From Nemertoderma westbladi (taxonomy: Eukaryota > Animalia > Xenacoelomorpha): a DNA stretch of 64,000 nt. The stretch lies in assembly GCA_032718475.1 (NCBI GenBank), contig JAUCBJ010001168.1, positions 40,511 through 104,510 on the forward strand. The letters run 5' to 3'. The notes beneath the pieces were generated by a model. It was not told the origin of the DNA. It saw only the letters and a program-made list of their open reading frames with translations, and made no database searches. This document shows positions 1 to 64,000 of this stretch, one piece after another (positions within the stretch are counted from its first letter, which is position 1; the number at the start of each line of letters is the position of its first letter). The translations under genes and the position numbers were made by a program.

Positions 1-826
1 AGCGACGGACTTCCATCGCTTACCGACTTTACTGGTTCTAGTGGCCATTTTGGCCCTACCTGCAGACGACACCTAAACCTCCAGATTAACCTCGGCATCG
101 GCGTCGTTCGAACCTGCCCTCCCCGTTAACTTTATCCACCATGTGTGTGCGGCCCTACGTACACTTCATCTAACACTATGATCCCAGATCACTTCAATTC
201 AAACAGTTCAGTGGCAACCTCCTGCGGCCTCTCATTCGCCAGTTCTCCCTGCCCAAATCATACTAAATACCGAAAGTGTTTAGTAGACTCACCAATCTTT
301 TTCATCAGTTTGGTTTAATCTACCTTATGGCTTTTCTTCTCTTCGTCAATGAGTCACCTGGTGGTGTTATAGCCCTCATCAGTCACTGGCTTACCATCAC
401 ATCCTCGTCCTCGACCTCCTGGTTCTCCCTCCTTGTTCGGCATCGTACTGCGGCCCGTCTGTCACCATTCCATCAGGCTGCGCACCACCTGTAGCCCCTT
501 GTTGGCTGGTGGTCCCTGATGCTGCACATGTGAACTTAGCCTTTTAGATTACTTATTTTACTAATTTTAAGCTCAAAACACCATTTTATATTGATAAAGT
601 TGGTTACAATATAATATTGGCTATTTCTGTTGAACAATTCTTTGTTGAGGGTTTTAACGCCATCTAGTGCCATTATACACATATTCTACCTCCCATTGGC
701 TGTATCATTCTATTACGGTTAATTTAATAAATATGAGCTTGGTTGGTTGGATGCTGGTTCACTGTGTACATGTTGTGCTGCAGTGGAATTACATCTCCCA
801 TGCAGGACTTTAATCCGCTAGTCAGA

Positions 827-1632
827 TTTTTCCACCGAGGATCTCAGAGCATTGACCGATTCCAACGAGGATCTTGACACAGCGCCTCAGAGCATTGACC
901 TTTTCCACCGATGATCTTGACACAGCGCCTCAGAGCATTGACCTTTTCCACCGATGATCTCGACATAGCGCCTCAGAGCATTGACCTTTTCCACCGATGA
1001 TCTCGACACAGTGCCCCAGAGCATTGACCTTTTCTACCAATGATCTCGACACAGCGCCTCAGAGCATTGACCTTTTCCACCGATGATCTCGACACAGCGC
1101 CCCAGAGCATTGACCTTTTCTACCAATGATCTCGACACAGCGCCTCAGAGCATTGACCTTTTCCACCGAGGATCTCGAAATAGCGCCTCAGAGCATTGAC
1201 CTTTTCCACCGGTGATCTCGACACAGCGCCCCAGAGCATTGACCTTTTCTACCAATGATCTCGACACAGCGCCCCAGAGCATTGACCTTTTCCACCGAGG
1301 ATCTCGAAATAGCGCCTCAGAGCTTTGACCTTTTCCACCGATGATCTCGACAAAGCGCCTCAGAGCATGTACCTTTTCCACCGATGATCTCGCACAGCGC
1401 CCCAGAGCATGGACCTTTTCCACCGATGATCTCGACACAGCGCCTCAGAGCATTGACCTTTTCCACCAATGATCTCGACACAGCGCCCCAGAGCATTGAC
1501 CTTTTCCACCGATGATCTCGACACAGCGCCCCAGAGCATGGACCTTTTCCACCGATGATCTCGACACAGCGCCTCAGAGCATTGACCTTTTCCGCCGATG
1601 ATCTCGACACAGCGCCTCAGAGTATTGACCTT
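827..1632. repeat. 43-bp tandem repeat (minisatellite), ~18 copies
   Basis: Unit AGCGCCTCAGAGCATTGACCTTTTCCACCGATGATCTCGACAC recurs with period 43 (881, 924, ...). Units are directly adjacent, with no spacers. Confidence 0.95.
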
Positions 1633-1866
1633 CTTGGATCACCTCATGTTGCTGTTGAGGATGGTAAGCCTCTCGCAAAGCAATCTATTCAGCATACGTG
1701 CAAAATTGGTCTATAATGGTTAGTTAAATTATTTTTTTAAGTCGATTTTTTTTGGGTGAAATGGTCAAATATTTTGTGAATTTAATTGGTAGCATTAAAA
1801 TATTTCCAATACGTGAATGAATAATATATGGTAAAATATTGATTAGTTTGGATATCAACTGCAACT

Positions 1867-2628
1867 ATGAGAAACTTCTGGGCCATCAAGATGTATGTCT
1901 CAGTTATTATTCTTGAATTGATCTCCACAATTGGAACAGGACAGACAATTTGTGGCTCTTCAATATGTAGTGACTTCGCAGTCTGTGACAGTGGGTGTTG
2001 CCAGTGTGTAATGCCACAGATAGGTAATGGTACTCAATGCATTGTTTTTGACTCCGATCCAAAAGATCCTAAACTCTGGATCCATGGTACCATAGGCATA
2101 CATGTCAATGAAGTGGCGGTTGACAGGGGTTATATCAGTGGCATTGTATATCTAAGCCACAATGATATAGTAACTGGAGTGGTGGGTCGTCATCATATCA
2201 CCAGTCCACGCGCCTTCACACGCAACCTGACATTCATTATTGAGGATGTGTATGACATCAGCCCATTGGAGATATTACAGAGTCCATGCATATGGATGAC
2301 ATTGGGGTTAACAACCCATAGGAATAACGGCTACAGTTTAACTGGAGGCTATGCCACTGCATCCGGAAACATTAGCTATGTAGGAATGCCTGAATATTCC
2401 CTTGACTACCAGATTGTATTTAACGGTCTGGAAAAAGATGATGTCAGCTATCACTTAAATACAAAAATAAGCATAAATGGAACTATTCCAAAACGTGAAC
2501 CAGCTTCTAAGATAACAGTTAAGAATTACAATGATACGTATCACCATGTGTCAGCAGGATTAGTTACCGGAAAATTTAAACGTAACATCACGATCACAAA
2601 ACAGTCTGGTGAAGAACAGGAATATCAG
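1867..2628 (+). CDS. Exon 1 of a secreted nidogen/hemicentin-like protein (signal peptide, EGF-like module, G2F beta-barrel domain)
   Basis: Hydrophobic N-terminus, then Cys-rich CSDFAVCDSGCCQCVMPQIGNGTQC. G2F-like motifs follow (NNGYSLTGG, INGTIP, ITVKNYNDTYHH). Ends at donor CAG|GTGAGA (2629) in phase 0. Confidence 0.8.
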
Positions 2629-2700
2629 GTGAGATAAGATCAACAACCTATTATTATGATGACATGACTAATAACTTGTATTATAGACTACATGAAATGA

Positions 2701-2718
2701 TAGGTAGGTAGGTAGGTA
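2701..2718. repeat. (TAGG)n microsatellite
   Basis: taggtaggtaggtaggta. Confidence 0.8.
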
Positions 2719-2769
2719 TGTACAAACTGAAATATATTGAGAAGCGAAATGAAATTCTATTCAATTTGA

Positions 2770-3430
2770 CAAACCTTTGAACGGGCCTCTCGGTTCAAGG
2801 AGACACATTAGCCACCTTCCCCTTTATTATTGTCATGGACTATGTGCTGAAGAATCTCTCAATATCCATAGCGCTGAAGCGGTGGTAATATACCCACCAT
2901 CAGGTAGTCATGGATGGTTGTGATGGGCTCCCAGCGGAACATCTACCTGATCTTGACTTTGAGGATGATCTTGTTCTACAGTCATATACATTGAAGGGAG
3001 CACAGATGCTGTTATCTAACTTAGAGAATGCGCATCCAGTGTTGGCATCTTTGAGAACAGCACAAAGACCAAAATTCCGAAAGTAAACATTGACTCCAAC
3101 CACCAGAAATTCGATCGTGATAACATGCAATCCCTGGATGGAATGGAAGTCATGTGAATGATATCTGCTACGTTGAATCATTGGTTATGCCTGGTGAATC
3201 TCCGAATTCGCAAAGGGAAAGCCTGGTGTGGCAATCCACGAGCTATCATTGTTGATCTGGAAGAGCGGTAAAATCTCATGTTCTTTGTTCTATGTAGGTA
3301 TGCCTTTCCCATGCACCAGTGGTGCTGCTCTATGTCAGCCCATCATGCTGGGCTCTAACTGCTGATTCAACTACTGTCTCAGGATGATACATATACCAGG
3401 ATGCTGCGACAGGGTGCACAACATTGCCTA
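2770..3430 (+). pseudogene. Degenerate RTE-like LINE reverse-transcriptase fragment in intron 1
   Basis: Frameshifted translations QGDTLA, FIIVMDYVL and LPDLDFEDDLVLQSYTLKGAQMLLSNLEN match the RTE ORF at 5698-7416. Confidence 0.75.
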
Positions 3431-4881
3431 TGATGCATGCATAACTTGCAAATAAATACATGTAAATAAATTATTGAACCGCTTTATATTGGATTCCTTA
3501 TACAGTAGAAAATAATTTATATACCAGTAATAGGGAGATATTATGCGATTCTATAATTAATTCTTATTGTGATATTTAACGGTGCACAGACGCAGACGGT
3601 GGCTGGCCGGGAAGGCCCGTTGCACAAAGCACCTTCTTTACACATATATTACAGGTTCGTAGAGCCTTCGCGCAGCACGAGGCTCAGTTATGAGACACAA
3701 GTTAAAATTGAGTGATTCTATCACAAAATCTGTACTTCAGATACAAAACCGCCATTCAATAAAAGAAAGGGGTATATAATTAAAAAGTAAAGTAAATTTT
3801 CTTCCGCCGTTAAGTCAGTGATTACGCCCAAAGTCTTACGACTTATTTTCGTTGCGGTCCCCCAGAACTATTCTCCCAAGAGAAAACTCCAGTACTCAAT
3901 CAGCTATCATTTAAGGATACAAGCGCATAAGCTAAGATATATAAGTTCAACGAAGTGAATATGCATGCTAACAAGAACTGACATACTGTACGCAATAAGA
4001 TGATATACAATAGGGTTGGTGCACGAAAAAAATGTTGGGCTAAAAAACAATTGAATAAGGGGTAAAAAGGGTGCCCTGCATCGAGTGGTGGGGTCTGTTT
4101 TTTGTAAAAACACGTCGAAACGGTCGAAATGGCGGGATTAAGTAACTGCCTGAGGCCAATTTTGAAAATCGACTGTAATTGGCTGCTACAAATTGTTAGA
4201 ATAGCTTGCAATTGTTTGGCGGGAGATTCGAATCGAGGAAAAGAGTTATTCTTATTAATTGCTTATTTCTGTTGTGTCGTATTAATCTGCAGTCTGCAGT
4301 TAGCTGTATGACTGTATGGATTGCTGGACTTGTTACTGGATCTGACACTCGTGATCTGTTGGGGCGACCCCTTCCACGTAGTTGTTCGGTGATGGTGGTG
4401 TTCAGTGATCTGGCTGTGGTGGCCTACAGTTTAGTCTACACTACTATTGTATATTTCTGATATAACTGATATTTCTGTATTTACAATAAATATATGTTCT
4501 ATGTTTCAAACTCATTTATCATTTGATGCCACATGAATTTAACACGAATTTGACGTCATTACGCAGTGATCTGATAATTTTTTATCTTGGTTTCTATGGG
4601 GAGAGATTTTCGATCGATTCAAATACACATTAAATCTCAATTATTTTACACGTATATCAATTGAAGAGAGTTTTGCAGTTACTGTGTATCGAAACCTACA
4701 TTAACACATTATAACTATGGGAGAGGATAAGTAACAGTAAAGTAAAAGGTAGTCTTTATGATCAAGATTTCAAGCCCGCTTAACAGAATTATACTAGATT
4801 ATACTCCTTCGATTTTCCACAATACTATTACTTTTACAGCTAGAGTCTGTAATTGTTGTATATATTTTTATTACGTTTTAG

Positions 4882-5044
4882 ATTATAATGAATTTGAAAG
4901 TGACTTTCAATGAGTGCATGGGATCACAACCTACCAGGGGCAGTTGGATAGCAACGAAAAACACAGAGGTGTGGTTCAGAGATTATAAATCAAGAATAAA
5001 GGATAATGTACTAATTTGGGAGGCGAATGTGGAAGCTACTGGGG
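4882..5044 (+). CDS. Exon 2 of the nidogen-like gene (end of G2F domain)
   Basis: Acceptor TTTTAG| at 4881 and donor |GTAAGT at 5045. Reads IIMNLKVTFNECMGSQPTRGSWIATKNTEVWFRDYKSRIKDNVLIWEANVEATG in frame with exon 1; VTFNEC resembles the nidogen G2F ITFQEC segment. Ends in phase 1, as expected before an EGF exon. Confidence 0.7.
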
Positions 5045-5284
5045 GTAAGTAGCTTCAGATACATACGGATGTATACATACATACAGATGAATTTAAAGTA
5101 GGCCTACAGTAGGCTGTACCACTGCACGGTTGCATAATATTGCGCTGTTTTGAAATGATTGGACCATAATGCCTCAGCAATGTCTGGCGAGTAACAACAG
5201 CATAGAGAGTGAGGAAAGTAATTATTGTTAAGGCCCGGGTCACACATGAGCTTTCAACTTTCAACATTATAATACCAGAATAAA

Positions 5285-5654
5285 AGTGGTATTGGACCTC
5301 TTAAGTACAAGGCAAGGTAAAAAAATTAAGGCAAAAAACTTCTCCGAAGTACTACTGTATCTGAAAATTTTACAACTGATAACAACAACAACAACGTACC
5401 ACCTTTCAAATCAAGAGTTCCAAACAATGTTTCTGATTGGTACAGTATGATAGACGACAGGAAAAACATAGACATAGTTTATATTGATATCTAAGGCTTT
5501 CGATAGTTGTGTACACCCAAAGGTGCTTTGTAACTTGTCATCTTATGGTATATGTGGAGATTTGCTTCCTTGGTTAGGAGCATTCCTCTCTAATAGAACG
5601 CAACGCTTTCTTGTTGGAAATGAATTTTCGGATAATGTACCAGTCTCATCTGGC
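5285..5654 (+). pseudogene. CR1-like LINE ORF2 fragment, interrupted by the RTE insertion
   Basis: Reads DWYSMIDDRKNIDIVYID / SKAFDSCVHPKVLCNLSSYGICGDLLPWLGAFLSNRTQRFLVG...VSSG and stops at the RTE tail. Confidence 0.75.
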
Positions 5655-7626
5655 ACTACTACTACTAGGATCGGCATGCTGCATTGCAGCTGCATTTTTA
5701 AGAATGCTGTGCCGGCCTATCGACAAAATTGCACCGCCACAACTCCCTATCACCCATGACATTTGCTAGATCATCCGCATCTTCAAGGCCAGTGTCCTTT
5801 AAGATGCGCCTCAAGAAAGTCATGGGCTGTCCACCATGCTTATTCACTCCATGAGGCTGCCAAAGTACAAGATTATGCATTGGCTGGTCCTCACGGCGAA
5901 AGCAATGTCCTGCAAAGCGGAGGCGATTTTGTTCTTGTGTCAAGCTTGGGGGAACCAATGAGACACCTCCAATGTTATATAGTGTCTGGTTGGAGATGTG
6001 TGCATTGAACTTGACACAATGAATTCTTGTGAATGTGCCATCCAGAGATTTGGTGTCCTCAGCAGTTAGAGCCCAGCATGGACTCCCATAGAGGAGTACT
6101 TGAACTACTGCTGCTCTAAATAACCGGACCTTAAGTTTCCAATTAATTCTCGGTGACTTCCAAATCCTGGAAAGCCTATTCAAGGCTGCCCAAGCCCATG
6201 CCTTTCCCTTGCGTATTCGAAGGTCCTCACCTGACTTCCGGATCCATGATCCCAGGTAACAGAAGTCATGCACATGCTCAAGCATACCATCTTTTGAGCT
6301 TATGCTCATCCGATCAGAGACTTGGTGAGGACTTTCAAAGTTAATTGTCAAAATTTTGGTCTTTCTGGAGTTAATAAAAAGACCAACACTAGAAGCAGCA
6401 TGTTCTAATGAGCTGAGGAGCCGTTGGGCTCCCTCTAGTGATTCTGAGAGTACTCCTAAGTCATCAGCAAAGTCTAGATCAGTTAGGTACTTGGCAGGAT
6501 TTCCTCGACTTCTGGAGCCAGTAGGTGGAGTTATCATCACCCCATCATCATTATGATGATCTAAGGACATGCGTAGAACATAGTCAACAACAATTATGAA
6601 CAAGAATGGTGCAAGTGTGTCTCCCTGGAGGACGCCCCATAACACTTCAAATGGTTCTGTGTCACCGTCAACAGTAGACACAAATGTTGTCGAACCATCG
6701 TATACTGATCTGATTGCTGCAATAATTTCATCAGGAATCCCATATATTGAAAGTATGCTGAACATACGTGAACGAGAGACTGAATCAAAGGCCTTGAAGA
6801 AGTCAACAAAGATAACAGCCAGATGCCTCTCTTTCTTATTTGATAACTCTTCAATTATCCTTCTAAGTGCCAAAATGGGCTCCATGGTCCCACGACCTTT
6901 ACGGAACCCATTCTGATTTCCACGGAGCACTCTCTCAATGGGATCCCTGATGCGATTTAATAGAATTATATTGTTTAGCTTTGCAGCAATCGAGATCAAT
7001 GAGATTCCCCGAAAAGAACCATAGAGTGTTAGGTTGCCCTTCTTGGGAACTGGCACCAACTTATTTGTTTTCATTTCTTGTGGGACTCTTGTTGTTCGGT
7101 ACATGTCTACTATGATGCTATAGATGAGCTTTAAACACTCAGGTATTTTAAAGACCTCAGGGGGAACACCATCTACTCCACTGGCACGATTGGTCTTAAT
7201 GCTCTTTGCAGCAGCCTTCACTTCTGCAAAGGAGATATCGCCAATGGGAATATCTGGGAGTACAGACTCAGACACTTTTACTTCTATAAAGTTATCAGGC
7301 AATACCCTGTCATTATTGAGGAGCTTTTCAAAGTGGGCCTTCCAACCATTGAGGCGATCGGCTGGTGATTCAGCCTTAACCTTGGTGGTTGGTTGGCTTT
7401 TTCGACCAGCAAGCAAGTTGATCGATCTCCATGCCTGGGATGATTGCCTGCTGTCGTCAGCATCATTGATGGCATCAACCTGTTGGTTTATTAGCTTCTG
7501 TAGATTAACAGAGTACTACCTGTTCAGGGACCTAGATGCAGCCTTAACTGTATTCTTGGCCGCTGTAGTCTGTTTGAGTCGGGACTCTTTCTGCGCCTTA
7601 TAGAGGTCATTTCGGCACTTCTGAAT
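5655..7626 (-). mobile_element. 5'-truncated RTE-like non-LTR retrotransposon with (TAG)n 3' tail
   Basis: RT ORF plus tail seen as actactactactag at 5655-5668 on +. No endonuclease domain is retained. Confidence 0.85.
5698..7416 (-). CDS. RTE-like reverse transcriptase (partial)
   Basis: Motifs QNGFRKGR, FVDFFKAFDSV, GVLQGDTLAPFLF, DLDFADD, FCYLGS, RLRFAGHCFRR. Confidence 0.85.
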   Translation of the reverse strand: MLAGRKSQPTTKVKAESPADRLNGWKAHFEKLLNNDRVLPDNFIEVKVSESVLPDIPIGDISFAEVKAAAKSIKTNRASGVDGVPPEVFKIPECLKLIYSIIVDMYRTTRVPQEMKTNKLVPVPKKGNLTLYGSFRGISLISIAAKLNNIILLNRIRDPIERVLRGNQNGFRKGRGTMEPILALRRIIEELSNKKERHLAVIFVDFFKAFDSVSRSRMFSILSIYGIPDEIIAAIRSVYDGSTTFVSTVDGDTEPFEVLWGVLQGDTLAPFLFIIVVDYVLRMSLDHHNDDGVMITPPTGSRSRGNPAKYLTDLDFADDLGVLSESLEGAQRLLSSLEHAASSVGLFINSRKTKILTINFESPHQVSDRMSISSKDGMLEHVHDFCYLGSWIRKSGEDLRIRKGKAWAWAALNRLSRIWKSPRINWKLKVRLFRAAVVQVLLYGSPCWALTAEDTKSLDGTFTRIHCVKFNAHISNQTLYNIGGVSLVPPSLTQEQNRLRFAGHCFRREDQPMHNLVLWQPHGVNKHGGQPMTFLRRILKDTGLEDADDLANVMGDRELWRCNFVDRPAQHS

Positions 7627-7689
7627 TTGTCAGTCCAGGGGGCCCGTATCCTGTTTCGAGGCTATACAGGAACTGTTTCTGCAGCTGCT

Positions 7690-7800
7690 AACATATCTAA
7701 AATACTGGAAACTGCAGCACCAAAACGCTTTATTCGAATACGTGGTGATTCACAACCATGGATAAATAGTGATATATTACACATTATAGCAGCAAAAACA
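7690..7800 (+). pseudogene. Short CR1-like ORF2 linker fragment
   Basis: ILETAAPKRFIRIRGDSQPWINSDILHII resembles the AP...PWI linker between endonuclease and RT. Confidence 0.45.
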
Positions 7801-7861
7801 ATGCCCTGACAAGTTTTCACAAAAATCCGACCCGTGTCAACGAGCAGCATTATAAACGCCT

Positions 7862-8482
7862 TAGCACTCCGGTTTAGCACTCCGGTTTTCCATACCTCCG
7901 CTGGGATTTCATCTAATCCACTTGCTTTATTATTGGACATGCTTTTAATGCTTCGTTGGAGTTCGGCAGGTGTGAAGTCCCCTGTTTCTATAGGTAGTGT
8001 CTTGTCATATATTTTCCTTGTAGGGTTGACCTCGATGTTTGGTGGCTGCCCAAGCAAGTTGCTGAAGTGATTTTTCCACTTCCCAACACGTTCTTCAGGA
8101 CTATCTGCTTTGAGGCGCCCCTTTGCACAACTTTTCCGACCAGATACCTCATTTACAGTTTGCCAGGTAAGTCTTGATTGTTGCTGTATGTGAGCAGTTG
8201 TCATTGCTTCAATTTTATCCTGTATGTACTTTTCCTGGCTGATGTTGTAGGTCAATTTAAGATCGTCCTTAGCTTTCTCAACCTTGTTAATGTTTTCGGT
8301 TGTTGGTTGTTCGGTTTTAACTTTGTAGGCTATCTTAAGATCTTCTCTCTTACAAGTAACCTCAGAGTTTTGCCATGGCACATACTGTTTTCGTTTGGGT
8401 TTCTGTTTTTTTCTGGTTTTTTCATAAATAAGAAGGGGATATTTCTGGGGGATATGCCTCTTAGCTGATTCCTGGTACCGGT
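7862..8482 (-). pseudogene. Fragment of a second RTE-like subfamily (pre-RT region)
   Basis: SGRKS...KADSPEERVGKWKNHFSNLL...KASGLDEIPAEVWK is homologous to the N-terminus of the 5698-7416 ORF. Confidence 0.75.
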
Positions 8483-11400
8483 ACATTTAATGTATTACCT
8501 AGAACAGCTAACAGTTTATGTATTACCTAGAACAGCTAACATTTAATGTATTACCTAGAACAGCTAACATTTAATGTATTACCTAGAACAGCTAACATTT
8601 AATGTATGACCTAGAACTGCTAACAATTATTGTATTACCTAGAACAGCTAACATTTAATGTATTACCTAGAACAGCTAACATTTAATGTATTACCTAGAA
8701 CAGCTAACATTTAATGTATTACCTAGAACAGCTAACATTTAATGTATTACCTAGAACTGCTAACAATTATTGTATTACCTAGAACAGCTAACATTTAATG
8801 TATTACCTAGAACAGCTAACATTTAATGAATTAAATAGAACAGCTAACATTTAATGTATTACCTAGACCAGCTAACATTTAATGTATTACCTAGAACAGC
8901 TAACATTTAATGTATTACCTAGACCAGCTAACATTTAATGTATTACCTAGAACAGCTAACATTTAATGTATTACCTAGACCAGCTAACATTTAATGTATT
9001 ACCTAGAACAGCTAACATTTAATGTATTACCTAGAACAGCTAACATTTAATTTATTACCTAGAACAGCTAACATTTAATGTATTACCTAGAACAGCTAAC
9101 ATTTAATGTATTACCTAGACCAGCTAACATTTAATGTATTACCTAGAACAGCTAACATTTAATGTATTACCTAGACCAGCTAACATTTAATGTATTACCT
9201 AGACCAGCTAACATTTAATGTATTACCTAGACCAGCTAACATTTAATGTATTACCTAGACCAGCTAACATTTAATGTATTACCTAGAACAGCTAACATTT
9301 AATGTATTACCTAGACCAGCTAACATTTAATGTATTACCTAGACCAGCTAACATTTAATGTATTACCTAGACCAGCTAACATTTAATGTATTACCTAGAA
9401 CAGCTAACATTTAATGTATTACCTAGAACAGCTAACATTTAATGTATTACCTAGACCAGCTAACATTTAATGTATTACCTAGAACAGCTAACATTTAATT
9501 TATTACCTAGAACAGCTAACATTTAATGTATTACCTAGAACAGCTACCATTTAATGTATTACCTAGAACAGCTAACATTTAATGTATTACCTAGACCAGC
9601 TAACATTTAATGTATTACCTAGAACAGCTAACATTTAATGTATTACCTAGAACAGCTAACATTTAATTTATTACCTAGAACAGCTAACATTTAATGAATT
9701 ACCTAGAACAGCTAACATTTAATGTATTACCTAGAACAGCTAACATTTCATGTATTACCTAGAACAGCTAACATTTAATGTATTACCTAGACCAGCTAAC
9801 ATTTAATGTATTACCTAGAACAGCTAACATTTAATTTATTACCTAGAACAGCTAACATTTAATGTATTACCTAGAACAGCTAACATTTAATGTATTACCT
9901 AGAACAGCTAACATTTAATGTATTACCTAGAACTGCTAACAATTATTGTATTACCTAGAACAGCTAACATTTAATGTATTACCTAGAACAGCTAACATTT
10001 AATGAATTAAATAGAACAGCTAACATTTAATGTATTACCTAGACCAGCTAACATTTAATGTATTACCTAGAACAGCTAACATTTAATGTATTACCTAGAC
10101 CAGCTAACATTTAATGTATTACCTAGAACAGCTAACATTTAATGTATTACCTAGACCAGCTAACATTTAATGTATTACCTAGAACAGCTAACATTTAATG
10201 TATTACCTAGAACAGCTAACATTTAATTTATTACCTAGAACAGCTAACATTTAATGTATTACCTAGAACAGCTAACATTTAATGTATTACCTAGACCAGC
10301 TAACATTTAATGTATTACCTAGAACAGCTAACATTTAATGTATTACCTAGACCAGCTAACATTTAATGTATTACCTAGACCAGCTAACATTTAATGTATT
10401 ACCTAGACCAGCTAACATTTAATGTATTACCTAGACCAGCTAACATTTAATGTATTACCTAGAACAGCTAACATTTAATGTATTACCTAGACCAGCTAAC
10501 ATTTAATGTATTACCTAGACCAGCTAACATTTAATGTATTACCTAGACCAGCTAACATTTAATGTATTACCTAGAACAGCTAACATTTAATGTATTACCT
10601 AGAACAGCTAACATTTAATGTATTACCTAGACCAGCTAACATTTAATGTATTACCTAGAACAGCTAACATTTAATTTATTACCTAGAACAGCTAACATTT
10701 AATGTATTACCTAGAACAGCTAACATTTAATGTATTACCTAGAACAGCTAACATTTAATGTATTACCTAGACCAGCTAACATTTAATGTATTACCTAGAA
10801 CAGCTAACATTTAATGTATTACCTAGAACAGCTAACATTTAATTTATTACCTAGAACAGCTAACATTTAATGTATTACCTAGAACAGCTAACATTTAATG
10901 TATTACCTAGAACAGCTAACATTTGATGTATTACCTAGAACAGCTAACATTTAATGTATTGCCTAGACCAGCTAACATTTAATGTATTACCAGAACAGCT
11001 AACATTTAATTTATTACCTAGAACAGCTAACATTTAATGTATTACCTAGAACAGCTAACATTTAATATATTACCTAGACCAGCTAACATTTAATGTATTA
11101 CCTAGAACAGCTAACATTTAATGTATTACCTAGACCAGCTAACATTTAATGTATTACCTAGAACAGCTAACATTTAATGTATTACCTAGAACAGCTAACA
11201 TTTAATTTATTACCTAGAACAGCTAACATTTAATGTATTACCTAGAACAGCTAACATTTAATGTATTACATAGAACAGCTAACATTTCATATATTACCTA
11301 GAACAGCTAACATTTAATGTATTACCTAGACCAGCTAACATTTAATGTATTACCTAGAACAGCTAACATTTAATTTATTACCTAGAACAGCTAACATTTA

Positions 11401-14400
11401 ATTTATTACCTAGAACAGCTAACATTTAATGTATTACCTAGAACAGCTAACATTTAATGTATTACCTAGAACAGCTAACATTTAATGTATTACCTAGACC
11501 AGCTAACATTTAATTTATTACCTAGACCAGCTAACATTTAATGTATTACCTAGAACAGCTAACATTTAATGTATTACCTAGAACAGCTAACATTTAATTT
11601 ATTACCTAGAACAGCTAACATTTAATGTAATACCTAGAACAGCTAACATTTAATGTATTACCTAGAACAGCTAACATTTAATTTATTACCTAGAACAGCT
11701 AACATTTAATGTATTACCTAGAACAGCTAACATTTAATGTATTACATAGAACAGCTAACATTTCATATATTACCTAGAACAGCTAACATTTAATGTATTA
11801 CCTAGACCAGCTAACATTTAATGTATTACCTAGAACAGCTAACATTTAATTTATTACCTAGAACAGCTAACATTTAATTTATTACCTAGAACAGCTAACA
11901 TTTAATGTATTACCTAGAACAGCTAACATTTAATGTATTACCTAGAACAGCTAACATTTAATGTATTACCTAGACCAGCTAACATTTAATTTATTACCTA
12001 GCCCAGCTAACATTTAATGTATTACCTAGAACAGCTAACATTTAATGTATTACCTAGAACAGCTAACATTTAATTTATTACCTAGAACAGCTAACATTTA
12101 ATGTATTACCTAGAACAGCTAACATTTAATGTATTACCTAGAACAGCTAACATTTAATGTATTACCTAGAACAGCTAACATTTAATGTATTACCTAGAAC
12201 AGCTAACAGTTAATGTATTACCTAGAACTGCTAACATTTAATGTATTACCTAGAACAGCTAACATTTAATTTATTACCTAGAACAGCTAACATTTCATAT
12301 ATTACCTAGAACAGCTAACATTTAATGTATTACCTAGAACAGCTAACATTTAATGTATTACCTAGAACAGCTAACATTTAATGTATTACCTAGAACTGCT
12401 AACAATTATTGTATTACCTAGAACAGCTAACATTTAATGTATTACCTAGAACAGCTAACATTTAATGAATTAAATAGAACAGCTAACATTTAATGTATTA
12501 CCTAGACCAGCTAACATTTAATGTATTACCTAGAACAGCTAACATTTAATGTATTACCTAGACCAGCTAACATTTAATGTATTACCTAGAACAGCTAACA
12601 TTTAATGTATTACCTAGACCAGCTAACATTTAATGTATTACCTAGAACAGCTAACATTTAATGTATTACCTAGAACAGCTAACATTTAATTTATTACCTA
12701 GAACAGCTAACATTTAATGTATTACCTAGAACAGCTAACATTTAATGTATTACCTAGACCAGCTAACATTTAATGTATTACCTAGAACAGCTAACATTTA
12801 ATGTATTACCTAGACCAGCTAACATTTAATGTATTACCTAGACCAGCTAACATTTAATGTATTACCTAGACCAGCTAACATTTAATGTATTACCTAGACC
12901 AGCTAACATTTAATGTATTACCTAGAACAGCTAACATTTAATGTATTACCTAGACCAGCTAACATTTAATGTATTACCTAGACCAGCTAACATTTAATGT
13001 ATTACCTAGACCAGCTAACATTTAATGTATTACCTAGAACAGCTAACATTTAATGTATTACCTAGAACAGCTAACATTTAATGTATTACCTAGACCAGCT
13101 AACATTTAATGTATTACCTAGAACAGCTAACATTTAATTTATTACCTAGAACAGCTAACATTTAATGTATTACCTAGAACAGCTAACATTTAATGTATTA
13201 CCTAGAACAGCTAACATTTAATGTATTACCTAGACCAGCTAACATTTAATGTATTACCTAGAACAGCTAACATTTAATGTATTACCTAGAACAGCTAACA
13301 TTTAATTTATTACCTAGAACAGCTAACATTTAATGTATTACCTAGAACAGCTAACATTTAATGTATTACCTAGAACAGCTAACATTTAATGTATTACCTA
13401 GAACAGCTAACATTTAATGTATTGCCTAGACCAGCTAACATTTAATGTATTACCTAGAACAGCTAACATTTAATTTATTACCTAGAACAGCTAACATTTA
13501 ATGTATTACCTAGAACAGCTAACATTTAATATATTACCTAGACCAGCTAACATTTAATGTATTACCTAGAACAGCTAACATTTAATGTATTACCTAGACC
13601 AGCTAACATTTAATGTATTACCTAGAACAGCTAACATTTAATGTATTACCTAGAACAGCTAACATTTAATTTATTACCTAGAACAGCTAACATTTAATGT
13701 ATTACCTAGAACAGCTAACATTTAATGTATTACCTAGAACAGCTAACATTTCATATATTTCCTAGAACAGCTAACATTTAATGTATTACCTAGACCAGCT
13801 AACATTTAATGTATTACCTAGAACAGCTAACATTTAATTTATTACCTAGAACAGCTAACATTTAATTTATTACCTAGAACAGCTAACATTTAATGTATTA
13901 CCTAGAACAGCTAACATTTAATGTATTACCTAGAACAGCTAACATTTAATGTATTACCTAGACCAGCTAACATTTAATTTATTACCTAGACCAGCTAACA
14001 TTTAATGTATTACCTAGAACAGCTAACATTTAATGTATTACCTAGAACAGCTAACATTTAATTTATTACCTAGAACAGCTAACATTTAATGTATTACCTA
14101 GAACAGCTAACATTTAATGTATTACCTAGAACAGCTAACATTTAATTTATTACCTAGAACAGCTAACATTTAATGTATTACCTAGAACAGCTAACATTTA
14201 ATGTATTACCTAGAACAGCTAACATTTCATATATTACCTAGAACAGCTAACATTTAATGTATTACCTAGACCAGCTAACATTTAATGTATTACCTAGAAC
14301 AGCTAACATTTAATTTATTACCTAGAACAGCTAACATTTAATGTATTACCTAGAACAGCTAACATTTAATGTATTACCTAGAACAGCTAACATTTAATGT

Positions 14401-16153
14401 ATTACCTAGAACAGCTAACATTTAATGTATTACCTAGACCAGCTAACATTTAATTTATTACCTAGCCCAGCTAACATTTAATGTATTACCTAGAACAGCT
14501 AACATTTAATGTATTACCTAGAACAGCTAACATTTAATTTATTACCTAGAACAGCTAACATTTAATGTATTACCTAGAACAGCTAACATTTAATGTATTA
14601 CCTAGAACAGCTAACATTTAATGTATTACCTAGAACAGCTAACATTTAATGTATTACCTAGAACAGCTAACAGTTAATGTATTACCTAGAACAGCTAACA
14701 TTTAATGTATTACCTAGAACAGCTAACATTTAATTTATTACCTAGAACAGCTAACATTTCATGTATTACCTAGAACAGCTAACATTTAATGTATTACCTA
14801 GACCAGCTAACATTTAATGTATTACCTAGAACAGCTAACATTTAATTTATTACCTAGAACAGCTAACATTTAATGTATTACCTAGAACAGCTAACATTTA
14901 ATGTATTACCTAGAACAGCTAACATTTAATGTATTACCTAGAACAGCTAACATTTAATGTATTACCTAGAACAGCTAACATTTAATGTATTACCTAGAAC
15001 AGCTAACATTTCTTGTATTACCTAGAACAGCTAACATTTAATGTATTACCTAGACCAGCTAACATTTAATGTATTACCTAGAACAGCTAACATTTAATTT
15101 ATTACCTAGAACAGCTAACATTTAATTTATTACCTAGAACAGCTAACATTTAATGTATTACCTAGAACAGCTAACATTTAATGTATTACCTAGAACAGCT
15201 AACATTTAATGTATTACCTAGACCAGCTAACATTTAATTTATTACCTAGACCAGCTAACATTTAATGTATTACCTAGAACAGCTAACATTTAATGTATTA
15301 CCTAGAACAGCTAACATTTAATTTATTACCTAGAACAGCTAACATTTAATGTATTACCTAGAACAGCTAACATTTAATGTATTACCTAGAACAGCTAACA
15401 TTTAATGTATTACCTAGAACAGCTAACATTTAATGTATTACCTAGAACTGCTAACAATTATTGTATTACCTAGAACAGCTAACATTTAATGTATTACCTA
15501 GAACAGCTAACATTTAATGTATTACCTAGAACAGCTAACATTTAATGTATTACCTAGAACAGCTAACATTTAATGTATTACCTAGAACAGCTAACATTTA
15601 ATGTATTACCTAGAACAGCTAACATTTAATGTATTACCTAGAACAGCTAACATTTAATGTATTACCTAGAACAGCTAACATTTAATGTATTACCAAGAAC
15701 TGCTAACATTTAATGTATTACCTAGAACAGCTAACATTTAATGTATTACCTAGAACAGCTAACATTTAACGTATTACCTAGAACAGCTAACATTTAATGT
15801 ATTACCTAGAACAGCTAACATTTAATGTATTACCTAGAACAGCTAACATTTAATGTATTACCTAGAACAGCTAACATTTAATGTATTACCTAGAACAGCT
15901 AACATTTAATGTATTACCTAGAACAGCTAACATTTAATGTATTACCTAGAACAGCTAACATTTAATGTATTACCTAGAACAGCTAACATTTAATGTATTA
16001 CCTAGAACAGCTAACATTTAATGTATTACCTAGAACAGCTAACATTTAATGTATTACCTAGAACAGCTAACATTTAATGTATTACCTAGAACAGCTAACA
16101 TTTAATGTATTACCTAGAACTGCTAACATTTAATGTATTACCTAGACCAGCTA
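8483..16153. repeat. 28-bp satellite array, left block (~270 copies)
   Basis: Unit TATTACCTAGAACAGCTAACATTTAATG with period 28 (8521, 8549, ...). Confidence 0.98.
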
Positions 16154-18467
16154 TATAATATAATGTATATTTTTCCAAAACAAGTTGGGCCGATTCAATA
16201 ACAAGTTGCACACTTATGTGGAATCGTCTCGGCCAGAATAATTACAAACTGGTAAGGCACGCAATACAAATATACAATATATAAATGATATACATAACGT
16301 AACTAATACTTAATACTATACAGTTACAATACACTTACCATGCACATAGCCCCATACAATACACACTCGATACATCCATACAATACACACTGTCCCCCCC
16401 AGAAACCCTCTGCCAATCCCGCTGCACCCCACCCACATCCCACCCTGAATGGGGAGAAACCCGACCCGCTCGCCGCATTAAGTCGCTGGTGTCACAAATG
16501 TGCTTTTAAGCCAGGTATGGCGAAAATAATAAGTTGAGTGTAATAGTCTTCACCTGGGAAAATAACCACGAATCACGATTGAGTGGTGCACAATAACATT
16601 TGTTTAATATTAATGCAATTTTTGAATAATTTTGACAAGATATGCCACACCATCACCCACTTCTTAGTAAAATACGAAAAGCAAGATAAAACATTCTGAC
16701 TGGGACAATGAAAAAAAGAAAATGAAAAAATAAGGAATATTAGTAACCCAGCGAATTAAACCTGTTTGTTGCCTCGATAAAAGTTGCGACAGCCGAAATA
16801 AGGACAAGTGCTTTAGATGCAACGATGCTGGGGGTGCCAGTAGGTCCATGTAAGATAACATGAACCGAAAAACGGAGGTCAAGTTGTAACATGGACTGAT
16901 TAAGTACCAATCGAGGGCCAGTGTACCCCGTGCATTCCATAAAATAGTGGTACACATCTTCGCAGGGATGGCCGCACCCACAAGTTCTATAACTAGTAAC
17001 CTTTGCACGAAATAAGTCGTCTTTTAAAGACGAACAGATGCATCGCATACGAGCAAGCAGGCCGTTAATTTTTGGGCTACCGAGCAAGTAGTATGATGGC
17101 ACTGCTGCGGATGGGTAAAGGTGATTACTTGCTAAATTTTTAAAACTATTAGCAGATGTTGCATTACGTATATTATCCGGTAAGTCGTTCCATATTCGTA
17201 TGGAAGATAGTAAAAATGAATTTTTAAAGTAATTATTCCGAGCAAAAGGTACCCTATAATTATCTCGATTTCTTGTACAATATGGGGAAGACTGGGCCAA
17301 GGTTTCCGGAAGTAATTCGCGCAGATGTGGGGGAGCTGAATTTTTTGTCATTTTATATAGAATAATTAATTTTTGAATTGTCCTTCTATTTTGTAGGGTC
17401 GATATTCCAGATTCAGTATATAAACTGACAGTTGAACAAGAAATGGTTAATCGACATATTATCCTAATGGCTTCCTTATTTATCAGCTCCAGTTTATACT
17501 TTAGTTCGTTAGAACAATTGTCCCACACTGGCCCTGCATACTCCAGACCAGAACGAATAAACGCCACATATATTTTGAGAAGTGCTGCCCTATCTACTTT
17601 ATATTTAACAGCGCGCAACATATTTAGTCTAAGCGAAGCTTTAGTAATAATATCTTTAATATGAGCATCCCATGTTAAATCAGACGATATTGTACACCCA
17701 AGATGTTTATGACTCTTAACTTCTTCAATTATGTCATTATTCAAATAAAGGATACCATGTTCAATATGCCTAACCTGTTTGTGGGAGACCAACATTGCCC
17801 CAGTTTTTGAAGCGTTATATGTGACTAACCATTTTTTGCCCCAATCAAAAACATTAGCCAGATCGGCATTAAGAGCCGCCGTGGCTACACTAGGTTCCCC
17901 CACAATAACGTACAGATATGTATCATCCGCAAATAACTTTACTTTAGAACTAACAATATCGACAATGTCATTAATAAAAACTAAAAATAACAATGGACCT
18001 AGCACAGAACCTTGTGGAACCCCTGCAAGCGTTAATAACCACGTGGACTGACACCCATTAATTAAGACGCACTGCATATTGTTGGATAAATAACTTTGAA
18101 ACCATTTCAACAGAGAGCCTGATATCCCCATCCGCTCTAGTTTATGTAGTAGTGCGGCATGATGAACCTTGTCAAATGCTTTACTGACATCGAGAAATAC
18201 CAATCTTACCTCTTTACCCTTGTCAACGGCACTAACCAACTCGTGGTACAATGTAAGTAATTGGTAAACACATCCGTCCCCGCGGCTGAAACCAGATTGA
18301 AATTTTGTTATATAACCCTTTATATGATTGAATACGTATTTAAATATAATGCGTTCGAAAAGTTTACCAAGGCAGCTCGTTAGGGGCACTGGCCTATAAT
18401 TAAGACATTCAAATCGTAAACCTTTTTTAAAAACCGGGGTAACGAACCTTTTTTTCCAAGATGCGGG
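16154..18467 (-). mobile_element. 5'-truncated CR1/L2-group LINE inserted in the satellite
   Basis: RT ORF plus ~580-bp 3' UTR with a terminal stem-loop. CAGCTA on both flanks (16148-16153, 18468-18473) is a possible TSD. Confidence 0.85.
16740..18389 (-). CDS. CR1-like ORF2 reverse transcriptase (partial) with C-terminal Cys/His motif
   Basis: Motifs QSGF, FLDVSKAFDKV, GVPQGSVLGPLLF, LFADD, KHLG, CGCGHPCEDVYHYFMEC. Confidence 0.9.
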   Translation of the reverse strand: MPLTSCLGKLFERIIFKYVFNHIKGYITKFQSGFSRGDGCVYQLLTLYHELVSAVDKGKEVRLVFLDVSKAFDKVHHAALLHKLERMGISGSLLKWFQSYLSNNMQCVLINGCQSTWLLTLAGVPQGSVLGPLLFLVFINDIVDIVSSKVKLFADDTYLYVIVGEPSVATAALNADLANVFDWGKKWLVTYNASKTGAMLVSHKQVRHIEHGILYLNNDIIEEVKSHKHLGCTISSDLTWDAHIKDIITKASLRLNMLRAVKYKVDRAALLKIYVAFIRSGLEYAGPVWDNCSNELKYKLELINKEAIRIICRLTISCSTVSLYTESGISTLQNRRTIQKLIILYKMTKNSAPPHLRELLPETLAQSSPYCTRNRDNYRVPFARNNYFKNSFLLSSIRIWNDLPDNIRNATSANSFKNLASNHLYPSAAVPSYYLLGSPKINGLLARMRCICSSLKDDLFRAKVTSYRTCGCGHPCEDVYHYFMECTGYTGPRLVLNQSMLQLDLRFSVHVILHGPTGTPSIVASKALVLISAVATFIEATNRFNSLGY

Positions 18468-19860
18468 CAGCTAACATTTAATGTATTACCTAGACCAGCT
18501 AACATTTAATGTATTACCTAGAACAGCTAATATTTAATTTATTACCTAGAACAGCTAACATTTAATGTATTACCTAGACCAGCTAACATTTAATGTATTA
18601 CCTAGAACAGCTAACATTTAATGTATTACCTAGAACAGCTAACAGTTAATGTATTACCTAGAACAGCTAACATTTAATGTATTACCTAGAACAGCTAACA
18701 GTTAATGTATTACCTAGACCAGCTAACATTTAATGTATTACCTAGAACAGCTAACATTTAATGTATTACCTAGAACAGCTAATATTTAATTTATTACCTA
18801 GAACAGCTAACATTTAATGTATTACCTAGACCAGCTAACATTTAATGTATTACCTAGAACAGCTAACATTTAATGTATTACCTAGAACAGCTAACAGTTA
18901 ATGTATTACCTAGAACAGCTAACATTTAATGTATTACCTAGAACAGCTAACAGTTAATGTATTACCTAGACCAGCTAACATTTAATGTATTACCTAGAAC
19001 AGCTAACATTTAATGTATTACCTAGAACAGCTAACATTTAATGTATTACCTAGAACAGCTAACATTTAATGTATTACCTAGAACAGCTAACAGTTAATTT
19101 ATTACCTAGAACAGCACACATTTAACGCATTACCTAGAACAGCTAACATTTAACGTATTACCTAGAACAGCTAACAGTTAATGTATTACCTAGACCAGCT
19201 AACATTTAATGTATTACCTAGAACAGCTAACATTTAACGTATTACCTAGAACAGCTAACAGTTAATGTATTACCTAGACCAGCTAACATTTAATGTATTA
19301 CCTAGAACAGCTAACATTTAATGTATTACCTAGAACAGCTAACATTTAATGTATTACCTAGAACAGCTAACAGTTAATGTATTACCTAGAACAGCTAACA
19401 TTTAATGTATTGCCTAGAACAGCTAACGTTTAATGTATTACCTAGAACAGCTAACATTTAATGTATTACCTAGAACAGCTAACATTTAACGTATTACCTA
19501 GAACAGCTAACATTTAATGTATTACCTAGAACAGCTAACATTTAATGTATTACCTAGAACAGCTAACATTTAATGTATTACCTAGAACAGCTAACATTTA
19601 ATGTATTACCTAGACCAGCTAACATTTAATGTATTACCTAGAACAGCTAACATGTAATGTATTACCTAGAACAGCTAACATTTAATGTATTACCTAGAAC
19701 AGCTAACATTTAATGTATTACCTAGACCAGCTAACGTTTAATGTATTACCTAGAACAGCTAACATTTAATGTATTACCTAGACCAGCTAACGTTTAATGT
19801 ATTACCTAGAACAGCTAACATTTAATGTATTACCTAGAACAGCTAACATTTAATGTATTA
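18468..19860. repeat. 28-bp satellite array, middle block (~50 copies)
   Basis: Same unit as 8483-16153. Confidence 0.97.
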
Positions 19861-21123
19861 TGTAAAAGCTTCTGTGGGATATAACTGGCCCCTTTGCTTC
19901 GCAATCCAGTTTCCCCCCAGGCGCTGGAATACTCTAAAAAGGTTCTCTAACTGTATATATATTCCCCTCGCCCTCAAGGTACCGTTACAGGTGTTTTAAC
20001 GGACATAAAAGGCATTCTGCTATCTACGTGTTTTAGCGGACATGGTAAGACAAAAAACCTGCAATGCGACAAATACCTTTCATAGCTTAGCCGTGATGAT
20101 TCATATTACGACATCTAACAGCTGGTTGCTGACATGGAAACAGCCATTGGACGCATGGTTCTTTGTTTGGCTTGAACCAATCAGAGCGATTTTTCCTGTC
20201 GACGTGTAGCTTTTCGGTCGATCATAAGGAGTGTGTTCAGTCTTACAGTTTTTACTTGATACTTTGTTGTTATTGCTGTCTAGGCCAGGAACAACGGCTC
20301 TAGAATCAATTCGTTTCATACTTTTAGAAGAAACATTAGTAGGCTTAAATTATAGAGCGTATGACTGTTATCGATTCATATCAATGCATAACAATACTTT
20401 GTTCACATCTTGTCATATCATATCTTAACTTACCGTCCTAATGCTGTTTACTGTTGTGTTTTGGTTGAATATTATTTGGAGAACATATATAAAGAACCCA
20501 AATTTCCCAATTTTCTTGATACACTACAGGTTAGAGAGACGGGTTATATATAGCGATTGCGACTTATATTATTGTGGTTTGTAGTGAATTTAATGCTATT
20601 TGATAAGCACTACATTGGTCCTTGCTGTTCTCTCTATATATGATAAAATTCATTGACGGTCGGCAAATTAGTGAGCAGTATTGTGTGTTACCGGTAGTGT
20701 GCATGATTGTGATTGATAACTAAGCATTTCCTAAAGAATGCGCCTCATACGTGAATCTTAAGCCTTACCGACTTACCGTTGTGATTAGTATAAGTCATAT
20801 CTCGGTTTACTTAGATAGAGCGCCACGTCCTAAAGGAACTGTTAATATTTCCCGAAAGTGAATAATATTAGTCAGAAATTAATTATTAACGATCAATCGA
20901 ATAATACAATACAGTAAGCTTCACTGCAATAATAATTTAAGCCCTCAGAATCCAGTCTCCCGGGATTATCCAGCGTGTGAATGGACGCGCACTAGGCTGG
21001 CTTCTGCTAATGTTGTGTTTATTGGTATTAAATATTTGTCATCTTCTAAAGTATATTTATAAACCAAAAGACATATAAATTTTGGCGGGTTAAACTGCTA
21101 AAGGTCTTCCAAAAGCGCGTACA
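19861..21123 (+). repeat. 5' LTR of element A (1263 bp)
   Basis: TGTAAAAGC...GCGCGTACA. About 5 differences from the 3' LTR by eye. Confidence 0.95.
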
Positions 21124-21134
21124 ATAACAGTCAT
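21124..21134 (+). promoter_or_regulatory. Non-tRNA primer-binding site of A (ATAACAGTCAT), complementary to LTR 20361-20371
   Basis: Abuts the LTR-terminal CA, has no TGG start, and is the exact reverse complement of ATGACTGTTAT in the LTR. Confidence 0.7.
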
Positions 21135-21189
21135 TGACTTTATTGCAGTAAGCAATAAAGTTGAAAGTACCGGTCAACCGGTAAACCGG

Positions 21190-21315
21190 AACCGGTACTT
21201 CTGTAGGTCAGTAGGCCCAACTGCCAGAACCGGTACTGCTGTAGGTCCGTAGGTCCAACTGTCAGAACCGGTACTTCTGTAGGTCTGTAGGCCCAACTGT
21301 CCTAACCGGTACTTC
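21190..21315. repeat. 38-bp tandem repeat (x3.3) in the 5' UTR of A
   Basis: AACCGGTACTTCTGTAGGTCNGTAGGCCCAACTG at 21190, 21228, 21266. Confidence 0.85.
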
Positions 21316-21487
21316 CAGTATAAGTACATTAGTATTATTTCGATTGTGATCTATAGTATATTGTAGGCTACCAGAGGAATAGGGATTGATCACCCCTCAT
21401 TCTTTTGTATAGTTTACTTATTTCTGTCAGTTTTATTTCCTAGTAAGTTAATATTGAGCTGAAGACGTGTAAGTCTGCTCAGATTGT

Positions 21488-22066
21488 TCAGATAATTGTA
21501 GGCCAGACTGTTGTCGGATTGTTGTTGAGTTTGGAGAGATTACGGCGTGTGTAGAGTTTGTCCGATAGAGTGCCAGTTAGTAAGTTGGGGCAGCCATCGC
21601 TGTAAGGTCAATCCCCTCTTAAAGAATAAGTCGTACTACCGTGTTAGAACGCATACTAACTAACAATTTTGGAATCTGCACATACTGTAGTTTATTTAGG
21701 CTTGACAGTATTCTGCCAGCGTTTTGGCTTGTGTTTGTTTGTGTGGTCTGTTCAGATACCGTAATAGTTATTACTCAGATATTTTGTAGGCTGGATTGTT
21801 GTCTAGCTATTATTAGGTCTGAAGAGATTGCTGCTTGTGTAGAGTTTGTCTGATAAAGTGCCAGTTAGTAAGTTGGGGCAGTCATAACTGTAAGGTCAAT
21901 CCCCTCTTAAAGAATAAGTCGTACTACCGTGTTAGAACGCATACTAACTAACCGTTTTGGAATCTGCACATACAGTAGTTTATTTAGGCTTGGTGGTAGT
22001 CTGCCAGCATTTGGTTTGTATTTTGTTTGAGTATTCTGTACGGGTAGCGTAATATTTATTATTCAG
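21488..22066. repeat. ~288-bp direct duplication in the 5' UTR of A (homologue at ~37820-38400 in B)
   Basis: TGCCAGTTAGTAAGTTGGGGCAG at 21571 and 21859. Confidence 0.85.
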
Positions 22067-23388
22067 AGTTTATGCGATTATTCGCAACATTCATGTCCCC
22101 AAGTTTATTCCTACAGTAATTGTGTTTGTTACACATACCGTTATAGTTAAATTAACCCCGGTACTACACGGGCTGCTTGGCGTAGGACAAGACTGGTGAC
22201 TTTGTGCTCTGGTCACTCCAGCAGATGCCGTGGTTCTTTTAACTGTTCAAGTATATTTAACTACTGATTATTTGTTGTACCAGTACTTGTACCTAATTTA
22301 GGGTTTAGTGTACAGTGCTTTCCGAAGTAATTAGTGTGTAGGCAGTATATTTGTGTTGTAAAGTGGTTAATAGGCACGCTGGATCTGGTAGTCCGCGGTA
22401 ATTAACTTCTAGGTAGGAACACTCCGTGATACATAACGTAGTACCTATAGCGATACGGTTATAGGTTGTCAGGCGGTGGTATTTTCCTATCTGGACAGTG
22501 CAATATATTTACTACTACTTATTATTTTCAAATACCGTAGTACCCTGTCCGTTGTAATAACCAGAATTCTAACCCTTTGTTAGACTGGTTTGTAGACTTC
22601 CTGTAAAATTACCCTAAAAATTCGTATGTAATATTTTGTTGTGTTTAATTAGAGATTTAATCTCACCCGTATCGTAAGTAATTTGTAGTATTAAGTAACT
22701 TAGGTAAATTAGAATTATCTGTTTTAGTGTCCCATAAATAGCACTTCACTGAGAGCGCACAGCTTCTGTGTAGTGACCCCCCAGAAATAATAACATTTAT
22801 TTCAAATATTGACAAAACCCTTTTAAACGGGTATATATATATTATAAATCAACTCAAACAATTTATAAATAGTAGGCCTGCCATACAACAACTAGGTCTC
22901 AAAATCAGTTGGACTACTGCTTAAATAACGGTAACAAAGTAAGTTAAAGTAACCAAGTAACCCTAAAATATTCAGAAATTCAATTATTCTAAAAATAATT
23001 GACATACCGGTATTTACCATAGGCTTATTATATTTATTTCTATAAATTTGAGCTGAAATCATACTGGTATTCTGTAATTAATTCTAGTTCATAATTATAC
23101 TTATATATACTATAAGTGTAAGCTGCATACCGGTATTCACGATAGGCCTATTATATATTTATATATATTTGTGCTAAAATTATATACCGGTACTCTGTGA
23201 CAAATCTAGTCTGTAATAATACTTATATATATACTATAAGCATACCGGTATTCTAATATATTATATATATATCACGCTACACTGAGTAGCAGTATCGGTA
23301 ATTAATTGTTAGGCTAACAGTGATACTGAATTACTAGACTTACTTTAACTGTATTTATAGCCGTAGGCATTCAACTGTGTAAACAAAC

Positions 23389-26300
23389 ATGTCAGACGCA
23401 ACCCAATCACTGTCAGATAGTCTCTTAGAAAGTGTTAGAATGAGTATTAGACTTAGACAGCGTATTAAAAGGATCTGTGACCAAGATCAAAGTATAGAAC
23501 ATCCCAGATCCAAGTCTAAGTCACCTACTATTGTAAATAAGGCCATCCCTACAGTAGTAGTGTCAGACCCTAGGCTAGTAGAACAACGTAGGTCTATCAT
23601 CGGCACTCGGGCCCAAGTCAAGCGGGATCAAGAAGCAGCTGTCAAACCGCAGCAACATCCTAGCCAAGAACCTAGTTCTCAGCGGCCCGATAGCTCCAGT
23701 AGTTCGGATACTGCTGAGCGGACACCCGAAAGCGGAGCGAAGATGGCGGATACGGTTTATGATGAGCGGCCAACCTATGAAGAATCAACCGACGCCACTT
23801 CTTCTCAAGTGGAAAGCGAAGTGGAAAGCGAAGTGGAAAGCGAATTAACAGCAGCAGAGAAGCCGCAAACTAGAGACGCCATTGACATTTATCTGTCAGA
23901 CTATCAGCGATTCCTAGGAGACGAAGAGTTGAGGAGACGACTGTCTGGACTTCGCCCTAATAGTGAAGGAACCAAGCTTGTGTTGGACGCAATCGATGCG
24001 GAAATGTTAGCTGCAGAACAAGCTAAATTTGATGAAAAACTCCGCCTCGTTAGAGTCCAAGAAGAACAAATAAAGAAAAAACAGATAGAGGACCGAAAGG
24101 CAGCAGCAGTAAAGGCGGCAGAAGCAGAAGCAGCAAAGGCGGCGGCAGAAGTAGAAGCCGAAAGAAAGGCAGCGGAAGTAGAAGCAAAAAGAAAGGCAGC
24201 GGTAGCAGAAGCAGAAAGAAAGGCGGCAGCGGCAATGGCAAAGGCAGTGGCAGAAGCAGAACGGAGAGCGTCTGAGGAGATTGCCCAACTGGAGTTGGAA
24301 AATCTGCAAGAGACGCAGGACGGCATAAATAGACGGTTAACTGCTAATCAAATGCGGATGATGAGTCGATCTACTCCCAAGCGCCAAGGATACACATCAT
24401 CGGAGGAAGGCGAGACCACCGATCCTGAGGGCGGAGGAAATAGATCTCGTCTAAGCAGGCGTAGAAAAACATCTCACCGTCATAAACTGCCTGATTTGCC
24501 CCCAGCTGTCAGAAGACAACTAGCTAGCACAGACTTAGGTAGTACAGAACCCACAGAACAAATTATTCAGGTCACAAGACTCCCTACAATAGTTGATGAG
24601 CCTGAAATAATTAGGCCTGTCGTTCCCAAAGCCACTCCTGTGCTAGAGACCCCTGTACTTCCAGAGCTTAACTCTAAATTCCCTCTACACAGTACTACAC
24701 TGCCTGTACCCGGTAGAACAGTCCATGAGAACCTCCCTGTCCTGGACGCCGAGAGAGAAATCAAGGATTTGTCTCCCGTCGTCCCGCGTCAGCCCGCTAC
24801 AATGTTGGCGACTCCCGCTTCGGCGGTTGAGTGGGTAGAGGAGGGACGGCGGGGGATGAATCTCCTGCTCGGACAGATGCAGGAGACTGTCCACCAATTT
24901 AAGGGAACAGTAAGGGAAGGTAGGGCCGAATTGCAAGAAGTGCAGCAAAGTAACGCGCTAGAACGCGACAAATTAGTCAACATACCAAAGGGTATACCCA
25001 TACCCCCTGTAACATTGTGTCAACCTGTTAGGTCTGAAGTATTACATGCGCAAGGTGTGGAGCCTACACGCATCTATACTGCTAGTGAAGTAGAAACCCC
25101 TATAGCAAACCCTATTAAGGGTGATTATAGACCTGTTGTTAATGATGTTCCCTATAGACCTGATAATGATCCGAGAAATTTATATACCGATAATTCGATA
25201 TTAAATAACACGATGGCCCAAGAAAGCTTTACGCGTCAGATGGCTAGAACAGAAGCCCGCCAAGCGGTCAAAGTGGGAGAGATCGTTAAATTCAATGGAG
25301 ATGAGATGAAATGGCTACCTTTCCATGAATATTACAAAGATAGCATACAAAACTCTGTACTATCTAACGGAGAGAAACTTAGGTTCCTCATCAAGTGCTT
25401 GGAAGGACCTCCCAGGTTAATGGCGTTAAAGTTTATTGGACATCCAGATGGATTAAGACAAGTTTGGGATACATTAAACATCAGGTATGGTAACAAAGAT
25501 AACATAGCTAAGTATTTGTATGCAAAATTAGTAGCCCCCCGACACTTCCTTAGTAGCGGGATTATAGAGTTTTCCGATGAAATTCAGGAAATCTGTAGAC
25601 AATTGGACTGGTTAGGTAAGTCTCATGAATATCAGAGTTCCATGGTTATTGGAGCAGTAGTCTCTACTTTACCCAAGGGTGGAGTATGTACACGTTGGGA
25701 CAAGAAGGTGTTGTACATGAATGAACAACAACGACGAAGCCCTACCATGACTGATCTCATGTCCTTCTTAGATGGTGAAGTTAAACTACAACTCATCAAG
25801 CAGTCCAGAGAGAAAACATCGGAAAATAAGGTAAGTGAGAAACCTGCTTCTAGGAGAAGAGTAACACCGGTGTGTTACACTGACGACGGCGAAAGCCAAG
25901 CTTCTCAAGAAGAGGACAGCGGGAAAGACACAGCAAAATCTTACTATGACAACAAGACCTATAAAGACGTAAGTAAATACAAGTCTCGAATCAGTGACAG
26001 GAGAGAACAGGTAACAACAACTCCTCCTACGTCTCCTAAGAGAATTCACGGAAGAAAGCCCGAAGAAAGAACGAGAGTGCATAACGTTACCCAAGGTAAG
26101 GTGAGTGACATAAAACCTAACTGTGCGCTGTGCGACGGGACCCACCGTTTGAGTGCGTGTGCTGAATTTCTAAAGAAATCCCCTGTAGACAGACGTACAG
26201 TCCTGTGGAATAAGCGGTTATGCTATAATTGCCTCAGATCAGGACACCAACGGCGAACCTGTTACTCCGACGTAAAGTGTGCAAAGTGTGGCGCGAAACA

Positions 26301-27555
26301 TCACATCTTGTTACACAGTGAGTTCGAACGAGACAACCCGAGTCAGGTAAGTGAGCCCGAACTACATGTCCAATTCAGTGATGTAAATGACACTGATCAA
26401 GAGTCTGAGATGGAAGGATTCTATACTGACGAATTCTCCGACGCCAACGAATCCTGTTACCTAATAAATACCTCAGTGTATCGAGCACTTACTTATGAAA
26501 AGGACACCAACAATGAGTTTCCCCCAACTACTTTTGCCAAACAACCATCTTGGAAAGCTCCAACTTCCAACGTAGGAATCAGAGAATTTCCTGTAGTGCA
26601 GGTAAGAGTTCATGGTCCTAACAAAAGTTACATAGTGAACGCCCTCCTTGACTCCGGCAGCACAGGAACATTCATCGATCAAGAACTAGCCGAAGATATT
26701 TTTGCTGGACAACCCAAATTCCGGACTAAATTGAATATGTCAGGAATCATGCAGGTTTGGAAATCTACCCTAACGACAGACTACTATGTAGGTGCGTTGT
26801 CCACCCCCCAGGATAAATTAGGAGCACAAAGTATAAGGTCAGTAAAAATGGTGGCTATAAAGAACTTCGCTACTACCCAAGCAGACCTTTATAATTGGGA
26901 CGAGGATGAGAGCATCCAACATCTTAAGATACCTCGATTCCAGACAGATTATCCTGGAGTGCAAATACTCATCGGCCAAAACGCGCATGAGGCGCTCGAG
27001 ACATTGGAGAAACGGCCTGCTCAACCGCAGCCACTACAAACCTATGCGGTAAGAACTAGAGTAGGTTGGTACTTCACTGGCCCTTCCCGTAGAACTCTCA
27101 AAGAGAGATTACCTCAACAACAGGTATACCAAGTAAAGGAATGGGAAGTGGAGAGCAGTGATGTGGACGATCCAACTGAGGGAACACCATACTCCTCAGA
27201 TAATGACGATATTAACTCCAATGTAGATCAATGGAGACATTGCCTTGGGACGATTAATCCAGCCGACATCGCTTCCAGAGGAGCAACTCCTCAAGAACTG
27301 ATAGATACTCCAGGCTGGTTAGGTGGATCCGACTTCTTAAGTAAAGAAGAAGAAGAATGGCCTCCTCATCTTACCCCGGCGGAGATTAGACAGGCCAAGG
27401 GAGCGGAGAAAATAATACAACAACTCAATCCCCCAGCTGGTCGTTTATGTTTACTGGAAAGAGACCGAAAACTGTCCGGAAACTATGGAAGGCAAGATAC
27501 TCTTCCTACGACCACTTCCCTAATCCGACAAATATCTAGGGACTCCATAACGTAA
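23389..27555 (+). CDS. gag: Gag-protease of A, fused in frame to short RNase H-region and C-terminal remnants
   Basis: Coiled coil; KFNGD...W..F gag core; zinc knuckles CALCDGTHRLSAC, CYNCLRSGHQRRTC, CAKCGAKHHILLH; protease LLDSGS; then NPADIASRG and RLCLLE. Confidence 0.9.
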   Translation: MSDATQSLSDSLLESVRMSIRLRQRIKRICDQDQSIEHPRSKSKSPTIVNKAIPTVVVSDPRLVEQRRSIIGTRAQVKRDQEAAVKPQQHPSQEPSSQRPDSSSSSDTAERTPESGAKMADTVYDERPTYEESTDATSSQVESEVESEVESELTAAEKPQTRDAIDIYLSDYQRFLGDEELRRRLSGLRPNSEGTKLVLDAIDAEMLAAEQAKFDEKLRLVRVQEEQIKKKQIEDRKAAAVKAAEAEAAKAAAEVEAERKAAEVEAKRKAAVAEAERKAAAAMAKAVAEAERRASEEIAQLELENLQETQDGINRRLTANQMRMMSRSTPKRQGYTSSEEGETTDPEGGGNRSRLSRRRKTSHRHKLPDLPPAVRRQLASTDLGSTEPTEQIIQVTRLPTIVDEPEIIRPVVPKATPVLETPVLPELNSKFPLHSTTLPVPGRTVHENLPVLDAEREIKDLSPVVPRQPATMLATPASAVEWVEEGRRGMNLLLGQMQETVHQFKGTVREGRAELQEVQQSNALERDKLVNIPKGIPIPPVTLCQPVRSEVLHAQGVEPTRIYTASEVETPIANPIKGDYRPVVNDVPYRPDNDPRNLYTDNSILNNTMAQESFTRQMARTEARQAVKVGEIVKFNGDEMKWLPFHEYYKDSIQNSVLSNGEKLRFLIKCLEGPPRLMALKFIGHPDGLRQVWDTLNIRYGNKDNIAKYLYAKLVAPRHFLSSGIIEFSDEIQEICRQLDWLGKSHEYQSSMVIGAVVSTLPKGGVCTRWDKKVLYMNEQQRRSPTMTDLMSFLDGEVKLQLIKQSREKTSENKVSEKPASRRRVTPVCYTDDGESQASQEEDSGKDTAKSYYDNKTYKDVSKYKSRISDRREQVTTTPPTSPKRIHGRKPEERTRVHNVTQGKVSDIKPNCALCDGTHRLSACAEFLKKSPVDRRTVLWNKRLCYNCLRSGHQRRTCYSDVKCAKCGAKHHILLHSEFERDNPSQVSEPELHVQFSDVNDTDQESEMEGFYTDEFSDANESCYLINTSVYRALTYEKDTNNEFPPTTFAKQPSWKAPTSNVGIREFPVVQVRVHGPNKSYIVNALLDSGSTGTFIDQELAEDIFAGQPKFRTKLNMSGIMQVWKSTLTTDYYVGALSTPQDKLGAQSIRSVKMVAIKNFATTQADLYNWDEDESIQHLKIPRFQTDYPGVQILIGQNAHEALETLEKRPAQPQPLQTYAVRTRVGWYFTGPSRRTLKERLPQQQVYQVKEWEVESSDVDDPTEGTPYSSDNDDINSNVDQWRHCLGTINPADIASRGATPQELIDTPGWLGGSDFLSKEEEEWPPHLTPAEIRQAKGAEKIIQQLNPPAGRLCLLERDRKLSGNYGRQDTLPTTTSLIRQISRDSIT

Positions 27556-29181
27556 TAACATATGGAGTGGGCGTGTGACTATATCATTTTATATTTTTTT
27601 TTATTTTATATTTATGTATGTATTATTATGTAATTTTATTATAATCGTTTTCTTTAATTTTATTTAGTAGAATGTTATTTTAGGGATTATTTAGTAGATT
27701 AGTGCAATATATTAGTGTTTATTACGTACGTAATTACTTATAATATATATTTAGTGCGACGGCGAGAAATAATTATTTTTTCTCTTTCCTTACTGTCCGT
27801 ATCATATTATAAATACGTGACTACAGTAAGATGAAATGTCCGTACTTATTAAAGTACAATAAAGCTCCTACTATACTTAAGTATTATTGGTAGGCAGAGT
27901 ATTAGGAATGCAAAGTTCAGATCCTCGTGTCTCGGCTAAACCAAGCTCTGGGTAGACCTTGGAAACGACTTGCCTCTTCACACTGACATTGCTTCGTGCG
28001 ATATTGCTCTCATACCATATATAATAATACATATAGTAGCGTGATGTCCCTCTAACAGTAGCGTGAAACGCAAATAAATCTGTTAAACCTTTTGACCATC
28101 TGTAATTCTAGTCGATTAAGATATCGCGGCACCCACCGATATACTTGAAAGACAAATTCTAGAACCAGTGGTTAACGTCCCCAGACAAGTTCTGGAATAA
28201 ATCGGTGCCCATCTTAAATATTAATTAATATTTATTAAAATCTGTAAAATTCGGATCCTTTAAAATTTCTAGTCAATTAAGATATCGCAGCACTTACCGA
28301 TACTCTTAAAAGACAATTTTATAGAATTAAAGATCCTCAGTCCCCAGACATGCTCTGGAATAAAAATTGTGTCAATTTTAACATCAAATAATAAAATTCA
28401 CGGGAATAAATTTAAATTCATATTTTAAATGAATTTCATAAATTGTCATTTTGTGCAATTTATAACATTCCCAAAGTTCCATTAATTAATAGATCATGGG
28501 AGCGGAGATTCATCCTATTGAGTGTATTAGAGTGCGAGAATCTCCAACATATAGTCAATAGCCGATAAAATTAATAAAATCATGCATAAAGAGGATATTG
28601 ACAATTAAAGAATTATTATTAAATAGCATCCCAGATCTGTATGCATGAGAATTACCCTAATTCTACCGCTAGCATTCCATAATGTCACCATAGCAACACC
28701 CACGCTAGAATTAGAAGCAAGTTAAAAGAACAATAGAAAGCTTGTCCCATTGCATAGCATAGAGAATATAGCACACGGTTAGTATCCAAGGATACACAGT
28801 AATAACGTGACATTCTGGAAGGCACTGACTAACGGACAAATGGCCTGTATGTGTACAATTGGTGACAGTTGTGTGGAATTTGTGCGTTTGTAGGTGAATG
28901 TTACTGCTAAGGTGTGTTTACAGTAGCTAGTCGCAATTGTGAAAGTAACCCAACTCTCCTATAGAAAGAACCTAAAGTGGATTCAAGCCTTTGGGACAGA
29001 CAGTGGAGTGACTTGTGCCGGTTATCGTTGTCGTACTGTTGCTACATGTTGGTGTAAACACCGCGACAACGGTACATCGGCGCTGAGGATCCCACTGTCC
29101 GGGGGCAAAGAGAGGTAGGCAGCGACGTCCGCTCGCCTAAACATAAACTCATTTCGATATTAACAAACTCAGATAGCAGAT

Positions 29182-30630
29182 ATGACGGAGTTGATAGAAG
29201 ATGATCTTGGTATCAAGGAGCGATATACTCTACCTTTGCAAGCATTTGTGGATAGCTTAATACGCGGTGAAGCCGATCCAACCATTACGGAGGACGATGG
29301 TCGTTATATCGAACCGCCGATGTCCCAAGAGCAACTTGCACGTGAATTGGACTATCGAAAATCCACCGCGCGCTATACGCATCGTAATAGTACGTATATG
29401 GACTTCCTAACTACCGGCCATCCTATCGATTTACATGATACGGACGATGTAGACACCTAAAGGGAAATGATCCTATTTAAATATCATACCCAGCGGAGTC
29501 GGAACGATAAACCGAGAATAGATCACGAAAATTCTATTCGTAACAGACTGGGAAGACGAACCAATATGCCTAGAATCTGAGGAGATTCAGCCTATCGCGC
29601 CCGGAACAGCGACAACGATTACATCCTAGAATGGTATCAAGGTCCACAGTGTCTCACTGCGTACGATTATCGACATGCCAACTATGTTTCTAGGCAACGT
29701 TGTCGGTTATGCGCATCGAGAGACCACGATACGCCCATGGACACCAACGTCCGCTGTTCCTATTTCCAAGAACAACCGACTATGGAAATTTATTGCGCAT
29801 ATTGCAGACTCAACAACCTGCATATCTTTGCGGTTTGCCCTCAATTTATGACTCAATGTCACCATTGTCAACTAAAGGGACATGCTAGTTTCGACTGCCC
29901 TTTTAATCACGATTTGGAAAGCGTAGATGAAATGATCACACTGCGTTACATCAGAGCTTGGGAAGCGAACGCTGATTTACATTGTGATTCGCGCCATCGC
30001 TATTATCCCGGACGCGCTTACGAAGGAGTTTATGCGTTCCATCCTTATCTATTCGCTTCGGTTGAACAGAAATCACGCATATCAAGTTACGAGCTACTGA
30101 AGCGCGTCGGAGAATGTATTTCAACCAAATTCGTACGCAAATTTCTCAGGAGTGTTAATCCTAGCGACCTTCATTCCTATAACTTAATCAATTATATCCG
30201 TCAGGATCCGGACTATGGAGACTTGTTTGTTAACTCACACCCTGAGTTACAGGAAGTATATCGACGGCCTTACGAATACCGAGCCCACGAACGCGAGTTG
30301 GAAAGGACCATTAAACCCCGGAAGTTTCTAACTGCCTATGGTCCACCCACGGCCATCGTTCAGACCACTCGTAAAGGACCCGTAAGAGCGGCTGTCTTGA
30401 AACGAGCTCTCAAAGCCGTTAGACCCCTCTCACCTGACGTTGATGTCAATCAACCCGGTACTTCGACTGACGGATACACCGACCATAATCCTACACCCTC
30501 TGATGCAATCATATTGCACCCTTCACCCAGGAGTTATAGCCCTCCTTGTAAAGTGGCTCGCCCCAAAGAGAAAAGGACTCTGGCTAGCTTTAAAAAACTG
30601 CGTAAACGCCGTCCGCGCGAGAAAGACTAA
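29182..30630 (+). pseudogene. Accessory ORF after pol in A (one ~482-aa frame with two stops; intact part 29737-30630); three CCHC-type knuckles and a basic C-terminus
   Basis: ORFs 29182-29460 and 29737-30630 share a frame. Stops are TAA 29458 (AAA in B) and TGA 29578. Motifs CRLCASRDH..C, CAYCRLNNLHIFAVC, CHHCQLKGHASFDC, KKLRKRRPR. Confidence 0.7.
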
Positions 30631-30700
30631 CTGTTTAGAGTATTTACGTATATTAGAAACTGTGATTTTGTATATTTTATAGACTCAAATCCCATTTTCT

Positions 30701-30708
30701 GGGAGCGG
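30701..30708 (+). promoter_or_regulatory. Polypurine tract of A (GGGAGCGG)
   Basis: Directly precedes the 3' LTR TG. B has GGGAGTGG at the same position. Confidence 0.75.
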
Positions 30709-31972
30709 TGTAAAAGCTTCTGTGGGATATAACTGGCCCCTTTGCTTTGCAATCCAGTTTCCCCCCAGGCGCTGGAATACTCTAAAAAGGTTCTCTAACT
30801 GTATATATATTCCCCTCGACCTCAAGGTACCGTTACAGGTGTTTTAACGGACATAAAAGGCATTCTGCTATCTACGTGTTTTAGCGGACATGGTAAGACA
30901 AAAAACCTGCAATGCGACAAATACCTTTCATAGCTTAGCCGTGATGATTCATATTACGACATCTAACAGCTGGTTGCTGACATGGAAACAGCCATTGGAC
31001 GCATGGTTCTTTGTTTGGCTTGAACCAATCAGAGCGATTTTTCCTGTCGACGTGTAGCTTTTCGGTCGATCATAAGGAGTGTGTTCAGTCTTACAGTTTT
31101 TACTTGATACTTTGTTGTTATTGCTGTCTAGGCCAGGAACAACGGCTCTAGAATCAATTCGTTTCATACTTTTAGAAGAAACATTAGTAGGCTTAAATTA
31201 TAGAGCGTATGACTGTTATCGATTCATATCAATGCATAACAATACTTTGTTCACATCTTGTCATATCATATCTTAACTTACCGTCCTAATGCTGTTTACT
31301 GTTGTGTTTTGGTTGAATATTATTTGGAGAACATATATAAAGAACCCAAATTTCCCAATTTTCTTGATACACTACAGGTTAGAGAGACGGGTTATATATA
31401 GCGATTGCGACTTATATTATTGTGGTTTGTAGTGAATTTAATGCTATTTGATAAGCACTACATTGGTCCGTTGCTGTTCTCTCTATATATGATAAAATTC
31501 ATTGATGGTCGGCAAATTAGTGAGCAGTATTGTGTGTTACCGGTAGTGTGCATGATTGTGATTGATAACTAAGCATTTCCTAAAGAATGCGCCTCATACG
31601 TGAATCTTAAGCCTTACCGACTTACCGTTGTGATTAGTATAAGTCATATCTCGGTTTACTTAGATAGAGCGCCACGTCCTAAAGGAACTGTTAATATTTC
31701 CCGAAAGTGAATAATATTAGTCAGAAATTAATTATTAACGATCAATCGAATAATACAATACAGTAAGCTTCACTGCAATAATAATTTAAGCCCTCAGAAT
31801 CCAGTCTCCCGGGATTATCCAGCGGGTGAATGGACGCGCACTAGGCTGGCTTCTGCTAATGTTGTGTTTATTGGTATTAAATATTTGTCATCTTCTAAAG
31901 TATATTTATAAACCAAAAGACATATAAATTTTGGCGGGTTAAACTGCTAAAGGTCTTCCAAAAGCGCGTACA
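30709..31972 (+). repeat. 3' LTR of element A (1264 bp)
   Basis: Near-identical copy of 19861-21123. Confidence 0.95.
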
Positions 31973-32037
31973 TATTACCTAGACTAGCTAACGTTTAATG
32001 TATTACCTAGAACAGCTAACATTTAATGTATTACCTA
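31973..32037. repeat. 28-bp satellite remnant between elements A and D
   Basis: About 2.3 units of TATTACCTAGA...ATTTAATG. Confidence 0.9.
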
Positions 32038-35000
32038 TGTTAGCTTATTCAATCCCGCCAACACCCCATAAAGTTATAAGCCGATAAGCAATATTGGGAG
32101 CCACGAGATTGGGCAACTAACCAACTCGTGCCATCCCAATAACAGTGGGAAGGAAGCACACAATAGAGGGTCAGGGGCCAAACCCCTAACCCAGAGAGAA
32201 CAGGTGGAGTGAACGGGAATACTCCACGGGGCGCCAACAAGGGCATTAACCAATCAGAGGGGGGGAATGGCATCGATTGAGTAGCAGTAAGACCACCGTG
32301 CAATATAACCAATAACCTATTAATCAGTGATTCAGTTATCTCAGTGCAGCAGTGCTAGCGTAGGGTACAGTCAATTAGTTTAGTTAGGGGATCACGGGAC
32401 TTTCAGTTACCGTATCCCGCCTTGTACACATTATATCTATATCTATATCCTATGCCCTATTATTATTATACACCGAACTTCAGAACTCAGTTACTTTATT
32501 TCACCCTTATACACGGCGGGGACGCGTGGACTAAATTACCACATCGGATAAATCGGGATCCCTCCTGGATCCTGTCACAGTAACTAAATCCGAGCTGCCG
32601 CCCTAGTTGAACATCAAGAACTGCAACCTAGCTAGCCGAATCATCAGCCACCAGACGAGATGAGTGAATCGGGCGAGACACCGACGCGGACCCCGGACGA
32701 AGATCAAACGATCCGCGAGGCCGTGACCAAGCGATACAGGCCCACGACACCGGAGCCATCGATAACGGGCGAACCGGAAGTTGAGGATGAGGGGGGCCTG
32801 GAACCCGAAGTCGAGCTAAGAGAGAAAGAGAGCGAGATGGAGGGAGATGGAGATGAGTCGACACGGAACGGAGAACGGCGCGCCGATGTCGCCGGCCAGC
32901 TACCGGCCGAGGGCGACGGGCGACCCACCGAAACGGCGACGGTGGGGCCGACGGTGCGACGCCGGACGCAAAGAGACAGCGGAGAGATCGGTACCGATGT
33001 CGCCGGCCAGCTACAGGCCGAGGGCGACGGACGGCCCACCGGAACGGCGACGGTGGAGCCGCAGGTACGACGCCGAACCCGGAGGGACGGAGGAGAGGTC
33101 GGCGACGAGGACGTCGGGGTTTCAGAGCGACTTCGACGGGCTTACATCGCGACCCGGAGACTACTAGAGAAGGCCAGAAAAGGGAAAACGGTAGACGAGG
33201 TGAGACTGAGAAAGCGACTAGGTGAGTCGGATAGACACTTTAATTATCTTATACGTTTTGGGCAAAGAGAACTAGCCGAAACGAGAGCACGTGAAATTGC
33301 CGAGGAACTGTTTAAACTATGGGAATGTGGGAGTATGGAACCTAGCATAGCGTCAGTGTACATAGGGCCATACTTGATCGATGCCCGGGGAGTAAAACCA
33401 GTGGGTTGGAGGGGACTCGAAGGGGGCGAATCCGAGGTTAACACCGAGGATTCGGCCTCGTCGGTCGGAGAAAGCTCCGGGAAGTGGGGGAAAGTTAGTA
33501 GGTCAGGAAGGCGGGGGAACTCCGTCGTAACCGATAAGTCTGTTACATCTTCCGCGAAAGAAAGAGCGGTGAGAAAAATAGGTGCCGCATACCGTCTCAG
33601 CATGGCAGAGCAAGGTCACAGGGAAATGGGGAAACGGCTAGAGGAGGGGAGAGAGCGGTTAGCGAGGGAAGCGGCATTGATTAGAGAAACCGGAGAGAAG
33701 GCCGAAAGGGCTTTGAAAAGCCTAAGGGAGTGTGATGAGATAGAGGAAAGGGAGTGTAGGGAGCGTGAGGCGAGAGAGGAAAGGGAACGCGAGGAGCGTG
33801 AGGCGAGAGAGGAAAGGGAACGCAGGGAGCGTGAGGCGGAACGCAAGGAGCGTGAGGCGAGAGAGGAAAGGAAACGCGAGGAACGTGAGGCAAGGGAGGA
33901 AAGGGAACGCAAGGAGCGTGAGACGGAACGCAAGGAGTATGAAGCGAGAAGGGAAAAGGAACGCAAGGAGTATGAAGCGAGAAAGGAAAGGGAACGCAAG
34001 GAGCGCGAGGCGAGACGAAGGGAGAGCGCTAGGAGCATAGTAGAGTCGGCCAGTCGGGACACCCAGGAGTGTGAGAAGAGAATGATAGAGGCTGAAAGAG
34101 AGAACAAGAAAATAGAGAGACTGCAGAGCGAGTTTGCGGGAAGTGAGATTAGACGGGCGCACGAGTTGCAAGTCGTGCAAGCAACGCCGTCTGAAAGCGG
34201 GGCCCGCTCGAGTATTTTTGAGGACCCGGGGGTCATAGATACATTTATTAATGCCCCACTGACAGGGACCGTACGACAGACCCAAAACTGGTGCGACCGT
34301 ACGGGCCGGGGGGGTAATGATAATAATGGTACAGTAGACGTTGTTAATATTGATAATACCGTATGGGACAACACTAATCAAACCTTTATTACAGGGAATG
34401 CTTTACATAGTGGTAGTAATTTAAATTTAAATCAGAACGCCCCTAGTATTAATGTAGGAAATAATTCTGATATTAATGTAGCTACGCAAAATAATTCAAA
34501 TAATCAAAATAATAACCCGAATTCGAATCTACAAAATAATTTAAATAACGCAATTACGCAAAATAATTCGAATAATTTAAATAATGACCTATGCCCGAAT
34601 TTACAAAATAATTCAGATAACGTGCAGAATAATATAAATAACTTTGTTCCCAACGAACAAAATAATTCCGTTTCCAATATGGGTGTTATTAATGTAAACA
34701 CGTCGGGCCTACATAACCAGGGAGCAGAGGGCCTGGTAGGCCACGTAGTTAGTAGACAGGGAGCAGAGGGCCTGGTAGGCCACGTAGTTGGTAGGGAGGG
34801 AGTAGAGGGCCTGGTAGGCCACGCAATAGCAGAGGGAGAGGCGGGGGTGAATGGACCCGACCGCAGTAGGGTTGATGTGTCGACTAGAGAGATATATAAT
34901 AGCGGGGAGAGAGGTAGCGAAGTTAGACGTAGCGAGTGGGGGGGGGCTACGAGAGCCCCACAACAGCGAATTAGCGGCGAAAAGGGGGGGGGGGCAGAGA

Positions 35001-37089
35001 GTGTCCCACAGCCGTCAGCGGATAATGCGAGGGCCGAAATAGGTAAACCGCAACGACCGGCGACGGAAAGTAACAGGGGGATCGCGAGTATCCCCAGCGG
35101 CGTGCGACCGAGCAGAGAGAGACAGGTTGACGTCGCGAGAGGGCGGACGAAGCGTCGAGCCCGATCAGAGGAGGGAAGAAGAACAGTGGGGTTTAACCGG
35201 GAGGTCGACGAGAGATCTCGCGAGCGGGAATATTCCACTGATAGGAGAAGAAAGGAAGACAGTAGTAGAAGTATCGCCGCGAACGATAGAAGAGCGAGGA
35301 CGGATAGCGAGCCGTCGATAGTCGAGATGAGAACGGAGAGTCAGTGGGGTCGGACTCCGGGAGATTGCCGTCGCCCCGGAGGGACGCGACCCGACGAGGC
35401 GCACTACGCGCCGAGAGAGGGGTACGCGATGTACCGGTACGAAGATGAGAACAGTAGAGAGGGGGGTCGGAGAGAAACTTTCCGACGGGATATACCTACC
35501 GAACGAGAATACGGTAGCCGCGGGGAGGATTATTCGAGAAGAATAAACTTCGATCCCGAACAACACATGCAGACTGTAGGACATACTGTAGGCCTTACTG
35601 CACATACCGTAGGCCATACTGAGAGAGGCAATATAGGCGATAGGATAGCGCGGACGACGGAATTAAACCCCGAAGTCGCGGAATACATACCGGCGGGTAG
35701 GCCAGAAGCTGATAGGCCTATACCGGTACCAGCACAGCAGTATGACTACAGCATGCAAGGACATAACATATACCCAGGGGAGGGGGGAATTATTGCGGAT
35801 AGGTGCATGGGCCCCAACATATTAACATCAACCCCATTCCCAAACATACCGGTGGGGGGGGGGACAGGGTGACATTCCCCCATCACAATATCAACAATAT
35901 ACCCCGATGGTAGCAAGAACAATGAGACCCTTGGACGAAAACAGATCGTGTGACACAGATATATGGAGGGGGCCGCTACCCCCAATGACATACCCAAGCC
36001 AGAGAAAGCCAAGAGATAGGACAGACGGGACGCACCAGACAGGGGAAACTATACAGCACCCGTCGAATCCATTGGAAGCGCAGGCGATAGGGATGGCCAC
36101 GTTGATCGATGCTTTGAAAACGAGGATCGAGTTACCACCCGTGGAACCATTCAAGTTCGATGGGAGTAGGCCGGAAGAATATTTACAATTTCGGCGAATG
36201 TATAGTAACGAAATACTAACAAAAAACTTGACGCAGGCGGAGTGCCTAAAGTATCTACAAGTGTACACGGGAGGCCCAGCATACGATATCGTGAGGCAAT
36301 ACCAAGGAATAGAGGGCGGCTTCACGACAGCATGGCGGGCACTGGATAGGGAATACGGGCACCCGGCCAAGATCATCAGGCAGACGCTGAGAGGCATAAC
36401 ATCGGGTGGCCTACAGGATAACCCCGTTAGCATCAAGACGTTTGCTAACAAAGTCGAAAAGGCGCTAATCGTGTTGAAGACGCTAGACGCGCCGTACGAG
36501 CTCAATGCGTCCAACAACATCACCACGATAGCGCAGGCACTACCGAACTGGCTGCGCAACAAGTGGAGGAAGATCGCCTTTCTCCACTCGAGATAAGAAG
36601 GGTGCGGAACCAGGTTTAGAAGAAATGTCAAACTTCTTAAATTACGAGGCTGAACTAATAACAGACCCAGTCTATAGTGAAGATAGCCTGGGAAAGGGAC
36701 CAAAGACAGATCACTACAGGCCGAAACCAGAGCATAATACATCAAATGCATTGCCGAGGCTCAGGCAATCATTGCCATACGCAGCGACGCAGGGGACTGC
36801 AAGTCCACAGGCAAACGAAGATAAGACAACATCGTGGAACGGACAGGGGAACAATAACAACATGAATAAACATAACCCCAGTACGTCCAGTAGGCCAAAT
36901 CCAGTCAATAAGAATAGTAGGGACTTTGGTACGAATATAACTGCGATACGCAATGCATTGTATAAAGAGGGCTACGACCCAAAGAGCAAATGCCAGTTAC
37001 ACGCAAATGCGCTTCATAAAACCATGAACTGCAGGTACTGGCAGGCGCTACCGAGGCAAGACCAGATAGATTACGCGTCGAGCAAGTAG
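32038..37089 (+). mobile_element. BEL/Pao LTR retrotransposon D (5' part only; probable LTR 32038-32579)
   Basis: Starts with TGT at the satellite break. Gag motifs LPPVEPFKFDG, FLNYEAELITDPVYS and CQLH...H..MNC. Truncated at the junction with B's LTR. The LTR end is inferred because there is no second LTR. Confidence 0.8.
32660..37089 (+). pseudogene. gag: Frameshifted gag of element D (ORFs 32660-35872, 35907-36596, 36625-37089)
   Basis: Successive ORFs broken at a G-run (~35855) and at ~36595. Contains E/R coiled coil, N-rich tract and a BEL gag core. Confidence 0.8.
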
Positions 37090-37397
37090 TTTAAGTCATA
37101 ACTCTGTTTATATAGATAGAGCGCCACGTCCTAAAGGAACTGTTAATATTTCCCGAAGGTGAATAATATTGTCAGAGATTATATAATACTGTCAGTCGAA
37201 TAATACATTAGGCTTACATAGCAATAAGATTAAGCCGTCGAACCCAATCTCCCGGGTATATCCAGCGGGTGAATGATTGCGCACAGATTGGTTTCGACTA
37301 GTGTAGTGAATCAAATACTTGTCATAGGCTAAAGGTGATTTATTATCTAAAAGACATCCTAATTTGGCGGGTTAAACTGCCAAAGGTCTGAAAGCGC

Positions 37398-37552
37398 GAA
37401 CAATAACGGATATTTAGTCTGTATTGCAGTGTAGGCATTAAATACAGTTTAATATTGTTCTGGTAAGAACAATAACGGATATTTAGTCTGTATTGCAGTG
37501 TAGGCATTAAATACAGTTTAATATTGTTCTGGTAAGAACAATAACGGATATT
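37398..37552 (+). repeat. 69-bp tandem repeat triplicating the LTR-end/PBS junction of B
   Basis: GAACA|ATAACGGATATT at 37398, 37467, 37536. Confidence 0.9.
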
Positions 37553-39713
37553 GCTTCTTTATTGCAGTAAGCAATAAAGTCGAAAGTACCGGTCGACCGG
37601 TAACCAGTAGGCCTGACTGCCTGATCATCCGGACCGGAACCTACAGCAGTACAGGTACAGCAGTATTATTCGATTTTGATAATTATATACCGGTAGGCCT
37701 TAATAATTAATCAGGGACTGCAGCCCTGGTTTTTTATTGAGATTTTTACTTATTTCTGTCAAGTTTTATTTGTTTGTAGGGAGGTATTGAACAGAAGGCA
37801 TGTAAGCCTGATCATATTGTACAGACAATTTGTAGGCTGGGCTGTTGTCTGATTGCTGTTAAGTCTGAACGGATTGCAGTGTGTGTAGGTCACCTGTCCG
37901 ATAAAGAACGGTTAGGAAGTAGGGGCAGCCAAGCTGTAAGGTAAACCCCCGTCTAAAGAATAAGTCGTACTACTGGGTTAGAACGCATACTACCTAATCA
38001 TTTCGGAGTCTGCATGTCCTGTAGTTTATTTAGGCTTGAGAGTAGTCTGCCATCGTTTAGTCTGTACTTTGTTTGTGTAGTCTGTACAGGTAGCGTATAA
38101 TATTTATTTAGATAATTTGTAGGCTGGATAGTTGTCTGGCTGTTATTAGGTCTGAACGGATTGCAGTGTGTGTAGAGCCCTTGTCCGATAAAGAACGGTT
38201 GGGAAGTAGGGGCAGCCAAAGCTGTAAGGTAAACCCCCGTCTAAAGAATAAGTCGTACTACTGGGTTAGAACGCATACTACCTAATCATTTCGGAGTCTG
38301 CATGTCCTGTAGTTTATTTAGGCTTGATAGTAGTCTGTCAGTATTTGGTCTGCATTTTGTTTGAGTGGTTTGTACGCGTAGCGTAATATTTATTATTCAG
38401 AGTTTATGCGATTATTCGCAACATTCATTCCCCAAGTTTGTTCCTACAATAATTGTGTTTGTTATACATACCGCTATAGTTAAATTAACCCCGGTACTAC
38501 ACGGGCTGCTTGGCGTAGGTAAAGACTGGTGATTTTGTGCACCGGTCACTCCAGCAGATGCCGTGGTTCTTTTAGCTGTTCAAGTATATTTAACTACTGA
38601 TTATCTGTTGTACAAGTACTCGTACCTAATTTAGGGTTTAGTGTACAGTGCTTTCCGAAAGTAATTAGTGTAGGCATTATATTTGTGTTGTAAAGTGGTT
38701 GATAGGCACATTCGATTAGCTCTATTAACTTCTAGGTAGGAACACTCCATGATACATAACGTAGAACCTATAGCGATACGGTTATAGGTCGTCAGGCGGT
38801 GGTATTTTCCTATCTGGACAACGCAGTGTATTTACTACTACTTATTATTTTCAAGTACCGCAGTACCCTGTCCGTTGTAATAACCAGATTTCTAACCCTT
38901 TGTTAGGCTGGTTTGTAGACTTCTTGTAAAATTACCCTGAAAATTCGTATTTTGTGTTTTTTGTAAATTTTTGTGTTTATTTAGAGATTGTAATCTCACC
39001 CGAATTGTACGTAATTTGTAGTATTAAGTAACTTAGGTAAATTAGCATTATTTGTTTTAGTGTCCTATAAGTAACACTTCACTGAAAGCGCACCGCTTTG
39101 TGTAGTGATTACTCCCCAGAAATAATAACATTTATTTCAAACATTGACAAAACCCATTAAAACGGGTATATATATATTATAAATCAAATCTAAAGATTTA
39201 TAAATAGTAGGCCTACCATACAACCATTAGGTCTCAATATCAGTTGGACTACTGCTCAAATAACGGTAATAAAGTAAGTAAAGTAACCAAGTAACCCTAA
39301 AATTGAGAAATTCAATTATTTAAAATAATTGATATACCGGTATTTAAGATAGGCCTATTATCTTTATTTCTATAAACTTAGGCTGAAATTATACCGGTAC
39401 TTGTAATTAATTCTAGTCCAGAATTATATATACTACAAACTGTAAGCTGTATACCGGTATTCCCCGATAGGCCTATTATATATTTATATATATTTGTGCT
39501 AAAATTATACCGGTATTCTGTGATAAACCTAGTCTGTAATAATACTTATATAGTTATATATACTATAAGCATACCGGTGTTCTAATATAATATATATCAC
39601 ACTACACTGAGTAGCAGTATCGGTAATTAATTACTAGGCTAGCAGTTAATACTGAGTTACTAGACTTGCTCAGACTGTAATACAGCAGTAGACATTCAAC
39701 TGTATACATAAAC

Positions 39714-42700
39714 ATGTCTGATACTAAGCAGAACCTTTCAGACAGTTTATTAGATGTAACTATCTGCGACTCAGATAGAGACGTAGAACCGTCTGGTCGT
39801 AAGTTCAGTTCACCTCCCACAGTGAGGAAGGTCATCCCTCCTGTAGTAATAACAGAACCTAGGCTGGTCCAACATCGTAGGTCTATCATAGGCACTCGAG
39901 CTCAGGTCAAGCGGGACCAAGAAGCAGCGGAACAGCAACAACCCGTGAGCCAAGAACTTATTTCTCTGCGGCCAGACAACTCCAGTAGTGAGGATACTGT
40001 AGAGCTGACACCCGAGCGCGGAGCAAGGATGACGGATGCGGTTTATTCGGATCCCCTTCTCATCCTTCCTGCAGCAGTACTCACTAGGTTATTGATCGCT
40101 GTGGAAGAACACCAGATCGATTGGGCGAGAAGTCAGCGCTCAACTAGAGATAGTTATGCTGGGTATACAAGGGAAGAACTGAAGTCCATGGTCGAGTCGC
40201 AATGGAACTTCCCCGGACCCGGACTCCCGTTTGATTTATCAGAAGCTGCCTGGGAAGACATACACCGGATGGGAGTAGCCAAGGAAACCATCGATCCAGC
40301 TGTGTGGAAGAGGTCCGCAGCCGGATACGCACAGGGATTCTTCAGCTCTATGGAGCGAGTAGAAAAACAACTGTTACAACAACCTCAAGGACCTCAAGAG
40401 CAGGGACAACTGCTTTATCAAGTAAGAGAAAGAATTCTGCGAATCAGGCTAATATTATCAGCCTTTGAAGAGGCTTCTAAAAGAAGACAAGACACGTCGT
40501 TGCAAGTTGCCGTAAAGACTTGGTTTCAACGGGTGAGTCGCCAAGTTCAAGGAACAGCTCAGTGGAAGGCTCAGCTGGAGGAGCGCTCAACCCATGGAGA
40601 ATCAACAGACGCTACTTTTTCCCAAGTGGAAAGTGAAGCGACGGCAGAGAAGCCGCATAAGAGGGATGCCATTGACATCTATCTGTCAGACTATCAACGT
40701 TTTTTAGGTGATGACGAGTTGAGGAGAAGGTTAGATGGACTTAGCCCTAATAGCGAAGGAACTCAGCGTGTGTTGGATGCCATCGATGTGGAAATGAGGG
40801 CTGCGAACCAGGCTAAATTTGATGAACAACTCCGCCTGACACGAGTCCAAGAAGAACAAGTAAAGAAAAAACGTATAGAAGACAGAAAGAAAGCAGCAGT
40901 GGTAGCTGCAGAAGCAGAAAGAAAGGCGGCAGCGGCCGAGGCAAAAGCGGCAGCAGCAGAGGCAGCGGCAGAGGCAAAAGCGGCAGAGGCAGCGGCAGAA
41001 GCAGCGGCAGAAAGAAAGGCGGCCGAGGCTGAAAGAAAGGCCGCAGAGGCAGTGGCAGAAGCCGAACGGAGAGCGATTGAAGAAACCACCCAATTAGAAT
41101 TGGAAAGCATTCAGGAGAATCAAGACTGCATAAATAAACAGTTAACAGCTAGTAATATGCAGATGATGAATCGATCTACTCCCAAAAGACAGGGTTATAC
41201 ATCATCTGAGGAAGGCGATACCACCGACACTGAAGGCGGAGGAAATCGATCTCGCCTAAGCAGACGTAAAAGAACATTCCACCGTCAGAAATTGCCTGAT
41301 TTGCCTCCAGCTGTTAGAAGGCAACTAAATAACACCAACTTAGGCAGTACAGAACCCACAGACCAAATAATTAAAATAGAAAGACTCCCTACTATAGTAG
41401 ATGAGCCTGAAATAATTAGGCCTGTTTTTGAAATCACCCCTTCGGTGATAGACACACCTGTGCTCCCTGAAGCTACCTCTAAATTCCCTTTGCATAGCAC
41501 TAAGCTACCTGTGCCCAGTAGAACTGCCCAGGAGACAGTTCAGGTCCTGGACCCCGAGCGAAATATTCCTGATTTGTCGCCCGTTGTCCCTCGTCCGCCC
41601 GCTACAACGTTGGCGACTCCCGCTCCGGCGGTCGAATGGGTGGACGAGAGACGGCGGGGGATGGATCTCCTGCTCGGGCAGATGCAGGAGGCGGTTCAGC
41701 AATTCAAGGGCACAGTAAGGGAAAGTAGGCTAGAGTTTCAAGAAGTGCAGCAAAGTATCGCGCTAGAACGCGATAAATTAGTAAATACACAAAGGGGTAT
41801 ACCACCACCCTCGGTAACAATGTGTCAACCTGTTAGGTCTGAAGTATCTCATGCGCAAGGTGTGGAGCCTACACGCATATATACTGCTAGCGAAGTAGAA
41901 ACTCCTATAGTAAACCCTATTAAGGGTAATTATAGACCTGTTGATAATGACATTCCTTATAGACCTGATCATAATCCGAGAAATTTATATACCGATAACT
42001 CGATATTAAATAACACGATGGCCCAAGAAAGTTTTACGCGTCAAATGGCTAGAACCGAAGCCCGGCAAGCGGTGAAGGTAGGAGAGATCGTCAAGTTCAA
42101 TGGAGATGAGATGAAATGGTTACCTTTTAATGAATATTACAAAGATAACATACAGAACTCTGTGCTATCTAATGGAGAAAAACTTAGATACCTCATCGAG
42201 TGCTTGGAAGGATCTCCCAAGTTAATGGCGTTAAAGTTTATTGGACATCCAGACGGATTAAGACAAGTTTGGGATACACTAAACATCAGGTATGGTAATA
42301 GGAATAACATCGCTGGGTATTTGTATGCAAAGTTGGTAGCGCCCCGAAAGTTTATTAGCAGCGGGATTATCGAGTTTTCCGATGAGATCCAGGAGATCTG
42401 CAGACAATTAGATTGGCTAGGTAAGTCTCATGAGTATCAGAATACTATGGTTATTAGAGCAGTGGCTTCTACTTTACCGAAAGGTGGAGTAGGTACACGC
42501 TGGGATAAGAAAGTGTTATATATGATGGAACAACAACGACGAGACCCTACCATGGCTGATCTCATGTCATTTCTAGATGGAGAAGTGAAATTACAGCTCC
42601 TGAAACTGTCCAGGGAGAAGACACCGGAAAAAAGGTAAGTGAAAAACCCGTCTCTAGGAGAAAGGTAACACCAGTGTGTTATACAGACGACGGCGAAAGC

Positions 42701-45700
42701 CAGACTTCTCAAGGAGAAGATAGTGGGAAAGACACTGAAAGATGTTATTATGTCAATAAAACACCTAAAGATCAGGTAAGTAAATTCAAGTCTCGAACAA
42801 ATGACAGGAGAGAACAGGTAAGAAAAACTCCTCCTACGTCTCCCAAGAGAATTCAGGTGAGAAAGCCCGAAGAAAAGGCAAGTGTACACAATGTGACTCA
42901 GAATAAGGTAAGTAACATCAAACCGAAATGTGCGCTGTGTGACGGGACCCACCATTTGAATAGGTGTGATGAATTTCTAAAGAAATCATTAACTGAGAGG
43001 CGTGAAGTCATGTGGGACAAGCGGTTGTGTTATAACTGCCTCAGACAAGGACATCAACGGCGAACCTGTTACTCAGACATAAGGTGTGCAAAGTGTGGTG
43101 TGAAACATCATATCTTGTTGCACGCTGAATTCGATCGAAATAGTCCTAATCAGGTAAGTGATTCCGAACTACATGTCCAATTCAGTGATGTGAACGACAC
43201 TGATCAATCTGAGATGGAAGGATTCTATACGGACGAGTTCTCCGACGAAAACGAATCCTGTTACATGATAAATACCGCAGTGTATCGAGCACTCACATAT
43301 GAAAAAGATACAGATAGCGACTTCACTCTAACCACTTCTGATCGACAACCATCGTGGAAAGCACCAACTTCCAATGTAGGAATCCGAGAATTTCCTGTAG
43401 TCCAGTTACGGGTCCATGGACCTCAGAATAGCTATATAGTGAACGCCCTCCTGGACTCCGGCAGCACAGGAACATTCATTGATAAAGAACTAGCCGAAGA
43501 CATCTTCGCTGGACAACCTAAGTTCCGAACCAAGCTAAATATGTCAGGCATTATGCAAGTTTGGAAATCTACAGTAACAGCGGACTATTATGTAGGCGCG
43601 TTGTCCACCCCCCAGGACGAACTAGGAGAACATAGCATAAGGTCAGTGAAAATGGTGGCTATAAAGAACTTCGCTACTACTCAAGCAGACCTTTATAATT
43701 GGGACGAGGATGAGAGCATCCAACATCTTAAGATACCTCGATTCCAGACTGATTATCCTGGAGTGCAAATACTCATCGGCCAAAACGCGCACGAGGCGCT
43801 GGAGACATTAGAGAAACGGCCTGCTCAACCGCAGCCACTACAGACCTATGCGGTAAGAACTAGAGTAGGTTGGTACTTTACTGGCCCTTCCCGTAGAACA
43901 CTCAGAGAAAGACTACCACAAGAGCGCGTCTGCCAGGTGAGTGAATGGGAAGATGATACCAGTGAGGGAGACAACTTAACTGAGGGAACTCCATACTCCT
44001 CAGATAACGACGACGTTCACCAGTTTTTTGATGAGGAGAATACCATCGATCTCCTTAAGGAAAACGAGGCTTGGCAAAACCAAGTGAACTTATGTCAACT
44101 TCTCTATCCATCTGAACGAGAAGCTTATAACGACGAGCTAAATGACGTCATTGAGCGTTGTAATGCCAAGACTCGAGATGAACATGCCGTAAGATTCTTT
44201 ACGCAAGAGGCGGTAGAGCCCAATTCCTACGATAAAGCCTTATCGGTGGAGGAGGAAAGGGCCAAGCAGATCCAAGAAACCACTACGCGTTTCCTCAAAG
44301 ATCAAGGTAGGTATGAAGTCGGTCTACCTTTCCGCAAGAGAGAACCGAAGTTCATCAATAATAGGCCCTTGGCGGAAAAAAGAATCGCGCAACTCCATCG
44401 ACGCCTTACGGCTAATTCTTCAGCTAAAGCAATGTATCAAACACAGCTGGAGAAATTTATTAGTAAGGGATACGCGGAGAGAGTACCGGAAGAAACACCT
44501 GTGACTGAAAGAACATATTACTTAACTCACCATTACGTTCCTAAACCCGGTAAGCCACATGAAGTGAGAGTAGTGTTTGATGGCTCCGCTCTTTACATGG
44601 GTCAATCCCTTAACTCTGAATTGTTACCCGGACCCAACTTGCTTCAATCTTTGTTGGGAATTCTTTTAAGATTGAGACAATATTCGATTGCTTTCGCCTC
44701 CGATATAGAAGGCATGTTCTTACAAGTCAAAGTGTTGGATAGGGATCGAGATAGTCTACGATTTCTGTGGTGGCCCGAAGGAGACCTCAACCAGAAACCG
44801 GTGGAGTACTGGATGACCATCCAGGCCTTTGGGATAATCTCAAGCCCTTCCAACGCCTGTTCTGTAGTGCGTACCACTGCAGAGGACAACCGAGAGGCAT
44901 TCTCTAAGGAAGTGATCGACAACATCAAGCGAGACATATACATGGACGACAATCTGAAGTCCCTCCCATCAGTTGAGGAAGCCATTGAGGTCGCTAAAGG
45001 AACGGTAGAGTGCTTAAAAAGAGGTGGGTTCCGATTAACGAAATTCACCAGCAACTCCCGTGAGTTTCTGGAGTCGATCCCTGCGGAAGATCGAGGGGCG
45101 AAAGATCTAGATTTGATCAAAGATGATCTGCCAGAAACCAAGACACTCGGCTTGAAATGGGACACAGAGCGAGATATCCTGTTTTTCCAGCTAAAACAGC
45201 GAGATAATCCAGTTCGAACCAAACGGATTTGCTTAAGTATACTGAGCACTTATTTCGATCCATTGGGATTTATTAGCCCAGTTATATTGATTGCTCGTAG
45301 TTTGGTACAACAAATGTGGCTTGAAAACCACTCATGGGACGATCCACTTAAGGGAGAATTATTAAAGAAGTGGATGAAATGGGAAGATTCTCTGCCGGCT
45401 ATCGAGGATTTTATAATTTCCCGTTCATATTTTGGTCATGTTCTCCCTACGTATTCCTATCAACTCCATGTGTTTGGAGACGCCAGCGATATGGGAATAG
45501 GTATAGTAGCCTATCTAAGAGTGGAAACTCCGGATGGAATCAAAGTCGCCTTGGTTACTTCTAAGGCATTAATCAACAACAAGTTGAAAGTTCCTCGAGC
45601 GGAGTTAAAAGCGGCTCTATACGCTACAGCCATCGGCCGGAATGTAACAGAACAGATTGACTATCCATTAGAGAAAACTGTCTATTGGACCGACGCTTTA

Positions 45701-47824
45701 CTCGTGTTAGAGTATATAACCAATGAAGTCTGTCAGTTCAGCGTCTTCGTTACCAACAGAGTAGCCATCATACTTAGTCGCACGACGATGGACCAATGGA
45801 GACATTGCCCCGGAACGATTAATCCAGCAGACATCGCCTCCCGAGGAGCGACTCCAAAGGAATTGGTAAATACTCCCGAATGGTTAGGTGGACCCGACTT
45901 TCTCTACCGAGAAGAAGAAGAATGGCCTCCCCATCTCACAACAGCAGAGATCAGACAGGCCAAGGGAGCGGAGAAAGTTAAACCCAAAACTCGAGCGAGT
46001 AAATCGAAGTTGTTTAAACCTGCGGTTGATCTATCTGTATTATTTACTTCCGGAGAGGATGCTTTGGATCCGAAACCCACCGCCACGACTAAAGAAGTCT
46101 TGGAAATCCGTGACAAGGATTGGAAATCTGGAATACCAGATATCTCACAAGGACTCTCACCTCTCTTGCAGAGAGCGATACGTCACTACAGTTCCTGGAA
46201 TCGGCTCTGTAAAGCTGTCACCTATTTAAAACGATGTTTTCATCATCGTTACTCCGGGACAAAGACCAATAGTGATGATGCTCCATCAACATCTGCACGA
46301 GTCCATGTTGTTAAAGATCTTCCTAAGTACAAGATATCCGACAGGTTTCTAAAGGAGAAGATCAGTTACCAGGAGCATGATGAAACCAACAAACAGATGC
46401 TGAGACTCCTACAATGCTATGAGGATCCCGATAAGTATTTCCTGTTGTTAAGAAATCCGCAGATGCGCTTAAGGGATCGCTTCTCTAGTACCATGATAGA
46501 TGGGTTAATACGTGTTGGAGGCAGGCTCACCAACGCCCCATTATCCTTTGACACTAAATTTCCCATACTCATTAGAAATCTTGACATACAAATCAAGATG
46601 ATTGTAGATGTTCATAGCAAACTGTACCATGCTGGTAGAGAACGAGTTCTGAGCGAAATTCGAACTCGCTACTATTTTTATAAACCCCGTAGAGCTCTGA
46701 ACCAAGTTCTTAGGAACTGTATACCCTGTAGGAAAGCATTCAGTAGGCCTTTGACACAGCGAGAGGCAGAATTACCTAGGGAAAGAGTAAGCTTCTATGA
46801 ACCACCCTTTACTAATACCGGTGTGGATTTATTTGGCCCTATTGAAGTATATCGTGCCCGGACTATAGTCAAGAGATGGTGTGTCATCTTCGTTTGTATG
46901 ACTTGTAGAGCTATCCATCTCGATATGGTAAACGATCTATCCACCAACAGCTTCGTGTTGAGTTTACGACGACAGATCGCTCGCTTCGGAACCAGTAACA
47001 CGATGAGATCGGATAAGGGAACGAACTTCATTGGCGCCAACAACGAAATTCAAGCTTACGTAAAGGACTGGAACAAAAGACAGGTGGACGATCAGCTAAG
47101 GATAACAGCGTCTAGCTGGACCTTCAACGCCGCCGACGCCCCTTGGTGGGGAGGAAGTTGGGAGAGATTGATTAGGAGCGTGAAGACTGCGTTCCACTTT
47201 ATTGTGCCTTGTCGCGCTTATCTCACCGACGAACTATTGCGGACGTTAATGGAGGAAATCGCCGCTTATCTCAACGAAAGACCGCTTATGCCAGTCTCTT
47301 CAAGTCCTGATTCCCTGGAAGCGCTAACACCCGCGCACTTTCTACTGAAGAAACCCGTAGCCATGCTCCCACGATCGGAGATCACAGACGGAGACGAGTA
47401 CTGCCGTCGAACCTGGCAACTTATGCAGTTGCTATCCCGTCGTTTCGCTGACCATTTCGAGAAACATTACCTGCCCACTCTACAACTTCGAACTAAGTGG
47501 TTTGCGCAGCAAGAAAACGTCAGCGCTGGAGACATGGTGCTTATTGTGGACCCCGATCTCCCACGTAAGCGATGGCAAACAGGACGTATCATCGAGACTC
47601 ATATCTCGAGCGATGGTTTGGTGTGATCAGTAGAACTCGTCGTAATGCGGCGTAACTTTAAGAAACCAGGGATAGTCTTTGAGACTCAACAGCTCAATCG
47701 CCCAGTGGGTCGTTTATGTTTACTGGAAAGAGACAGAGAGCTGTCCGGAAACTATGGAAGGCAAGAAACTCTTCCCACGACCACTTCCCTAATCCAACCG
47801 ACATCTAGGGACTCCCCAACTTAA
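39714..47824 (+). pseudogene. pol: Gag-pol polyprotein of B with a 1-bp frameshift (~42630) and a premature TGA (47624)
   Basis: ORFs 39714-42638 and 42674-47626. Motifs LLDSGS, YMDD, HVFGDAS, NPADIASRG, HSKLYH...CIPC, GVDLFGP, SDKGTNF, GGSWERLIR. Homology to A's C-terminus (RLCLLERD) continues past the stop. Confidence 0.92.
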
Positions 47825-49452
47825 TATTGTTCGGAGTGGGCGTGTGACTCTATTATTTTATATTATTTTATTACTTTTATATTTATGTATGTATTACTAT
47901 GTAATTTTATTATAATCGTTTTATTTAATTTGGTAGAATATTATTTAGCGATTATTGAGTAGAATAGTGCAATATATTCGTGTTTATTGCGTACGCAATT
48001 ACTTATATTATATTTAGTGCGACGGCGAGAAATAATTCTTTTTCTCTTTCCTTACTGTGTCCGTATTATATTATAAATACGTAACTACAGTAAGATGAAA
48101 TGTCCGTACTTATTAAAGTACAATAAAGCCACTACTATATTCAAGTATTATTGGTAGACAGAGTATTAGGAATGCAAAGTTCAGATCCTCGTGTCTCGGC
48201 TAAACCAAGCTCTGGGTAGACCTTGGAAACGACTTGCCTCTTCACACTGACATTGCTTCGTGCGATATTGCTCTCATACCGTATATTAAATAATACATAT
48301 AGTAGCGTGATGTCCCTCTAACAGTAGCGTGAAACGCAAATAAATCTGTTAAACCTTTTGACCATCTGTAATTCTAGTCGATTAAGATATCGCGGCACCC
48401 ACCGATATACTTGAAAGACAAATTCTAGAATCAGTGGTTAACGTCCCCAGACAAGTTCTGGAATAAATCGGTGCCCATCTCAAATATTAATTATTTAATA
48501 TTTGCAAATCTAATAAATCAAAATCTGTAAAATTCAGATCCTTTAACAATTCTAGTCAATTAAGATATCGTAGCATTTACCGATATTCTTAAAAGGACAA
48601 TTTTCATAGAATTAAGGATCTTGTGTCCCCCGACATGTTATAGACTCAAAATATATCCATTTAATTATCAAATAATAAAATTTCAGGGAATAAATTTAAA
48701 TTCATGCCTTTTAATGAATTTAATAAATTGCCATTTTTACGCAATTTATAACATTCCTAAAATTCCATTAATTAATAGATCAAGGGAGCGGAGATTTATC
48801 TTATTATGCGTATGAGTGTGCGAAAGTCTCCCAAACATAGTCAATAGCCGATAAAATTCATAAAGTCATGTATCAAACAGGACATTGACTATTAAAGAAT
48901 TACTATTAAATAACATCCCAGATCTGTATGCATTGGAATTACCCTAATTCTACCGCTAGCTTTGCATAATGTCACCATAGCAACAACCACGCTAGAATTA
49001 GAAATGAGTTAAAAGAACAATAGAAAGCTTGTCCCATTGAATAGCATAGGGAATAAATAGCGCACTGCTAGTATCCAAGGATACATAATAATACAGTGAC
49101 ATTCTGGAAGGCATTGACTAACGGACAAATGGCCCGAGTGTGTGTAATTTGTGACAAGTTGTGTGTGTGGTATTTGTGAGTTTATAGGCGAATGTTACTA
49201 CTAAGGTGTGTTTACAGTAGCTAGTCGCAATCGTGAAAGTAACCTAACTCTCCAAGGAAAACCTGAAGTACATCTAAGCCTTTGGGACGGACAGTGGAGT
49301 GACTTGTGCCGGTTGTCGTTGTCGTTGTGCGGCTACGTCGTTGGCGAAAGTACAGCGGCGACGACACATCGGCGCTGAGGATCTCGCACTGTCCGGGGGC
49401 TAATTGGGGTAGGCAGCGACGCTCGCTAGCCTAAATATAAACTCCTTATAAT

Positions 49453-50832
49453 ATGGATAAACTCATATATAGCAGATATGACGGAGTGGATAGAAGATGG
49501 TCTTGGTATCGGGAGCGATATACTCTACTTTTACAAGCGTTTGTTGATAGCTTAATACGCGGCGACATTAGTCCAACTGCTGCGGAGGACGATGGTCGTT
49601 ATATCGAACCGACAATGTCCCAAGTGCAGCTCTCGCGAGAGTTGGACTATAGAAAATTCGCTGCTCGATATACGCAGCGTAATGGTACGTATATGGGCTT
49701 CTTAACTACTGGTCATTCTATCGATTTACACGATACGGACAATGTCGACACCAAAAGGGAAATGGTACGATTGAAATATCCTACCCAGCGGAGTCGGAAC
49801 CATAAACTGAAATTCGAATGCGAAAATTCTATTCGAAATCGACTCGAAAGAAAAGACACTAAAGAAACAAATGGACGCGGTAACTCCAACGTATATTTGG
49901 AATTCTTGATAGAAGCATTGTAACAACAAATAAATATCACCCGCGTTTCCCCTACCAGACGTGCGTCTTTGGTATTATTACGATAAATGCCCTAGACCCA
50001 GCCAATAAACGGAAAGACATAAACATCCATGGAAACGTTGTTTTAAACACAGTTGTACTCGTTATATTTACTGGAGTTTCGAGCGAAACTTGTTTGACGT
50101 ATCACCTATGCTCACTCGGCTCGAACGATCCTGGAGTAAACCTATGATCAGAGTCCCGGAATACTCGGTCGAACCTCCTCATTCCTTAGTTGGACCTCAG
50201 ACCTGCGATCCTGGTGGTGTCGCGGATCCTCGCGGACTGTATTCACTGTTCAAAGATCTAGTGCTACCCTAACAATTAATCGGTAACACTCCGACAGTGA
50301 TTTCTAGCTAGCCGCCCATCTTACCTAGCCGGATTGTGACGCGGACACCTAATATCACTATCCAACCGTATGGTCGTTCCCGTTTAACGCGATACAACCC
50401 CTCATCAAGGTGAAGGAGAGCGTTGTACGAAACGAGTTAAACGCTATTCTATGAAGATCAAAAAAGAAACCTGCGTTTGTTCAGATAAACGTAAGTTATA
50501 ACAGTAAGTCCAATCGATAAACGAATTGGCCTTATCTCAATTCGATTGAGAAATCCAGAATCTCTAAGAAGTTATCGAACTTGGACGATCCTATTCTCTG
50601 CGAGAGTTTTTGGATGAACGTATCCAGCTACGAGCGGAGGAAAATCAGCTCGAGGAGAAGCATATCGAAACGGCAGATACCTCGACCATAATCCTACACC
50701 TTCTGATGCAATCATATTGCACCCTTCACCCAGGAGTTATAGCCCTCCTTGTAAAGTGGCTCGCCCCAAAGAGAAAAAGACTCTTGCTAGCTTTAAAAAA
50801 CTGCGTAAACGCCATCTGCGCAAGAAAGACTA
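49453..50832 (+). pseudogene. Degenerate accessory ORF region of B; start and end homologous to A's accessory ORF, middle unrelated
   Basis: ERYTLLLQAFVDSLIRG...DDGRYIEP matches A; 50683-50832 matches A 30480-30630. Confidence 0.65.
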
Positions 50833-50911
50833 ACTGTTTAGAGTATTCTCGTATTTTAGAAACTGTGATTTTGTATATTTTATAGACTTAAATCCCATTT
50901 TCTGGGAGTGG

Positions 50912-52109
50912 TGTAAAAGCTTTTGTGGGATAACTGATTCGTTTGCTTTGCTAACCAGTTCCCCCCAAGGCGCTGGAATGCTCTAAAAGGGATCTCTAGC
51001 TCGAATAGTGCAAGCTACCGGCTGATTGGCTGATTTGCTGTACGAAGGGATCTGGGCTATGTTCGATCGTCCAACCAGCTTGGGAAGGTTGCCCCATAGC
51101 CCTGCTTTCTGTATCTGCCAATAGGATTTGAGTTGGTTTTGATTTTGACCAATCACAGATCTACTGAACTGAATTTCCTATCTGTATGCTCATTCTCTGT
51201 AGTGAGTGAGATCTTTGTAGAATAAGGGTAGCTGGTATTCTTATAGTTATTCTTATCAGTGTTCAGTGTTATGTTTTTGCCCAGAGCCTAAGAACCGGCT
51301 TTTGGAATATTTGTGCTTTTCTGTTTTAGCCTAACACTAGTAGGCTTAATTATAAGGACATATATCCGTTATCACTGCAAAACTCAACTAAACATAACAT
51401 ACCATACCTAATCAAACAACCTGTGCATACTTTTATATTGTTATACTGCTATTTACTGTCAGTTCTTCATAATATGGTTGATGAATTATTATATTTGGAA
51501 TAACGATAAATAACCCCGAAAACCCAATATTCTTGATATACCGAAGGTAAGAGAGAAAGGTTACATATAACGATTGTGACTTATGTTAAAGTGGTTTGAA
51601 GTGAATCTAATGTTATTTGATAGACCCTACATGATTCGGTCCGTGTTCCTTTTATATGTGACTAAAATCAGTGAAGATCGGCAGATCAGTGTGCAGTATT
51701 GTGCAGCATTGTGTATGAGTGATACTGATAACGAAGCATTTCCTAAAGAATGCGCCATATATGTGAATTATAACTAAGCCATATCGTTGTGAGTAGTTTA
51801 AGTCATAACTCTGTTTATATAGATAGAGCGCCACGTCCTAAAGGAACTGTTAATATTTCCCGAAGGTGAATAATATTGTCAGAGATTATATAATACTGTC
51901 AGTCGAATAATACATTAGGCTTACATAGCAATAAGATTAAGCCGTCGAACCCAATCTCCCGGGTATATCCAGCGGGTGAATGATCGCGCACAGATTGGTT
52001 TCGACTAGTGTAGTGAATCAAATACTTGTCATAGGCTAAAGGTGATTTATTATCTAAAAGACATCCTAATTTGGCGGGTTAAACTGCCAAAGGTCTGAAA
52101 GCGCGAACA
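50912..52109 (+). repeat. 3' LTR of element B (1198 bp)
   Basis: TGTAAAAGC...GCGCGAACA; homologous to the A LTR at both ends and in the 3' half. Confidence 0.92.
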
Positions 52110-52320
52110 GATTTAATAGAATTCTATTGTATAGCTTTGCAGCAATCGGGATCAATGAGATTCCCCGAAAAGAACCATAGAGTGTTAGGTTGCCTTTCTT
52201 GGGAACTGGCACCAACTTATTTGTTTTCATTTCTTGTGGGACTCTTGTTGTTCGGTACATGTCTACTATGATGGGATAGATGAGCTTTAAACACTCAGGT
52301 ATTTTGAAGACCTCAGGGGG
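52110..52320 (-). pseudogene. 211-bp piece of an RTE copy, the target of both B and C insertions
   Basis: Near-identical to 6954-7164. Confidence 0.92.
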
Positions 52321-55300
52321 TGTAGAATTCGTAGGAACCAAATAATATCCAACGAATCTTCGATCCACAATCTTAGTATAAACTAAAATTGCGATCTCAA
52401 ATTCCTCCAGCAAAATATATAATTTATTTCGAAATAAAATCCCCCGCCAGGGAAAACTAATTATCGATCGCAAGCAAAGGAAAAACGCTGGTCCAGGACT
52501 TCAATGTAATAGCACCTGTTACTATCACCTTTATAATTTACAGTAAGTGTAGATGCGAAATATCTATTTCATAAGCCGAAAAATCCTGACTACAGATTGT
52601 TACCGCATTAAAATATAAACCTAAATTTAAAATAGGCCAGAAATGTTTGAGACTCACCAGGATTCCATCCCTCCTTAGAAAACCGATTTTACAGTTCTAG
52701 AATGAATGATCTGTACTGTAACTACACTCTCGTTCTAGAATAGTACAAATTATCTAAGTATAATTTTCTTATCTATAGGTTATGCCCAATGGCTAAACTT
52801 GGCACATATTTCAAATATCCCGTAGTTTTCTAAATGGACCAATGAAGGATGATACCTAACTAACCCAAAACATTTGCCCCGAAAACGTACACAAGCAAGA
52901 CCTATTTTTACTCGCGTATCCCCCCAATTTAGCTTAATCTCCGATTGACTTGCGGTATATAATTTATTTACAAACAAGTCAGGTTCAAAACGGGAAATAC
53001 AACTAAATTTATTCATTCCTTCCCAATTTATTATACTGTTACCTATGAAGCAGTACTATATCTTTAGGACGTATTGAAACCCATTTAGCCCCCCAAAACC
53101 GATCTGTTAGCCCAAAATAAGCCCCATACTTCCCTTGACTATTTCCAATGTGCGTTGAGGCGTCTCATCCCTTCGCCAAATTACCCTATACGCCCCAACA
53201 TGGCCGCTGTAAGCTGTAGCGTTTCCAAAACATTAATCCATTTAAACATTTAAACCGACTTTCAAATATAATATAATTTAGGACATATTATTATTACAAG
53301 GACAATTTCTATACTAATATACGCAAAACATATTGCTCAAAATCAAAACTAATATAAAATGACAAGAAATTAACTAAGGAAGAATCAAACTAGAATTGAG
53401 TTGAGATAATAATGGGATTTGGGCCCCAAAACTAATATATAAACTCACAATTTCTATTGAGCTGAGGTTAGCTGCAATGTATTACTACGGGTAATGCTTA
53501 GAGGACATTGCTGCTCGCTCCTCATTGGGCCAGCACACAGAAAACGCTCCACTCATATGGCGTGGTTTATATAACAGCTGCCAGGCCTAAAGCCATTAAC
53601 AGGTAGTTGTCAACTTCTATTTAAAATACTAATAAAGGTACTCTAAATTTAATGTAGATTACTTAGCAACCCTTAACAACAATAACTTTACTTGCAAATA
53701 GAAATAACTGGTTGATTCACCGCAATGATATGCAAAAATGGACCATAATAACTAAATCATCTATCTAAAATACAAAATATAAGTTTAATTTATATTTCAA
53801 AAACTTGTTTATTAATATAGATATTAAAAAATTTGAAATTTAGTAGCCATAGCATTTTATACCGCTCCTAAACGTTATCGTCTAAAGGGTAACGTTTACA
53901 AACACCGGCATAACGTAGTTTCTAATGTCTCACAATTATACTTCTATAAACTAAAATAGACACATATTAATACTCAAATAAAGATTGAATAATGCACAAT
54001 ACGCAAAATTAGCAAATAAAACATTCTTCATACATTTTGTGTAACTAGTATTATTTATCCATCATTGAATAGAAAATATCTTAGCAATAAATTTCTTCCA
54101 GCCGAGAAACCTCCATATAACAGTAACAAAATTACTTGCGTACTAATGCTTACCAAATATTTATATTTACAAAAAAAAAACAATATTAATTTCGCTTACC
54201 ATTATCGTTTCACAATAAATTTCCATTATTATAATGAGTTTAATCTTTTACATAAATACGAAAGATTCTTCGATCGAATAATACAAATTAAATCAATTTC
54301 CATATTAAATTAAATATAAATTGAGTAAGTAGGACAATTAATCAGTGACTGTCTTTCAATCACAAATATAACACGATAATAATTTGCAGCAACATACTGT
54401 AGTTGCTCCGTGTGAAGGGACTTTATAATATACTAAATAATAGCTAAACTAGAACATTTTAATAGCTAATATTATTAATTCAACTCAAGGGAACAAATTC
54501 AAGTCTATATCCCCTTCAATACGATATTGCTTTACCTCTTCCATCTCCGGGTTATCAAAGTCTACGATACTGAAACTACGAGTGGCTCCAACTAATTCAG
54601 CGGGAACTACTCGACCTCTTCCCCTTCCTTTGGTTTTCCAAACTCTAAAATCGGTAAATCTAGAAGTCTTCAGATGGGCGCGAATATCCATCGACCTCGG
54701 ATTTACCCACGGGTAGATTAGACGAAGTTTCTAGACGAATTCGACCGGAAAACGTCTCAATCCAATCTTCACGGCGATTAATGATAGTTACAGTTGTGAC
54801 CTCAGCGATGTCACAACTCGTCGCAGCGATGTCACAACTCGTCGCAGTATAATGCTGTGAGGTGCGAATTCTCTATATTAGGGGTTTATGAACACCTCTT
54901 TTGTATCGGGTTCGTCGCGGGGTTCGGGAGGAATTTCCAGCTGCTTAAATAGAACTTAACAACCTATTAGGTAGGCCAAGTTTCAATATATCGGATTAAT
55001 ACCAATTTCCTTTTAATATCAGTATAAATACCTATTTAAATTTTCAAATTTATTTTTTTTTTTTCGAGAGTAAACTTGCCGCGAATAAATTCGCTTTTAA
55101 TAATTCCAAAACTACGCCCAATGAATATGATTGCACAAACTGATGTATGAAATATGAATTAATATAATGAAATGAATATAACATTCAAAATTAAACAGAA
55201 TGAAAATGAAAATTAGGAACTGTAAATGAAAATGAAAATGGAAATGGAAATAGTCAAGGTATGAACTATGAAGTTGAATCAGATGAAAATAATTTGCCTA

Positions 55301-58300
55301 TCTGGGTTCACGCACTGAACAGCTTAACGTTTCTTTGCCAGTTGTATCGCTAATCCAATGTACTCGTGAGATTTGTGATAAAATATCTTGAACTTTTCAA
55401 AATTATTTTAATTTCGTTCCCACAACTACATATATTTTTATTAAAAACCATTTGTTTTGCGACATTTACGTAATAATTGCTGTCTCTCTTCCTTGTTATA
55501 ATTTTTTAAAACAAAACATTTTTCTGTGTAGTGGATGTGTAACTAAGTCGCCAATAATCCGCTCCCAAACGTTATCGGCTAAAAGGTAACGTTTACAAAC
55601 ACCGAATTTACACCCACTATTAAAACTCCAACATTTTATAATATTGTACCTACTTTGTAGACTGTCTGTTTTTTACCATGAGACCTCTTCAAGACCTTGT
55701 AGTCTCCAGTTTCATCTCGAGAAGTTTCTAGTAAGACCAGTTGTTGAACTGGTCGGATAATAACATGTTGATCTAATGTGCGTACAGAAACAGTCATCAC
55801 GCTGCCGTCGGCTGCTGGGTGTGTTTTTACGACCACACCTGTAACCCAATGACGACGCTTCAGATTAGCCTCGGCTAATAATACGTAATCTCCCTTGCAT
55901 AGGTTACGCGTATTGTGATACCACTTAGATCTTGCTGAAATTGTTGGGAGGTAATATTTTCGCCAACAGTTCCAGAATGTATCTGCCAAAAGTTGGGTTA
56001 TCTTCCAACTCTTGCGGCAGTAAATGTCGTCGTCCTCAGGGATGGAAATAGGAACTAAATTGGCTGGAGCTTGCATTAACACATGGTTCGGAGTTAAAGC
56101 AATGACATTGTCATTTTTGTCTGTCACTAAAGCGATAGGTCTGGAGTTAAGTATGGCCTCAATTTCTATAAAGAGGGTAACTAATTCGTCGTCGTTGAGT
56201 GTTTTATTCTCCGGTATAGTCTTATGCATGGCCAGTTTTATTGAGCGTATTAGACGCTCCCAGCTACCGCCCCTCCATGGGCTGTCTGGTGGGTTAAATC
56301 TCCATGCAATGCGTCGAGGTAGCAACTCTTTCTCAATCTGCTCGTTATCGATTTTGTTCAACGATCTATTTATTTCATTGTTTCCACCAACAAAGTTTGA
56401 CCCTTTGTCAGAATAGAATGCCTTGACCAATCCTCGTCTACCAATAAATCTACGTAATGCTAATATGAATGAGTTGGTAGACATGTCGGCTACTCGCTCT
56501 ATATGTATGGCTCGACTCGCCATACATATAAAAATAACTCCCCACCTCTTTATCATACTGCGACCCCTTTTTGTTTCGATGGGACCAAAACAGTCTAGGC
56601 CAGTGTGTGTGAATGGTGGTTGATGGCTCTGTACGCGCGCTAATGGTAAGTCACTCATCTCCTGTTTCCCAACTCTGGCTTGTAGTTTCTTACAAGTTAT
56701 ACAATGATCTAGTACAGACTTGAGTGCGTTATTTGGTTTCAATAACACAAAACGCTGTCTTACCTGCGACAAACAATGAGATCTACCAGAGTGTTTGAGT
56801 TTCATGTGAGCATCGAGAATCATTGAACTCTGTAGTTCCAAATGGTGTGGAATTATGATTGGATACAAGTAATCAGTTCTTAGATCTGCCGCTTGGAGGC
56901 GGGATTTGTGGCAAATAAGACCTCTATGAATAGTGGGACTCCACTTTGTAAGGGGTGATGACGTCACAGGTCGTCTACTAGCGATTAACTGATATTCGCG
57001 ACTAAATTCACGTTGCTGAAAATGTTTGATTATATCCAATTCCGATCTGTCTACTTCCTCTATACTCAATCGTTTAACAAATGTTTTATGTTTACTTAGG
57101 TATGCTTGTCTGTCAGCTAGAAAAATTACATAACGGCGTAACCAGGCCATCTTACGACAAGCGTCTGTCCAAGAAGATGTGGGATTAATTATCTGATCGT
57201 AGACCCATCTTTTTGTGTCTGCAGGAAGGTCTATCGGCCGAGGTATTACTTTAGATTTATCTGGTTCCAAAATACCACTCTCATCTTTATTTTTCTGGTG
57301 TTTACTTACCAGATCTACATTTGGATTAACTTCCAAAGGTTGTCCACCATCGAAATTTAGTTTCTTCTTGTCTATAGTATTTATATTAATTTCTGTAGGT
57401 TCAATATTTCTACTTGGATCATCTATATGAATGTTAAGATCTACTGGAGTGGCGGTGGGTACATTTGGTGTAAGCTGTACCGAGTTGTTTAGGTCTATTA
57501 TTACTGAGGGGAGGTCGTTATCCATTAATGGTCGGTTTCGTAACCTGCCACGCCAAAGATCATTTGGGGTAGTTTGCATAAAACAACTCTGCTCTAACCC
57601 TTTATCTAAAATGTTGTCCATCTCTAAGTCTACAACTGTTTCTTTCTTTGTTACTATTCCTGTTTCCCGACTGAGAAAATCTGCTGAAGCCTTAGCTTTA
57701 GATTTTGTAATCTTCTCGACCTTGATCTCAGCATCATTGGGTAGGGTGCCCGATTGGCAGTCGAAAATACGTGGCCAATAATCGATTGGTCTTGACAAGA
57801 AAACTGGACCATGTAACCAAAATTCTCTAACATCCGATTGTACAAAATCTCTTGGCATCATACCTCGAGACGCCATATCCGCTGGGTTTATATTGCCAGG
57901 ACAGTGTCTCCAGTCTTCTTTGAGTGATGAGTCAAGAATCTCTGCCGTTCTATTTGTTATAAAAGTCTTAAACTGAACGTCATCTCTATTTATATAGATC
58001 AGTACTAGCGTCGCGTCAGTCCAAAAAAATGTCTTCAAGTTAGTGTCCAACTCTCGCTTGATTGTCCTGGCGACTCCTACTGATATAGTGGCAGCTTGTA
58101 ACTCGGCTCTAGGGTTGTTCATATATTTTGTAGGTCGAGTTTTTGCTCTAGAGTTAACGAATGAGGTTTCGAAAACTCCAGGGTTTACCTCTCTTCTAAT
58201 ATATGCTACCATACCTAGTCCGTTTTCGCTTGCATCACTAAAACAGTGAAGCTCTAAAGTAGATGGAAATGTGGCTTGTCTGGGGAAGTAAACTCTGGGA

Positions 58301-61300
58301 ATGTTCAAATTCCTTAGTTCGGGTAACTGATCCTCCCACTTTCGCCACTCTATTGCCACATTTGAATCGATTGGCTCATCCCACTGTACTCCACTCATCC
58401 AGATTTTACGTAGGTAAATCCTCGCTTGGAGTACAACAGGACTTATAAAACATAGCGGGTCAAATAATCGACTCATTGTTGATAAACAGATGCGCTTGGT
58501 GAGCATCTTGTTTTGTGACAAGGTTCGAACACGTACCTGAAAATTATCAGTATTTGGATCCCACACAAGACCAAGTACCTTAGCAACTGGAATAGGATCT
58601 GATCCCAACTCAATCGGACCGCTCCCACGATCTTCGACCGGGAAAGAGGCTAATAGTTCAGGTGAATTCGACTTGAACTTGGTCAGTCGAAATCCTCCAG
58701 TTGCTAAGCATTTCTGTAGTCCATGTGCGATCTCTATTCCATTGTCTACGGAATCACAACTCACCAGTCCATCATCCATGTAAAAATCTCTAATCACGGC
58801 TAAGATAACAGCGTAATTAAAATTACCTATCTGTTTCTTTGCACACTGTTTCATAACGTATAAGCACCCATTTGGACTGTCACGGGCCCCAAATATTCTT
58901 ACCAACATTTGGTAAATCACTGGGTCTCCTGATAAGTCTTCATTGGGATACCATAAAAACCGTAAGCTGTCCCGGTCGCATTCTAATGCCTGTACCTGGT
59001 GGAACATGGCTTCCACATCACACGTGAATGCCACAGTGTTCTGTCGAAACCGCATTAGTATGCCAATCAATGAATTATTCTGATTTGGGCCGTCCATCAA
59101 TTCTGTATTAAGTGACTGTCCTAAGTATAGTAAACTACAGTCGTTTACTACTCTTACCTGTCCAGGTTTTTCGGGATGTGTCACGTAATGGTGAGGTAAA
59201 TAGTAGGTCTGATCTGTAGTAATCTCAGGATGCTCCATTTTCCTTGCATATCCATTTTCTAAATATTTATTTATTTGTGTACGGTATTGTTGATGTACCG
59301 TCTCGTTCCTTAGGAGGCGCTGTCTAACTGATTTGAGTCGTTTCAATGCTAGTGAATAATTGTTTTTCAACTTGGGCCTTTCATTCCGCCACAGCATGCC
59401 AACTTCAAAGTGTCCGTTTGGAAGCTTCTTGAGAGTTTTGTCCATGATGTCTAAAGACCTTCTTTCATTGGCAGACATAGAGAGGTCGTAACTATTTGGC
59501 TCAACTGCATCTTGTTCTAACCAGTTTAAAGTTTTGAGGTCCATTTGTCTATCTATTTCAATTAAATCGTAAGCTTCTCTCAATGCTTCTTCTTCTATCT
59601 GATTGCTGTCAATACATTTTAATGCGTTTTGTCTGGTCAATACATTGCAATTTGCAAAAAACGATGTAGTCTCTACATATTCGCTAGATCCAGGCTCTAT
59701 ACTTATAGGTTTGTTTTGGTCTGCAGTGAAATCCACATCGTGGTATTGTTCTGGATAGTTAAAACGGAAGATGCCATCCATTTTCCTAGAGTCGGTAGAG
59801 CTAATTTCACTGATGCAAAACTCACTTTCTAAATCACTTGGTTCACTTACCTCCGATTTGGTATCAGTTACTAAGATTCCAACTTCCTTGCTAGGCAACA
59901 TATTACACATAGCGACGTCGTTGTTGTAACTACTCCATTTATTTGGAAACCTAGTATACCACCCTAATATTGTTCTGTTTGCATATGGTTCACCAGGCAT
60001 AAATTCTACAGGTCTAGTTTCCCAAACCTGATGGGCTGTGAATATATCGGTTCCAATGATCATCGCAATATTGCGATAATTTACTCTACATTCTGGAATA
60101 TCTAACTGTGAAATATATTCTCTTTCAAATTTGTTTGGTAAGGATACCGATCCTAATAATTGTGTAAAATCTCTTATAGCTGCAAACTGAACGTCCTGCA
60201 ATGGAAGATAATTGAGTTCCCTGGCGCTATGGTGTTGTCTAGGTAACAGTGAGTCCAATGTTAGCGTCACATGTTTAATCGATACTAATTTCCTACCATG
60301 AAGAGACCCGATGTCCATCATATCTGATCTTGCATTTCGGATATTTGTTACCACACTGGCAATTTCTTCATCCACATAACTATGACTAGAAGCCGGATCC
60401 ATAAGGCAATATATCCGTTTTGATCCTAACTCACCACTAATTCTGATCGGAACCACACTGAACGAACTTGTTTGTGCTCGAGTAAGAAATGTAGCATTGT
60501 GAGTGGTATCACATTCAGAGACACCAGTCCCAACATCACTTGGTACACCTAAATATCCTTCTTCGCACGAAGATCCAGATTGATTATCATACTCATCAGG
60601 TCCTATTCCAGTAAATGTCACATTTCTATTTGGCTCGGTTGAAGTTATAATCTTGTAGTTGGGATGTTCAGCTAGGTATTGTTTAGTAGGGGTATGCTGT
60701 CGAGTATGTAGGAGTCTGTGGTGCAGTCTGCCACAGTCTGGACACCCCTTCGTTGTAGCACTAGCTGTGCATGCTCTACGTTTGTGACCCGCACCTAGGC
60801 ACTTCCAACAAGCATCTAAACTTCTAATTGCCAAACGACGTTTTTCGACATCTAGTTTACAGAATAGATTACAATTGCCCAATTTGTGATCGTTGTATTT
60901 CTGAAATTGTTGGTGACAATATTGGCACCCTCTAAAATCTGCCGATAATGTCTGAGATTGTGCTGGAATTGATCCTATGGGTGCAGCTACCTTGAGTGTG
61001 TCGTCTCTAGTGCTTCCCAGAGAGTTATAAGTCCTAGGTTGTTCTGCTGAGAAAGCCACTTTCGATTTTAAAACTGAAACTTTCTGATCTCTGTGCAAAT
61101 ATTCTTCAGAATAGTTAGACCGCAGCTCAGACTCTGCTTCTATCTTTATAATGTCGTAGATATGTTTCAAAGACACCTTTTCTCCTCTGTCCTCAATCTT
61201 ACTCTCTAACTTTCTCCACTTCTGACGGTGTCTAATACTAAGCCGCTTAACTACTTCTTTTAGTATGTCTGGCCTCTCACCATAAGACTCGCATCCAAGT

Positions 61301-64000
61301 GTGGGCCAAACCTGCAGCGCATTATTGATCTCATCTGCTAATTTTAATAAACCAGCACTATCTGTCGCTGGATTACCACTTGTTAACTCATCTGCTATAG
61401 ATCTAGCCATTTTAGTGCTCCCACCATAGACCTTTGTTAATCTATCGTAAGCAAGTTGAAATGCCCTAGGATTGCCTGTGTAGGTGTCTGCTAAAATACG
61501 TGGTTCTTTGTCAAGTAACTGGAACAAATAATTAAACTTTTCTGTTGGAGTAAAGTCTTGTGCCGCTATTTGTGTCTCCACATAGTTACTAAAAGTACGC
61601 CAATACTTTGCATTACCAGTAAATCTTGGTGGTTTCTGTGGCGGCAATCCTTGCCTTGCAGCAAAGCGCGCTATTTCCTCAGCAATATCTGGTTTGACCT
61701 TACAAGCTACCATTGGCTCAGTTTGTACTGGTTCTAAGTCTACAGTTTGTCTCGTGTGACTTAGTCGATTTCTCGAAATATTCCCCAGTTTACTAGGCCT
61801 CTTTTCTACCTTGGTTATGCTGTCCTCACTGTCTGTCCTGAAGTTATTGTCAATAAATATCACCTTAGGATTAGTCGGCATATAATCTCCTTCTTGATCT
61901 ACATTATCATATTCATTGTACTCAGCATTCGCATTTCGCCGAGCTGCTATCCGTTGTCGTTCTATTCGTTCTTCAGATCGAGTAACTCGATCGTCAACAC
62001 GCTGTATAGCTCCTTGAACTTCTCTTACAATCCTCATTACAGGCTCGTTACCCTTCGCAATCGCTTCCTGTACTAATTGTCCAATGGGAAACTTTGGTTC
62101 TATAGGTGTATCGGGATTTGGTTGAATATGACTAACATCTCTCGGGTATAACTCCCCAGATGCATAATGTTCCCCCTCCTCCTTTGTTATAAAGTTTTCT
62201 ATTGAATGTGTGGCTCGCTCCGCTCCCATAGGGAACAATGGCACTCTAACACTAGTTTCCCTTTCTTCCGGGTTCACTGGAGTTGACTTCATCTTATTGG
62301 CTATGTTTGGTTGTTCCGTATTTAGACCTATTCGATTTCCTCTTAATTTAATGTTATTTCTTAATTTGATGTCATCATGTCTTTTCTGATAATCTTGAAG
62401 TGCTATCTCCGCTGGATCAGTAATTTGAGCACCCTTGGCCATCATATCGTGAAAATGAGTCTTAAATGACGTCATCATATGTTGGTCAGCCGTAGTGTCT
62501 CCAGAGTTTCTCCCAGTATTAAATCTAATGACTGAAGATTCAAACTTATCGAATCCTTTTATAAAAGACTGTGCCCTTTCTAGTCCCTTTGAGGTTTCCA
62601 AATCTTCTTTCTCTGAAATTATACGTCTTTGAACATCAGCAATAGCGTCTTGCTTACGCTGATATTCTAAAATTTGATGTCTTCTTTGCTGTTCTAGAAC
62701 CATGGTCGCCTTTCGCGCTTCTAAATGTTCGCGCTTATTTGCAATTAGCTTCTCCCGCTCTGCTTGCCTTAATTTATCTGCATTCCGATCTCGCTCATCA
62801 TCTGCAGCTCGTTTTACTCTTAAACGCTCCAGCTCCAATAAATAAGCATCTTGAATGCGTTTGGTGACACGTTCCCGTTCAGCCCGTTCATCTTCGCGCT
62901 TTAAGCGCGCAATTTCTTCTTCTCGTTCTAATCGCTTCTCATTTGCTTCGCGATCTCGACGGACAGTTTCTAACTCTGCTTCTATACGCAAGCGCTCCAG
63001 TTCTGCTACACGTTCACGCTCAATCCGATTTGTATTCGTTTCAGCAGTCTGTTGGTTTATTTCCTCCAAGTTCATCTGTTGCATATCTCGGGTTAAGTTT
63101 AACACCTCTTCTACTTCTTCTGATAACTGTTGATCTGCTAATTGGGAACGATCTGCTTCCTTCTGCTCAGCAATGAGCCTAGCCTGCTCACACTCCAACC
63201 TACGCAATTGTGCTATTTGAGATGATGCCATAGATATCTCGCTTCCTGCTACAAATCGAGCTCTTCTTGAGTTAACAGGTCTTTGTCTGCTTTCTTCAGA
63301 CTTCCTTCTCCAAATATTTCCTTCAGATACGGCTGCTACTTGCATATTTGCAGTGGTTGGTAATGGTAGTCCGGGAATAACTACCCCCTTAATTAATAAA
63401 TACCGCTCCAATGATTCAATAAAGACTCGTCTCCATTCTCCTAACTCTCCTTCTTCGTCTCTAATTTCAATCTGCGATGCGGATTCACCAATCAATTCAT
63501 CCTTCAACTTAGATCTATGTATATCAAACAGTGCAGATACACGCAGATAATTTACCCGAACATTTCGCAATTTATCAAATAGCATTGTAAGATTCCTAGA
63601 ATCTTGAAGTGACTCTGCCTCATCTACAAGTTCTCGAAGTTTACTACTCTGAACCATGAGGGTTTGATTGTATTTGTTTTGAAGAGAAATCAATTTACTT
63701 CGACTATAGGATCCACTTTCTAACAATTTTAATAACTGATTTGTGGCGCGTGTAATTTCCGCCATATGTCCTCCTGCACTCTTTGCAAATGTAGTAACAC
63801 GTAGTGACACATCTCCCCTATCACTTAAAACTTCCGGAATTTCTTCGTTGCTCTGCATATATACTACACTAACTCTATCTGCACCATCAACTGGCGTCTC
63901 AGTCGCTACTACTGTCCCTACATTAGGTGTTGTTGGTCCAGCTTCGTCAGAGGTGGCATAAGGTGTTGTTCCGCCATTTTCTGGTGGGCTAGTATCGTCT
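52321..64000 (-). mobile_element. BEL/Pao LTR retrotransposon C (runs off the window; probable 3' LTR 52321-53861)
   Basis: The RTE match stops at TGT (52321; ...ACA on minus). PPT-like AGGAGCGG (minus) at 53862-53869. Intact polyprotein upstream. Confidence 0.88.
55636..64000 (-). CDS. pol: Uninterrupted BEL/Pao gag-pol polyprotein of C (>2740 aa; frame stays open to the window edge)
   Basis: PPRFTG gag core, three zinc knuckles, LMDPASS protease, FYMDD, HCFSDASE, NPADMASRG, HMKLKH...CITC, GLDCFGP, SDKGSNF, GGSWERLIR. No stop between 63859 and 64000 in this frame. Confidence 0.95.
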   Translation of the reverse strand, partial: DDTSPPENGGTTPYATSDEAGPTTPNVGTVVATETPVDGADRVSVVYMQSNEEIPEVLSDRGDVSLRVTTFAKSAGGHMAEITRATNQLLKLLESGSYSRSKLISLQNKYNQTLMVQSSKLRELVDEAESLQDSRNLTMLFDKLRNVRVNYLRVSALFDIHRSKLKDELIGESASQIEIRDEEGELGEWRRVFIESLERYLLIKGVVIPGLPLPTTANMQVAAVSEGNIWRRKSEESRQRPVNSRRARFVAGSEISMASSQIAQLRRLECEQARLIAEQKEADRSQLADQQLSEEVEEVLNLTRDMQQMNLEEINQQTAETNTNRIERERVAELERLRIEAELETVRRDREANEKRLEREEEIARLKREDERAERERVTKRIQDAYLLELERLRVKRAADDERDRNADKLRQAEREKLIANKREHLEARKATMVLEQQRRHQILEYQRKQDAIADVQRRIISEKEDLETSKGLERAQSFIKGFDKFESSVIRFNTGRNSGDTTADQHMMTSFKTHFHDMMAKGAQITDPAEIALQDYQKRHDDIKLRNNIKLRGNRIGLNTEQPNIANKMKSTPVNPEERETSVRVPLFPMGAERATHSIENFITKEEGEHYASGELYPRDVSHIQPNPDTPIEPKFPIGQLVQEAIAKGNEPVMRIVREVQGAIQRVDDRVTRSEERIERQRIAARRNANAEYNEYDNVDQEGDYMPTNPKVIFIDNNFRTDSEDSITKVEKRPSKLGNISRNRLSHTRQTVDLEPVQTEPMVACKVKPDIAEEIARFAARQGLPPQKPPRFTGNAKYWRTFSNYVETQIAAQDFTPTEKFNYLFQLLDKEPRILADTYTGNPRAFQLAYDRLTKVYGGSTKMARSIADELTSGNPATDSAGLLKLADEINNALQVWPTLGCESYGERPDILKEVVKRLSIRHRQKWRKLESKIEDRGEKVSLKHIYDIIKIEAESELRSNYSEEYLHRDQKVSVLKSKVAFSAEQPRTYNSLGSTRDDTLKVAAPIGSIPAQSQTLSADFRGCQYCHQQFQKYNDHKLGNCNLFCKLDVEKRRLAIRSLDACWKCLGAGHKRRACTASATTKGCPDCGRLHHRLLHTRQHTPTKQYLAEHPNYKIITSTEPNRNVTFTGIGPDEYDNQSGSSCEEGYLGVPSDVGTGVSECDTTHNATFLTRAQTSSFSVVPIRISGELGSKRIYCLMDPASSHSYVDEEIASVVTNIRNARSDMMDIGSLHGRKLVSIKHVTLTLDSLLPRQHHSARELNYLPLQDVQFAAIRDFTQLLGSVSLPNKFEREYISQLDIPECRVNYRNIAMIIGTDIFTAHQVWETRPVEFMPGEPYANRTILGWYTRFPNKWSSYNNDVAMCNMLPSKEVGILVTDTKSEVSEPSDLESEFCISEISSTDSRKMDGIFRFNYPEQYHDVDFTADQNKPISIEPGSSEYVETTSFFANCNVLTRQNALKCIDSNQIEEEALREAYDLIEIDRQMDLKTLNWLEQDAVEPNSYDLSMSANERRSLDIMDKTLKKLPNGHFEVGMLWRNERPKLKNNYSLALKRLKSVRQRLLRNETVHQQYRTQINKYLENGYARKMEHPEITTDQTYYLPHHYVTHPEKPGQVRVVNDCSLLYLGQSLNTELMDGPNQNNSLIGILMRFRQNTVAFTCDVEAMFHQVQALECDRDSLRFLWYPNEDLSGDPVIYQMLVRIFGARDSPNGCLYVMKQCAKKQIGNFNYAVILAVIRDFYMDDGLVSCDSVDNGIEIAHGLQKCLATGGFRLTKFKSNSPELLASFPVEDRGSGPIELGSDPIPVAKVLGLVWDPNTDNFQVRVRTLSQNKMLTKRICLSTMSRLFDPLCFISPVVLQARIYLRKIWMSGVQWDEPIDSNVAIEWRKWEDQLPELRNLNIPRVYFPRQATFPSTLELHCFSDASENGLGMVAYIRREVNPGVFETSFVNSRAKTRPTKYMNNPRAELQAATISVGVARTIKRELDTNLKTFFWTDATLVLIYINRDDVQFKTFITNRTAEILDSSLKEDWRHCPGNINPADMASRGMMPRDFVQSDVREFWLHGPVFLSRPIDYWPRIFDCQSGTLPNDAEIKVEKITKSKAKASADFLSRETGIVTKKETVVDLEMDNILDKGLEQSCFMQTTPNDLWRGRLRNRPLMDNDLPSVIIDLNNSVQLTPNVPTATPVDLNIHIDDPSRNIEPTEININTIDKKKLNFDGGQPLEVNPNVDLVSKHQKNKDESGILEPDKSKVIPRPIDLPADTKRWVYDQIINPTSSWTDACRKMAWLRRYVIFLADRQAYLSKHKTFVKRLSIEEVDRSELDIIKHFQQREFSREYQLIASRRPVTSSPLTKWSPTIHRGLICHKSRLQAADLRTDYLYPIIIPHHLELQSSMILDAHMKLKHSGRSHCLSQVRQRFVLLKPNNALKSVLDHCITCKKLQARVGKQEMSDLPLARVQSHQPPFTHTGLDCFGPIETKRGRSMIKRWGVIFICMASRAIHIERVADMSTNSFILALRRFIGRRGLVKAFYSDKGSNFVGGNNEINRSLNKIDNEQIEKELLPRRIAWRFNPPDSPWRGGSWERLIRSIKLAMHKTIPENKTLNDDELVTLFIEIEAILNSRPIALVTDKNDNVIALTPNHVLMQAPANLVPISIPEDDDIYCRKSWKITQLLADTFWNCWRKYYLPTISARSKWYHNTRNLCKGDYVLLAEANLKRRHWVTGVVVKTHPAADGSVMTVSVRTLDQHVIIRPVQQLVLLETSRDETGDYKVLKRSHGKKQTVYKVGTIL

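Follow-up and report, generated by a model that had tools for sequence, protein, structure and literature searches.

The window, by which we mean the whole 64,000-nucleotide stretch of DNA analysed here, carries two long retroelements on its forward strand, A and B, and the Pfam domains of their gag and pol genes bear out their original assignment to BEL/Pao. Their LTRs and coding regions are:

19861-21123, +: 5' LTR of A, TG..CA, 1263 bp (self-comparison of the window and inspection of the ends)
23383-27555, +: gag-protease ORF of A, with DUF1759 (Pfam)
30701-30708, +: short purine-rich tract before the 3' LTR of A, the PPT by position (inspection)
30709-31972, +: 3' LTR of A, 99.6% identical to the 5' LTR (5 differences)
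37085-37402, +: stump of the B 5' LTR, its last 318 bp, joined to the gag-like element C
39681-47626, +: gag (39681-42638) and pol (42560-47626) of B (Pfam)
50912-52109, +: 3' LTR of B, TG..CA, 1198 bp (inspection of the ends)

Element A, 12.1 kb long, was inserted into a 28-bp satellite and is bordered on each side by its 5-bp target duplication. Comparison with B shows that two internal deletions, with breaks near 27209-27226 and 27411-27418, have removed its RT, most of its RNase H and its integrase. Its LTRs are nevertheless 99.6% identical, so A probably moved recently, with enzymes from another copy. After its pol and before its 3' LTR, A has an ORF of 349 aa (29581-30630) with weak zinc-knuckle similarity (E 0.18) and no confident family; by Pfam it is not env-like, and the matching region of B is not open.

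Element B, at more than 15 kb, has lost its left end, TG..CA being seen at its 3' LTR. It encodes DUF1759, protease, RT, PF05380, integrase H2C2 and DUF5641 as well as an RNase H region; its gag and pol occupy two frames, those of A one. The BEL/Pao markers PF03564, PF05380 and PF18701 are present, with gag followed by the order PR-RT-RH-IN. The LTRs of B and A are 72% identical downstream of the 11-mer described below and 57% identical upstream of it.

The satellite (more than 320 copies, at 8483-19860 and 31973-32037) also received a third BEL/Pao-like element, C (32038-37084), whose LTR starts with TG in the satellite; C has gag-like ORFs with DUF1759 and runs straight into the B 5' LTR stump. 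A fourth BEL/Pao element, D (55699-64000, minus strand; its 5' LTR falls beyond the window), has an RT-RNase H 46% identical to that of B and is the nearest neighbour of B in the tree described below. A non-LTR RT ORF lies at 5698-7515 on the minus strand, and the B 3' LTR abuts a second copy of this element (52110-52320, 96.7% identity over 211 bp). Near the left edge are a 43-bp tandem array (843-1632), adjoining a minus-strand fragment (198-471) that resembles the gag of C, and an animal-type G2F-domain exon of the nidogen/hemicentin type (1843-2637). ARAGORN found no tRNA gene in the whole window, and hence no element-encoded tRNA primer; Rfam, run on 19800-23400, gave four weak matches far below gathering scores and no ribozyme.

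Pairing between the LTR and the PBS

Around the junction of LTR and leader, the following features bear on priming:

20359-20360, +: pyrimidine-purine step at which the RNA of A is predicted to start, 2 nt ahead of the stretch that pairs
20361-20371, +: candidate self-primer of A, exact complement of its PBS (second copy in the 3' LTR, 31209-31219)
21081-21102, +: hairpin of 8 bp predicted in U5; B retains it, with G-C in place of a G:U pair
21124-21134, +: PBS of A, directly after the terminal CA, without TGG
21138-21160, +: 9-bp hairpin core just after the PBS of A, pair probability 0.999
37398-37552, +: 69-bp tandem duplication with three copies of the B PBS (37403-37413, 37472-37482, 37541-37551)
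37557-37579, +: conserved hairpin core of B, after its third PBS copy
51362-51372, +: candidate self-primer of B, complement of its PBS, aligning with the A 11-mer

The original prediction, that the 11-nt PBS of A is the exact complement of an 11-mer in its own LTR, holds to the nucleotide: within the window the reverse complement of this PBS occurs only at 20361-20371 and 31209-31219. For B the predicted exact complementarity stands (the complement of 37403-37413 occurs in the window only at 51362-51372), while the PBS, taken to be single, is in fact present three times. Because the B 5' LTR is cut at 37085 and lacks the 11-mer, the pairing of B is read from its 3' LTR. In both elements it ends at exactly 11 nt. 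The three differences in 11 that had been reported between the two PBSs fall at positions 6, 8 and 9, where the LTR copies do carry the complementary letters; the helix energies are -12.4 and -12.0 kcal/mol for the elements' own pairs, against -5.5 and -2.4 for the crossed A/B pairs. A TGG of the tRNA type, already said to be lacking at the PBS start, is absent within 60 nt of the LTR end in both A and B.

By chance an 11-nt match would be expected 0.0009 times per LTR for A and 0.0007 for B, and 11 nt was reached by 1 of 200 shuffled LTRs for A and by none of 200 for B. The sole 11-mer complementary to the LTR in the 2260-nt leader of A is the one at the LTR end; the 2279-nt leader of B holds the three PBS copies and one other. 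In retroelements each cycle copies the PBS anew from its primer, so that three separate compensating events need not be assumed for the mirrored changes: a linked change of PBS and LTR through recopying is itself what self-priming predicts. Contigs of run X1 (probably DNA, with the 11-mer not covered and no GT..AG joint in the LTR) carry two further PBS variants, with 5 changes and 1 change relative to A, indicating that the PBS drifts; there are thus at least four variants around A and B.

In B, each 69-bp unit combines the PBS and a variant hairpin with 5 nt from the very end of the LTR, and it also carries the LTR/PBS junction as an inverted copy of 8 nt; the duplication may be the product of a faulty priming or transfer step. 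The hairpin said to follow the PBS in both elements is found as described in A, where it extends to 12-13 bp; its 3' arm includes AATAAA, and it also holds a YAG resembling a splice acceptor. In B the exact hairpin follows the third PBS copy only. In element C, whose LTR end is uncertain, the best candidate PBS, near 32514, pairs exactly over only 6 nt; it is an imperfect match to a word present twice in the LTR of C.

Folding gives the primer:PBS helix of A a probability of 0.86-0.90 for an RNA starting at 20359-20361, of 0.13-0.89 for a start at 20351, and near 0 from 20341 or further upstream. In a two-strand fold B behaves like A, except that the primer pairs with the third PBS copy, not the first. 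When the interior 750 nt were shuffled the pairing was equally probable (0.89-0.92 in all 14 shuffles); nothing thus sets the native fold apart, and folding shows feasibility only. Two flanking duplexes of the Tf1 type were matched by 5-38 of 100 shuffles in five tests, and a consensus fold of the A and B leaders, which with two sequences has little power, has changes on both sides in 11 of 148 pairs. The most conserved leader block (20796-20857), nearly identical in A and B and with the highest contig depth in run X1, possibly serves packaging or dimerisation.

Neither A nor B has a TATA box at -30; B has a TATA-like word 11 nt before the 11-mer, and if this were used the start would fall just past the primer. 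No clear poly(A) signal is common to A and B, which share only variant hexamers. An acceptor-like pyrimidine tract ending in TTTTAG lies about 32 nt before the 11-mer in both (A 20309-20327, B 51310-51330), with no common donor seen upstream of it.

Candidate primers in related families

A protein search found BEL/Pao relatives, 38-44% identical, in aquatic animals: PF05380 is present in all 120 homologues listed, and those named come from cnidarians, echinoderms, molluscs, fish, a crustacean and a tunicate. An alignment of 38 of these 120 with the query led to 79 metagenome loci, the best of 544 confirmed stretches, which form 47 families at 85% identity; viral_contigs yielded no relatives.

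In 11 loci the LTR end is fixed by a direct repeat. In eight of them, which represent 7 families, a pairing of 11-15 nt appears only once a GT..AG intron in the LTR is taken out (0 of 60 shuffles each); one other pairs contiguously over 10 nt (3 of 200 shuffles), and two gave nothing. The splice test required only GT and AG at the intron ends, and beyond this demand the donors of the spliced relatives are mostly GTAAGT-like and their acceptors pyrimidine-rich. Further families came from scans in which the LTR end was not fixed, where single calls are weaker (0-7 of 40 shuffles), and three family calls, two of them at offset 5, were made by eye. Altogether 25 of the 47 families are readable, with predicted primers that are spliced in 21 and contiguous in 4, and a TGG site of the tRNA type was seen in none of the 25. 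The 22 families with no verdict comprise 9 set aside for a missing 5' region, 11 that gave no reading (several having no LTR or PBS in the contig), one decayed (L011) and one with the acceptor side only (L053). In one locus counted as giving no verdict (L079:464-490), inspection by eye found a 13-nt stretch, about 9 nt past an uncertain LTR end, that is complementary to the 3' LTR. The PBSs of six relatives (L003, L024, L056, L058, L067 and L077) are nearly palindromic.

The match between PBS and LTR across related families, put forward with the original prediction as a check on it, holds, with 23 different primer sequences in the 25 families. Together with A and B there are 27 rows and 25 distinct inferred primers of 10-15 nt, 11 being the commonest length. 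In all 27 rows the paired stretch starts 0-5 nt from the LTR end, and all 27 primers, those of A and B included, end in A plus a pyrimidine. Counting back from the paired stretch, 22 of 27 rows have the base A at -2 and 16 of 27 have YR at -3/-2, a pattern that elements A and B fit; since this upstream motif was found post hoc and the families are related, its p-values are nominal. The A-plus-pyrimidine end is read as a fixed cut site and the upstream motif as a putative initiator. A TATA in the -30 region was found in only one of the 27 rows, L068 (31 nt before the primer), which is near B in the tree, and AATAAA or ATTAAA lies downstream of the primer in 6 of 8 relatives inspected.

The RT-RNase H tree (49 rows) was made by a quick method and is unrooted, so that it cannot tell gain from loss; its five contiguous rows need five changes on five separate branches, as the starred branches force. 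Repeated loss of the intron is the simpler reading than repeated gain. The contiguous primer of L067 consists of the same 12 letters as the spliced primer of L024. Element B, on a long branch and about 43% identical to its nearest relatives, falls in a well-supported set of 11 with four spliced families, and A and B are likely intron-less members of a wider system whose primers are predicted to be spliced. A spliced primer sought for A or B themselves reached 10 nt (3 of 60 shuffles), no better than the contiguous one. An intron in their long leader, suggested by donor-like words near LTR position 669, was set aside: daughter LTRs would be expected to lose it if it were spliced from genomic RNA.

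A possible priming route and its rivals

A and B are thus BEL/Pao elements in which the PBS is the exact complement of 11 nt of the LTR, and they are probably primed by the 5' end of their own RNA and not by a tRNA. This tRNA-independent reading, proposed originally from the two elements, is supported by self-pairing in all 25 readable related families, though it is still inferred from sequence. The steps might be as follows: the RNA would start about 2 nt before the 11-mer, and its 5' end would pair with the PBS over 752 nt, the U5 and post-PBS hairpins flanking the duplex. The RNA would then be cut after the A plus pyrimidine that ends the duplex, probably by RNase H of the element on the model of Tf1, leaving a free 3' OH that would be extended into U5; the 27 ends in 27 rows fit a specific cut and do not name the enzyme. 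Plus-strand synthesis would recopy the PBS from the primer, so that a change in the LTR 11-mer would pass to the PBS. In most relatives the same primer would be joined by splicing a short first exon over the LTR intron, which the lineages of A and B have likely lost. As A has no RT, its enzymes would be supplied in trans.

Another possibility is that the 3' end of the RNA acts as primer, the 3' OH being given by the 11-mer copy in the 3' LTR, either at a cleavage/poly(A) site or on a second RNA in the particle. This copy would be transcribed whatever the start site, and the lack in A and B of both a clear downstream poly(A) signal and a TATA at -30 would suit such a role. However, no poly(A) hexamer common to A and B was found upstream of the 11-mer, and in 6 of the 8 relatives inspected for it the poly(A) signal is downstream of the primer. 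If the 3' copy were spliced, moreover, daughter LTRs would be expected to lose the intron, which 21 families have kept: the primer intron would persist only if a spliced 5' copy primes and an unspliced 3' copy templates the daughter LTRs, which favours the 5' over the 3' end (for A and B by homology) and makes 3'-end priming unlikely.

Less probable again is priming by a small RNA of the host, be it a tRNA, a fragment of one or some other kind, with the match in the LTR as a secondary feature. The nearly palindromic PBSs of L003, L024, L056, L058, L067 and L077 resemble the T-loop/B-box word of tRNAs, though the 5' part of the primer comes from exon 1, and several relatives' primers end in a word like the T-loop. 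The ICTV account gives tRNA-Arg or tRNA-Gly for the family (PMC8742986), and half-tRNA primers are described for copia lineages (PMC6317226). Against this stand the absence of TGG, the 25 primer sequences in 27 rows and the multiple PBS variants around A and B: self-pairing in 25 of 25 readable families with 23 primer sequences is not explained by any fixed host RNA, and if a host RNA were the primer, nothing would make the LTR, or a splice junction, follow the PBS in its changes.

We regard it as somewhat more doubtful still that the duplex is structural or regulatory (in cyclisation, dimerisation, strand transfer or a switch between translation and packaging), with priming by another route. 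Long-range 5' pairings are common in retroelement RNA, and the post-PBS hairpin hides poly(A)-like and splice-acceptor-like words. But structural helices usually allow G:U pairs and mismatches, whereas the pairing here is perfect over 10-15 nt, starts in each of the 27 rows at 0-5 nt from the end of the LTR, and is accompanied by no other primer site. Chance, or one local copying accident, could be entertained in that the window holds only two families and the three changes could be one event, but with fewer than 0.001 matches expected per element, the same site in A and B and the same relation in 25 other families, it is very improbable and already largely refuted.

Priming by the RNA's own 5' end can be placed in a broader model, to which we incline by a little: in a broad BEL/Pao branch of aquatic animals tRNA priming would have given way to a self-primer built by the host spliceosome from a first exon of 4-9 nt and the start of exon 2, and cut after a fixed A plus pyrimidine. 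The intron would survive as only the cap-proximal copy is spliced; occasional splicing of the 3' copy would remove it and leave ready-made primers, as in A and B with their 750-nt leader, and the drifting, private lock and key of primer and PBS would be kept even by an element that has no RT.

Comparison with known systems

In superfamily terms A and B resemble the Belpaoviridae (BEL/Pao, Semotivirus) in their TG..CA LTRs, in the 5-bp target duplication of A, and in a gag with DUF1759 followed by PR-RT-RH-IN with PF05380 and DUF5641. They differ in size, A (12.1 kb) and B (more than 15 kb) exceeding the 4.2-10 kb given by ICTV, and in having an 11-nt self-complementary site in place of the 18-nt PBS for tRNA-Arg or tRNA-Gly, with tRNA priming, that ICTV describes (PMC8742986). 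No PBS of the tRNA type was found, and the assignment of A and B to BEL/Pao rests on their proteins.

BEL/Pao replication is poorly understood and assumed to be tRNA-primed (PMC8742986). Our literature search, outside which lay Repbase, GyDB and most subscription papers, found no report of self-priming or of a splice-built primer in BEL/Pao, though it may have been remarked on before; within the portions covered by term searches, PMC3118150, PMC554778, PMC6238403 and PMC8556966 make no mention of PBS, tRNA or priming for the group. If BEL/Pao self-priming is real, tRNA-free priming would either have arisen independently once more or be an old trait retained in this superfamily; it would bear on whether tRNA priming originated late (discussed in PMC3601003). 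It would also explain how PBS-based annotation can miss these elements and might free them from inhibition by tRNA fragments. A splice-built primer, if real, would link the onset of reverse transcription to the splicing machinery of the host and offer a testable reason for the persistence of the LTR intron.

Self-priming has been predicted by the same test for plant elements, the TAR lineage (Houba, Osr-1) of Ty1/copia and the Tcn1 chromoviruses: in the accessible text of PMC6317226 the test is an LTR complement of at least 10 bp starting 0-5 bp after the 5' LTR. Those are copia and gypsy elements, and that text describes no intron-split primer for them.

Tf1 and Tf2 of S. pombe, Tj1 of S. japonicus and the Tf1/sushi group of Ty3/gypsy chromoviruses likewise have a PBS complementary to 11 nt of their own LTR and no tRNA site; the Tf1 PBS may, as originally suggested, also open with the same five letters as the PBS here. 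A and B do not belong to the Tf1/sushi lineage, their domains being those of BEL/Pao with no chromodomain match in Pfam. In Tf1, according to PMC7175516 and PMC4600332, the PBS pairs with the 11 bases that begin the transcript, which RNase H then cleaves between bases 11 and 12, and two further flanking duplexes complete a "pretzel" (PMC10085805). A and B differ from Tf1 in superfamily, in a primer about 750 nt from the PBS, and in a start predicted 2 nt before the paired stretch; the "pretzel" duplexes are unsupported in them, local hairpins flanking the PBS instead, and most of their relatives, unlike Tf1, have a primer split by an intron. Most likely, then, A and B represent Tf1-like self-priming in a superfamily that has been described as tRNA-primed.
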